A stretch of 64,000 nucleotides of DNA from the NCBI GenBank assembly GCA_003990765.1, contig RBNJ01000006.1, positions 1 to 64,000 on the forward strand. The letters are read 5' to 3'. A model generated the notes under the pieces. The model was not told the origin of the DNA, made no database searches, and saw only the letters and a list, made by a program, of their open reading frames with translations. Numbering within the stretch: the first letter of the stretch is position 1; every line of letters begins with the position of its first letter. Below, in pieces: positions 1 to 64,000 of this stretch. Both the position numbers and the translations under genes were made by a program. The DNA comes from Jimgerdemannia flammicorona (Eukaryota).

Positions 1-420
1 CCCCCCCCCCCGGCCTAGCCCCACTATCAGCTATCATATCTGGATTTTTTTTTCAGATTAGTAGTCTCTTCTCTATCAGCAGTCCTGCTCTCCCCAGCCC
101 CTACTCCTCTAGCCCTACTACTACCATTACTCTGGGCCCCTCTATCCAGCCCTACAGCTCCCTCTTTCTTCTTGTCCTTCAGCAGCCAACTCTCTCATCC
201 AGTCACCAGATACTCTGCCTTGACCTTGTCAGCAAAACTTATTCTCCCAGGCTCCTGTCTGCTAGACCCACCTCTTTTATCTCCTTGTATATCAGCAAGA
301 GTGCTCAACAGAGTCTCTCCCAAGCTATGACCCCTCTCTACATACTGCTAGTCAAATGTACTTACACTATCCTACTCAGTACTCTCCTCAAATTACTTGT
401 TGCTCACTGTGTTATTATTA
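1..420 (-). mobile_element. 5' end (ORF1 start/5'UTR) of an L1/Tx1-like LINE running off the window edge
   Basis: Reverse complement translates to ISFADKVKAEYLVTG*ESWL and NLKKNPDMIADSG, matching ORF1 of the LINEs at 6544 (SITEKVKQGSLIAGLNKWL, NLEKNSDITADSG) and 25996 (TFADKIRMRKMASGLDSWL, DLAKNPDVMA). Right boundary approximate. Confidence 0.8.
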
Positions 421-2488
421 TATTTTCTTTAAAAATAATACTGAAAGTATTGTTTGAAGTTTGTATAACCTGAATTATACTAGAGAAAGATTCATATAAG
501 ATAATGATTCTTAATATATGAGTTATTTAAATATACTATATCTATTAAGTTAGGCACCAACTATATTATATATACTCAAGAAAGAGGTAATATCAGTATA
601 TATCTCTATTGGAATATCATAGAGTCTGTTGGTACTTTTTAGAATATATTATATATTCTGAAAATAAGAAAGAATCTCTTTTCAATCAGCAAAATGAGGT
701 TTATAGTAATAAAGAAATATATATACATTTGATAGAAACAATGGTATATAGTTTAAAGATGATAAGATGATTATAATAGAATCAAAATAAGATAATCTTT
801 ATATAATCAATAGTATACTAAGTGGTATAAAGATCACTATATATATGGTAACTATATCTAACATATTTACATATATTACCAATAATTGAGACATATAGGG
901 AAATTGAGTCTAAAATAGATGATAAGTAACAGATCTATATAAGGATTATTAACAATATACTCTAATGATAATTTCTGTAAGAATTGTATAGTAAATAAAG
1001 TATCTAGATGTCTATTTGAGAAGCAGACAAAATATATATTCAGTATACTTGATTTAATTCCTATAGATATATATGACTCGATATATACTACATTTTTATA
1101 GAGAGAAAAGATATTTTATTATATTTATTAATAACTATATATACAATATATAAGTATATTTTCTATTAGTAAAAAGTAAAGCCTTGGATAAATTTAGAGA
1201 GTTCTAAGCCATTATGAAGAATGAAATAGGATATAGAATATATACTATATGCTCAGATAATATATATAAATATATTCAAGTAGTGTCTGAGTAAATAATA
1301 TATACTATCAGATAACAATACTATATACTATAACAGAATAGTATGACTGAGCAATTTAACTGTATAGCTATAGAAATAGTATGAACAATGATCAATATGA
1401 CTGAATTATTATATTCTAATTAGGTTAAAGCTATCAATATAGTAGTATATATTTATATATAACTGATATATATATATCTCAATTATTAAGTAAGGAATCT
1501 AGTAATAATAATAAGTATTTTAGAGATAATAATCTTACTTCTAAAGAGTTATAGAGCAGAATGAAGCCAGATATATCATATCTATATATATTTAGATACA
1601 ACACATATATTCTTAACAAAATTAATACCAATTAGTATAAGTTTGAGCCAAAAGCCAGTAAATATATATTTCTTAGATATTCTAGCAAGATATATCAACT
1701 GTGAGATCTATGCAAATATTGTATAATAATCTCACATGATATATAGTTCAACAAAAAAGAAAATCAAAAATCCTATATAGATGTATCTATCAGAACCTCT
1801 ACTTCAATATTTTAACAAAGTATAATATTCAGTCAAACTCTCTGATAAAGTAAAATTATTTTCAACTACTATATATATCTGAGCTAGAGTTGTCTGAGCT
1901 AAGAATAATGAAAATTAAGAATGGTGAGACCTCTGATATAGTGAGGGGTTCTCTATATAGAGCAAGTATAAATACTCCAATATTCACTAAGAAACTTTTA
2001 TAAATTTAGAGAGTTATTGAGATATATCAAAGATATCTTAATACAAGGATTATATAGGCTATGTCTAGATATACAAATATATATTTTTTATAACTTCTAG
2101 TAAGCCAAACATATACAATAAAGTGATAACTTCTCCTGATAATAAAAAATAGAAGTAAGCTACATATAGATGAAGAGTATAATTTACTCATCAAAATGGC
2201 ACATGAGTTCTAATATCTCTTTAAAGCAATTGATAAGCCATGATATTATAATGAATATATAAGATCAAGTATAAGAATGAAAGAAATATAGAATAATATA
2301 AAGTATACTTTATTGCTAAGAATTATTTGTAAGATTATAGTATTGACTATGATGAGACATTTTTACTAGTATTCAAGCTTACTTTACTGAGAATACTTCT
2401 TATGATTAGTATTATATATAATCTGAAAATCTATTAGATATATATAAAGAAGGCTTTTCTCAATAGCAATATAGATATAGAGCTATAT

Positions 2489-4541
2489 TTTAAGTATACG
2501 ATCTCTAAGTTACTAAAATTACACATTACTCTCAGAAATTATCTGTCAGATTATGAAGCTGAGTAAAATCAAAGTCACAGATTATAAAGCTGAGTCAACT
2601 CAAAGTTACAGAATATAAGATTTATAAAAATAGAATCTTATCAATCAGAACTAAAAGTATATATATCAAATATATAGTATATCAAAACAAGAAACTACAA
2701 TAAATAATAACTATAACTCTCAATTATACACTCAACTATAACTACTGAAGTCTACAACTGCATCTGTGCTAATATTTGAAATATTATTATCAATTAGACC
2801 ACAGTATCTCTATATCTCATAAATATCCATAGTCTAGCACCTCTCTATTTTGTAGAAGCTCAATAGAATACCCTAAATATACTTAGTGAGACCTACTAAA
2901 TCAGACAAATCTCAAGCTATTATTAGATCAGCTGACTCTTGGAAGATATGGTTAACTATCTCTATAATACAGATATTACCAAAATGTCTTAACATCAGAA
3001 ACTCATTGCCAATAAATACTGAGAGCTCTTCTATGAGTATAGTATTTTTATTTTCTGTCTCCAAGTTACTACTACTGAAATGATTGCTATCCTAACCTAT
3101 GGCCAAATCGATGACATAGTATGAGAATTCAACCACAAGTATATTGAGTATACTCAAATCATAGACAGACTCTTCTTATATCTAGATAACTATATTCTAC
3201 AAATATCTTAAGTTAGATATGTTATAAAGATTATCTATGATATAATCTAGTTTGATAATAATGAAGCTAAAGACAATAATCTCTCTGATACCAATATGAT
3301 CTCCAGCCAAGGATCTCTGCTAATGTTGATCACTCCACCAACCTTGCTGATGAACTTACAACCGTTTATATTATATATAAAACCTATTGGGATAATGACT
3401 ACTGGTGTAAGTACTAACCTATATTCATATCTGACTACTTTAACTATATACGTATAATGAGGAGATTAGAGAATATAACCTATACCTCCAGACAACTCTC
3501 AAGATAGAACTAAAAACTCTACCTTCTAAGTATAAGCAGAATGAAGAACAGCTTCCAGTATATTATAACTCTGCAATACATAGTACTATAACTTATCAAA
3601 GATATGCTGATACGTATGTAGTAAATCTAATGAAAGTAGAGATAATATATCTCTTCTCTACCTATCTACACCCTACCCAATATATAAGACAGATGATACC
3701 ATCCTGTAGAATAGTGATATGGTCTCAATATATATATTACTATATGAATAAATAGAGAGATATAATTCAAGAATGTTCTTTCTAGATGACTACTTCATCA
3801 GAGATAATATCATTGATAGTGATCTTATTAAAGAATATCTAAATAGTATCTAAACCTATAAATAGCATAACAGTTATTAGTATAGTTAGATTAGCCTTAT
3901 TCTATATAACTGTATTCTAACTCAGCAGTTAGTTGATCTCTTGATATATCAGTTCACACTTATACTATGTGACTATATTCTAATTTATCAAAGTACTAAG
4001 TACTATATCTATATTTAGTATAGTCCAGATAGCCTCTCATTAGTATAAATATCTGCTCTCTCAAATCCCAGAAACTCAGATAAGAATATAGATATGAATA
4101 AGTCAAGAATACTCTCTATATAAATATTTCTTTACATACTACTCCTAGTATTAGCCAATAGCAATATTATAAATAGTGAATAAATTTATTTAATAACTCA
4201 CAAATTACTCTTAAGTAAAACTATACTATACTAGGTCTCACTTCTAACTAGATTCTGAAATTTCCTAATTGAGTATTGTCTATAGTGATATGCTGATTCA
4301 ACTAAGCTGATCTTAGTTTCTTGAAATTCCTAAAATATAAAAAATTCTAAATATCTAGAATAAGTTCAAGAAAGGACTTTAGTTGAAATATTGACTCAAT
4401 CTTGAAATCAATAAGTATAGAGGATGTTCTCTATATGAAATTGATCTTGATCTTAAGAAAATAGTCTTCTAGAATATCCAGAACTTTCTGAAAACCCTTT
4501 CAGAACTATATAATGATACTCTAATAAAGTACCCTCTTAGA
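2489..4541 (+). repeat. 5' LTR of Gypsy family A
   Basis: Colinear with 13796-15851 and with the reverse complement of 42298-44316; differences are mostly transitions. TATA-like TATAAATA near 4045, AATAAA near 4180. Confidence 0.92.
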
Positions 4542-4544
4542 ACT

Positions 4545-4556
4545 TGGTAGTAGTGA
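4545..4556 (+). promoter_or_regulatory. Putative primer-binding site (tRNA-iMet-like, decayed)
   Basis: TGGTAGTAGTGA 3 bp after the LTR end; resembles TGGTAGCAG of an iMet PBS with C>T decay. tRNA identity is inference. Confidence 0.55.
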
Positions 4557-6509
4557 TTTACAATTTTATTCTGCTTCAAGATATTTCCTCACCTAACTAT
4601 AACTATCTACAGAAATTCCTATAAGTTAGTATAAATTCCAATTACTAAACTGGAATTTATTCTGAACTATCTGACAATCTGAAGTGAATTGAACCTAATA
4701 TATAAGGATAATTAGACCTCTACACCTATAATAAGTGAGACAAGCTTTATATATATAAAGAGTACTCTAATTAAATCAGCAAATAGGCAAAACTCTATTC
4801 AATAAACTTCTTACTCTATACCCTGTAAGTATAGAAGTCTTCTTTACTCTTCTCAATAAGAGTTTTATAAGTTCTATATACTTAAGCAATCTAGAACAAC
4901 TACAGGTATCTTCCTAATCTTAATTCCTTATGAAGCACAAGCCTCTATAGTCAGTGGCTCAACTCTACTAACTATCACCATACCAGGACCAAGGCTGCCC
5001 TATACTATTATTTCCAGAATTACAAGACCCATCATATTTTTAAAGAAGAAGTCAGAGAAACTCTTTACCAATAACCAGACTCTGAGCCAGAAGCAGGCCC
5101 AGCTACAACCTTACCTAAACCTAAAGTAGAACCAGAACTAGCTTTTGATTTAAGCCTATCTCAAATCTGATATATAACAGATACCATCTACTTCAATACT
5201 GAACAAACTCAGCTACATAAAGACTAAAGCAAAGAAGAGAAGGAGTATCTCATTAAATTTGATTCTGGATATACTGATAAAGAAGATACACCTTCTTTTA
5301 GATAAAACACCCCTACAGAATAACAGATAGTTATCTATTAAGCTCTTATACCAGACCTATAACAGTTACTCTAGCAACTCCCACAGACTCAGAGAACACT
5401 ATATATCAAACTCTATACTAGTACCTCAAGTTATACCAGTAACCCCACTATCAGTAGTTCAACTATCTCCAGTAAACAATATGACAAACTAGTAAATTCT
5501 AGACCTCAGCACTCAGATAACTATAATGGTAGCAACTATCACTACCCTAGCTAAACAGACTAGACCAATAAAGAGCTGGAGTCTACCTATCTTTAATAGT
5601 ACTACATAGAAAGTTCAAAGCTTTATTAGTATAGTTAATACTAACTTGAAAGCCAATCAATAGATAAACAAGTGAGTTACTAACTATCTTCTGATAAATA
5701 ACCAAGACCACACTATCAAACAACTCCTTGCTATTATTACAGCTTATATTTATTAAGTTATTACATTCTTCTATGGATCTGCTGAAGAATGATAGCAAAC
5801 CTTTTCTGAAAAACTCTTCATATGGGATATCCAACTAGTAGTTGTTACCCAAAATGTAACATATAGTGCCCTGGTATATAGAGACCACTTTATGGTCTCT
5901 GGGCTCAAATAACTCATAATTACTCAATATTAAAGTGAAACTCTGATTATGAAATCTCAAGTAAAACTCTACAATCTCAAATTTGATATATATGGTAAAA
6001 AGGAATTTGAAACCTTCTATATAAAACTCAAGTCACTCCTAAATACTATTGATCTATAAAATGAACTATTTATTCAATGTTCTATCAGAATAGCTTATAG
6101 AAAGATCTGAGAACAAGAATACCTAGTTGATTATAATTACCCACAATGATGCCTGATAAGAATCAAGACTATAGTCAAGTAAATTCTAATAGCAGACCAA
6201 TTCTGCCTTAAAAACAATTCAATAATATGGAAAAATTCTGAACTAAGAAAGAAGAACTCAAGCATAAAGCATCCTGAGCACCTTCTATATCTATCTCTTA
6301 GATACTCTGAAATTCTGAACTCACCCAGCTGAGTATCTTTTAGAAACTCACTGAAGGAGAAAGAAATGAACTCTGAAAAAGTTGAGTATGCTTCTACTAT
6401 TAAAAGAGAGAATATATAGCCAGTACCTGCTCTAATCAAAAACTCTGAACAATAATATGAGCTACTGTTATTACTCTATACTACTTCAATAATCTGACTA
6501 CCAAGATAC

Positions 6510-8492
6510 TAGACTTTGTCAAGTTAAGGATAACAGCGATGGTCTCCATCTACCAAGACAGCTATCTCTGATATATCACATATTATACAAACACATACCA
6601 ACTACTTTTACACTATTCTTTGGGGAAGCATCTTAAGAACATATCCTTGAAACAGAGTTCAATAGAGTATACTGGGTAGGATAGCTCTAGTGCATTTGGC
6701 TGGCAGTATGTGGGGAGGGGTCAGGGAGCAGGGTTGGAGATACTAAGCACTTTGGTAAATGAAAAGGGGGTTGGCAATAGTGAAGGAGAAGGCAAGATAT
6801 AGCCAGGAGAGAATCAGATGAGCATTACTGAGAAGGTCAAGCAGGGGAGTCTGATAGCTGGACTGAATAAATGGCTGTAGGGGGGCAAAGAAAAGACTAC
6901 TACTGAGGGACTGAGGGGGGCTCTCTTGGGAGTATCTGGTGGAAGGATCAGTTGTATAGTAGCTAGGGGTGTGACTCTTGATGGAGTAGTAACTGGTAAT
7001 CTAGAAAAAAATTCAGATATAACTGCTGATAGTGGGGCTGAGAAGATGGGGCCTGGCCAGATGGGAGATCTGATAGATGGTATAATGAGTCTGGTAGTAG
7101 CCCCATTACTTAAGAAGTTGATCTCAGAGTTCACAGTCACTTTGTACTTCCAGGGCTTAGCAGTAACAATGAAGATAGTCTTGAGGATGATTGCTAAGCA
7201 GATGGATAGTACAGTATCCATAAAGTTCCTGAGGGGTTTGGAAGGAGTAAAGGTAGATTTTGAGAAGACTGGATCATTGAAGGCCATGCTGAAGGCAGGA
7301 CTGACTATTGGGAAGATATGTGTCCTGATAGTATGATGTTTAAGATGGAACCCCAGAGTGGTACAGCTTCTGGTGAAAGGCATATCTATGGTAACTGCTA
7401 TAGAGATGAGGAGGAGAGTTGAGGAGATTATAGCTAAGTATAGAGAGGTAGTCGATGTGGGGTTTCAGGTCTGGAAAGGAACCTCATTCAGAATAGGAGA
7501 TATTGATATCTAGATTTAACTGGCTAAGAGGGAGGCTATTAAGAATATTCATTATTGGCCATTAGTGATAGTATAGGGGACCTTTTGATGAGGGTGAAGA
7601 GGAGTGAGAAGGAGGAGGAGGAGGAGGATTTGTTGACTTTTGGTTAGTAGTTGGAAATTGACTAGATGTTATGAGGAGAGGAGATGGGGAGCAGGATAGA
7701 TGGGAGGATCTGAGAGTTAGATTGATAGAGGGGGTTGGGAAGGAGTGGCTCACTATGGGTTGGGTGTTGGCTATATGGATGGGGCTAATGGGATACTGGT
7801 TATTTGTTTTTGAGAAAGGGAGATGCTTGGGGTTGAGGGAGAGACTATTGTGGTGAGAAGGATTAATAGAGGATGTCTTGATGAGCTGGTGGCTGGGATG
7901 GGGTCTGCAGGGCAGTCAGAGATATTGTTTGATAGAGAAAATTTGTGGGTAGAGTAGAGAGAGAGTTAGAGTAGTGAGTGGTAAGATAGTATTTAAGTGT
8001 GAGAGTGTGGGAGAGGGGGGGCCTAGGGGGATTGGGTAGTGGGAGAGAGTACTGTACTTATATTGATAGACTGGTAATAAATGACAAAGAAAAAAAAAGA
8101 AAAAAAACAGCTATGGTTTTAACTAAAGAAGTCAAAAAGTAGCTGGATATGATTTATATATAGCTGAAAAAGTTATAGTTTTCTAACTGAGAATTCAAGC
8201 AAGTCTATATAGGAATCAGTATTCAAATTTCTAAAGAATATATTGGAAGGATATGCTATTACAGCAGTCTAACATTAAAAAAACTCTCAGTAGAAGGAGG
8301 AGTTATTGATAAAGATTATATAGGTAAAATCATTATCCTCATCTGAAACTATAGTTAGACACTATTCAAGATCTCTATCAGTTATTGTATTGTATAGATT
8401 CTATTTGAGAAAATTAAATCAATTCTGATAGTTAAGAAAGTTTCTGAATTATTATATTCTATCTAAGGATTCAAAGGATTTGGTTCATCAAA
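6510..8492 (+). pseudogene. dUTPase domain of element A, interrupted near its start by a LINE (6544-8105)
   Basis: LDFVKLRITAMV before the LINE; after it AGYDL, decayed motif II (YSSLT), EGGVIDKDYIGKI (motif III) and KGFGSS (motif V). Confidence 0.85.
6544..8105 (+). mobile_element. Internally deleted L1/Tx1-like LINE (5' part of ORF1 joined to the ORF2 tail and 3'UTR, poly(A))
   Basis: ORF 6926-7336 aligns with ORF1 26280-27002 (APLLKK..EFTVT). ORF 7671-7856 aligns with the ORF2 C-terminus 31345-31541 (EWLTMGWVLAIWMGLMGYW vs EWLTLDWALAIWVGLAGHW). AATAAA plus A-tail; TSD AACAGC(G/T)ATGGT at 6532-6543 / 8106-8117. Confidence 0.88.
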
Positions 8493-9301
8493 TAAGGCTC
8501 TGGCTCAACCTACTATAAATAGAGAGGAATAATTCTATAGAAAAATTGAAGATAGATTTGTACCAAGTGACCAATATCTCTATAGTATTGGAATATACTC
8601 TTCTCAAATAATTGATGATTACTTCACTTATATCAATAAGTTAGCCTAATGAAGAACTAAAAGAAGGAAACCTCTTATAACTAAAATCACTACCATTGAA
8701 TCAGACAAACTGCTAAGTATATATTACTCTCCAAATTATACCACTTCTTTATAATGAGATCATCCCTGAGACTCTATAGTTAAAACTATAGAACCTTATG
8801 ATCAATTGGATAAACTATTCTTTGATCATCAAGAAAGAATTCCACAACTTCAAACTATAAAGCAAAAGAGACTCACTCAGTTCAGCAATCCAGACTGAAA
8901 GTTTACTCATATCAATAAACTACAACTTAAGAAATTAGCTAAGAAATTTGCTCTCTTTGCTATTTCTATATATCTATCTAAATAAGAATCTGAGAACCTT
9001 GAGGAAGACTTTTCCAAAGTCAATTGTCATATTAGACCCTTACTTCAGAAATTCTGAGATATATTCCCAAAGAAACTTCCTAAAGATCTACTACTAAAAT
9101 GAGCTATTGACTATACAATCAAAACTATTCCTAATGCCAAGTCAGTCTTTAAGTCAATCTACTATATATCTCTTAGCAAAATCAATATACTCAAGAAAGA
9201 GATTGATGAGCTTTTAGAATTAGGATTAATTAGACCTAGTATATTACTATATAGTACACCAGTTCTCTTTATCATCAAAAAAGGAGAAGACCTCTGAATA
9301 T

Positions 9302-10776
9302 TGTCACATAGTGGTTGCTGAGTTCCTCAAATATGCCAGTTTCTCTTCAAGGTGTATCTCTTAGACTAACTCAAGTTTGTTATAAGCAAGTTCTTATTGA
9401 AGTGCCTTCCAAAGGTCATATAGTCCTCAAACTTCTTATCTTTAACTGTCTTGTTATCTCTTAGATTGCTTGCAAGGAAGTATGTATAAGTGAAACCAGA
9501 ACTAACTTTATTTCAGAGGAAATAAGAGGGATATTTATACAAAATATAATTCAATAGTTGCTAAGATATAAAGCTAAATATAATTTCCAATAACTAAAAC
9601 TACTTAAGTTCTAGGATTGGTACTGATGGTTGTATAGGTTCAGAATGCTGGTATAATTCAGTGTCACATCAGAATACCAGTGCTGGAACAATTTCGCATC
9701 ACCTCAGAATACCAGTGCTGGCATTATCCAGTATAACAAAGAACTTAAAGCAGAAAGTTCAGGATTATGGGGGCTTCATCAACATCATTACTGAAGGAGA
9801 TGAGATCTGTGAATTTTTCATTTTTACATGCTTCGATGTTGTGTGGGATGACATCATTACTAATGATATCATCACATTTGGCAGGGAAATCAGGGGCTCT
9901 CCAATCTATGAGGTTCTCTTCCACAAAATAAGGGACAAATGTGGGGTCTTGTGGAGATCTAACCTGGATGCTTGGGCCTTGAAATACTGAGATCAATCCT
10001 TGCAGAAATTGGTCTGGGTTGTCCTGGAGGATAGGATGCCAGAAGTCTTCTACTTCATCACTATTGAGGGTGATAGTGAACTGGGCTTCTGTAGCCACTC
10101 TGGCTTCTAGTGCATTGTTATGGCAGGATGACAGGTCTCTGAAATCTGAGACTCTAACATACTCCAAGTTGGGGATTGACTATGGTGCATGCCTGAAGAT
10201 CTGATAGATCTTCTTAGCTGTCCTCATTTTACATATATCTATAGGAGTGGCATCTTGTAGCTCTTGAGTGCTGGCCTGTGGGAACTCCTGGTAGAGGATG
10301 TTTCCTATTTTGTACTCCTGCCATATTTGAAGGCATTCAGTGGCAATGGTGATCCTTGTTTCCATTTTATAGTGATAGAGGATAAAGTGATAGAGATCTG
10401 CAGTATCCAGGTTAACACTAGGAGTCCTTCTTGAGCAGGTCCTCATGGCTCTTCTGATGTCTTGGAACATCCTTTCCTTGACCAAGATACTTTGGTGGTT
10501 CCTTGATCTTGAGGTTTGGCAAGCAGCAGGCATTTTATTTGTAGTAAGTCTTTGAGCTATTTTGGGATTGGTGGTTCTTATTGGTTGCTGCTACTGTGGT
10601 TCCTTGATCCTTCTTTTATATTCTTCAGGATGCTTGTACTGTGGTCACAATGACTTACAGTTGGTCATCATTGCTCATCTCATATGCTGTATGATCTCCT
10701 TGTGCTCCGATCTGGTGACTTGTGAGAAAAGGTTGTCTCTTGTGCTGATGTCATCATTTCTGAAGTCACTGTTACA
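9302..10776 (-). mobile_element. Solo LTR, Gypsy family B, carrying an ORF in U3
   Basis: TG...CA termini, 4-bp TSD ATAT; removing it restores the host RT frame. Homologous to the LTR at 18241-21219, which is followed by PBS-gag-protease. Confidence 0.88.
9745..10776 (-). pseudogene. ~344-codon accessory ORF in family B LTR U3 (unknown function)
   Basis: One frame from the first LTR base to 9745 that includes track ORFs 10180-10533 and 9745-10167. The four internal stops are TGA/TAG explainable by C>T. Conserved at protein level in 18520-19200. Confidence 0.75.
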
Positions 10777-13700
10777 ATATATATTAACTATCAGGATCTC
10801 AATAAGTAGGCTATAAAAAACTATTATCTACTATCCTGAATTGATAAAATATTTAATAGGCTTACTGACTCACAATTCATAAGCTCTTTTGACCTATGAA
10901 ATAGCTACTGGCAAATTGCTATAAAAGAAGAAGATATTATTAAAACTGCCTTCTGAACTCATTATAGATATTTTGAGTTTCTGGTTATACTCTTTGGCTT
11001 AACCAATACTCTTGCAACCTTCCAGACTCTGATGAATACTATTCTACACCTATATCTAGACAAATTTATTATTATCTATATTGATAATATCCTATTCTTC
11101 AGCAAAACCCTGGAGGAATATCTGGAACATCTCGAACTAATACTACTGAAGCTTTGAAAAAACCAACTTTTTGTGAAATTTAACAAATATAAATTCTCTT
11201 GAAGGAAATTTAATTCCTTAGATATATTATTACTTCTAAAAAAATTAAAGTAGACCCAAGCAAAATCTCCACAATCAAGAAATGGTCCAGCCCCAAGAAG
11301 CTAAAAGACCTTCAGTCTTTTCTAGGATTAGCAAACTATTATAAGTGATTTGTTACAAACTTTATCAAGATTACTACTGCTCTTATCCAAATAACCAAAC
11401 ATAGTAAAAAGAAAGAACAGCTCTGGACTACAAAGTAAGAAAAAGACTTCAATAACTTTGTTAAATAGGAATCTGAACAGGATACAGCCTTTTAAGCTCT
11501 AAAAGATATCCTGATAACTACTCTGATACTTCAAGTAGTGAATCTTACTCTGCTATCTGATATTATTACTAATGTCTCTGACCTAGCTCTTGGAGCAGTA
11601 CTTATATATAAGAAGGAAATATTAGTCATTGTAGACACTTTGATCAAATAGTACCTATATCTTGAAGAAGTATACTTTACTATATTAATAGACTACAAAT
11701 AATTAATCAATATCAAGACCCAGACTATTCTTTTCTAAAAACAAGTCAGATAGATGAAAGTCCTCATTAATTTTGACTATAAAATCCAATACTGCCCAGG
11801 TAAGAAAAATATTATTACTGATATAATCTTCAGACTACTAATCAAAGAAGTCATAAAAACTCTGACCTTGGTTACTAACTCTATTATGGAATAAATTATT
11901 ATAATATGCACTGATGATAAAGCAGCTTAAATACTCTGAGAAATCCTGAACAGTGATAATATTGATAAGTACTCTTAGTATTATCAATACTAATTGAAGA
12001 ATAATACTATCTATAATAAAGATAGAATATATATTCCTAACAATCAAGACCTCTATAGGGCTATTCTGTTTGAATGTTATAATGCTCCTATAGCTGGATA
12101 TTTAGGATTTGGTAAATACTATAAGGTTATTTTTCAAAACTTCTATTAGCTCCATATAGCAGATCAGCTAAAGATTTATATCACTTCCTATAAAGCCTAC
12201 TAATATGTATAATAAGTTCTCAACTCTAGCAAAGCCTAGATTACTTCACTCTATTCCAGTTCTTTCTGCTAATTGAAAAATCACTATAGACTTTATTATA
12301 TAAATACCCTAAACTAAGAATGGGAAAATACAATTGTTGTCATTATAGATTATCATAGCAAACAAGCCCACTTTATATCTATGACTATAACTGTAATAGT
12401 ATCTAAAATTACTATACTCTTATTTGATAATATCTTTTACTAGTATGGTCTTTCTAAGATTATTATTAGTAACTAAGATTCAAAATTCACCAGCTATTTT
12501 TGGAAAGTCCTATATATATATCTTAGAATGAAACTTATACTATCTACTGCCTTTTATCCTGAGACTGATGACCAAACTAAAAGGATGAACTGAACTCTGA
12601 AGCAAATGCTAAGGAACTATATTTGCTATAGGTAAGATAATTGATATGAATATCTTACTACAGCCAAGTTTGCCTACAATATTAGCAAACAAGTCTTCCT
12701 TAGAATGACTCCATTCTTTGCCAATATAGGATAAATCCTAAGCATCTCTCTAACACTTATCAGAATTACTGATATACTCTCTATAGTTTGAGCTGTTGAA
12801 GAATTTCTACTCTAGATATACAACTTAAGCCAGATTGTATTTGAGAATTTATCTTAAGCTTAAGAATAACAATTATAGTATATTAACCAGTACTACTAAG
12901 AAGAAACCTATGATATCAGATAAAAGGTTTTATTAGATATCTGAGGATATCATATTGATAACCTCAAATATAGACTCTCTACAAAGCTGAATAGTAAGTT
13001 AATTGGACCATTTGAGGTCATTATACAAGTCTCTCCAATATCCTATAAATTAGCACTACCAGATATCATCAAGATTCACCCAGCCTTCAATATTCAATAT
13101 CTCAAGCAGTATAATGAAAATGATAATGAACTATTCCCAAATCAAACTACAACACTACCTGTATCTATTATTATTAATAATTAAGAAGAATACAAAGTTA
13201 AATAAATCCTCAACAAATATGGCCACAAGAACTACCCAGAATATCTTATTAAATGAAAATATTATCAGATCCATTATGCCACATGAGAACCCAAAACAAC
13301 CCTCCAGAATACTGCTAACTTAGTTCAAGAATATGACTCCTTGAACTACTAGTTCAAATACTCCAATACCTATCATTTCTATACTATATATTATCCCTCC
13401 TAAATATTATTAAAAGCACTTTTATAAATATCATAAATGAAATCAAAAACTCAGCAAATCAAGATAAGAAATATTGATCCTTTAGAAAAATAGCAAAACT
13501 GAAAGCCAGTCTATTCTCCTCATACTACTGGTGAGAAATGAGATATAGATATTTAAGAAGATTTCTTAGAGAAAATTTTCCAGCAGTATATGATATCAGA
13601 ATCACTTCTGGTATATAGTATTGAATACATGACTCTTTAATATATAAATTCAATACATTAGACAACTATACTATAAGCATACCACTTTCTGAAAAAATGT

Positions 13701-13795
13701 ATATTATTGGACTTTTGACTATCCAAATAATGTAACAATACTAGACCAAATTAAAAGACCTCAATGAGAATGTCAAAAACTAAGAAGGAGAGAGT

Positions 13796-15851
13796 TGTAA
13801 GTATATAATCTCTAAGCCATTGAAATTGTATATTACTCTCAGAATAAATTTAGAAATCACCTATTAGATTATAAAGCTAAGTCAAACCAATGTTATAGAT
13901 CATGAAGCTGAGTTAACTCAAAGCCACAGAATAGAAGATTTATAAAAACAGAATCTTACCAACTAGGACTGAAAGCATATATATCAAATATATAGTATAT
14001 CAAAATAAGGAACTATAATAAATAATAACTATAACTCTTAAATATATACTCAACTATAACCACTGAAGTCTATAACTCTATCCATAATAATATTTGAAAT
14101 GTCATTATCAACTGGGCCACAGCATCTCTGCCTCTCATGAATATCTATAGCCTAGCATCTCTCTATTTAGTAAAAGCTTGATAGAATACTCTGAATATAC
14201 TTAGTGAGGTCTACTGAATCAGACAAATCTCAAGCTACTATTAGATCAGCTATCTCTTGGAAGATATAGTTAACCATCACTATGATATAGATATTACCAA
14301 AATTCCTCAATACTAGAAACTCATCACCTGCAAACACTGAGAGCTCTTCTATAAGTATAGTACTTTTATTTTCTACCTCTGAGTTATTACTGCTGAAATG
14401 ATTACTATCCTGACCTATGGCCAAATCAATGATATGATATAAGAACTCAAACATAAGTATATTGAGTATACTTAAACTACAGATAGACCCTTCCTACATC
14501 TAGACAACTATATCTTATAAATACTCTAAGTTGGATATACTATGAAAGATATCTATAATATAATTCAGTTTGATAATAATGAAGCTAAAGACAATGATCT
14601 CTCTGATACTAATATTATCTCCAGCCAAGAATCTCTGCAAATATTGATCATTCTATCAATCTTACCAATAAACTTACAATAGTTCATAACTGCATATGAG
14701 ACCTATTGAGATAATGACCACTGGTATGATTACTAATTTGCATTTATATCTAACTACTTCAACTATAATGAAGAGACTAGAAAATATAACCTATATCTCC
14801 AGATAACCCTTAAGATAGAACTGATAATCTTATCTCTCAAGTATGAGTAAAATAAAGAACAGTTGCCAGTATACTTCAACCCTGCAATATATAGTGCTAT
14901 AATCTTTCAAAGATATATATACTAATAGCAAATTCAATAAAAGCAAAGATGATATATCCTTTTTCTGCCCACCAATACCCTATCTAGTATATGAGACAGA
15001 TAATGTTATTTAGTTAGATGGTGACATAGTCTCAACATATTAATACAAATTAACAGAGAGATATAATCTAAGAACCACTCTTTCTAGATAACTACTTCAT
15101 CAGAGATGATACATATTATCAATAGTGACCTTATTGAAAAATACCTAGATAGTGTCTAAACTTATAAATACCATAGCAGTCATTAGTATATATAGTTAGA
15201 TTAGTCTTGTCTAATATAACTCTATACTGACTCAATAGTCAGTTGATCTCTTGATATATTAGTTCACACTTATACTATATAACTATATTCTGACTCATCT
15301 AAGTACTAAGTACTATAACCATATTTAGTATAGTCCAGATAGTCTCTTATAGTATAAATACCCACTCTTCCAAACCTCAGAAACTCAGACAAGAACAAAA
15401 ATATAAATAATTCAAGAATACTTCTCCACACAAATATCTCTTTACACACTACTTCTAGTATTAGTCAATAGCAATATTATGAATAGTAAATAAACTTATT
15501 TAATAATTCACAAACTATTCTAAAGTAAAACCATACTATATTAGATCTCACTTTTAACTAGATTCCAAAATTTCCTAATTGAGTATTATTTGCAACAATA
15601 TGCCAATTCAACTAAGCTGGTCTTAGTTTCTTAAAATTCCTAAAATATAGAAAATTCTGAATATTCAGAATAAGTCTGAGAAAGAACTTTTATTGAGACA
15701 TCAATCTAATCTTAAAATAAATAAGTATAGAGGATGTACTCTATATGATATTAATCTTAATCTGAGGAAAATAGTCTTTCAGAATATCTAGAACTTCCTA
15801 AAAACTCTTCCAGAACTATATAATAGTACTTTAATAAAGCATCCTCTTATA
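13796..15851 (+). repeat. 3' LTR of Gypsy family A
   Basis: Starts TGTAAG directly after the PPT; colinear with 2489-4541; followed by the TSD and resumed Copia RT. Confidence 0.92.
14056..15159 (+). pseudogene. ~360-codon ORF inside family A LTR U3 (also ~2739-3852 plus and ~42995-44090 minus)
   Basis: A three-copy consensus by eye gives a continuous frame from ATG ACC ACT (ATG retained in the solo LTR) to ..DSDLIEEYLDSV*; most stops are private to a copy and C>T-type. Small indels in individual copies are possible. Confidence 0.6.
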
Positions 15852-17039
15852 TATATATTTATCATCTATAAGAATATAAAGATAATGATGATCTTATATA
15901 TAAACTGTATAAAAAATTATATAATATCAAGTAAGTAACTCATTTATAGAATAGAAAATTGATAAATATCTTTTTAACAATAGCTACATATATTACAAAG
16001 TAGATAACTATATATATATTCAATACTATACTGATAGAGTAACATTCATAGACATATAGATAGATAATATCATTATTATTATTATAAAAAAACAAGCTTA
16101 ATAGAGTTAAAGAAGTTCTGTATAAAATTCAAAATAACTAATATAGGTAATGTATTCTTTCTTTTGGGAATATCTATTATATATAATAGGAGTATGTATT
16201 CTATATATCTCTTACAGTAAACTTATATCTAAGTTATCTTAAAATAATTCAGTATAAGTAAATATAAGTCTATTAATACTCTTATAGATATGTTTGTAAA
16301 GTTAAAAAAGCCCAAAACAAATAATAATAATAATAATATTCCCTATTAACAAAGTTTGTTCTCTTATATATCTTATACTAGGAATGAGGGCTGATATTTT
16401 ATATACTATAAATAAAATAATATATATAGTACTTATTATACTATAATCATTTATATTAAAGTACTATTAAGAGAATTTTCAGATATATTAAAGAAATAAT
16501 ATACTATACACTCACTCTTGGTAGATTGAATAAGAGTAATAGCAACAATAATAATAATAAGAATAGTATATAACTATCTGATATATGTAATACTGATTAG
16601 ACTAGAGACTTAATGATTATTAATCTATGACTAAGTACTTCTTTTAGTTAAATAACAAAGAAGTTATTTCATGGCAAATATATAAGCAGAATTTAGTAAT
16701 AATATTATATATATAAGTAGAGTACTAAGTATTATCTACTGTAATAAAGAAAGCCATTTGGTTATATTAATTACTAAAAGAGCTACATAGGCTTTAATTA
16801 GAAATGAAACTCTATACTTATCTATTAAAACAACTAGTCTATAATTATTATAGCAAAATACTCTATTATGACTTCAGAATGAAGTATATCAATATATAGT
16901 ATCATTATATAAGAAAGTAAATAGAGAGTAAGACTATACATCTAAAATATATTTCTATAGAGTATATAATTACAGATTTACTTATCAAAGCCTTTCTATA
17001 ATCTAAATTTCAGCAATATACTAAAAAAAATGAGTCTTA

Positions 17040-18240
17040 TGGCAAACTATATATCAGTAATAGATAATAGTTGATAATTATAGGATATTTCATAATAAAA
17101 AGAAAGCAGAAAAATAATGAAATACATCTCTCTACATCTCTCTCTCTCTTCAAGTATTATATTATACTATTCTATTTTGCTTTTTTCTTTCTTTCTCTTC
17201 TTTTATATTTAAGATCATCTACTACTAGAACTATCTATATCTTTTATTTTTACTACAGTTTCATATATTTTAAGTATAGATAAATAGTATTCTTTTAGTA
17301 CTTTTATAATATATAAATATATACTATCTGAAATAATAAACAAACTACTATTGCTATTCTTCTCTACTTCCAACTCTACTAAGTTACAATAATATATATA
17401 CTGTCTCTAGCAATTAAACATATTACAATCAAGTATATCAGACTTGTCTTCTATAATATCACTTATAAAGAATACTATAATAATGGCTTTACTATCAAAT
17501 ATAGCTTCAATAAGTATAGTTATATATAATCTCAATATAGTAGTCTGAAACAGAAAAAGAAAAAGTTCAAAAATGATCTGATATTTAGAAAGAGTTTATA
17601 AAGAAGTGTAAAGAAAATAAAGATATTAGAATTAAATATAACTACTATAAAATATTATATAAGTTTATTAGTAACTTATTAATAAATTTAGATATATTTT
17701 AACAAATTTTATAAATATAACAATTTCTTAGTCATATCTTAGTCATAGTATATTTTATCTGTCTTCTAGTCTTTCTTGTCTTTTCTCAGTTCTAAGTATA
17801 TTGTCTTAGTTAGTTATAAAACCTTTTGAAATATAATAAAATTTTATTAGTTATTTTTACTAAGAATTATTCTCTTGGCTTTTCTTTTTATTTCTAAGAT
17901 TCTTTTAGATCTTTCTTTCAGATCTTATATAAATACTCTCTTTCTCTACTTATATAAATAAAACTCAGCTTATTTTCTTTAAAATTACTTAAATCTATAA
18001 GTATCTCTTTAAGCTATTTTAGATTTACTAAAAACTTTTAAATTTAGTCACTTTTTCTTAAAGAAACTAGAACTATTATACTTAATAGTGATAGTAAAGT
18101 TATACTTTACCTTATTAAGAAATCTTATATAAATTTAGAAAATGGTTACAACTAGTTATATAAATTTAAAATAAATACTGAAAACCAGTAAACTGTTCAG
18201 ATCTCTCTATAAGAGAAGATATAGATATAGAGATATATAT
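17040..18240. other. Unassigned, extremely AT-rich decayed repeat-like sequence
   Basis: Same CpG-free, TA-rich composition as the oldest TE layer; no motif I can assign reliably. Confidence 0.35.
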
Positions 18241-19661
18241 TGTAATAATATATATCTTCAAAATCAGTAATATCAGAATTCAGAAGACTGCCCAGACTTT
18301 GTAAACCACCAATTGCAAATTATGACTCAACCATAACTCATCTTGATTATAAGAATATCTATATCTGAACTTATAATAATTAATGATGACCTCAGTAGTA
18401 TACTACCCGAAATCAGATGACTTTATACTCTAAACTAAAGAAGAAGACCCTTAAGATATAAAAGAAGTAATTAGAAAAAATTATAAGATATAAAATAAGA
18501 GACCTACTATACAAATATATATCTGCTATCTGCCAAATAGTAAATCAGTTCAAGAGTAAATATTTACTATTATTAAAAGAGCCATTAGGTTATATATAAG
18601 AAGGACCCCAAGCCTGAACCTCTATATAAGAGACCTCTACCACTATACTCTCAACTACTGTAAAATGGAAATAAGACCATTACTACTAAGTATCTTTAGA
18701 TATAGTAAGAATATAAAAAAAAAACATTACCTTTACTGAGAATTTTTATAAATTAGCTCTCAAGAAATTGTAGATATTACTTGTATAAATAGATATGAAT
18801 AGAAATTGTTATCAGATCTTTAGATATATATGCTGGACTATTCTCTATCTAGAATATATGAAAGTCTCTAATATTTAAGAACTGATGAGCTACCATGAAG
18901 ACTACTTTGAAGAAATGGTCACAGAAGAAGTCCAATCTACTCTCATAGTCAAGAGTGATGAGGTTCAAGACCTTTGAAACTCTATCCTAGAGAAAAATTC
19001 AGACCAATTTATCTATAGTTTAATTATACTATTTTAAGGCCCTCTCTTAAGAGTCTGTTTCTCTTAGAATTCCACATATATTTCTTACTTTATGGATGAC
19101 AAAACTATTAACTAGAGACCCTAAGAGCCAAATGACTACATATTCTTTAATGATATTATCAATAAGGATATTATTAACAAAACAACTTAGAGAATAGTGG
19201 TGACCCACTTATTTTGCTAAAAGACAATATCAATAACTTTCTAGAAAAGTCTAGAGGCTTACTTTCTTCACTCTCAAAGCCCCCCACTGACTTCAGTATA
19301 ATTGTAAAGAATGCTGAAAATAATTTGGCCAGACCTCTTGAAGAGAAGAAGAATGAGAATGATATAATCCTCATTACTGAATTTTAAGTTAAATGAGAAT
19401 AGATCCATTAGTCAAATTGAGTAAGTGAGTTAGTTAGTCACCTAGATTCCAAAACTATACTAATTAGTATTTTCTAGTAATTATAAGTTATAACCAATTA
19501 TCTAGTCTTATATATAGTCTGAAAACTATATAAATACCTCTTTGATCTATAGTAAATAAACCTCAGTCAATTGGTTTGCAATACTAACTTAAGTTCTGAA
19601 AGACAAGAAAGTCAAGTATAAGAACTTTAGAAAAAAAACTCCAAGAGCTAAAGAATTACTC

Positions 19662-19665
<4 letters not shown>

Positions 19666-19699
<34 letters not shown>

Positions 19700-20866
19700 G
19701 ACTCAATGTCCCACAGATTTTTATTGGAAGAGAACCTAGACTATATAGGCCAAAACCCTCCCCCACTACCCATCAAGCACTGCCCCTCCATTAACCTAGG
19801 CTAGCTATTGTCTAGCAGCTTGACTATACTAGGTACAGCAGGGCCTATGTTGGCCCACACCTCATTCTATACACCATGCTCTCCCTACCACCAGGGGGAA
19901 CCCAGTCATATACCAATAACCAAAAGTGCATACCCAAACCCCAATATATATATAAGGCCATGCTTGAGCCAAATAGAATAGCTCCTACCACCCCAAAGAG
20001 AATGACAGGTAAAGAAAAACTCTCATCAAAGTATATTATGGTGGGCAGGGCCTAGTTCTCCTAGTCAAGGTGAGTAAAGGACTTACATGTGAGGGGGGAG
20101 AAGACCCCAAATACCCCACTACTCAAGCCTGCAGGCCTCAATCACAATGCCATATCAGCTCTCAATTCCAGTTGAGTGCAGCCAAGATGCCTGAAATGGA
20201 TAGCCTCAGGCCCCCCAATCCCCCCCAACAACTGGGACCCAATCCACTGAATTGCCAAAAGAAGCTGAGAGTGACACCTACCATCTAACCACTCTATATC
20301 AATCAAAAGGCCCACCAAAGCAGCACCCACCCTAGCCCCAATGACTGCCCCCAGCCTAGTACTCTACTGGTTCACTGTGATCACCCTTCCTCCTATCTGT
20401 GATGGCCATCTCTCCTCTCATCCTGACAACACCCAAAAAGTCGTCACCTATATCAGAACTGTGCTCACTGAGAAGCTTGCCAAAGCCAGAGGGCCCCACC
20501 ATAGATACCAAGAACCTGCAGGTAACCTATACTGAGTACTTGATACCCAAGGTCAGCTAACTCTCTATGTAGCCTGAGATATATCAAGACAGTACCTTAT
20601 TGGTGATGGCAAAAGGAAGAGGTACTGCACCAAAATGAATATACTCCAGATGTAGCCAAAGGTACCAGAAACTATAAAAAACTGGAGGAGACACTAATCT
20701 GACACTGATAAAGGGGCAACTCATCACCATTGCCTCCCTCCCACTACCCTACAATAGGTACAGCAAACCAACCTAAGGTAGAGGGGGTAATAATTATGGA
20801 AAGTGAACTTGGAAGATTTCCTACCAAACCATTGTGACTGGTAAGATAGTGGAGAAAGAGGCTCTG
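19666..20866 (-). mobile_element. 5'-truncated LINE (3' end), different subfamily, inserted in the family B LTR
   Basis: Poly(T) 19666-19695 with TTTATT (AATAAA on minus) nearby; G-rich minus strand; TSD ATTACTCTTAC at 19655-19665 / 20867-20877. Confidence 0.85.
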
Positions 20867-22800
20867 ATTACTCTTACTTCTATAAAACTTAAGATATAAG
20901 ATCAAGATCACTTCAAGATATAAGTCAGTTGGTTAAAATTACCACAAAATTAGATATAAGACCCAGAAGGATACCAGAATTGCAAACTTGTCCAAAAACT
21001 CAAGAACAATATATAAACTGAATAGTAGTTGATATGAATATTGAGTTAGGAATATTATTAAGAAACAAATAGAATATAGTATATAGATAATTCAGAGGCA
21101 TATTGAGCTATATAGAAGACAATAAGAGATATAAATTGCATACTATATTTTGAATCTTAACTGAGAAAGTTTTTCTAAAAACTTGATCATTTGGCTTAAG
21201 AACTCAGCAGCTATCTACAATGGAGAATTCAGGAGAAACTAATAATAGTCCACTTCAGAAAGAGGAGCTTACACCATTGTTAAGATCTCCTAAGACCCAG
21301 TAGTTAGAAAACTGAATCAGAAGAAAGAAGTAATATAGATTATAGTTTGACCTCAAAGGAAAGATGACTTAGAGGACAATCTGAGTCCATCCAGATCCAA
21401 GGCCCAGAACAAAAAGGAGACTTTTCTGAAGAATACCAGACTATAATCTATAGAAGATATTTAGACAGAAGTAACTATATTACTACTGTCATTACTTGAG
21501 CCACTCTACTGGATTAAGTATATTTAGAACATCTAAAGAAGAAGAAAACTACCATTCTTACCTTTCAATAAAAGGAAGACCATAATTAGAAAAGTCAACC
21601 AGATCACCTAAGGAATAAATTCAACCTTTATTACTACTTAGACAGTAATATAGACCCTTGGTAAGATAAATAGAACTCTGCTACTTCACAATAACAAGGG
21701 GTAGACAATCTGAATATTAGTTATATCAGTCCTATTCCAATTTCCAGAACCTCAGTACTCTGGTCCTTCATATCCCAGTACTATCTATAAGAGATATAAA
21801 GCACCAGCTCTCTCAGTACCTCAATTTAGTAATCACTATCACTCAATTAAAGAATCACCACTATCAAGAACCCCTATTCCTGCTTTAATTAAAAGGACCA
21901 GACTCTCTACACTCTTACCTAGATACTATCTTTTATCAGTATTACTAGTTTATCAAATATTTCCACCATCTTTATCTCTAAAAATATCATCAAGAAACTC
22001 TAACTCAGAACCAGACTCAGATAGTGAAGATGAACCAGATATGAGCTATCTTCAAAAATTTCATAATGCAGATAGTAAAGTATGAGCTATCTTCAGAAAT
22101 TCTATAGTACAAATAGTGAAGATATTATGGAATTCTGTGGAGAAATTAAAGTATCAGCAGTATTTAAGGAGTGAGATGTCCAGAGAAAGCTCAGAATCAT
22201 AGAATCACTTCTGAGAGGTCCTGCCCTACAGAAGTATAACTAAGCAAAGCAAGTTGGAGAAGATGTCCATAGAGTAGAACATACTAATAACCTTCAAGCA
22301 AATAGAGAACACATGAATGGATATATATAATATTTATAAGAGCTGGCTCTATATCTAGTTCAATAGTCTTAAGTACTAATAGAAAGCATAAGAAGCTTTA
22401 ACCTATATAAGCCAAGCTGCTAATGAAACTTCAAAAGACTTCTACCATTGGATTTAAGCCCAGATGATCAAGGAAAACTTATAACCTACAGTCCAACTAG
22501 CCCTAGCCTCAACCACCTTTCTTAATGGAATATTTCCAGAGCTTCAAAGGCAAGATATTAGGATAGACTATTAAATTATTGAGCAATAAGTTTTAGAAGT
22601 ATAAGGATACTGGGAAGCAGACTATAGACCACCCTAGCAAGTATAAGAACATTGAGAATCAGCTCAAGCTAAAACCCCAAGAACTTATATAATAAATATA
22701 TAATAAGAGAACATCTATTTGAGAGCCCAGTTGGCCAGCTATAAGACCAGACCTCAACTCCCAATTCTAACTTAATACAGGCAACAACAGTAGCCTCTAC

Positions 22801-23291
22801 TAGTGCTCCCAATGAATTGAATTGAATCAAATTTGGCCCAAACTCAATTTGATTCAATTGAATCAAGGGTCCAATTCAATTCGATTTGAATCAAATCAAA
22901 GGTCCAATTTGATTTGAAGTTCAATTTGAACCTTAATTTTCAAAATGTAATAACTCGACGAAATCTCATCTAAATTTAATGTATTTTAGCTTGTTAGATT
23001 CACTGTATTAATGTGATTCTAACAGGCTAAGGTACGTTAGATTTGGATGAGTTTATGCTGAGTTATTGCATTTTGAAAATTAGGGTTCGAATCAGACCCT
23101 CAATTTGATTTGACTTTTGATTCGATTCAAATTGATTCCAATTGATAAATCCCCAATTTGATTTGACTCGTTTAACCCTCAATTCGATTCGATTCAAATT
23201 GATTCCAATTGAAAAATCCCCAATTTGATTTGACTCGTTTAACCCTCAATTCAATTCAATTCGAATTGATTCGACTCATTTGAGAGTACTA
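22801..23291. mobile_element. MITE copy 1 (hAT-like, foldback)
   Basis: TIR TAGTGCTCCCAA / TTGAGAGTACTA, GATTC/GAATC pentamer arrays; reverse orientation relative to copies 2 and 3; internal ~68-bp tandem duplication; TSD degenerate. Confidence 0.85.
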
Positions 23292-26081
23292 CCCACCAGT
23301 TACAACTATAGATTTATCAGCAATAGGTTTCTATATCCTAACTTACTTCAACTGTAGAAATTAAGATCACATTTAGATATTTTATCCAAAGAAATAAACT
23401 CCATCTAATAATAGAAATTTTAACCTCATTCAAGTAGATAAAGAGACTTAAGAAATAGAAGAAGAAGCTGCCTGGCATTATAGCTAATAAGATATCTATC
23501 CATACTATAAAGTCTTTCTCTCTAAGATAACTTGGGATGCAGTACTTGCACAGATTAGAGAATGAGGAAGACCTCTAAGGACCCCACTTTTACCACTATT
23601 ATCAGTAACTATATCTACAGATAAACATCCAAGATATGGTCATTCCTTCTCAGACACTTCTCAGAAGAAGAACAAGAGAGACAGAAACGATACCTCAGAA
23701 CTAGAAGCTAGTCCATTAAGAGTATCAAGAGGTACCTCTCTGCCTGATCTTAAAGAAGATGAATATATAAGTATAGAGTTCTCAATTGATAAAGTGCTCA
23801 ATAAAAAAGAGAGAATCTACTACAAGAGACCTAGATATCAAAGAGGCAGTAAGCCCCATGAAGAGCATCACTTTGGAAATACCTCCACACTCAGAATACA
23901 AGTCTTACAGTAGAATAAGTCTTCAGAAGTTAGACAAAAATTCCTCAAGAGAGCCAAGGAAGATACCAAGAGAATCTCTGTCTAAGGACCACATATACTA
24001 CTATCTATATAGTTCAAGAACATTAGTGCCAAGAACATCAATCTATAAAGCTAACTAATGGAAAAATACATGGTAAAAATATCAGAATCCTTATTGATAC
24101 TAGAGTAGCAGTTTGCATTATTACTCAGTAAATGCTAAAAAGAATCATATAGTGAATTGATAAAGAAACCAAAGTAAGAGTTATCATGGTAGATGGATCA
24201 GCATCCACCCCCTTTAGACTAGTCAGAGATATATCTATTCAAGTTGGAAAGGCCTGCCTTAATATATCTTAAGCTATTATAATACTAGTAATCTTTTATG
24301 ATCTGATTTTGGGAACTAACTGGTTGTACCAAGTTAGAGTCAATATAGATATCAAGAATCAACTCCTGGTCTTCATCTTCTATAGATAAAGTACAGAGTA
24401 TCAATTAAGTTAAAAGAAATAAGGAGAGTAAGTCAGACCTTCAAGGCAGAATAGTAAAAACATAGTGATATACTCACTACTATAGAGGATGAAAGTAAAG
24501 CAAATTGTCTGCAAGAACTAAGAAGTGATTTTGATACTTCTAGAGACTCTAAAAGTAGTCAAAAAGATCTTTTTGTTAGATTTATTAATACTGAAAGCCT
24601 GGAAGTAATCATTGATTGAGCTATTAGTGAAAAAGCAGCACTCAAATTTGCAGAACCATCTATACAACCATCCCCATCTCTAATAGAAAATTGAATTATA
24701 TAAGCCTTCTGCCTAGATACATATGTGTGAATACTACAACCATTTCTACTCACTGAGAGATGATTATAGCAACTGCTGAATCTATAATCTCAAAAAGAAT
24801 CCAATACTAGCAATCAAAGACAAGGATGATTTAAAATAAGCCCTGGTCCTCAGATGAATACAACTACTCACTCCAAAGGCTTTCAAGAAGACCTATAAAG
24901 AAGAGTAGAAGATCCTCTCTCACCAATCTTTAGAGATCCTTACAATTAAAGATAATAACAATAGTATCTATACCATTATCTGAGCTCTTCATATCACTCT
25001 ACCTACTGATGACAAATATTAAAAAAAATATCCAACAAGTAAGGAAATCAAACAGCAAAATGAGAAATTCATCAAGCAAGAATACTGTAATTATGGAAAG
25101 ACCTTTATCTGTTACTAGTGTCAATATTGAAGTATTAATCTCAGTGAATATATATACAAGAGCTAAGTTAAAAGGAAGTATCTCACCTTATAAGAACCTT
25201 GAATTTGCTGGGCCTATTGGAAATGCAAAGAGATCAATCATGAAGAAGACTACAAAGTCAAGAACAAGACCACTATCTGGAATCTATTATAATATGCCCA
25301 GCTCAATAGAGACAAATTACAAGGTTGGGGGTTATTGTAGTTTGGCTTAAGCCCTCAGTTACTTTGTTAAAAGTAATAAAATATTCTTGGTGTTTAGTAG
25401 TATAATAGTTAAAACTAGATATCTGTGAGTGATTTTGGCAATTTTCTTATTGAGATGAGTTCTTAGATATAGTAGTAATTATATATATAGCAGACTGGTA
25501 ATTTAGTAGTTCTTCTTATACAATTTCTACATAGCAATCTCTGTATATTATAGTGATCTCTATATAGCATAATAATCTCCAAAAGTATGTAATTTCTGCA
25601 GAAAAATCTTATATAGCATGATAATCTCTATATAGAATAGTAGATTCCTTATGCATAATGATCTAATAATTTGGTAGTTTTCCTATGTAGTTTTGGTGGG
25701 CAACTTGGTTTGAGTGTGGATTCTTCTGAATCAGACTTACTGGAAATAATAACTCAGTAGTTTTTCTGGAGATATTGGGTAGTATAGATTCTTCTGAATC
25801 AGGCTTACTGAGAACAGATAGATAACTCAGATGTTGTGGATAACTCAGATGTCACAGATTCTTGGCAAAGTTATATTAAAGACTGGCTTCATTTATATAG
25901 AGTTATATCATAGACTGGCTCTACTGTGAAGTTACATCAAGAGACTGACTTGTGGTAAGGTTCCTTAAGAGATCTCTGGGAATGTGGATAACTTGGCACC
26001 ATCTTTCACTGGTAACATTTGGGTGACACAAGACTCAGACAACACTTTTTACTACATTTTTGGTATCTGATAACTATCAAC

Positions 26082-27998
26082 ATGGATGGCAACAATTAAA
26101 CTGGTGAGTGTACAGGCCAGGGGGGTGATGGTGCCTTTGGCTGGCAGCAGATGAGAAGGAGGAGAGATGGTTTGGGAATGCTGGGGGCCATGATGGCTAG
26201 CTGAGGCCCTGGTGGTGGAGGGAGGGGTGGTCTGAGGCAGAGAGGAGGGGAGAGGTCGACCTTTGCTGATAAGATCAGAATGAGGAAGATGGCCTCTGGT
26301 TTAGATAGTTGGCTGGACCTGGGGAAGGCGTTGACAGCTGCTGCTGGGGAACAGGGAGGTGTGCCCAGAGGAGTTTCAGATGGTAGGAGAGGAGCAGGAG
26401 TAGGGACTGGAGATGTGACTGTTGATGGGACTGTGACTGGGGATCTGGCAAAAAATCCAGATGTGATGGCAGTTAACAATTCAGAACAGAGAGTTGGCAT
26501 AAGGCCTGGGGACCTGGCAGATGGGGTGATAGGTATGGTGTCAGCCCCATTACTCAAGAAGTCGAGGTTGGAATTCACAGTCACAATGTGCTTCTGGGGC
26601 TTGGCAGTGATGGCAAGGATGATTTTGGGTCTGGTAGCACAGGAGGCAAAGGGAGCAGCATCGGTGAAGTTTTTGAAGGGGAAGGAAGGGGTCAAGGTGG
26701 GGTTCGAGAAGGAAGACACCTTGCTGGCTGCCTTGGAGAAGGGGGTGACAGTTGGCAGGGTTGTGGTCTCTATGGCCAGGTGCATGTGCTGGGACCCCCA
26801 AGTGGTACAGTTGATGGTATTGGATCTCCCTATAGTGTCAAAGGAGAGGACCAGGGAGTTGGTTGTGGAGGTGATCAAGGAGTATGGAGAGATTGTGGAT
26901 ATTGAGTTCAAGGTCTGGGAGGGCATGGAGCTTCAGACTAGTGATGTCAATGTCAGGGTGAGACTGGCTGGGAAGGAGAATACGGGGAAGTTGAGGGACT
27001 GACCAGTGATGCTGAGGTGGGGACTAGTGGAGTACAAGGTCATGAGGGTGAAGGGGACCCAGGAAGAGGAGGAAGACCTGTTGGAGGCTCTGGAGGATCT
27101 GGAAGGGGCAGTTGCAAGGAGGAGATTGGGCTGGAAGGAGTTTGAGGCCAGGATGGTGGTGGGGGAGGTGGATGGGAAGAGGGTCCAGATGGAGAAGGGG
27201 GCCTGAGAGAAGATGCAGAGGAGGAAAATCCAGAAGGAGCTGCTGGTAAAGTTGGGTGAGGGTAGAGCTAGGAGAAGCTCAGGGGAGGGGGTTGCAGGAT
27301 TACAGGAGAGTGCCTGGGCTGAGGGGGCTGAAAGGGCCTGAGATGGGGCTCAGATTGGAGTGGAGGAGGAGAGGGAAGGCAATATGGAGGCTGATGCGGA
27401 AATGAGTGAAGGTGTATGCCCTCAATATAGTGTCCTGAGTGGAGCTGAGGGAGAGGAGGAGCTGCTGGATGTGCCAGATGAGGAGTGAGATGAGTCAGTG
27501 AGGAGGAGCATACTGGTGGATCCCGAGGTAGATGGGGGACAAATTGTTCAGGGTGTGGCAGAGGCAGTGGATGAGGAGAAGTGGATGTGGAAGACCCTGG
27601 AAGGGGTAGTGGCAGAAGAGCTGGGGGGAGAGGATTTCAGGGTTATGGAAGAGAGGCATTGGGAGGAGATCCTATGGGGGGAGGAGGTGTCAAGAAAGAT
27701 GAGGAATGAGATTCTGACTGTTCTCCTGGAGTTGGTTGAATATCAAGTCGATGATCAGAGAGAAGAGGAATATAGGAGGATTGCAAGTAACAGGGCATTA
27801 TACTTGTGGAACTCGAGGAAGAGACTGGAGAAGTGGCACACAGTCTACTTGGACTACTGGTCAGAGATAGAGGTAGTGGATGAGGTGGAATGTCAGGAAA
27901 TCTTGGAGGCACTGAATGCTCAGACTAATACAGAGGGTGACTTGGAAGCTAAACAGTGCTTGGATCTGGCTGGGGATGAGATGAGCATGGAATACTAG
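26082..27998 (+). pseudogene. LINE ORF1 (RRM-like), single frame with premature stops
   Basis: Track ORFs 26280, 27006 and 27498 are all in frame with ATG 26082; EVIKEYGEIVDI..TSDVNVRVRL resembles the L1/Tx1 ORF1 RRM region. Confidence 0.8.
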
Positions 27999-28029
27999 GC
28001 TGGGGTCTCTATTGCAACATTCCTTCAAA

Positions 28030-31000
28030 ATGAACAGTATAACTAGGATATTCTCTTTGAATGTAAATGGGTTACAGGGGGTGGCTAGGAGGAAGTATAT
28101 ATTTGGATGGCTTAAGGGACTGGATGCAGACCTCTTCTTGTTACAGGATGTTCATTATGAGGCAGATGTGGATTTACAGAATTGGACTAAGAAATGGGGG
28201 GGGGCGGCAGTATAGAGGGGAAAAGTGGGTATTCTCATTTAGAAAGGGATGGGGGACATTGGGGATATTGGACATTGGGGGTCTCAGGTGGTGTGGGGAG
28301 TGTAGAAGAGGCCTTGATGGTGCTTGTTGATAGTTGGGTCTTGTTACTGCCCAGCTGAGAGAGGGGAGAGAGTGGATTGGATTCGCAGGTTGAAAGAGGC
28401 TGGTGTCTTGGGAGAGGTTGGGTTGGACTGTATGGGGGGTGATTTCAACATGGTACGGGATAAGGAGATGGATAGGACAGATGGAGGGAGAGACATGTGG
28501 AGTGATAGTGGTGGGTTGGGTGACTGGTTGGAGATGGAGAGGTTGAGTTCTTTAGTGGACTCAGGAAGACAGTTTTGAGACAATAAGCAGGTGTACACCC
28601 ACTGAGTGGCAGGACTGGGCTACAGGATTGACTGGGTTTGATGGTGGAGTGTTGGGGAGCAGATGTCTGGATAGTGCTAGAGGTAGTTTGGTGTCTGTAG
28701 TCTGACTACTAGGGGCTGCTTGGAGGGGGGAGGTTTGGGGGAAGTGAGGATGGGCCTGGACATTGGTGGCTAAATTCTTCCTTGTTAGAGGATCAGGCTC
28801 TGTGGGAGGGTTGGGAAATGGAGGTTATTAGGAATATTAGAAGGTGGCAGGAACAGGGCCTGGGGATTGGGGACTACCAGAGGAGACTAAAGACAAATGC
28901 TCAGGGGTATTGGAGGGAAGCAGGGAAAGGAAGGTGTGCCCAGTGACAGCAGTGGGTGCTGTGGGCCTTGCAGCATCTGGCGGCACTCATGGGGAGATGG
29001 GCAGGTGTGCTTGAAGATGGGGAGGTGATTGATTGGCATATTGTGAGAATCCAAAAGGAGGTGGAGGAGCTTAAAGGAGTGTTACAAAGAGAGGAGGAGG
29101 TGAGGCTGCAGGGGATGGTGGCCCAACTGCAGTGGCAGGGGCTTGAGGAGGGGGAGAGGCCTACTAGGTTTTTGACATAGTTGTTATAAGCACAACAAAC
29201 AAAGTAGCAGTGGGAGAGAGTTCTGAATGTAAATAGTGAGCTGGTGGTGGGGACTCTGGTGATTCTGGGTTTACTGAGAACCTGTTGGGAGAATTTATAG
29301 AGTGAGGAGGAAGGAGGAGTGGATGCTTTGGACATTGAAAGGCAGCTGGGGAATTGGCACCCAAACCTGGTGATGGGCCTAGGGGCTTTGGGGGACCCAG
29401 TGAGTGGAGAGGAAATTTGCAAGATTGTGGCCTCGACAAGTAAGGGAATAGCTCCAGGGGAGGATGGCCTTCCCTGGGATTTTTGGAAGAAGATGGCTGG
29501 GGTGGGCAAGGTGCTAGAGGAAATGACCGCTATGTATGATGAGGTTCTTCAGTCTGGTTCTTAGATTGGGGGCCAGCACCTAGGGCTAGTCTTCTTGCTT
29601 TACAAGAATAAGGGGAGGTGGGAAGATTGGAAGAACTGGCAGTCGATCATGCTACTCAATATGGACCACAAACTGGTGACAAAGATCTTGGTGATGAGGC
29701 TGTAAGAAATTGCTCAGCAGGTGCTTGGTGTGGAGCAGCATGGGTTTGTCAGTGGCCAGTTGATTCATGATGGGACAGCTTGGGTACATGGAGTGATTGA
29801 AGGTGCCTGGACTACAGGGGTAGACAGCCGTTTGGTATTTCTGAATCAAGAGAAGGCTTATGATAGAGTGCAGAGGATCTGGCTAGAGAGAGTACTGAAA
29901 TGGATTGGTATCCCCCTGGGGTTCTGAGGATCATTGATCAGCCTCTTGGAGGACAGTCAGGCAGCATTAGTCATCAATAGCCACAGGGGGGTGACTTTTT
30001 CCCTGGGGTGTGGGGTGCCGCAGGGGGACCCATTGTCTCCCATATTGTATGCCCTTTTCTTGGAGCTCCTACTGGACAGGATTCGGCATCAGATTGGGGG
30101 TTTGGACATCTTAGGGATCAATTGGAAGGTGGGGGCCTTTGCTGATGATATAGTGGTCAGGCTGGGCTCCTTGATAGATGTGGGGGAGTTACAGAGGTCT
30201 GTGGAATAGTATGAGAGGGGTTCTGATGCTAAACTAAACTGGCACAAATGTGAGACTCTGGTGCTGGGTGCTGGAATTGCTGGTGGTGATGTAATTGGGA
30301 CAGTGGTACCAGCTGGCAAATCAGTGCATTACTTGGGGATCTACTTCTCGGTGTTCAGATCTCTTCTTCCCCATGCATGGTGGAACCAATGACTTCTGGA
30401 GTGGGGAAATGTTCTGCTGTAATGGAGAGGTAGACATATGTCCCTAGCTGGAAGGGTGATGGTGCTGAATGTATATTGGATACCAAAGCTGTAGTATTTG
30501 GGGTACCATTTGGATTTCCCTATTTGGGTGGTCAAGGGGCTGTTGAAGATGGTGAGGTCATGGATCTGGAGAGGGCAGCGAAGTCAGGTGGGTTGGGAGG
30601 TACTCACACTGCCCATGGAAAGAGGTGGGCTGGGCTTAGTTGACTTTACTAAGTGGCTTCACTGCTTGAGAGCTTGGTGGTTGAGGAGGGCAAGTGAGCT
30701 GAGGGGCTGGGAGTGGATACCACTCATGCAGAGATTGTGGGAGGTTTGGTATTCCCCTTGTGGTGACTCTGGTGATCTGCTTGCCATGGTCTCCATGAAT
30801 GGGAGCAGGAGAATGCAGTTTATGGGTTTCTGGTGGGGGGTGGTGGATGGTGCTAAGAAAATTGGACTTTGGTGGTGAGGTGATGAAGCCAAGGAGGATT
30901 GGGGACTGCAGATATGGCAGTGGGACAGGCTTCTACTGGGTGGTGTTCTGGTGGAGGATTTTCAGCTTGGCGAGAGTATGGAGTGCCTGCAGGGCTTGGG

Positions 31001-31541
31001 TGGAGACCTGTGGCCCAAGGCCTAGCAGAGGACTGGAATTGGTGAGGAGTGGGATTGGAATGGACTCTGGTAGTGGAGTGACTGGGTGAGGCAGTGGCTG
31101 CCCCCCAAGTTCTGGGTGGTGTGGTGGTGAGTCCTATGGCAGAATGTAATATTGAACTATCAGTCTGGGAACTTGGTGGATGGTGGAGTACTTGAGTGTG
31201 AGGAATGTTTCAATGTTGGTCAGGAGGGAGGAGTGGTACAAACACCTGAACATTGGCTTGGCGAGTGTGAGGTTTTGGAGGAGTTTTGGAGATGTATCAT
31301 AGAATGGCTAGGGCTGTGTGCCTTGGAGGGAGGGGAAGGGGGGAGATGGGGAAAGCTCTGCCAGAGACTGGTGGGTGGGATTGGGGATGAATGGCTGACC
31401 CTTGATTGGGCTCTGGCCATATGGGTTGGGTTGGCTGGGCATTGGGTTCATGTATTTGAGGAGGGATGGTGGGTTGGAGTTTGGGTTAAGGTGACATATT
31501 GGGAATGGTTATTGTTGGACATTTTGAATAGCTGGTGGTGA
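28030..31541 (+). pseudogene. LINE ORF2: APE endonuclease - reverse transcriptase - CCHC finger
   Basis: IFSLNVNGL, LLQDVH, GGDFN, RIDW, APGEDGLP, LN QEKAYDRV, GVPQGDPLSP, FADD, YLGI, RGGLGL, CEEC..TPEHWLGEC. Many stops; about one net frameshift at 28600-28950. Confidence 0.93.
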
Positions 31542-31555
31542 GGGTGGGGGCTGGG

Positions 31556-31779
31556 TGGGGGGAATCACAGGGGTTTGGTACAGTATATCTCCCAGAAGAG
31601 TGGTGGGAGGATTTGGGTGGTGGGTGATTGGGTTGTGCTCAGGCAGGGAGAGGTCGAGGGGGGAGGGTGGGGGAATCACAGGGGTTTGGTACAGTATATC
31701 TCCCAGAAGAGTGGTGGGAGGATTTGGGTGGTGGGTGATTGGGTTGTGCTCAGGCAGGGAGAGGTCGAGGGGGGAGGGT
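31556..31779 (+). repeat. Perfect 111-bp tandem duplication in LINE 3'UTR
   Basis: GGAATCACAGGGG... recurs at 31561 and 31672 with no differences seen. Confidence 0.9.
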
Positions 31780-31867
31780 TGGGTCTACAGGGCATTGATT
31801 GAGGGTTTGGGGTGACATTGTATTGTTAGAATTATAGACAGCAGTAATAAAGGGCAGTCTAAGGGAC

Positions 31868-31932
<65 letters not shown>

Positions 31933-32519
31933 TGGATAACTTGAAATTGGTGGCTTATTTCTTAAGTAGCAGATTTCTCTTCAAAAGGCAGTAAAGTTCT
32001 TCCTTGAACTTTGGTGGCAAATCTTCAGGCTTATCTGACAAGTAAACCAAAAATGTAACAAACTCTTCTTTGTATTAGAAAGTGGACTGGAGTGGAAAGG
32101 GGACCAATGTTCGATCTTTAGAGACTTTTTTGGTATTTGTATTTTAGACTGAGGTTTATTCAATCTTATCTTTAGGGTATTTTATATATTGTGGTTGCTA
32201 TCTGGTTGATATCTGGATAATTATAGATTTACTATTTCTGGTAATATTTGCATATATCCATAGGACATAAGTATATCCACAGTATATGAGTATGTCTGCA
32301 GGACATGATTGTGTCTGCAGGATATGAGTATATCTATCAGACACAGGTGTGTCTTTAGGATACAAATAAACAACTCTTATTCAGCATCCTGGCTAATTAT
32401 AAGTACGATGTGCATGAGTAACTATACTATGCTGAGAGTTCATATCATCTGGCTTTATTATACTATTTGCTTGCCACATCAGCCCCTACTGAAGGATGGT
32501 CTGTCTCAGACTATTCTAT

Positions 32520-33038
32520 AGTTATATATCATCCCAATAAGTATAAGCAGCTTCTACATCTATATCTGTTCCATCATCTTCATTATCTGTACTATGTTCA
32601 CTCCATTCTAAAGACTGTTCTTCTTTCTTAGAAAATAGGATCTCAACTTAGTAAATGATACTGAGGTAGGTGGGCAGGGTCATTCTTTAGAGATCATTTA
32701 GGGAGAACTGGGCCTGGATTAGAGCCGAAGGGTTTTATTTATAAATTGTATATAATCTTTCTACAGTGGTAGTATTCCTTCTGTTCAGGCCAGTGGTATT
32801 GTAGACATAGGTCAGGTCTGAGAGGGGAAGATTCTGCAATTGTTCTCCAATTACATAGTAGGTCTACAGCTGGTGGACCTGGAGTAGTCTCTTGGCCAGA
32901 GTGAGGTTTTCTTGATGGACCTGGATTCTTTAGAGATATGTTCCATTGGGCTCTCAGAACTGTGACAGGAGAACTGGTAGAACTTGGAGAGAATCAAGGA
33001 CAAGAGTCTGAAGGCAGTTGTCAATTCTCTGGTTCATA
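32520..33038 (-). pseudogene. Accessory ORF downstream of integrase, family C copy 2
   Basis: MNQRIDNCLQTLVL...TYYVIGEQLQNLP...ERLYTIYK*NPSALIQAQFS...; colinear with 53032-53547. Confidence 0.75.
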
Positions 33039-36000
33039 GTGGGGGAGATATATCTTAAGGCAGTTGATGTATACTGGTGTCCTAAGAGTTCATTCATCTA
33101 TGTTTCTTAAATAGATGCTGGTTCCTCTGATATTGTGTACAAGGTAAGGTCCTTCTCATTTGGGCTCCAGTTTGGTGGTAAGTTTGTTTCAATCATACTT
33201 CTCCAAACTAGTACTTGATCTCCAATCTTGATCTCATAATCCTTCTACTTCTAGTCATAGTACTTTTTTTATCTTTCTTGGGCTTTGATAATCTGAGCTT
33301 GAGCTTGATTATATAACTATTCTGCCTTCTTGAGGAGGTCTCTGAGATTCTCATAGTCAGTAGTTCTGGTTCTTTTGGCAAACATTATTTTGAATAACTT
33401 TTGTTTAGTAGAGATATAGCAGGGGTGTTCTAAATTTCCCATAAGATCTCAGATAAGCAAAGGTCCCAGTTGATAGAATTGACTTGGGCAAGTTCTCTCT
33501 TGATAGTCTGGTTCATTATTTCTGTCATACCATTGGTCTGGGGGTGGTATAATATGGTTCATTTGAGATAGATCTTGTAAATTCAGACATAACTTATAAT
33601 TATATTATTGATGAATTCTATGTCTCAGTCAGAGATAAGTTCTTCTGGGAGTTCATATCTGAGTGTGAGTCTATAGAGATGGCCTATACAATGGTTAAGA
33701 CATCTGCAATTTCCATTGGAAAAGCCTCAGACCACTTAGTCAGATATTCTATAAATATAATATGTACTTGTTTCTTCTTAGTATAACTAATAGGGGTCTA
33801 ATTACATCTACTTCCCATCTCTGAAGGATGTTGTCTGGTGGTATGATTGATTGTAGTAGTGCTTGATGGTTCTTCCTTCCTTGGTACTTCTAGCAGGTAT
33901 CATATTTCTTGAGTATATCCTGGACTTGAGTTCTAAGGTTGGGCCAATATTGGTATATTGTTTACAGCTTTTCTTCTATATTTACCTGTCCTTGGTGGGC
34001 TTTTTGATATTTTTTTCAGATGAGATCTTCATGTATCTTGATGGTCTGAGAAGCTTCCTTTAGGGTATAGTTCCTTGGAACATCCTTCTTCTAGTTCATT
34101 AGGACTGGCAGGAAAGTACATCAATATTATTGTAAGTTTTTCCTACTTTGTGGATGATGGTGATTTTGTAATCCTGAAGGATAAGGATCTAGTGGACTAG
34201 GATTCTAGTAGGTTTCTTGTAGTTGAATAGCTATTTGAGAGCTGTATGATCTGTTATCAGAGTGAATTTTTTTCTGATAAAGTAATGCTTAAACAGAGTG
34301 ACTGCTATATATATAACTGCAAGTTTGGTGCTGCCATAGTTTATCTACTACTGATTTGTAGCTCAGCTTATATAAGCTATTATATAATGTTATTGGGCAA
34401 GTTCTTCTTAGGCTAGAACTGCTCCTAGGCTAACTTTGGAAGTATTTGTGTATAAGATAAATGGCTTCTATAGATTGGAGTACATAACGACTGGTGCTGT
34501 AGTTATGCAGTTCTTAAGTTCTTTGAAGACTTTTTCTTGCAATTCCATCTATTTGTAAGGTACTCCTTTCTTGAGAAGGATTTGAATTGAGGCAGTAATT
34601 TGGACAAAGTCCTTGATAAACCTTCTGTAGTAGGATAATAGTATCAGGAATGAGAAGGTTTCCTTTGGGGTCTTGGGTACTGGCCAATTGTTGATCGTCT
34701 TAGTTTTCTTTGAGTCTGTATGAATTCCTATTTCAAAACTATAAATCCAAAGAATTCAAGTTTCTGTTTTTCAAAATAATATTACTCAGTATTGAGTCTT
34801 AGGTAGTTCTTGCAGATGAGCTTGAAGAATTCTTCTAGATAGTATAGGTATTCTCTGAAATTTGCTAAATAGATGTTGGAATCATCTATGTATACAATCA
34901 GGCAGTAGTAGATCAGGGGGGTATAGACCAAATTCATCATTCTCTGGAAGGTGAGAGGTATATTGCAGAGTCCAAAGGGCATTCAGAGGTATTCAAACAG
35001 TTTTTCTAGAGTAAGAAAGGCTGTCTTTTGAATGTCTTTTGGGTCTATGAGGATCTCATAAAATCCTGCAAAAAGGTCTATACTGCTGAAATATCTGATA
35101 TCTTATAACTGGTCCAAGAGGTCATCAATTCTGAGCAAAGGATAGATATTCTTTTTAGTGACTGAATTGAGTTTTCTATAATCTATGTAGAGTCTCCATC
35201 CTCCTTTCTTTGGTACAATAAGTATAGGACTGGCCCAAGGACTAGTTGAGGGTCAGATGACTATATTGTCTAAGAGTTCTTAAATATGCTCCTTTTCAAA
35301 TATCTTTAGGTGATGGGGTATTCTATAGGATTTCTGTTGGATGGGTGTTATATTTTCTGTATTTATACTGTAGTGATATGATGGGTTGTATGGTAGGTTG
35401 CCATAATTAGTAGTGAAGATATCTTGATATTTGTTGAGAAGCTCTACTAGTTGTTGCTGTTGCTGGGGTATCAATTCTTCTCCAATATTGGTAGAAGACT
35501 TCACTATCTCCTGGGTCGCAGAGGGGCCTTTCCTGTCTTCTGGGACCTTTTGCCATTTCCTGATAAGTTTAGTTTATAAACTTCTTGATGAGTTTAGTTG
35601 AGAAAAGGCACTAGATGTCCTATGATAGTTCCTTTTGACAAAATGATGGTTTCCCAACTTTGGTTGGTTGCTCAGGAGTGTACTGGGTTTATCTTGTCAG
35701 AGAATGTATGTCCTCCTATATCCAGGTTTAGGATATCTTCATTGGGTTTAAAGAAGAGGTTTCTGGGGTCAGGTGGTAAAAATATTTCAAAGATGGTTTG
35801 CTCTCCAGGCTCCAGGATGAGATTCTTATACAGTTTAACTGGTTGGCAGTATACTTGCTAGGGAACATTCCTCTTGAGGTAATTCACTTAAAGGAGGTAT
35901 ACTTCCTTCTTGTCTGAGCTTCCAAATTCTTTAGCTTGTCTTGTTCCTTCAGTCAGTTCAGAGACTTCTTATAATTGTGGAGTCTTGACTTTTATAAAGA

Positions 36001-39000
36001 CTCCTTGGGCAATTTTCTGTCCACTCATGATTCAGTACCATTCTGTACTACTGTTGTACAGAATGACCTTGATTTTGCCTATATATCCTGAGTCAATAGC
36101 TTCTCCTTCTATAGTTATTCCTTGTCTGATGAGTCCAGATCTTAAGGTCAGTTGAATGTAAGTTCCTTGAGGTGGCTGCATAGCTAGTTCAGTTCTGATC
36201 ATGATTCCAGGCTTAATGGATCCATTCTCCAGACTGTAAAGATTATATCCTATATCTTCTGGGTGAGCTTTGGTTGGAGGTTGGGCCTTGGGATGTAGCA
36301 GGGCATACTGGACAACATCCTTACTGAGTTCAGGCTGTTCTTAGGCTGAAGTTTCACTAGTAGAGAGCCTCCAAACTCTGAGGTTGAGGCATCTTCTGCC
36401 CATCCTTAGCAGGTTGTATATCTAATGAGAGCTAAGATGTCTTCTCCTAAATTATAAATCTTAAGGGTCCTTTTTCCTGGCTTCTTTGTTTGGCTTTTTC
36501 AAATCTGACCTCTGTTATCTCCTCTCTTTAAGGTGTGGATTGCAATATCATGACTGAGGTGGATCCTCTGATATCTGCAATCTCAGCAGTCTGGGTGTCT
36601 TCTATAGTTACAATATCCCATTACTTGAAAATGCTATTTCTGATTGTTGATCTCTTATTGTCTTAGGAATCTATATTCATCTTAGTCATAAGTTGGGAGA
36701 GTAGACAAGAAGTATACTTCTGTTTGGGTGAAGAGACCTTATCCTCTAAAACGACTTTATAACTTAGTGATAACTTCTTGAAAGATAGTTGACTGTGTAA
36801 CTATAGTCAGAGTTTCTGGTCTTTGGGGTCTCTCTGGTCTAGTAGATAGTACTGATAGCAGTAGTCTTGGGAAGAGTGGAAGACTATTTGATGTAGATAT
36901 CTTCCTAGCCAAAATGCCCTTTCTTGATGAGTTTCTTTTAGAAATAATGGGAATATACTAGGTCCTTCCTCAACATTCCAGGGGTCATTATCTTTGAGTG
37001 GTGTCCAGTAATAGTCATCTCAGGGGATGAGTTCAGGAACCTCTTCTTCTTTGGATACTTCTTGTTCAAAAACCTCCTGTTTAGGGACTTCTTCTTCCTC
37101 AGATAATTCTTGATCCCAAATTGCTTATACTTCTGCAGCTTTAGCTACAGATGTCTCTGGGATATATCTGCATTTCATCTTCTTTCTTCTGCACTCAGGG
37201 CAGGCTATGCTAGGTGAATTCCTTATCCCAATGATCTTAGAGGAGTGCTTGGAGCATTTGTATCTCTTGAGGCAGATAGGGCATCCTTTGATTTCTCCTG
37301 CAATAGCTCCAATAGTAATGGAGACAGTGTTCTTGGCCCACACATTGTCTTCTGGCCTGTCATCTATCAGATTGATTTATGGATTGAGTCTGGGATCATT
37401 TCCATCTTTGGATTCTTCTTCCTCTTCTATGGTAGATCCTTCACTACTGGTATATTCTTCCTAGATTGTAACCTTCTTCTTCTTCTTTAATTGCTCATAG
37501 CTGGTCATCTTAACTCTTTACTTCTTGTCTTAGTAGTCAAACTTGAGTACTTATTGACCAAATCAACAACTGCATTCATTTCCTTCATTCAGTTAGTGCC
37601 AAGGATCATGTCATAGGTGACAGTTTAGTAATGATAGCTTTTGGAATAGAGAATTGAATGTGTCTGGGGGAGATGGTAATGTTTCATACTTCCCCAAGAG
37701 GTTGAGTTCAGGCTCCATCTGCTACTATGATGCTGAGATTGGATGGTCCATCAATGGGCCATTGGAGGGTATCCAGTAATTATTTAGCAATGATACAGAT
37801 AGCTGCTCCTGTATCCATGAGAATTTTCGCCTTTTGTCCTCTAATATCTCCATATAAGTAGGTGCTGACATGTCTCTCTGCAGCTTGGATAGGTGTGGGA
37901 GCAGGTTCTTGCTATGAAATGAGGACCCAGCCAGTTCTAGACCTAGTTGTCCTCAGCAATTTGTTTTAAACTCCAGCTGATATCAGTTGTAGGAACTATA
38001 GGAGAGGGACTTCTATCTTGACTTCTTGAATCTTCTGCCAGACTTTATTGTAGATATCTCTGGGCATGGTCTTCAGGGTGTACTTCTTCTTGGGCTTTGG
38101 AGCAGTAGATTCCTGTTCTTCTTGCTCTATTTCTTCATCTTCTAGTAATAGCCCATTTGTCTTAGAGACAAAAGGTAAGAGAATCCAGGGAGGTGTTTTC
38201 TACTTATTCTTCTTCATATTCTTCATCTTCTTCTTGGATAATTCTTCTGCTGATATTCCTGGATGACCTTTCTATAGGTCTCTTCCTTTTCTCTGCTAGG
38301 TAGACTATTTTTCAGATAGTAACTTTGGCAGGGTATAAGTTTAGATCACTGTAGTCTTCACTATTGCTTGCTTTTTCAAAATTTTTGATAGGATGGGCTT
38401 CAGTCTTCTTGTACTGAGTATAATTCCTTCAATTTGATGGTTCTGAGTCTCTTTAGTCACTTTTTTTATTATCACATTTAGTAGTATAGTGTTCAAATTG
38501 TCCATAGTAGAAGTATTGGACTTAGGCTCTGTCTCAGGCAGAATATCTTCTTTCTTCTTACTGATAGTTCCTGTTATCTCTTGGTGGATAACCTTGGCTC
38601 CTCTGAGGTGGGTTTTCTCTGTTATCTTGATAACTCTGATTTTCACATATAGTGAGTATTTCAAGCTGTCCAACCAATCTGTCCAACTTAGAACTAAGGT
38701 CTTATATTTCCCTCCTATCCTTCTTTCCTTCCTTGGCTAGTCTTCTTTCTTCAGATCTTTCTTATCCTTGAAGAAGTCCTTGTAGGGCTTTGACCAGAAT
38801 ATCTTCTTTATTATCCTTATTGTTATGATCACTCCAGGTAGTTCCTTGTCTAATATCAAAGAATTCTTAGACTGCACCTATCTGCTCTTCAGACCTTCTT
38901 ATGTCTTGGTTGGTGGCATTGAATCCAGCTGTATGTATTCTCTTTTAGATTCTTGTAAAGAAGACTCTAGGTGATTCTTCAAGATTCATCTTCATCTCAA

Positions 39001-40778
39001 TGATGGATTCTTGAGTATTGTGGCAGATTTCATTACCTGCATACTTTTCAATGAGCTAGTAGACCATGGCTACATATTCCAGCTCATAGGATGCTGCTGC
39101 TTATATTTGTGCTACCAGTTCTGAGTGTGGGTCATTTGTTATTCAGTGGAAAATTCCTCTGACTAGTTCTCTGAGCTGAGCCTTATAGATGGCAATTTTC
39201 CTTTCATCTGAGAGATTTCTCAGGGCTGTGATTCCCTCAATTCTGTCAAGGAATTCTCTAGGATCTTCCTCTGGGTATCCTGCAAAGGTTGGCAATGAGA
39301 TGGCCATTTCATTGTCACTTTCTTCTGATTCTGATTCTGGTCCAGATTCTGATTTAGATTCTGACTCTGATTCACTTTCTGAACTATCACTAGAGATGGG
39401 GGTGCTTGGATATCTTGAGGATAGTGTTCTAGACCTTAGACAAAGTAGAATGAGCCTAGGTATTCTTGAAGAAGCTACTTCCAATTCTGTAAGGACTGAT
39501 GGTAAAGGTTTGATGGGTGAGACTGATGGGACTTCTCCGAGATATCTGGCTGCTAGATTCTGGGCTTATGTAATGAAATCTTCTAGTTCTTATACAAGTT
39601 CCTCAAATTGTCCAACAGGATCACCTGTGTTATCTAGTTGATCTGGTTGGAGATTTCAAGCTGTACTGGCTTCTGGTTAGGATTTTTCTGATGCTGCATA
39701 GTTGGTAAGTCTTGAGATAATTACTTCTCTTTCTTTCTAGATGCTAGTGATGACTGGTTCTCCTGTGGTAGTAGAGATTAGTGTTGTATCAAATATATCC
39801 AGTTTGACTATAAGTTCTTGTGAGCTGAAAAGTTACTTTGATTTTAAAATCTTCTTAGTTGAGTTCTCAAATGTAATGTGTCTGACTCAATGAAGACAAA
39901 TTACAAGATTGGAGATTATTGTAGTTTGGCTTGAGCCTCTAGTTACTTTATTATAAGCAACAAAATATTCTTAGTATTTAGTAGTATAATAGTCAAAGCT
40001 GGATATCTGTGAACAATTCTGGTGATTTCCTTATTAGAATGGGTTCTTGGGAGTAGTGGCAATTATATATATAGTGGACTGGTAATTTAGCAGTTCTCCT
40101 TATGTAATTTCTGCATGGCAATCTCTGTATAGTATAGTGATCTCTGTGTAGTGTGATAATCTCCAAAAGTATGTAATTTCTGCAGGACAATCTTATATAG
40201 CATAATGATCTCTGTATAGTATGGCAGATTCTTTATGCATGATGATCTGGTAATTTGGCAGGCAACTTGGTTTGGGTGCAGATTCTTCTGAATTGGACTT
40301 ACTGAGAATAATAACTTGGCAGTTCTTCTGGAGATATTGGGTAGTATAGATTCTTCTGAATCAGGCTCACTGAGAATTGTACTGATGGTAGATTCTTCTA
40401 AATTGGGCTTACTGGGAACAGATGGATAACTTGGATATTACAGATAACTTAGATAACTTAGATAACTTAAATGTTATAGATTCTTGGTAAAGTTACATCA
40501 AAGACTGGCTTTATTTGTATGGAGTTATGTTATAGACTGACTCTATTGTAAAGTTGTATCAAGAGACTGGCTTGTGGCAAGGTTCCTTAAGAGATCTCTG
40601 GGAATGTAGATAACTTGGAATTGGTAGCTTATTTCTTAAGCAACAGATTTCTCTTCAAAAGACAGCAAAGTTCTTACTTGAACTTTAGCAGTAAATCTTC
40701 AGACTTATCTGACAAGTAAACCAAAAATGTAACAGATTCTTTTTTGTATTAGAAAGTGGACCAGAGTAGAAAGAGGAC

Positions 40779-41201
40779 TAGTGCTCCCAAATGAGTCAAA
40801 TCAATTCGAATCGAATCGAATTGAGGGTTAAACGAGTTGAATTGAATTGGGATTTTTCAATTGGAATCAATTCGAATTGAATCAAAAGTCAAATCAAATA
40901 GAGTGTCTAATTTGAACCCTAATTTTCAAAATGCAATAACTCAGTGTAAACTCATCCAAATCTAACGTACCATAGCTTGTTAGAATCACATTAATATGGT
41001 GAATCTAACAAGCTAAAATATGTTAAATTTGGATGAGTATTCGTCGAGTTATTACATTTTGAAAATTAAGGTTCAAATTAAACTTCGAATCAAATTGGAC
41101 CTTTGATTCAATTTGAATCAAATCAAATTGGACCCTTGATTCGATCAAATCAAATCGAGTTTGGGCCAAATTTGATTTGATTCGATTCATTTGGAGCACT
41201 A
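40779..41201. mobile_element. MITE copy 2 (hAT-like, foldback)
   Basis: TIRs TAGTGCTCCCAA / TTTGGAGCACTA; perfect 8-bp TSD AAGAGGAC (40771-40778 / 41202-41209). Confidence 0.92.
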
Positions 41202-42297
41202 AAGAGGACCAATGAGCTTTCTATATATCTCAGCAAAATGGTATAACTGAGCATTTTAATCATATAGTTATAGAAATAGCTTATATAATAATTAATATAG
41301 TAAGATTGGAATACTCTTATTGGACTAAAGCAATTAATATTGTAATATATACATATATATAATCAGTATATTTCTCAAGCACTAAACAAAGAAGTCAGTA
41401 ATAATAATAAACATAAGGATGATAATCTCACTCCTGAAGAATTATAGAGTGGAATTAAGCCTAATATATCACATCTATATATATTTGGTTATGAGGCATA
41501 TATTCTTAATAAAAGTAATGCCAATTGACATAAATTTAAGCCAAAAGCTAGCAAGTATATATTTTTTAGATATTCTGATACCAGTAAGATATATAGACTC
41601 TGGGATCCATATAAGTGGCATATTGTCATTTTATATGATATATAATTCAAGAAAAAAGAAAATGAGGAATTCTGTATAGATATACTAGTATATATATCTA
41701 TATCTACATCTATATCTAAGCCAGTACAAGCACAACAACTGTCATCAATCTCTTCAGCAGTTAATCAAAATTATTTTCAACTATTATATATATCTGAGCC
41801 AAAGTTGTCTAAGCTAATAATAACAGATATTAAGGATAAAGATGACAACATATCCAATATTAAGAGATTCTCTATAGAATAAAAAAAAGCATTCTAATCT
41901 TTGTCGAGAAACTTTTTCAAATTAGGAAGTTTTAGAATATACCAGTAAGTTCTAGATAGCAGTAATGTCAAGATTATATAAGCTATGCTGAAGTATATAA
42001 ATGTACATATATTACAACATTCAGTAAGTCAAATATATATAACAAAGTTATATAATTCCTGGACAGTAAAAAATGTGAATGTGTGATTAATGAGGAGTAT
42101 TATTCACTCATCAAGAATGATATATGAGATCTCATATCTCTTCTGCCAAATTACCAAATAATTGGATCAAAGTGGATCTATAGAATTAAATATAAGAGTA
42201 ATGAAAGTGTAGAGTGATATATGTAAAGCTCATTTCATTATTAAGGATTATTTACAAAATTATAATATAGATTATAACAAGACTTTTTCACTAATAT

Positions 42298-44316
42298 TAT
42301 AAGATGGTTACTTTGTTAGAATACCATTATATAGTTCTGGAAGAGTTTTCTAGAAGTTCTGGATATTCTGAAAGATAATTTTCTTTAAGGTCAAGATTAA
42401 TTTTATATAAAATATATTCTCTATGCTTATTGATTTCAAGATTGAGTTAATATCTCAACCAAAGTTCTTTTTTGATCTAGTTCTAGATGTTCTGGATTTT
42501 TCTTATTTTAGGAAATTTGAGAAACTAAGACTAGCTTAGTTGAATTGATATATCACTATAGACAATACCCAATTAGGAAATTTCAGGATAGTTAAGAGTG
42601 AGACCTAATAGAGTATAGATTTACTTAAGAGTAGTTTGTAGATTATTAAATAAGTTTATTTGCTATTCATAATATTACTATACTAGAAGTAATGTGTGAA
42701 GAGATATTTATCTGAAGAAGTGTTTAGGAGTACTGGGTTGTTCTTATCTATTTGAGTCTATTTGTATCTATGTTTCTAAGATCTAGAGGAGTAGGCATTT
42801 ATACTAATAAAAGGCTATCTAGACTATACTAAATATAGATATAGCAATTAGTACTTTGATGAGTCAAAATACAGTTACATAGTATAAATGTGAACTAATA
42901 TATCAAGAGATTCATCTGACTGCTGAGTCAGTATGCAATTATATAGTATAAGGCTAATCTAACTATACTAATAACTGTTAAGCTATCTATAGATTTAGAT
43001 GCTATCTGAGTATTCTTCAATGAGGGCACTATCTATGACATCATCTCTGATAAAGTAGTTATCTAGAAAGAGTGGTTCTTGGATAATATCTCTCTATTTA
43101 TTCATATAGTAATAGGTTGGAACTATATCACTATCCTATAATATAGTATCATCTATCTCATATACTAGATAGAATATTAATTAGTAGAGAGAGAGTACAT
43201 TATCTTCATTTTCATCAGATTTGCTGTCTGTATATCTTTGGTAGATAACAGCACTACATGCATGTTGTAAAGTTATAGTATACTAGTAGTTATAGTTTGT
43301 TTTATTCATACTTAGGAGGTAGAGTTATTGGTTCAATCTCAAGAGTTGTCTGGAGGTATAGATTGTATTCTTTGGTTTCTTCATTATAGTTGAAGTAATT
43401 GGGTATAAATGTAGGTTAGTACTCATACTAGTGATCATTATTCTAATAGATTTTGTAGATAGTTATGAATTATTATTCATCAGCAAGATTGGCAGAGTGA
43501 TCAGGGTTAGCAGAGATCCTTGGCTGGAGGTCATGTTAGCATCAGAGAGGTCATTGTCTTCTGCTTTATTATTATTAAACTGGATTATATTGTAGATATC
43601 CTTTATGATATATAACTTGGAGTATTTGTAGGATGTGGTTATCAGAGTATGGGAAAGGTCTATCTGTGGTTTGAATGTACTTGATATATTTATAATTGAG
43701 TTTTTATACCATATTATCAATTTGTCCATAGGACAGAGTGGCGACTATTTCAGTAGTAGTAACTTGGAGGTGGAGAATAAAGGTACTAAACTCATAGAAG
43801 AGTTCTTAGTATTTATAAGTAATAAGTTTCTGGTGATGAGACATCTGAGTAATATCTATATCATAATAGTATTCAACTATATCTTTCAGGAGGTAACTAA
43901 TCTGATAGTAGCTTGAGATTTGTCCAATTTGGTAGACCTTACTAAGTATGTTCAGAGTATTCTATTGAGCTTTCATGAAGTAGAAAAGTGCTAAACTATG
44001 GATATTCATAAGAAGTAGGTGAGCTGTAGGTCAGTTGATAATGGTATTCCAAATATCAGTACAGATATAGTTATAGATTATAGTGGTCATATCTGGTATT
44101 TATTTAAGAGTTATGGTTGTTCATTTGGTTTATTGTAGTTCTTCATTTCAATATATCTATATATATATCTTTGGTCCTGATTGGTAAGATTCCATTTTTA
44201 AAAATCTTATATTCTGTAACTTTAAGTTGACTCAGCTTTGTAATCTTATATATAGTTTCTGAATTTATTCTGAGGGTGATGTGTGATTTCAGTAACTTAG
44301 AGATTGTATACTTATA
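42298..44316 (-). mobile_element. Solo LTR of Gypsy family A
   Basis: Reverse complement of 2489-4541 / 13796-15851 over its full length; TSD AATAT / GATAT; removing it restores the Copia RT frame. Confidence 0.92.
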
Positions 44317-46119
44317 GATATTTGAGCTTACTTTACTTAAAATACTCCTTGTGATCAGTATACTATCAGATCTGAAAATCCATCAAATAGATATTAAGAC
44401 AGAATTTCTGAATATTGATATAGATACTAAACTATATAACTGTCAACTGCAAGAATATAAAAAAGGTAATCTTGTATACAAATGATGTAAAGAACTATAT
44501 GGTATCAAACAAGTAGTATAACTATCAAGTAAAAGAATTGATAAATATCTCCTTGATAATAGATTTACTTGCTATGAAGCAAATAATTGCATATATATCC
44601 AGTACTATAATAATAGTAGTATAGTCTTTATTAGTATCTGGATTGATGATATAATTATTATTATCAGCAAAAATAAGCTTAATAGAGTTAAAAAAGCTAT
44701 ATGCTGAGAGTTCAAGATAATAGATATGTGTGATGCATCCTTTCTTTTGAGGATATCTATTATATATAATATAAATATTATGACAAACCAGAATGTACCA
44801 TCTGAATTATACCTTAGCTAGATGACATGAATACACAGCATAGTAACCAGTAACCATTGCTACAGAAACTGTATAAATAGTCAGACTATCAGATAAGGTA
44901 TATCTGTGCAGGACCTGCACACCTGTGCTGGACCTACACACTTGTGCTGGACCTGCACAACTTGCCATAGATAGCAAATCTATAGTTAGCCACATAGTAA
45001 CCAGATAGTAACCAACTTGTATAAATTACTCCAGAGATAAGAGTAAATAAACCTCAGTTCAAAATACAAACCAAAGAAGCCTCTAAAGATTGAGTATTGG
45101 TCCCTTATTCCACTCTGGTCTACTTTCCAATACAAAGATTGATTTGTACACTTACCAGACTAAGCCTGAAGATTTGCTGTCAAAAGTTCAAGGAATAACT
45201 TTGCCACTTTTTGAAGAATTCAAGTTTTCACTGCCATTCTTACCACAAGCCAGTCTTTCTGATGTAACTTTGCAGTGGAGCCAGTCTATGATATAACCCT
45301 GTGCAAACAAAGTCAGTCTTTGATATAACTTACCAAGAATCCTAGTTAATTCCCAGTTGAAGCCACTGATTTAAGAGAATCTGTGTCATCTGCTATTTCC
45401 AAGTTATCTGCCATATTTTCAGTTGAAGCCGCTGTTTTCAAGAAGTCTGCCAATTCAGGAGAATCTGCATCATCTGCTGTTTTCAAGTTATTCACATTCC
45501 CAGAAGAACCCATGCTGCCTGAGCTATTATTTTCAGAAGAATCCTATTTGCGCCATCTGAGTAGTATTCCCAATTAAAGCTGAATCTGTGACATCCAAGT
45601 TGGTTGTCCCCAGTGAGCCAGAGTTATCAAGTTATCTACTGCCAGGATAATTCCCAGTAAACCTGCACCCAAATCGAGTTATCTATCAAATTATCAGAAT
45701 GACCCAAATAAGGAATCCACTTGCACTATACAAGATCGGCATATAGAAATTGTATAAGAAGAACCACTAAATTGTCAGACCATTATGCACAGAGATCATT
45801 ATGCTACACAGAAATCACTTGCTACTCAAGAAGGAAACCGCTTGTACTACATACAAATTCTGCCATTCCCAGTTGACCCAAGAAGGAAACCCATTCACAA
45901 ATCGCTGCTACACCCAGAGAACTATCCCAATTAGGAAATCAACACACAAATCACTTGCAGATATCCAGCTTTGACTATTATATATACCACTAAACACCAA
46001 GGACCTCAGGAATCTTAGAATATTTTGTTGCTTTTTGACAAAGTAACTGGGGGCTCAAGCCAAACTACATCAACCCCCAATCTTGTAATTTGCCTCCATT
46101 GAGCCAGGCATGTTACATT

Positions 46120-46137
46120 TGGAGGCTCAACTAGGAA
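46120..46137 (+). promoter_or_regulatory. Putative PBS, tRNA-Pro-like
   Basis: TGGAGGCTCAACTAGGAA resembles the tRNA-Pro PBS TGGGGGCTCGTCCGGGAT mostly by transitions. Confidence 0.5.
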
Positions 46138-46175
46138 GATTTTAAAATCAATATGACTTTTCAGCACAAGAACTC

Positions 46176-47700
46176 ATGGTCAAACTAGATATATTTGATA
46201 CAACACCAATCTCTGCTACTACAGAAGAACCAGTTATCACTAGCATTTGGATAGGAAGAGAAGTAATCACATCAAGACTTGTTGACTACCATGCATCAGA
46301 AGGATCCCAACCAGAACCAAAAGGTAGTACAGCTCGAAATCCCCAACCAGATCAATCAGACAATACAGGCAGCCCTGCTAGAGATTTTGGAGAACTTGCA
46401 CAAGAACTAGAAGACCTTATCACATGGACCCAATACTTTACAGCCAGACACCCCACACCAGTCCCACCAATCTCACCAATAGAACCCCTACCACAACCCC
46501 TTGCAGAACCAGAAGTAGCTCCTACAAGAATACCTAGACCTATTCCACTCCATCCAAGGACCAGAACACCATCTTCAAGATATCCAAGCACCCCCATCTC
46601 TAGTGACAGTTCAGAAAGTGAATCAGAATCAGAATCCAAACTTGAACCAGAATCAGAGAAAAGTGATGCCGAAATAGCCACCTTATTGCCAACCTTTGCA
46701 GGATACCCAGAGGAAGACCCCAGAGAATTCCTTGATAGAATTGAAGGAATTGCAGCCTTGAGAAATCTCTCAGATGAAAGAAAAATTTCCATCTACAAAG
46801 CTCAGCTCAGAGAACCAGCCAGAGGAATTTTCCATCAAATAGCAAATAACCAAGATTCAGAACTAGCAAGACAGATACAAGTAGCAATGTCTGATGAGCT
46901 AGAATATGAAGCCATGGTCCACTGGCTCATTGAAAAATATGCAGGAAACAAAACCTGCCACAAGGCTCAGGAATCTATCATGTGGATGAAGATGAATCTT
47001 GGAGAATTACCCAGAACCTTCTTCACAAGAATTCAGAAGAGAATGCATTCTGCTGGGTTCAATGCCACTAACCAAGACATCATAGGTCCAATTACCTTCA
47101 TGAATGGAATTCCCCCAAATATTGCCCAGCATGTCTGCACTCTAGGCATTAGAAGGTCTGAAGAGCAAGTAGATGCAGCCCAAGGATTCTTTGATGTCAG
47201 GCAAGGAACTACCTGGAGTGATCATGACAAGAAATAAGATAAAGAAGATATCTTGGTCAAAGCCCTACAAGGACTCCTTTAAGGACAAGAAAGATCTGAG
47301 GAAAGAAGGCCAGCCAAAGAAGGAAAGAAGGACAGAAGTGAAATCTAAGACCTCAGCTCCAAGTTAGACTGATTAGTTACACAGATTGAAAAACTCACCA
47401 CACATGAAAATTGGGACTACCAAAACAACAGAGGGTATCCACCACAGAGGAGCCAAGGTTATTCACCAAGAGATAACAGGAATTACCAGCAAGAAGAAAG
47501 AAGATACCCTGCCTGAGACAGAGCCCAAGTTCAATGTTTTCACTATAGACAATTTGGACACTATGCCACTGAATGTGATAACAAAAGAAGTAACAGAAGA
47601 GACTCAGAACCACCAAACTGAAGGAATGACACCCAGTACAAGAACACTGAAGTCCATCCTGTTGAAGATTTCGAGGAAGCAAGCAACAGTAAAGACTACA
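46176..47700 (+). pseudogene. gag of element C1 (capsid-like region and CCHC knuckle)
   Basis: 353-aa ORF with LPTFAGYPEEDPREFLDRIE and TFMNGIPPNI; knuckle CFHYRQFGHYATEC at ~47535-47577. Confidence 0.85.
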
Positions 47701-47972
47701 GTGATCTAGACTTGTACCCTACCAAGGTTATCACCCGAAAGACAGTCTACCCAGCAGAAAAGAGGAAGAGACCTGTAGGAAGGCCATCCAGGAATATCAG
47801 CAGAAGAATCATTCGAGATGAAGATGAAGAACATGAGGAGGAACAAGTAGAAATACCTCTCTGAACTCCTTTACCTTTTGTTCCTGAGACAAATAAGTTG
47901 CCATCAGAAGATGAAGAAATAGAATAAGAAGAATGGGAACCTGCTGCTCCAAAGCCTAAGAAGAAGTACACT

Positions 47973-49223
47973 TTGAAGACCATGCCTAGAGACATTTATA
48001 ATAAAGTCTGGCAGAAGATTCAAGAAGCCAAGATGGAAGTCCCCCTCCTGCAGTTCTTACAATTGACACTAGCTGGGGTCCAAAACAAATTGCTGAGAAC
48101 CACCAGGTCTAGTACTGGCCAAGTTCCAATCCCACAGCAAGAACCAGCTTCCATCTCTGTCCAATCAGCTGAAAGATATATCAGCACCTATTTACATAGA
48201 GATATTGGAGGACAAAAAGCAAAAATCCTCATAGACATAGGAGCAGCTGTCTGTATCATTGCCAAACGATTCTTGGACACCCTCCAATGGCCCATTGATG
48301 GACCATCCAACCTCAGCATCATAGTAGCAGATGGAGCCCAAACTCAACCTCTTGGAGAAGTACAAAATATCACCATCTCTCTTGGACACATTCAGTTCTC
48401 CATCCCCAAAGCTGTTGTCACTGAAGCTGTCACCTATGATATGATTCTTGGCACCAACTGGATGAAGGAAATGAATGCAGTTGTTGATATCAGCCAACAA
48501 GTACTCAAGTTTGATTATCAAGGCAAGAAGTATAGGATTAAGGTGACTAGCAATGAGCAATCAAAGAAGAAGAAAAAGGTCACTATTCAGAAAGAATATA
48601 CCAGCAGTGAGGAGTTTACTACAGAAGAGGAAGAAGAATCTGAAGATGGAAATGATCCCAGACTCAATCCCCAAATCAATCTGGTGGATGACAGACCAGA
48701 AGATAATGTGTGGGCCAAGAACACTATCCCTATTACCATAGGAGCTATTGCAGGAGAAGCCAAAGGATGCCCTACATGCCTCAAGAGACACAAGTGTCCT
48801 GAGCACTCCTCCAAGATCATGGGAACAAGAAAATCGCCTGGCACAGCCTGCCCAGAATGCAGAAGGAAGAAGAAGAAATGCAGACATGTTTCAGAAACAC
48901 CTGCAACCGAAGCTACAGAAGTACAAGCAATTTGGGGCCAAGAATCATCCAAGGAAGAAGAAACTTCTGACCAAGAAGTTCCTGAACAAGAAGCACCTGA
49001 TGAAGAAGAGGTCCCTGAACTCATTCTCTGGGATGACCCTCACTGGACACCACCTGAAGACAATGACCCTTGGAATACAGAAGAAGGACCCAGTACAATC
49101 ACCATTATTCCCAAGAAAGAAACTCACCAAGAAAAGGCTTTTCAGCTAGAAAGATGTCCACACCAAATGGTCTTCTACTCTTCCCAAGACTACTGCTATC
49201 AGTGTCATCTGTTGGACCAATAA
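47973..49223 (+). pseudogene. Aspartic protease plus Cys-rich linker of element C1
   Basis: ILIDIGAAVCII (DTG in copy C2), DMILGTNWM, then CPTCLKRHKC..ACPECRRKKKKCRH and CPH..CYQC. Confidence 0.88.
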
Positions 49224-49862
49224 GAAAGACAGAGACCCCAGAGATCAGAACCCCCAACTACTCTTGCACAGTCCACCACCTTTCAAGAAGTCACCACAAG
49301 GTTACAACATTGATTTAGGGGACAAGGCCTCTTCACCCAAATAGAAATATATCCCTTGTCTACCCTTCCCCTGACCTATGATCAAGATGGGTATTGATTC
49401 CCAAGACAACAAGAGATAAATAGCCAGGAACATCATTTTCAGGCAATGGGATATTGCAACCATAGGAGACACCCTGACTGCCAAGACTGCAGACATCAGA
49501 AGATTCACCTCAGTCATGATGTTGCAGTGCACACTTTGAAGAAAGGAGAAAACTGAAGCCAGATTCGAAAAAACCAGATTCAAAAAAGTCAGACCAAGAA
49601 GCCCAGAAAAAGAATCCTTAAGATCTATGATTTGGGAGAAGACATTCTAGCTCTCATTAGACATATAACCCACCAAGGATAGGCAGAAGATATCACCAAC
49701 TTCATGGAAGCCCTTGACCCTATAGGAAGGAGGGGAATCAACTATCTCTGAGACCCCTCTACTGGAGCCAGATGGCCACACCTCAACCTTAGAGCTTGGA
49801 GGCTTTCTGCTAGTGGAGTCTCAGCCTTAGGAAAGCCTGAACTCAGCAAGGATATTGCCCAG

Positions 49863-50249
49863 TATGTTCTGCTGCACCCCAAGGCCAAACCCCCAACCAA
49901 AGTCCACCCAGAGGATATAGGATATGATCTTCGCAGCCTGGAGGATGAATCTATCAAGCCTGGAAAAACCTTCATGGTTAGAACTGGATTAGCCATACAG
50001 CCACCCCCAGAAGCTTATATTCAACTGACCTCAAGGTCTGGACTTGCCAGACAGGAGATAACTGTAGAAGAAGGAACCATTGACCCAGGATATACAGGCG
50101 AAATCAAGGTCAGCAGTGCAGAATGGCACTGAATCATTAGAGGACAGAAGATTGCTCAAGCAGTCTTCATGAAAGTCAAGACCCCACAGTTACAGGAAGT
50201 CTCTGAACTAACTGAAGGAATAAGACAAGCCAAGGGATTTGGAAGTTCA
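49863..50249 (+). pseudogene. dUTPase domain of element C1
   Basis: PPTKVHPEDIGYDL, VRTGLAI, TSRSGLA, GTIDPGYTGEIKV, KIAQAVF, KGFGSS: all five trimeric dUTPase motifs; small deletion after motif III relative to C2. Confidence 0.92.
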
Positions 50250-50669
50250 GACAGGAAAGAGGTACATCTCCTTCAAGTCAACCATCTTAAGAGGAATGTT
50301 CCCTAGCAAGTGTACCAGTAACCAGTCAGACTGCACAAGAATCTCATCCTGGAGCCCAGAGAACAAACTATCTTCGAAATCTTTGCACCACCCGACCCCA
50401 GAAACCTTTTCTTTGAAACCAAGGAAGATATCCCATATCTGGATATAGAGGGACACACATTCCCTGACAAAATGAACCCAGTACACTCCCGAGCAACCAA
50501 CCAAAGTTGGGAGACCATCATCTTACTGAAAGGAACCATCATAGGATATCTGGTGCCCTTTCTCAACTGAACTCATAGGGAAGTTTATGAACTAAACCTA
50601 TCAGGAAATAGTAAAAGGTCTCAGAAGAAAGGAAAGGCCCCTCTGCGACCCAGAAGATAGTGAAGCCTT

Positions 50670-53047
50670 CCACCAACATTGGAGAAGAACTGACACCTCA
50701 ATAACAGCAACAACTAGTAGAACTTCTCAACAAATATCAAGATATCTTCACCACTGATTATGGCAACCTGCTATACAACCCATCATATCACCACAGCATA
50801 AATACAGGAAGTGCAACACCCATCCAGCAGAAGCCCTTTAGAATACCTATCACTTGAAAACATTCAAAAAAGAGCACATTTAAGAACTCTTAGACAATAG
50901 AGTCATCCGACCCTCCACTAGCCCCTGGGCCAGCCCTATACTTATTGTACCAAAGAAAGGAGGATGGAGACTCTCCAGATACTTCAGCAGTATGGACCTC
51001 TTCACAGGATTCCATGAGATCCCCATGGACCCCAAGGACATTCAAAAGACAGCTTTCCTTGCTCTAGGAAAACTGTTTGAATACCTCCAAATGCCCTTTG
51101 GACTCTGCAATACACCCCCCATCTTTCAGAGGATGATAAATTCAGTCTATGTCTCCTTGATCCACTACTGCCTGATTATATATATGGACGATTCCAACAT
51201 CTATTCAGCGAATTTCAAAGAATACCTGCACCACCTAGAGGAATTCTTCAAGCTCACCCGCAAGAATCACTTGAGATTGAATACAAAGAAATGCTACTTT
51301 GGGAAACAGAAACTCGAATTCCTGGGATTCATGGTTTCAAAAGAAGGAACTTATGCAGACCCAAAGAAAACCAAGAAGATCAACAATTGGCCAGTACCCA
51401 AGACTCCAAAGGAAATACTATCATTTCTGATGCTAGTATCCTACTACAGAAGGTTCCTCAAGGACTTTGCCCAAATCACTGCCCTGATCTGAATCCTTCT
51501 CAAGAAAGGAATGCCATTTAAATGGACAGAATCACAGGAAAAAGCCTTCAGAGAACTCAAGAACCATATGACTACAGCACCAATCCTTGTACACCCCAAT
51601 CTACAGAAGCCATTCATCTTGTATATAAATGCTTCCAAAGATGGCCTAGGAGCAGTTCTAGCCCAAGAAGGACCTGACCAACAGCATCATGTGATAGCTT
51701 ATGCAAGCAGAGCTACCAATCAGCAGCAGGTGAACTATAGTAGCACCAAACTGGAATGTCTTGCAGTCATATGGGCAGTCATCCTGTTCAAGCATTACCT
51801 CATCAGAAAAAGGTTCACCCTGATCACAGACCATACAGCCCTCAAATAGCTATTCAATTGCAAGAAACCTGCTGGAATCCTAGTCTGCTAGATCCTTATC
51901 CTTCAGGATTACAAAATCACATTTATTCACAAAGCAGGAAAACCCACAACAATGTTGATGTACTTTCCCACCAGCCCCAATGAACCAGAAAAAGGGTGTC
52001 CTGAGGAACCACACCCTAAAAAAAGCTCAAGGAATAAGAAGATCTCATCTGACAAGAACATCAGAAAGCCCACTAAGGACAGACAAGCACAGAAGATAAG
52101 ATTCAAAAACAATATCAACATTGGCCCTACCTCAGAACCCAAGTATAAGATATCATTCAAAAATGTGATGTCTGCCAGAAGTACCAAGGAAAGAAGAACT
52201 ATCAAGTCTCTCTGCAACTGATTCCCCCATCTACTCACATCTTTCAAAGATGGGGAATAGATGTAATTGGACCTCTACCAGTTACACCAAGAAGAAACAA
52301 ATATATCCTTATATTTGTAGAACATTTGACCAAGTGGCCTGAGGCTTTCCCAATAGAAATCACAGATGCCTTAACCATTGTAGGCCTCCTCTATGGACTT
52401 ACACTCAGATATAGACCCCCAGAAGAACTCATTTCTGACAAAGGCATAGAATTCATCAATAACATAATCATAAGTTATGTCTGAATTCACAAGATCCACC
52501 TCAAAAGAATCACATCATACTACCCCCAGACCAATGGCATGACAGAGAGAATAAACCAGACCATCAAGAAAGGACTTGCCCAAGTCAATCCTACTAATTG
52601 GGACCTCTGCTTACCTGAGATCCTATGGGAAATTTGGAACACCCCTACCATCTCTACTAAACAAAAGCCATTCAAAATGATGTTTGCTAAGAGAACCAGA
52701 ACTGCTGACCATGAGAATCTTGAAGACCTCTTCAAAAAGACAGAACAGTTACATAATCAAGCCCAAGGACAGATTATCAAAGCCCAAGAAAGACAAAAGA
52801 AGTACTATAATCAAAAACAGAAGGATCAGAAGATCAAGATTGGAGATCAAGTACTAGTTTGGAGAAGTATGATTGAAACAAATTTTGCTGCCAAACTGAA
52901 ACCCAAATGGGAAGGACCTTATCTTGTATACAACATCAGAGGGACCAGCATCTATTTAAGAAGCATGAATGGATAAACCCTCAGAACACTAGTACACATC
53001 AATTGCCTCAAGATATATCTTTTCCCACATCATGAATCAGAGAGTTG
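50670..53047 (+). pseudogene. RT - RNase H - integrase of element C1
   Basis: [85 protein letters not shown]. The IDYRKLN segment is deleted near 50975 relative to C2. Confidence 0.93.
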
Positions 53048-53547
53048 ACAACTATCTTCAGACTCTTATCCTCAGCTCATTTCAATCACTACTGGTCCCC
53101 CTACCCTAATTCTGAGAAGTCAATGGGAATACTCTCCAAAAGATCCAGATTCATCAAGAGAATCTTGTCCTGGCCAGACAATTGCTACAGGTCCATCAAC
53201 TTCAGACCCACTATGCAATTGGGAAATAATTGCAGAACCTTCTAGTCTCAGAACAAACATATATCAGAAATACCACAGAACTATCAAGGAGAGATGTTAC
53301 TGCCACTAACAGACTCTACACCCTTTACAAGTGAAACTCTGCAGCTCTGATGCAAGCACAATTCTCCTGATATGATATACAAGGAATGAACCTAGCCACC
53401 TATCTGAGCATTATCAATGCTGTTGAAATCTTATTCCCTGAAAAAGAAGAAGAACCCTTAGAATGGAGTGATCATGGTATAGATGACAAAGATGATGGAA
53501 CAGGTATTGATGCAGAAGATGCTTACCCATACTAGAATGATGATTAA
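53032..53547 (+). pseudogene. ~170-codon accessory ORF between integrase and PPT (unknown function)
   Basis: ATG overlaps the integrase end in another frame; single frame with C>T-type stops; acidic C-terminal tail; protein conserved with 32520-33038. Confidence 0.75.
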
Positions 53548-54290
53548 AGGATAGTCTGAGGACAGACCATCCTTTAGTGGGGGCTGATGTGACAAACCAG
53601 GATGTACCACCTGAATTATACCTTAGCCAGATAACATGAACACACAACATAATAATCAGTAACCATTGCTGTGGAAACTGTATAAATAGCCAGACTACCA
53701 GATAAGGTATATCTGTGCAGGACCTGTACACCTGTGCTGGACCTATATACTTATACTCGACCTGTACAACTTGTTATAGATAGCAAATCTATAGTTAGCC
53801 ATATAGTAATCAGATAGCAACCAACTTGTATAAATTACCCCAGAGACAAGAGTGAATAAATCTCAGTTCAAAATACAAACCAAAGAAGTCTCTAAAGATT
53901 GAGCATTAGTCCCTTATTCCACTCCAGTCCACTTTCCGATACAAAGATTGATTGGTACACTTGCCAGACTAAGCCTGAAGATTTGCTGCCAAAAGTTCAA
54001 GGAAGAACTTCACTACTTTTTGAAGAATTCAAGTTTTTGCTGCCATTCTTACCACAAGCCAGTCTTTCTGATACAACTTCACAGTGGAGCCAGTCTATGA
54101 TATAACCCCATGCAAATGAAGCCAGTCTTTGATGTAACTTGCCAAGAATCCTAGTTAATTCCCAGTTGAAGCTGCCAATTCAGGAGAATCTACATCATCT
54201 GCCATTTCCAAGTTATCCACCATATTCCCAGTTGAAGCTGCCGATTCAGGAGAATCTGTGTCATCTGCCATTTCCAAGTTATCCACCATA

Positions 54291-54662
54291 GAGTACTCCC
54301 AAATGAGTCAAATCATTTCGAATCAAATTGAATTGAGGGTTAAATGAGTCAGGATTTTTCAATTCGAATCAATTCAAATCAAATCAAAAGTCAAATCAAA
54401 TTGAGGGTCTGATTCAAACCCTAATTTTCAAAATGCAATAACTCAGCGTAAACTCTTCCAAATCTAATGTACCTTAGCTTGTTAGAATCACATTAATGCA
54501 TTGAATCTAACAAGCTAAAATACGTTAAATTTAGATGAGTATTTGTCGAGTTATTACATTTTGAAAATTAAGGTTCAAATCGAACTTTGAATCAAATTGG
54601 ACCTTTGACTCGATTCAAATCGAATCAAATTGGACCCTTGATTCGATTCGTTGGGAGCACTA
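54291..54662. mobile_element. MITE copy 3 (hAT-like, foldback)
   Basis: TIRs GAGTACTCCCAA / TTGGGAGCACTA; 8-bp TSD CCACCATA / CCGCCATA; absent from the 5' LTR of the same element. Confidence 0.92.
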
Positions 54663-56371
54663 CCGCCATATTCCCAGTTGAAGCCGCCATTTTCAAGAAG
54701 TCCACCAATTCAGGAGAATTCACATCATCTGCCATTTTCAAGTTATCTATGTTCCCAGAAGAACCCATGCTGCCCGAGCTATTATTCCCAGAAGAATCCT
54801 ATTTACACCATCTGAGTAGTATTCCCAATTGAAGTTGAATCTACAACATCTGAGTTAGTTGTCCTCAGTGAGCCCGAGTTATTAAGTTATCTGCTACTAG
54901 TACAATTCTCAGTGAACCCACACCCAAATCAAGTTATCTGCCAAATTATCAGAATGATCCAAATAAGGAATCCACTCATGCTATACAAGATCATCATGCA
55001 GAAATTGCATAAGGAGAACTGCTAAATTGCCAGACTGTCATATACAGAAATTGTTGCACTATACAGAAATCACCTGCTACTCAAGAAGAAAACTACTCAT
55101 ACTACATACAAATTCAGCCATTCCCAGTTGACCTAAGAAGAAAACCTATTCACAAATTACTGCTATACCCAGAGAACCATCCCAATTAGGAAATCAACAC
55201 ACAAATCGCTTGCAGATATCCAGCTTTGACTATTATACCACTAAACACCAAGGACCTTAGGAATCTTAGAACATTTTGTTGCTTTTTGACAAAGTAACTG
55301 GGGGCTCAAGCCAAACTACATCAACCCCTAACCTTGTAATTTGCCTCCATTGAGCCAGACACATTACAATATATATACTATATACTTCTTATAAGTAATA
55401 TATGTTCAAACAATTCTCAAATATTTCAATATGAATAAATATAAGTCTGTCAGCACTCTTATAGATACTTTCATGAAGTTAAGAAAGCCTGATACTATTT
55501 CTGAAGATGACAATAATATATAAGCCAAAAATGATATCAAAGATATACTATATCAGTAACTAATTAGTTCTCTTATATATATATCTCATACTAGGAATAA
55601 GACCCAACATAATGTATACTATAAATAAGATAGCACAATATTCCTCCTACTATGATAATTTATATTAGAGTACCATTAAGAGAATATTTAGATATCTTAA
55701 GGATATGACATACTATATACTTATATTAAATAATAGTAATGGTGAGAGAAATAATAAGAAGAATGACATCTAACTATCTAGTATATATGATACAGATTGG
55801 GCAGGTGATCTCAATGACTACTAATCTATAACCAGATATCTATTTCATATTAGCAACCAAGAGTCTGTCATCTTATGATAAATATATATATAATTATCTA
55901 AAGAAATATTATTAATATAGACAAAATATCAGGCATTATCATTGGTAATAAAAGAAGCTATTTAGCTCTATTAAAAGAACTTGGATTCACTCAAAAACAG
56001 AGCACTATGCTATACCAAGATAATTAGTCTATAATTATACTTACTAAAAATCTGATATATTATAGTAGAATAAAATATATCAATATACAGCATTATTTCA
56101 TTTATAAATATATAGAAAACAGTGTTATATACTTGAAATATATCTCAATAGAGTACATAGTCACTGATTCACTTACAAAAGTCCTTCTAAAACTAAAGTT
56201 CAAGCTATGTATTAACAAAATGGATCTTATGAACAATATGCCAGTTTAGTAGTTAATTATGAGATACTTTTCAGGCCCTAAAAAGTCTCTCTTACTGTAT
56301 TTACATTATTTTTACATTATTTATATCCATATCTTACATTCTCATTACATCTCTTATCTATGAGTGGATTT

Positions 56372-56682
56372 TGTAGATATTTTAGATATTATAGAATACT
56401 TTTCAATCTGCAAAAATTCCTTAGATATAGGATTTTATAATAATACTTTGGATTATATATAGTTTTAGTTTTTGCATATATTATATTACTTTTTACTCTA
56501 GTTTGTATTCCCTTTTCTTTTTTTGGATTTATATATCTCATTGAGTAGGAGTGATGGAATATATAGTAACTCAATATATCAAAATATAACTTATACTATT
56601 TTATTAGATTTATGTCATTCATCAGTAATATGTGAAATATGTGACCTATGTAACTTCAATAAAGTATCTCTCTTTTATAACA
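56372..56682 (+). repeat. Probable 3' LTR of the Copia element
   Basis: TG...CA, follows RNase H and a TGAGTGGA PPT-like motif, AATAAA near its end; no partner LTR in the window to confirm. Confidence 0.5.
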
Positions 56683-57165
56683 TAATTGATTTGATAGTAC
56701 TAAGTTAAGAATAAAGTTACTTTACTATAAGACAGGACTAATATTACTATTAAGATAGATAAGTCTGTAAATAAGACTCAGATTGTAATTATATCTATAA
56801 TATAATTTAAGAAGATACTTAAGAAAGTAATATATATTTTTATTACTATTATCTAACTTAAGAAACAAAACAAGAAGCTATTAATCAATAAAAGTATCAA
56901 GTTGCTACTAGATAAATTTAAGAATATCTTTTCAGATAAGCTATCTGATCTACTACTTATATAAGAAGTAGATTATAAAATAGAATTGATCTCAGAAACT
57001 GAACCCTTCAAAAAATATTTATACTATATATTATCTCTCAAGATAGAAGCAGTCAAGAAAGAATTAGAAAACCTACTTGTCTGAGGAGTTATTCAACCCA
57101 TCAAGTTATCCTTTGGCTCACTATTTCTTTTTGTCAAAAAAAAAGAATAGAACTCTGAGAGATAT
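56683..57165 (+). mobile_element. Fragment of another Gypsy pol (linker to RT start)
   Basis: LLDKFKNIFSDKL..EVDYKIELI..VKKELENLLV*GVIQP..FGSLFLFVKKK; ends abruptly. Confidence 0.8.
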
Positions 57166-58249
57166 AGTAAGATAAAGAGTGTCAGGTCAAACTTGAAGTC
57201 AGCTATATCTCAGGAACAAATTTAGTAAAAGTAAATAAATGCCATTGAGATTTAAATTGTGGATGATAACAAAGAGCCCAATCTCAGCAAAGAGAATTTC
57301 AGCAGAAGAGGGAAAGTATTTCAGCAAAGAATATCTCGGGAGAAGAAACACGGCAAACGGAAATTTGGCAAGGGAAGGAAATCTCTGGAAACAGAAACTT
57401 GACGGGGGTGGGAAACATTGGCAAACGAAAATTTGACGGGAGAGGAAAATCTCACTGATGGAGACAAACGAAGAACTGGACAGAGCAATTTGCGTTTTGT
57501 ATGATGAGAGCGAAAGCAAAATCCTTCAAAACTATAGAATATTCTAGGTTTCAACCGGATGGCACACGACATAGAAAAGATCGTGAATAACCACCAAGAT
57601 TGTGTGCGCACACAGGTCACTCGTTTGGGTCGAACCACGACGTCATCACACGAGAGTCGGCACTTGATCGTGTGGCTTGGCACACGTGATCTTTTACCCT
57701 ACATGTAAGCCCATTATGAACGTTCTGACGCAGTCCCTTCTTTTCCTTTAAGCATTACGTAGCACTCGCTGGCAACATATATAAATATCCTCGAGGAAAG
57801 AATAAAGCTCAGATATATTATAACGCTAGTTCTGCGTCAAGAATCGTTTCTGTCACATCGCTTATTCTACACGTGTGCGCTCATTCCAACCTTTGACGCA
57901 TGTGGCGGAGCGAGGATAAACGCTTACAGAACTAGTATTATGGACTTTCAGCGAGTAGGAAGTGAATGCACTTGGCACGAGACGTCCTATCTTTCACCTT
58001 CCACCTGTTTAGTGTTCGTATGACAACCACTGCCGATTTCATAAACCATGACAGCCACGTGAGTCTCCGTTTTGTAACGTGGTAAATGACGCCACAAAGA
58101 CACGCGCAATAAACGTCACATAGATGAGTCACGAAATGACGTCACGAAACACGATTAAGACGTCACGCAATAAATCACTGTCAAAGAACGCGGGTTCATA
58201 TATAATTATTTTGTGATAATGGTACAACTAATACGACGCGTGTTCGAAC

Positions 58250-58560
58250 ATGTACAATAATAGATACCGAACTTCTGCCTTACATCACCTATAACTATTA
58301 TTTTTGTGGCAAACAATTCTCGAAATCGTGTACGCGTTTTGATGACGTTCTGTTAATCGTAATTGTATGTCAAATTTTGGAAACGTTCACTTTTCAGCAA
58401 GATCTTTACCACATTCAACTATTCTCATGCAATCATGGTAGTGGCAAACTTTCAATCCAAACCGTCTTATAAGTGTCTTGCACAGGTTTTCACCGCCGCA
58501 CTCTTTGAATTCAAGCTCCGAATTGCACGCCACTAAAGTGAGGTGCGCAACCATTTTGAC
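58250..58560 (-). pseudogene. Possible RecQ/SF2 helicase C-terminal domain relic
   Basis: NLCKTLIRRFGLKVCHYHDCM, a possible short GT..AG intron, then LFATKIIVIG / KAEVRYLLLY with a frameshift; loosely matches YHAGM..VATxAFGMGIDKPDVRFVIHY. Confidence 0.25.
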
Positions 58561-61500
58561 AGTCAGCCACACGCGTCTTTTTCGCTTTAATGGCGCGCCC
58601 CGCACGGGCCATTGTGGCTGGGCCGCAGCCTTGCGGAACCGACTTCACTCTAAACCGGTTTCGATACCCTTAGTGGGGCCCAGATCAGGGCTCTCCTAAA
58701 TAGAGCGGCGTAACGCTTTGGGATGTATATGCCTTCTGCGGACGGAGTGCTGATGTATGGGCTCACCGATTCGCCAAGATAGTGTTTCTCGGGAATCCGG
58801 GATCGCGGCATCTGGAACAGCGCATAATTCGCGCAGTTACTGGGACCGAGAGGCGCGAATCCAAACGGGCTGCATGTGTTCGTAACCGGGAACAGTTTCC
58901 GGCCTCGGAACGCACATTGGCCCATTACGGCATTCCCAGCCAATCCAGCCCAAATCCTACCCTTCCTTAGAGGTCATGAGTGTGAAACCAAGCTCCGCAT
59001 ACTGTCCACAAGACCTGGCATTGGAAGGCTCATGGACATTCCCTGGAGGTCACAAGCACGACACCGAGGGTGGCATTTTCAGAGCCTAACCGTCGAGAAC
59101 AGGTGCTCGGAAACACATGAGCGTGTGATCGCTTCCAAGCCCCGGATCTGCCCCTTTCTTTGAGGTCATACCAAGCAAGCTGCGCATCCCCGGAACCCCA
59201 TCCTCGAGGGCAGGTGCCCTTCTCGAAATGTACATGACATCATGGTGGCTTTCCCGGCTCCCAATTCAACCCTTCCATTGAAGTCATAGGCACGTACTCA
59301 ATGCCGCAGCTCTGCGTGACAAATAGCCCTCCGGTATTTTTGGGGAGCGCCGAGGAGCTCCGTATGCAAACCTGCCGGATCATCCGTCCATTTCTTTAAT
59401 CCGATTCGTTCGGTTGAAAATGGATTGGATTGCCTAACCGAAGTAAAGTTCGGTTCGTTTTGGAGGGGCAGCGGAAGCCCGGAACGGAGACCGTAAATAG
59501 GAACATTATATGCTTGTAAATCAAAATTTGGAAAGGAAACAGTAGAATTATACAATACTGTTGTCATTTGAAACAATCGTGTATTTTGTATGCCGGTTTC
59601 ATTTAAATCGTGTAGCACCTTGTTGTTCTTATGTCATGCCTCGGCGTTGTCTCAGGTTTCATGCCGACCCATTCCTGTGATTCCCGCCTAACGTAAAGAA
59701 TGCGCAGCAAAACGATGATGTGTGCACTATGGATCGGTGGGGATATTTGGTTGTAGTCGCCACGAGTTTCTGGGGGTTAATGTAGGCTCGAGGTGTGAAG
59801 AAAGTAAAGCAAATTTATTTAATTTTCGTCGAATCTTGCCTAGTATTCACATTTATTATAAGCGATTTGCAATTGCCGTGGTGATTTGTTATAGAAAATA
59901 GGACGCTTGGCACAATCCGAGTAAAAAACGGCAAAATGTGCCGACAAATAACAGCTGATGAAACCAATAGTTTTGGTGTTCGTTTACGTTTTATTTCTCA
60001 CGATCGACTGCCTCGGATGTGATATTACCGTTCCGCCGGGAAATGCAAGGAAACTGTTTCCCTCACAACAATATCCGTCGGCTTGGTCCCTCGGACCAAT
60101 TTGGTACCGAATTGATTAAATCGATTTGAAAAGGCCGTGGAATAATAACAAGCTTTGAAATACGCTCCTTCAACTTGAACAATGTTTATACCAAATAAAT
60201 GAAAATATTAAAATTCCTTCGTACAATACACGGTATACGTTTTCTATCATTCGCCTCGCGCGATGGTCACGCGCACCGCTGAAAAATATCCTAATATGTT
60301 ATTCGCAAGCGAAAGCTCATCTCGGTACCGCCCTTCCCTATCCTTGGAATATGTTTGATGCTAAAGTAATATTCCTGTAGCACTTCAAAACTGTTGCTAA
60401 TGACTCCGCAATCACCCGAGATTTTGGAGATGGAAGAAATTTTCAAACGTATAAAATGACGGACAATTAGGTGTCTTCCTCGGAAGAACTTGTACCGTAT
60501 AAAATGGCGGGCAATTAGGTGTTTCCCTCTTGCTTCATCATCTCTCGCTCCAACATGCATCACGTCACTAAAGCGCAGAGATTTATCTTGTAGGCTCTTC
60601 GGAAGCAAATTCTAGTCACAATCTGCCGGCAATCCCTGTTCAAGTTTCGAAATAGATGTAATTATCTGACTTGAGTGATCCCCATTTCGCCATCAGACCG
60701 TCAATTGAACAAGCCTCAACGTGGACCACAGGAGACGTCTCAACACTTGACCATCTAGTCACTCTCAGCCACGCCGCGAGTATCAAGGTCATTTGGGCTT
60801 TAAAGGTACCCGCGAAGAATTGGACGCATAATGTAGATAGTTGTCAGCAGTGAACTCCATTCGCAAATCCAATTTTGACGAGATTGAATCTATTGGGAGG
60901 TAAGTTGGGAATATCGATAAATAACCTGATGCCATTTTGTACTATTGTTGATAGAGCTGCGTAGTATTTCCTTTTCCAAGATGCTCATAGAAATAAAATT
61001 TCCTTCGCCGTTGAATTTTAAATTTTCCACTAGAACAGATTTCCTCTCGTAGCCGTCGGAACGTTTACAGCGTTCGTTCGTGAGGACACTACTCACGACC
61101 AGTACTCATTCAAAAATACTTTAGCCGTCATTCATGTGGCTGTGGCCGAATTGATTGCTCCTACTGAGGATTTTTGTCTCCTGCCTCCCCGTAATAAAAT
61201 GAGGATTTAAAATCGACGTAACTGCATTGTGAACCCTATTTGATGATTCTACAAAATATATTATCTGTTAAAAATTTGATTATTCAATCATTGAGAAAAC
61301 CACCCCTTTGAAGCCAATGCAGTCGAATCCCTCTCTTTCACCCAATTCGTATGCTCATTCAAACCGACTTTCCGAGAATGTGTCCTCATGGAGTTGTGAT
61401 GCAAATATATTTTTCTCATAAAGATCGGGTCGGGTCGGGTTGAGACACTCTAATTTTGTGTTAAAATCTGATCACAGGACACTAAAAACGAGTTTCGCCC

Positions 61501-64000
61501 ACTTATAACTCGATCGTGCGGCCGACAGTATATCTTTGGACATATTCCAAGTCGTCACCCCACCTAAACGTTTTTTTCCCAACGTACTGGCCTTTCCAAT
61601 TTATCAACTTTGGATCGTCGTAGGGGATACAATTTTTGGAGTACGGATATACAAGAAGGTATAGAAAAATAGCGCACCCACAGAACGGTACCCGCCTTCG
61701 GGGTTCGGGAAGATCTCTTAGATTGCAAATTCTTCCTCGCCTGCTCATCCCCGCTCTCTTTGAAAACCAGGCTCTGCTTTCCATGACTGAAGCCGCTGTC
61801 GTAAAAACCCGAGGTTTAAAACGATATCGGATCCCCCAGTTTTCAGCTTACATCATAATCCCATAAGAACACATCTAGATTTTTGGTATTTTGTATTTCT
61901 CTCAGGTCGTCGGTTCGAATTAGCTTACGAAGGCCCCCAAATGTTGAAAATTCGTTGAGCAACCAAGATGACGACCCATACACTAACGCTTATTTAGCTC
62001 AATGAATTGGGAACCACCCAAGACCAAGATGGATGAGAAAGTGTTGGATCGCGTCAATAGGACTAAGTTGCGGAACACTACTCGTTCTCTTGTTTGACTT
62101 ACCTTTGATCGTTAAGATTTTACAAGAGGATTGGTATTTTGAAGGAGTGTCATTATCCGGAATTTTTGAGACAAGCTCAAAAATCAAGATTTTTGGGGAG
62201 AAGGTAAATGAAGTTTAGTCAATGGAAAAAAAATACTTCAGCTCCTATATAATATTCTTCGACCTGTCGAGAGACAAGTTCTTCAATCGCAAAATATTGG
62301 GAGGGAAGATAGAAAAGCGCCTCAAAAAAATAGGCAGTGAATTCCATGAAACTCACTTGATTTCCAGCTTGTTTCGGCTGAAAATTTTCGTCAAGTACCT
62401 TCTTCGATCTTTAATATAAAAATAATACTAAAGTCTTTTCCTGCCTATTTCGATTTTCGTTTAATAACTGTCCGCACCGAGATTGGAAAAGACTCTTCAT
62501 AAACAACACGAACTTTTGCGCGTTCGAGTAATGTTTCTTTTGATCTAAAATTTTGTGCTTTAAAGAAAGCGAACAAGATAGAGCTTCGCAAAGTTGTATC
62601 TGTAGAAAATCACACACGTTGAGATGTCGATCGCACTATTTTAAAGCACACGCTTAAGTATCGATTTTTCCCGTTACGTTATAATAAACACGCACGTCTC
62701 GACCTGTATGGGCCTGTTGATACTTCAAGACCGCTTGGGTCATAATGGCATAAAGCTTAAATTTCGGGCGAGAGAAATTTTTGGCCTGGTTGTGTCTATG
62801 TATGGTTGCACAATTTTTACCTTTAGCCATTGGAACAGGCAGAAAAATGGAAGGGACGGCGAAAGAAGGCATTATATGACAAGGGCTCTTCCACAGGCGC
62901 GAGTTAACGCCCTGAAATATTGCCATTATGAATATCCACTCCTTCTATGCTGCTTCACATACCGATTTCTCTGGCGTTGCGTCTTCGAACCTTTTAGTCA
63001 TCTCCGGCCTAGCGGGCCCTTCGAAATTCAAGTAATTAGTTGGTGTGACCGACGGTTGCACATGACGATGAACGTCAATGTAATATATTCGATTTACCCA
63101 AAACAGATGTCCCCATAAACGTGCAAAGTCAATCTCCCAAACGACGGCATCCGCACCACACGTGGTGGTCTTGTGTAAAAATTTATTCTACTCTCAGGAA
63201 TAGCGGGCCGCATGGCTGATGTAATCAGCACGGAAAATGTCATCGGCACGATGTCCCCGAATCGTACTTATCCATGTGGGAAAACGTGTTCTTGGCACGA
63301 TAGAATTGTTTAATTTTGTTGGTATGGTTAAGGCTCGCATGTTATCGATGTCGACGAAAAGCAATACTAACGTTATATGGAACACAACGACCTGCCAAAT
63401 TTCTGGTCAATAGCATTCTCAGGCTTGGTGACTACATCATGAACATATACCATACGGCCTTTGATTGCCAATAGAGGTTACTCCGCACTAGCCAATTACC
63501 CAACAAGGAACCCCATAGTTGTCACGTTTGCAGGATCGAACTGTTAATTTTATTTTATTTTATTTCGGAACCTTCCTCGTTTCTCCCATGCGTTTGCGAT
63601 AATATATTCGAAATTTCGGCGTGCCCGAAAACCTAGTCCCCTAAGCTAAGGTGAGACGTGTCCAAAATAGGAGCACGTGAAATAATGACATATCACACGA
63701 GACACCATAGATTTTCGGGCGGAAGTGCGGAAATCGAAATCTGGAATCAAAAGTAGATTGAAGGCTATCCGTGGCTGACGGCGGTTCTCCGATTTGCAGG
63801 ACCAAGGAAATATTTCAATAAAATAGCATAAATATATATTAAAAAAAGAGTGCGTTGATATCGAAATCGAGCATCTTGTTGAGAAAGATTGTGTTCCGGA
63901 TCATTCGATCATGCACAGCCTTGATTCAAGAACAATATACGATTCGTAAAAATCTATTTTTAGGCCGTATTTTTTACATTTATCAAACGAAATAGAAATG

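Follow-up and report, generated by a model that had tools for sequence, protein, structure and literature searches.

A protein-coding gene under purifying selection resides, as judged from sequence analysis, in the U3 of the LTR-like repeats of a family termed family B. The window, i.e. the whole analysed stretch of 64,000 nucleotides from Jimgerdemannia flammicorona, contains one complete copy (copy 1) and one decayed copy (copy 2) of this repeat. The full reading comprises a U3 with a self-contained conserved gene in an LTR-type repeat, a dead solo LTR as the window copy, and the expression, origin and function proposed below. It is considered fairly probable.

Architecture of the family B repeat

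Copy 1 was found inside another Gypsy element, the host element. Its parts and its surroundings are as follows.

9302..10776, minus strand: family B solo LTR (copy 1), 1475 bp, TGT...ACA, flanking 4-bp duplication ATAT
9298-9301 and 10777-10780: target-site duplication ATAT of copy 1, read directly from the sequence
9103..9297, plus strand: reverse transcriptase of the host Gypsy element, left part, from the translation
10781..11214, plus strand: reverse transcriptase of the host Gypsy element, right part, Pfam RVT_1 at 10834-11214
10534..10776, minus strand: leader of copy 1 (5' U3, non-coding), 243 nt, three in-frame stops
10613..10620, minus strand: TATAAAAG, upstream TATA, 87 nt ahead of the ATG, candidate promoter for the LTR gene
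9745..10533, minus strand: LTR-borne gene, ATG at 10533, 262 codons, TAA at 9747-9745, TAG at 10182-10180
9646..9740, minus strand: U3 spacer between gene and LTR TATA, an 18-nt motif twice, about 35 nt apart (by eye)
9507..9539, minus strand: LTR core of copy 1, TATAAAT at 9539-9533 and AATAAA at 9512-9507, 27 nt further on

Copy 1 is a complete, precisely inserted LTR-type repeat, its LTR status being assigned from the architecture. The unit starts with TGTAAC at 10776 and ends with GTGACA at 9302; the TG...CA ends carry a short terminal inverted repeat. It lies within the reverse transcriptase of the host element and splits the reading frame. Insert and duplication together measure 1475 + 4 = 1479 = 3 x 493 nt, and both flanks appear in the same frame-1 translation of the reverse transcriptase. 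A U5 of about 180-200 nt extends from AATAAA to 9302. The core arrangement, TATAAAT followed by AATAAA(CCTCAGT) after 20-27 nt, is present in the LTR of a further family in the window (family A), in copy 2 and in the outside relative L001, and less exactly in copy 1. Family members vary in the U3 spacer by repeat units of 33-35 nt, visible as contig joints stepping back by 33 or 35. Tandem Repeats Finder reported for copy 1 solely a 12-nt period at 9560-9583. A search for terminal direct repeats of the TRIM type inside copy 1 yielded none.

The family B repeat is abundant, with 1800, 412, 214 and 44 contig pieces at a likeness of at least 80% in four sequencing runs. In the window, nhmmer searches for paired family B LTRs or a third copy, run with a 3-sequence profile and with single sequences, detected only the two unpaired copies and no others with E < 0.009. 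DNA relatives comprised one locus (1345 bp) in a metagenome scan and none in the scans of genome contigs and viral contigs. An assignment of family B to Gypsy is plausible, based on the accessory gene and the LTR core motif held in common with family A, which has the domains protease, dUTPase, reverse transcriptase and integrase. The Gypsy label given in the preliminary description is indirect; no two-LTR element of family B was detected in the window.

Start and ends of the LTR-borne gene

The preliminary description had reported a frame of about 344 codons that runs from the terminal TGT over four stops and ends before the TATA box. Read from 10776 on the minus strand, the frame comprises 343 codons to the TAA at 9747-9745 and contains four internal stops; TATAAA is located at 9539. 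The description of this frame as open from the first LTR base was not borne out as meaningful, since three of the four stops fall within the first 81 codons, i.e. in the leader, and a conserved ATG is present at 10533. This ATG, not the first LTR base, is identified as the gene start by sequence comparison. Both ends of the gene, the ATG at 10533 and the stop at 9745-9747, lie inside U3, upstream of the LTR TATA at 9539. A Met-Pro start is common to five sequences: copy 1, L001, P0002, P0008 and P0009.

The upstream motif TATAAAAG is kept in three sequences, at 87 nt (copy 1), 65 nt (L001) and 62 nt (copy 2) from the start codon. The start codon follows the LTR start after 243 nt in copy 1 and after 278 nt, which is out of frame, in copy 2. 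In L001, a stop interrupts the frame 21 codons upstream of the ATG. Among the family copies, conservation is lowest over the first ~75 nt of the LTR (10702-10776), where the depth at 80% likeness is low. Comparison of the 243- and 278-nt leaders with pol or anything else, at the nucleotide and the protein level, gave nothing significant. A promoter and terminator scan of bacterial design found 4 signals against 3.8 expected by shuffling and is uninformative for this LTR. The order within the unit is TATAAAAG, a leader of about 55-85 nt, ATG, the ORF (262 codons; 323 in L001), a repeat-bearing spacer, the LTR TATA and AATAAA.

The four stops had been classed as C>T-type. This label has no evidential value, as a single transition suffices to make any TGA or TAG from a sense codon. 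Of the four, the one at 10182-10180 alone is assignable: all homologues have Trp at this position, and copy 1 has TAG (TGG to TAG). The gene of copy 1 is inactivated and the window copy is dead, as read from the sequence.

Purifying selection and the second copy

Copy 1 and L001 differ in about 31-38% of their nucleotides. Their codon alignment, guided by the protein alignment, gave a dN/dS of 0.167 (NG86, 262 codons; pN 0.289 and pS 0.709, the latter near saturation). Shifted-frame controls of the same pair gave 1.06 and 1.43. The differences per codon position amounted to 0.36/0.26/0.52. Purifying selection, as claimed at the outset, is thus confirmed against an outside relative, and the signal persists without C>T and G>A sites: codons with a single transversion comprised 12 synonymous and 15 non-synonymous cases, the expected synonymous share being 0.159 (binomial p = 4e-4).

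Several relatives have intact ORFs at 35-83% identity, with indels of whole codons only, confined to the variable tail. Among the family contigs, 11 of the 12 indels listed (out of 34 rows) are situated in the non-coding tail (9376-9604), and the ORF holds the remaining one. A skip of 69 nt, i.e. 23 codons, occurs in the variable C-terminal part.

18241..19665, plus strand: copy 2, diverged and decayed family B LTR, gene remnant at about 18519-19390

Copy 2 encodes the same protein, in agreement with the preliminary description; the peptide pairs quoted there are visible in the translations. Tblastn aligned the two copies with 38-41% identity over 122 and 82 residues, blastn with 68-69%. In the gene remnant of copy 2, the ATG is changed to ATA, and many stops and one frameshift are present. 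Towards its 3' end, copy 2 breaks off at a T31 run and a foreign insertion. Upstream of copy 2 lies a moderately purine-rich stretch and, further up, a Gypsy pol on the same strand, with 5 kb of other repeats between.

Relatives and predicted features of the protein

A first search for relatives of the family B protein found 6 homologues. An all-lengths HMMER search of 1.84 billion proteins yielded 6 representatives, the longest having 342 residues and all being encoded on contigs of 0.5-4.8 kb (up to 4848 bp). Neither a fusion to pol nor a longer cellular homologue was seen in this search. Intact relatives in metagenomes range from 171 to 342 residues and include the 323-residue forms L001/P0017 and P0015.

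Pfam searches at E up to 1 with nine family B sequences (two ORF pieces and seven members) gave no credible match. The rows below the cut-off included DUF1366 (E 0.21, 11.8 bits, cut-off 23 bits) and others with E 0.06-0.36. In the ESM Atlas, the protein had no named relative, the best entry being an unnamed cluster at 0.91. The protein is predicted to have a helical domain between a basic N-terminus and an acidic disordered tail. Among five proteins computed, the first 40 residues have a positive net charge, amounting to +5 to +8 in three of them, and the C-terminal parts bear a strong negative charge. The total charge is -20 to -36 in four of the five proteins and -5 in the most distant one, P0011. 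In the structural model, the N-terminal domain is confident, and the most conserved sequence stretch has low confidence.

An accessory gene in a second Gypsy family

A full-length Gypsy element of family A is present in the window, with the domain order protease-dUTPase-RT-integrase.

44781..46117, plus strand: 5' LTR of the full-length family A element, followed by a primer-binding-site-like TTTGG...
53032..53544, plus strand: accessory gene of family A with 171 codons, lying between integrase and polypurine tract
53590..55368, plus strand: 3' LTR of family A, directly after a G-rich polypurine tract, with a foreign insert of ~360 bp at 54292-54647
32525..33037, minus strand: accessory gene of family A, second copy, likewise 171 codons and free of indels against the first

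In the copy at 53032-53544, the accessory gene is interrupted by 6 stops, and its end lies 45 nt short of the 3' LTR. The two gene copies are 70% identical over 513 nt. Their dN/dS of 0.149, against 0.70 and 1.41 in shifted frames, shows the 171-codon gene to be under selection at the sequence level. Eight metagenome homologues of the protein were found, four of them full length (169-183 residues). The total charge of four family A proteins is -12 to -16. No open frame occurred in the part of the 3' LTR that was translated in three frames, and the family B gene HMM had no match to either family A LTR.

A tentative link between the proteins of families A and B is suggested by reciprocal best non-self HMM matches in the six-frame translated window (iE 0.0064 and 0.0056), which are weak at 8.8 and 9.4 bits. 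Hhalign gave a likewise weak best E of 8.9e-4 and a probability of 23% (range 11-23%). Predicted helices are located at residues 48-84, 90-97, 101-114, 118-123, 129-133 and 137-151 in family B and at 34-69, 72-82, 86-100, 103-107, 113-118 and 121-134 in family A. All six coincide at a constant offset of 15, which equals the offset of the hhalign alignment.

Neither model had a Foldseek match in PDB or BFVD at E <= 0.001; the Foldseek list was topped by Spo0J with E 0.7. The best Z values of VIA-align wide were 3.9 (family B) and 5.0 (family A), the row with 5.0 covering only the long helix pair at residues 1-55. No capsid- or Gag-like chain was among the fold matches listed for either model. 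The helix-turn-helix domains of ParB, SopB, KorB and VirB are the weak best-ranking fold neighbours of the helical domain shared by both families. Residues 70-154 of family B matched them with Z 2.8-3.9 (7 of the 50 rows listed), below the chance level for helical models. Residues 55-137 of family A matched ParB-type domains with Z 3.6-4.1 (5 of the 50 rows listed), also below that level, and the two models are not independent tests of the fold match. In contrast to ParB, SopB, KorB and VirB, the family A and B proteins show neither sequence similarity to them nor a CTPase or dimerisation domain. The ParB-type likeness of the models is a weak lead and no membership.

Alternative explanations

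A chance ORF, or a conservation that is purely cis-regulatory (enhancer), would agree with the regulatory nature of U3 regions and with the stops in the window copy. The absence of a gene is nevertheless refuted by the frame-specific constraint of the sequences, and its probability is close to negligible: the third-position excess and the dN/dS of 0.17 occur in this frame only, synonymous transversions are in excess, the intact ORFs at 35-83% identity vary by whole codons in the variable tail only, and the N-terminal domain is confidently modelled. The preliminary description had proposed an accessory gene that enters the LTR from the internal region. It was right about a real, selected gene in the U3 of an LTR-like unit that is present in a solo copy; the entry across the polypurine tract was not supported. 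According to this proposal, the frame begins in the internal region and crosses the polypurine tract into the 3' LTR, like HIV nef, and the solo LTR keeps the 3' part. The LTR start of copy 1 is indeed in frame (243 nt), with only three stops in the 81 upstream codons. With a distance of 278 nt, copy 2 has its LTR start out of frame, so that the leader frame is not kept, and the spacing between TATAAAAG and the ATG varies by 22 and 25 nt between copies. The gene has its own ATG 243 nt inside the unit, with the Met-Pro start kept in five sequences and an in-frame stop upstream of the ATG in L001. Moreover, the first ~75 nt of the LTR are its least conserved part, and the longest homologue of the all-lengths HMMER search has 342 residues. 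A frame across the polypurine tract is therefore largely refuted on sequence grounds and very improbable.

The unit might not be an LTR but some other mobile or duplicated gene-bearing unit, for instance a small non-autonomous element, or the 3' portion of an element, comprising accessory gene and LTR, that was moved by other means. No paired copies around gag-pol were found in the window, and the related family A gene sits outside the LTR, both of which fit such a unit. This explanation is unlikely in view of the TGT..ACA ends and the 4-bp duplication at a clean insertion. The lack of internal terminal repeats argues against a TRIM-type element, and a U5-like stretch past the poly(A) signal would be missing from a retroposed mRNA. 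In addition, the TATA/AATAAA module is held in common with the bona fide LTR of family A. A transduced fragment of a host gene, useless to the element, could owe its constraint to the host gene or to domesticated copies. Such an origin would suit a protein without known family or function, and LTR elements occasionally capture host sequences, as stated in the excerpted text of PMC7264820. Copy 1 and L001, on the other side, share the same LTR context (leader motif, downstream TATA/AATAAA), so that their divergence of ~31-38% at a dN/dS of 0.17 accrued inside LTRs. With only six representatives on short contigs among 1.84 billion proteins, no longer cellular homologue, and a related 3'-terminal gene in a second Gypsy family, a host-gene fragment appears distinctly unlikely.

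Proposed expression, origin and function

For the preferred reading, a self-contained gene in the U3 of an LTR-type repeat, the following mechanism is proposed. Each LTR (5', 3' or solo) could yield a monocistronic mRNA of about 1.1 kb. Transcription would start after the upstream TATAAAAG, and polyadenylation would occur at the LTR's own signal. AATAAA follows the LTR TATA by only 27 nt; genomic transcripts from the 5' LTR would thus start at or past AATAAA, and the gene transcript would contain it. The genomic RNA would also carry the gene in its 3' U3. The preliminary description had the gene spread by solo LTRs, which is loosely worded: solo LTRs are dead ends of recombination, yet the promoter-ORF-poly(A) cassette is retained in them.

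The family B gene may descend from the same accessory-gene lineage as the 171-codon gene of family A. Its location on the LTR side of the polypurine-tract boundary would mean that it is duplicated at both element ends. A tentative proposal for its origin is that an accessory regulator gene of a Gypsy clade came to lie within the LTR when the boundary shifted past it in one lineage, each solo LTR becoming a cassette. For example, a new polypurine tract upstream of the gene might have come into use. After such a shift, the whole gene with its own promoter would be part of U3 and would be copied to both ends with each insertion. The leaders lack similarity to pol or anything else, and the boundary shift is thus without direct support. 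The product may be a nuclear DNA- or chromatin-binding regulator, i.e. an LTR transactivator or an anti-silencing factor. This function is possible at best, and it is suggested by the basic N-terminus, the six-helix domain with its weak ParB/KorB-like helix-turn-helix resemblance and the strongly acidic disordered tail of the models. If true, the host genome would contain hundreds of loci from which a transactivator or anti-silencing factor could potentially be made, and the gene would parallel, in a retrotransposon, MMTV sag or foamy-virus tas.

Significance and comparison with known systems

LTRs are usually treated as non-coding control regions and are masked by annotation pipelines. Family B, plausibly a non-retroviral Gypsy element, has a selected gene in its LTR, start codon and candidate promoter included. 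A solo LTR, normally regarded as an inert scar, could stay an expression unit for a trans-acting transposon protein. How retroelement accessory genes arise bears on the transition from retrotransposons to retroviruses. Family A, with the gene just outside the LTR, and family B form a natural pair for the study of LTR-boundary shifts and accessory-gene origins. The proteins of families A (about 171 residues) and B (262-342 residues), both orphans without Pfam or structural assignment, may represent a new and testable class of accessory proteins.

To our knowledge, a gene-in-LTR layout is mainly documented in a few retroviruses. MMTV sag, a superantigen gene, is an ORF of about 300 codons inside the U3 of an LTR of ~1.3-1.5 kb. 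The family B ORF likewise lies wholly inside the U3 of a similarly sized LTR, and such a gene is present at both element ends and in solo LTRs. It differs from sag in belonging, plausibly, to a Gypsy retrotransposon and not to a retrovirus, in its probably fungal host, in the lack of a sequence or family match (Pfam, E up to 1), and in a product predicted to be soluble, helical and acidic. HIV/SIV nef and foamy-virus bel/tas-bet are 3' accessory genes that overlap U3 and start upstream of the polypurine tract. The family B gene resembles them as a 3'-terminal accessory gene of a reverse-transcribing element that overlaps U3; in contrast to them, it has its start codon and a candidate promoter within the LTR. 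Foamy viruses possess an internal promoter in addition, and an own upstream promoter and a transactivator-type role are possible for the family B gene as well.

No LTR retrotransposon carrying a gene within the LTR itself turned up in a literature search. In Podospora, 'crapaud' LTRs have variable 5' halves, and no ORF is described in the excerpted text (PMC10787394). A dUTPase and an 'add. ORF' whose function is unknown have been described for fungal Gypsy elements of the chromovirus type (PMC2864245). The excerpted text of that source mentions no LTR-resident ORF and does not state the position or sequence of the 'add. ORF'. It places the dUTPase of PosPlaTy3-5 from a basidiomycete between protease and RT, and the dUTPase of family A has the same location between protease and reverse transcriptase. 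Plant LTR retrotransposons carry additional ORFs (aORFs) in the interval from pol to the 3' LTR, and the excerpted text has no wording that places an aORF within an LTR (PMC7264820). Unlike the aORFs described in these excerpts, the family B gene lies inside the LTR and has no relation to the env-like or antisense types; as a lineage-conserved 3' extra gene it is comparable to them, and the family A gene at 53032-53544 occupies exactly their place.

The family B unit and its insertion site

Copy 1 of family B, a probable Gypsy-type LTR family with a gene inside U3, lies within a plus-strand Gypsy element, whose reverse transcriptase it interrupts. The unit, as delimited by sequence, and the domains of its host are:

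9302-10776 (-): family B unit, 1475 bp, bounded by TGT (10776) and ACA (9302)
8185-8490 (+): dUTPase of the interrupted host
10834-11214 (+): reverse transcriptase (Pfam RVT_1) of the interrupted host
about 11470 (+): RNase H of the interrupted host
12975-13112 (+): integrase SH3 domain of the interrupted host

ATAT is found on either side of the unit (9298-9301 and 10777-10780), the insert and one duplication comprise 1479 nt (3x493), and the reverse transcriptase halves share one frame-1 translation. Copy 1 is thus a precise insertion that duplicated 4 bp of the target. In both Gypsy families of the window, a dUTPase (8185-8490, 49977-50255; Pfam E 3e-12, the two domains being 31% identical) is located between protease and reverse transcriptase. 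This position is reported for a basidiomycete Gypsy family (PMC2864245). The Atlas clusters nearest to the protease ORF of family A, the second Gypsy family, are mostly from Basidiomycota, with weak scores of 0.81-0.82.

The unit ends with TG..CA, and a search for terminal repeats within it yielded none. Downstream of the gene, TATAAAT is followed after 27 nt by AATAAA and then by about 200 nt to the unit end. A module of TATAAAT, about 20 nt and AATAAACCTCAGT is present in copy 2 (a diverged, decayed family B LTR with a gene remnant, 18241-19665, plus strand), in L001 (a 1345-bp metagenome contig related to family B) and in the LTRs of family A. In the full-length family A element, the 5′ LTR is followed by a sequence resembling a primer-binding site, and a G-rich polypurine tract precedes the 3′ LTR:

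44781-46117: family A LTR
53590-55368: family A LTR

An nhmmer search of the window detected copy 1 and the decayed, 3′-truncated copy 2 only, and no family B element with a pair of LTRs. The family B unit is quite probably an LTR. Copy 2 is ended about 100 nt short of the expected end by a run of 31 T (19666-19697). GC-rich foreign sequence continues to about 21000, and the two together resemble the tail end of a poly(A) retroposon in reverse orientation.

Gene start and boundaries

Read from the first LTR base, the frame of copy 1 comprises 343 codons with four internal stops before TAA at 9747-9745, in agreement with the preliminary description. Three of the four stops fall within the first 81 codons. 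The intact ORF of L001 (323 codons) begins with Met-Pro-Ala, and an in-frame stop sits 21 codons upstream of its start codon. The Met-Pro start is common to L001, the window copy (ATG at 10533) and the homologous proteins P0002, P0008 and P0009. The distance from the motif TATAAAAG to the start codon is 87 nt for copy 1, 65 nt for L001 and 62 nt for copy 2, with differences that are not multiples of three. Coverage by family copies at 80% likeness is lowest over the ~75 nt at the start of the unit. These observations place the predicted gene of copy 1 at 10533-9745 on the minus strand, with 262 codons. The earlier view of a frame open from the first LTR base reflects a coincidence of copy 1: its 243 nt between LTR start and start codon are in frame by accident, whereas the 278 nt of copy 2 are out of frame. 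The single stop within the gene proper, TAG at 10182-10180, replaces a Trp kept by all six homologues covering that position. The window copy is therefore, judged by its sequence, dead.

Selection on the family B gene

Six proteins from a word-indexed search match the window frame at 48-83% identity in alignments. An exhaustive HMMER search of 1,835,955,588 proteins yielded six representatives at E <= 0.001 (138-342 residues), none of them fused to another protein. All members derive from metagenome contigs of 0.5-4.8 kb. Copy 1 and L001 share 62% nucleotide and 53% amino-acid identity over 262 aligned codons, and their differences at codon positions 1, 2 and 3 amount to 0.36, 0.26 and 0.52. 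A Nei-Gojobori script gave pN 0.289, pS 0.709 and omega 0.167 for these codons, with pS near saturation and the codon alignment built along the protein alignment. Two shifted frames of the same alignment gave 1.06 and 1.43, and the comparison with L001 bears out the proposed purifying selection. Deamination-free evidence agrees: codons differing by a single transversion were synonymous in 12 cases and non-synonymous in 15, at an expected synonymous share of 0.159 (binomial p = 4e-4).

The repeat has abundant relatives in two soil-metagenome runs. Family contigs at 80% likeness numbered 1800, 412, 214 and 44 pieces in four sequencing runs. Of 12 listed indels, with 22 further indel rows beyond the listing, 11 belong to the non-coding tail (9376-9604), and the remaining one, from a single contig, falls within the gene. 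The family contigs contain a 69-nt (23-codon) skip in the variable C-terminal part of the gene, and one 86-nt skip in a single low-depth contig. A selected, LTR-borne family B gene is well supported.

A probably related gene in family A

In a six-frame search of the window, the best non-self match of the family B profile adjoins the upstream side of the 3′ LTR in each of the two family A elements (32917-32714, iE 0.0064; 53173-53328, iE 1.3). A 171-codon frame begins there right after the integrase and stops 45 nt short of the LTR:

53032-53544: family A accessory gene
33037-32525: family A accessory gene

The copies show 70% identity without an indel over 513 nt, and omega is 0.149 versus 0.70 and 1.41 in shifted frames. 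Eight metagenome proteins match this gene, four of them at full length (169-183 residues). Each window copy has six stops, two of which are premature stops common to both copies. Since intact homologues have Arg at these two codons, the sequences suggest recurrent parallel CGA-to-TGA changes, a CpG deamination signature, rather than an inherited dead ancestor.

Conversely, the family A profile had the family B gene, in its own frame, as best non-self match (10356-10177, iE 0.0056). The hhalign E-value was 0.0027 for 2 sequences and 8.9e-4 for 10, with a probability of 11-23%. Six AlphaFold helices are modelled in family B (48-84, 90-97, 101-114, 118-123, 129-133, 137-151) and six in family A (34-69, 72-82, 86-100, 103-107, 113-118, 121-134), at a constant offset of 15, the offset of the hhalign alignment. 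Homology of the two genes is probable but not proven; the same holds for the view that one accessory gene sits outside the family A LTR but within the family B LTR.

Other repeats and insertions in the window

A ~360-bp repeat sits in the family A 3′ LTR (54292-54647), with others at 40780-41145 and 22801-23153. Its copies align with one another in direct and inverted orientation, suggestive of a small foldback or MITE-like element. The 3′ LTR of the minus-strand family A element is split (25290-25959 and 31978-32252) by a ~6-kb block at 26000-31970 with a GC content of about 50% and a GC skew of +0.4 to +0.58. Both strands of the block contain ORFs (169-278 codons) with no Pfam matches, and a 111-nt tandem duplication occupies 31547-31768. 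A G-rich piece at 6970-7165 is related to it, with 17-84 listed alongside. Three Copia-type fragments (Pfam RVT_2, integrase SH3-like domain) occur at 1500-4700, 13700-16040 and 42380-44616; the first and second are collinear, with a constant distance of about 11.31 kb between them.

Protein features and possible function

The family B protein has no Pfam family, no named Atlas neighbour was found, and PDB and BFVD gave no fold match at E <= 0.001. Its model has a mean pLDDT of 58, with 85-94 at residues ~70-160 and a disordered stretch of 100 C-terminal residues; the mean for family A is 70. The most conserved family B block, residues ~165-215 of L001 (equivalent to window 10040-9890), exceeds the confidently modelled helical domain in conservation, yet reaches a pLDDT of only 43-62. 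This segment may bind a partner. The ParB, SopB, KorB and VirB DNA-binding domains are among the weak structural neighbours of the shared domain in both models (family B: Z 2.8-3.9, 7 of the best 50 rows; family A: Z 3.6-4.1, 5 of the best 50). These values fall short of the chance level that the tool itself gives for helical proteins, and the two models are not independent. Spo0J tops the Foldseek list (E 0.7). Proteins of both families start net-positive and are strongly acidic in the tail. The family B proteins have total charges of -20 to -36 in four cases out of five (-5 in the distant P0011), the family A proteins of -12 to -16.

The proposed mRNA, about 1.1 kb long, would begin after the upstream TATAAAAG and end at the poly(A) signal of the LTR itself. 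It could arise from any family B copy, solo LTRs included, and genomic RNA would carry the gene too, in the 3′ U3. The product might, rather speculatively, be a nuclear regulator of the element, i.e. a transactivator or anti-silencing factor.

Comparison with known systems

In the literature searched, no LTR retrotransposon was described as carrying a gene within its LTR, which does not prove absence from print. In a review on plant additional ORFs, the phrases "in the LTR", "within the LTR" and "inside the LTR" have 0 occurrences (PMC7264820). The plant ORFs are located between pol and the 3′ LTR, whereas the family B gene lies inside the LTR. Genes of the nef type begin upstream of the polypurine tract, a start that the family B gene does not share. 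The geometry of MMTV sag matches the family B arrangement.

Follow-up and report, generated by a model that had tools for sequence, protein, structure and literature searches.

A third gene, real but dead in this copy, lies at positions 53032..53547 in a member of a family of Ty3/Gypsy retrotransposons, referred to here as family C. There is evidence that this gene has a counterpart in a second family, B, where it lies inside the long terminal repeat (LTR). The explanation that we consider best, with a probability of about 60%, is that B and C share one accessory gene, that their ancestor was arranged like C, and that the LTR boundary in B has shifted to a point upstream of the gene. The layout, an extra open reading frame (ORF) in an LTR element, is a known one, but, going by sequence searches, the protein family is without known relatives.

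The window, a 64,000-nt stretch of Jimgerdemannia flammicorona DNA (contig RBNJ01000006.1, positions 1 to 64,000), is filled with nested, decayed LTR retroelements, as seen by self-comparison. Family C is present as two copies that are ~80% alike, C2 on the plus strand and C1 on the minus strand. Self-comparison, together with comparison of the 5′ and 3′ LTRs, places the 5′ LTR of C2 at about 44779-46117, its internal part at about 46118-53587 and its 3′ LTR at 53588..55368 (all plus strand); C1 occupies 32471-40064 on the minus strand. Gag, protease (PR), reverse transcriptase (RT), RNase H (RNH) and integrase (IN) were detected in both copies by tblastn with pieces of C2 as queries, and a search of the ESM Atlas with gag confirmed Retrotrans_gag and returned nothing beyond it. 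A third Gypsy element, A, is AT-rich, lies on the plus strand and encodes a dUTPase, RT, RNase H and an integrase SH3 domain; self-comparison places its 2-kb LTRs at 2488-4539 and 13795-15849. All repeats in the window show heavy CpG-directed decay, with an observed/expected CpG ratio of 0.0-0.13 in every transposable-element segment versus 1.18 in non-repeat DNA. The ORFs at 56300-64000 include no usable gene.

The third ORF of family C (ORF3) follows integrase directly. In C2, the integrase frame, past an early stop, extends as far as the usual C-terminal motif, and it ends at TGA 53046-53048; ORF3 starts at ATG 53032, and the end of pol and the start of ORF3 overlap at 53031..53048 on the plus strand. 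The pol stop lies 14 nt past the ORF3 ATG in C1 and C2 alike. The ORF3 stop codon (53545-53547) is followed about 40 nt further on by a purine tract and the LTR start: the polypurine tract (PPT)/3′ LTR junction and first LTR bases span 53584..53622 (plus strand), with the LTR repeat starting at about 53588-53590. ORF3 is therefore in the env-like position that had been assigned to it, after the end of pol and before the PPT/LTR junction (~53584-53590), and C1 is arranged in the same way. A related contig from public run X2 begins to match exactly at 53588 and is unlike the C2 sequence before that point. Two sequencing runs compared with positions 51500-54000 cover mainly the LTR start, in bins 53516 to 54000. 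The same two runs give scattered, light cover upstream at ~51836-52087 and one 46-base piece at 52975-53020, which stops 12 bases before the ORF3 start; none of the listed pieces from these runs falls on ORF3, and the coverage has no bearing on expression.

Both copies of ORF3 are decayed. The preliminary description reported a frame at 53032-53547 with a partner in the other copy; the partner was located on the minus strand (33037-32522) and is 60.6% identical to C2 in amino acids. The codons quoted from the two copies (CTC TAC ACC CTT TAC AAG versus TTA TAT ACA ATT TAT AAA) are present as given. The statement that both copies keep an ORF does not hold, since each has six internal stops in addition to the terminal one. 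The C2 frame (plus strand) scores 252 bits with the C profile, and there are zero indels between C1 and C2 inside the frame. The stops common to C1 and C2 are at codons 28 and 101, positions at which intact relatives have arginine, or arginine or tryptophan.

What is the evidence that ORF3 is a real gene? First, it is conserved, being present in both of the two window copies and in database relatives. With the C1 ORF3 as query, five relatives were found on short metagenome contigs. Two of these are intact, at 171 and 172 residues, with 62-65% identity; the closest intact relatives of the C2 ORF3 are P0007 and P0008. An hmmsearch with the C profile against 1.84 billion representatives gave six matches at E ≤0.001, five of them family members, and this search identified P0023 as a more distant, truncated member of the C family. 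The sixth match, a 671-residue repeat protein (E 3e-4), was taken as spurious. Second, the differences between the C1 and C2 frames at codon positions 1/2/3 number 50/30/76 (transversions, 16/9/26), and this excess at third positions indicates coding constraint while the two lineages diverged. No Pfam family reached the threshold with either the decayed or the intact proteins; three sub-threshold rows at E up to 1 were chance. The description of ORF3 as a real, conserved, predicted-helical accessory gene without a known domain is thus supported.

ORF3 has also changed faster than its neighbors. Nucleotide identity between C1 and C2 is 0.72 in ORF3 (0.70 gapless) versus 0.81-0.85 in gag, PR, RT, RNH and IN, and the transition/transversion ratio is 2.2 versus 4.1-7.7 in the same blocks. 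The impression that ORF3 is more diverged than pol thus holds on both measures. ORF3 has transversions at 44/502 aligned bases; the gag/pol blocks have 7-37 each, about 2-4% of aligned bases.

Could ORF3 instead belong to pol as a C-terminal extension, entered by a +1 shift where the two frames overlap over 17 nt, rather than being a separate gene? The fixed distance of 14 nt from ATG to pol stop in both copies would fit such an arrangement, as would a database protein, P0010, that enters ORF3 from upstream. However, the upstream part of P0010 is in a non-integrase frame, and eight of nine family proteins begin at the same conserved methionine. Moreover, the six matches of the length-unrestricted hmmsearch include no pol-fused protein, and the putative B homologue stands alone within the LTR. 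We consider an extension of pol highly improbable. Nor was a chromodomain found in ORF3 or its intact relatives by Pfam, and the ORF3 frame differs from that of pol.

We favor a separate gene, and its candidate counterpart in family B is found in a solo LTR. This LTR, B1, is 1475 bp long (9302..10776, minus strand), with TG..CA ends, an imperfect terminal inverted repeat and a 4-bp ATAT duplication on both sides (9298-9301 and 10777-10780). Its insertion site is the RT of element A, whose N-terminal RT motif stops at 9285, with the following motif picking up just past 10776. Excising B1 plus one ATAT leaves the element A RT frame continuous across the empty site. Within B1, all on the minus strand, the order is a TATA-like motif (10623-10613), the accessory gene (10533-9745), a second TATA (9541-9532) and AATAAA (9512-9507), the last two forming the LTR core (9507..9541). 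The gene has one internal stop, its frame is open from 10590, and it is 81% identical to an intact protein, P0001. The upstream TATA-like motif, a sequence motif 80 nt before the ATG, is conserved in a diverged contig, L001, which encodes a protein 54% identical to that of B1 and has the same order of elements, with the first TATA motif 64 nt before the ATG. The earlier description of a U3 protein is borne out insofar as the B gene lies within the LTR (10776-9302), upstream of the core TATA and AATAAA. Assigning the gene to U3 is a reasonable label, inferred from the positions of these motifs; should the upstream TATA prove to be the main promoter, the gene would be part of R.

Like ORF3, the B gene has relatives elsewhere. 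There are six in the databases, with intact forms of 247, 271 and 323 residues, and a profile search added one fragment. B1 and L001 differ at codon positions 1/2/3 by 90/66/133. A metagenome scan for B returned one contig, L001 itself (1345 bp), in which the upstream DNA is too short to show the LTR start, and scans of viral contigs returned no relatives of C or B. In the window, similarity search and profile scan also recovered B2 (18548..19181, plus strand), in which the B gene occurs a second time but is heavily decayed. The plus strand at 19700-26100, checked for an internal part of B, contains only an aspartyl protease (about 24060-24330), and there is no full-length B element within the 64-kb window. 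An origin of the first 250 nt of B from the 3′ end of C integrase was considered and rejected; shuffled sequences matched the alignments in 198, 335, 319 and 228 of 500 cases.

Are the B and C proteins related? The preliminary description had aligned them by eye with about one gap. The same register was recovered by BLASTP, hhalign and hmmsearch, but its statistical weight is modest. A significant profile-profile match, which that description had named as the decisive comparison, was not obtained: hhalign gave P values of 0.02-0.14 and probabilities of at most 2.3%. With two versions of the family alignments, hhalign returned E 0.081 in one case and P 0.02 with a probability of 2.3% in the other. 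With the "-M first" setting, 1 of 250 column shuffles reached the score; with the other match-state setting, the best match shifted to another register, and its score was reached in 18 of 200 column shuffles. BLASTP of intact B against intact C proteins gave E values of at least 0.58 for all 16 pairs, in inconsistent registers. Between the decayed window copies, the E value was 7e-4 for B versus C1 and 27 for B versus C2. B proteins were not among the six matches (E ≤0.001) of the C profile in the 1.84 billion representatives.

Support from the proteins comes only from targeted searches of a hidden Markov model (HMM) against sequences, which were more favorable. With the C HMM, all five B proteins aligned in one register, the one originally proposed (C residues 60-108, up to 137), with E values (Z=1) from 5e-5 to 0.026. 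Whole-sequence shuffles of the five B proteins reached the score in 2, 3, 28, 84 and 275 of 4000 cases, and window-wise shuffles in 0, 4, 35, 201 and 324 of 4000. In the reciprocal search, with a B HMM against four C proteins, shuffles reached the score in 4, 9, 12 and 185 of 4000 cases. The shuffle-based P values for the C HMM on B proteins are about 5e-4 to 0.07; these empirical values are about tenfold weaker than those from HMMER, and the family members tested are not independent of one another. When the B HMM was used in a six-frame scan of the window, the sole non-B match with E <1 was the C1 ORF3. The AlphaFold2 (AF2) models of C (pLDDT 53) and B (pLDDT 36) are too poor for a fold search; within that limit, the predicted helices agree in order and length in the alignment register, at 17, 35-37, 7-10 and 16 residues with similar loops. 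An additional pairing, of C residues 6-26 with the B block DQFLQGL.., scored a non-significant −3.3 bits and may reflect internal repeats. Overall, the protein similarity is weak yet reproducible, and taken alone the protein evidence is suggestive.

The DNA that follows the two genes provides a separate comparison. In the C2 LTR, the core (53792..53872, plus strand) consists of TTAGCCATATA, then TGTATAAAT at 53827-53835, then AATAAA at 53855-53860, and the post-ORF stretch of L001 aligns to the C2 LTR over this core, TTAGCCATATA..TGTATAAAT..AATAAACCTCAG. The L001/C2 LTR alignment scores are 51 and 57, reached by 0/300 and 0/1000 shuffles, respectively. In a multiple alignment, the core is present in all B and C copies. 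As judged from these alignments, the B and C LTR cores are homologous. Additionally, B1 contains a relic of a C-type PPT/LTR-start junction at 9650..9672 (minus strand), 75 nt past the stop codon of the B1 gene. It matches the C2 junction string at 23/23 bases, 11 + 12 around one 16-nt gap, a result reached by 0/1000 shuffles; in C2, the matching string begins 39 nt after the ORF3 stop. A search for the same relic in the first 110 nt of L001 was non-significant (270/1000 shuffles). The core and relic matches mean that families B and C have the same order of gene, old LTR start and core promoter.

It is possible that the B and C genes are unrelated and entered the two families independently, by capture at a permissive spot that lies, in both, between pol and the U3 core, in which case the similarity of the proteins would be a chance resemblance between helical proteins of like composition. 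The non-significant results of hhalign, of BLASTP with intact proteins and of the library-wide search are all consistent with this, and B proteins are 75-150 residues longer than C proteins, with the best-conserved B block having no counterpart in C. On the other hand, independent capture does not readily account for five of five B proteins falling in one register, for P values of 5e-4 to 3e-3 in the best five tests, reciprocal HMM included, or for the sole cross-match in the six-frame scan of the window being the right ORF. Above all, the flanking DNA is collinear and homologous. Independent capture is therefore unlikely in our assessment. The DNA collinearity is stronger evidence than the protein similarity and tips the balance toward a shared gene, making it very probable that the B and C accessory genes are homologous. 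B and C would then be sister families, with the B gene occupying the ancestral ORF3 locus. The original suggestion of a shared gene that changes position is supported insofar as the gene has the same place relative to the LTR core and the relic, but not by the profile-profile comparison, which was non-significant. The best reading is probably that the gene is the same and that its position has changed relative to the LTR boundary.

How might a shared gene have come to lie within the LTR in one family only? In the scheme that we prefer, one ancestral accessory gene gave rise to the B and C genes in an ancestor arranged like C. The part common to both would be a helical N-terminal portion of about 75-105 residues, to which B proteins would add an extra conserved block of about 60 residues of their own; the C-terminal tail of both would be acidic, with aromatic residues scattered through it. 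The plus-strand priming site of B, and hence the U3 boundary, would have shifted about 1.1 kb upstream. With the U3 boundary upstream of the gene, the gene would be carried in every B LTR. The two families would differ in how the gene is expressed. In C, a subgenomic RNA could serve for the translation of ORF3, or else ribosomes could terminate and reinitiate where the stop and start codons overlap. In B, each LTR could be a self-contained expression unit, with a conserved TATA ahead of the gene and the AATAAA of the LTR itself behind it.

A bolder version of this scheme, which we put forward tentatively, is that in B, and perhaps in A, the LTR is a free-standing gene, with its own TATA, an ORF of 250-320 codons and the LTR poly(A) signal, that supplies a trans-acting factor from every 5′, 3′ and even solo LTR, a state reached from a C-like ancestor by a move of the plus-strand primer site. 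If this is true, solo LTRs are not inert scars; they are a distributed reservoir of a retrotransposon regulator or counter-defense protein, and the three lineages form a clade sharing an accessory gene. More generally, the accessory family may be said to span two, possibly three, related Gypsy lineages.

What might the protein do? An already characterized domain, which would have counted against the original proposal, was not found: ORF3, the B gene and intact relatives have no Pfam match above threshold. A sequence search of the PDB returned only tissue-factor rows for C (E 0.13-0.85), judged to be chance, and none for B. In the ESM Atlas, P0007 has no kin, with structural TM scores of at most 0.37. 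The earlier statement that there is no transmembrane segment is supported in six intact proteins, in which the top 19-residue Kyte-Doolittle mean is 1.14, and neither a transmembrane-like stretch nor a Pfam env family was found in the B and C proteins. The tails are acidic: over the last 40 residues, the net charge is −16 to −18 in C proteins of full length and −10 to −11 in B proteins, and the truncated P0023 has −9, with tryptophan, tyrosine, phenylalanine and leucine embedded in the acidic stretches. The N-terminus of B proteins is arginine-rich, at +5 to +8.

Our best guess, a speculative one made by analogy, is a regulatory protein of the nucleus. Binding to a partner or to nucleic acid would fall to the helical part and, in B proteins, also to the arginine-rich N-terminus, and the tail, acidic and hydrophobic, would serve for activation or as an adaptor, as in foamy-virus Tas. 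Tas (Bel1) is encoded by a small gene at the 3′ end of the viral genome, has an acidic C-terminal tail and is expressed from an internal promoter. The B and C genes are likewise small, are located at the 3′ end and encode an acidic C-terminal tail, and there may be a dedicated promoter upstream of the gene, inside the element. Unlike Tas, however, these proteins have no recognizable DNA-binding domain, and the likeness is one of analogy only.

An equal rival to a regulator, and similarly doubtful as a specific proposal, is that the same gene encodes an antagonist of host genome defense, such as silencing, cytosine methylation or repeat-directed mutation. Fast evolution fits a role against host defense, and ORF3 evolves faster than pol (transversions 44/502 versus about 2-4%) in elements that are under heavy CpG-directed decay (0.0-0.13 versus 1.18). 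However, relaxed constraint would also fit fast evolution, and Pfam gave no similarity to known suppressors.

How does this arrangement compare with known accessory genes? In retroviruses, the sag gene of mouse mammary tumour virus (MMTV) and the nef gene of lentiviruses are accessory genes that lie in, or overlap, the U3 of the 3′ LTR. The B gene would likewise be U3 coding sequence carried by each LTR and by the 3′ end of the genomic RNA. It is an analogue by position only, with no Pfam-level sequence relation; Pfam gave no match of the accessory proteins to the Sag or Nef families. The B host also differs in being a Ty3/Gypsy retrotransposon without env, and the B gene in having its own TATA-like motif. 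Among the matches listed in a literature search for LTR-encoded proteins, the only papers on such a protein concerned mouse mammary tumour virus, and a search of this kind, made with set phrases, cannot show absence.

Among LTR retrotransposons, sense-strand extra ORFs between pol and the 3′ LTR (aORF-3S) have been described as a class from plants and insects (Vicient and Casacuberta 2020, PMC7264820), and, in the available text of that review, the sense ORFs described are mostly env-like. ORF3 of family C shares the strand of gag-pol and is placed between integrase and the PPT/3′ LTR, and, as in this class, the extra ORF is found in both copies as well as in database relatives. The C protein differs from the mostly env-like members (PMC7264820) in having no membrane segment or env features. 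The B gene differs in lying within the LTR; neither "within the LTR" nor "inside the LTR" occurs in the text of the review as available (PMC7264820). Antisense extra ORFs have been described as well, among them brtn of the fungal Boty element (PMC7264820, PMC8365987). Boty/BcGypsy1 of Botrytis cinerea carries brtn according to the available text of Porquier et al. 2021 (PMC8365987), citing Zhao et al. 2011. The shared features are a fungal Gypsy element and an extra gene near the 3′ end that is absent from standard annotation; compared by that description (PMC8365987), the gene is antisense there and sense here. Bdelloid rotifer retroelements offer a further parallel. Their types share additional ORFs (PMC5408684), the same idea of one accessory ORF across retroelement families, although the organisms and proteins are different and the abstract of that paper (PMC5408684) states no LTR-embedded position.

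Little is understood of the extra genes that LTR retrotransposons carry, and outside plants and insects they have barely been catalogued. Under the reading preferred here, of one gene with a moved LTR boundary, the DNA record in this window would trace the passage of a gene from the internal region into the LTR, and would be a concrete case of the route proposed for the retroviral gain of U3-embedded accessory genes. Solo LTRs may also have continued to express a factor that acts on the family or on host defense.

Could the accessory gene of this lineage occur beyond families B and C? Element A, an AT-rich, plus-strand Gypsy element with 2-kb LTRs, carries a decayed frame in its LTRs that is kept in all three LTR copies in the window (2867–3019, +; 43964–43740, −; ~14170–14330, +). 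The accessory protein of family C is the product of the ORF between integrase and the 3′ LTR, and the frame bears a weak likeness to its core, in the same register. In the window-wide search, the match to this core had i-E values of 0.66 and 1.7; at Z=1, the values were 9e-4 to 3e-3. In hhalign, the frame gave P 0.08 against C and P 0.56 against B. These sequence comparisons make element A a possible third family in which the accessory gene is present, here within the LTR.

The pol of element A includes a dUTPase domain (8185–8490, +; Pfam E 4e-12), located after the protease region and before RT. Element A also contains the second of two G-rich blocks (26000–31900 and 6700–8100; GC ~0.43–0.53). 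Both blocks have an extreme plus-strand GC skew (+0.4 to +0.77), and they are joined by a 68.8% match between 6970–7164 and 26414–26608.

Individual copies also carry deletions or duplications. First, ~88 nt of RT, present in C1 at 35097–35186, are missing from C2 at 50976/50977, after the N-terminal RT motif and before the next conserved block; hence, C2 is internally deleted as well as stop-ridden. Second, the C2 LTRs are unequal, the 3′ LTR exceeding the 5′ LTR by ~440 bp. The extra piece (54158–54290 and 54287–54664), part of which is a 66-nt tandem duplication, is found again at other sites in the window (40780–41145 and 22856–23204), in both orientations. Third, the family B solo LTR B1 has a short tandem duplication (9662–9730, −) of an 18-nt unit, with starts ~34 nt apart, located after the stop codon of the accessory gene and before the relic of an old LTR start. 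Because of this duplication, the spacing between stop codon and old LTR start is longer in B1 (75 nt) than in C2 (39 nt).

CpG observed/expected is 0.0–0.13 across all retroelement segments and 1.18 in the non-repeat stretch 57000–64000. The intact metagenome contig L001, which carries a B relative, is also CpG-poor (0.10). In the older copies (A and the decayed B gene copy, B2), TpA/ApT is >1 as well. This composition points to a host process of CpG-directed, repeat-specific mutation or methylation.
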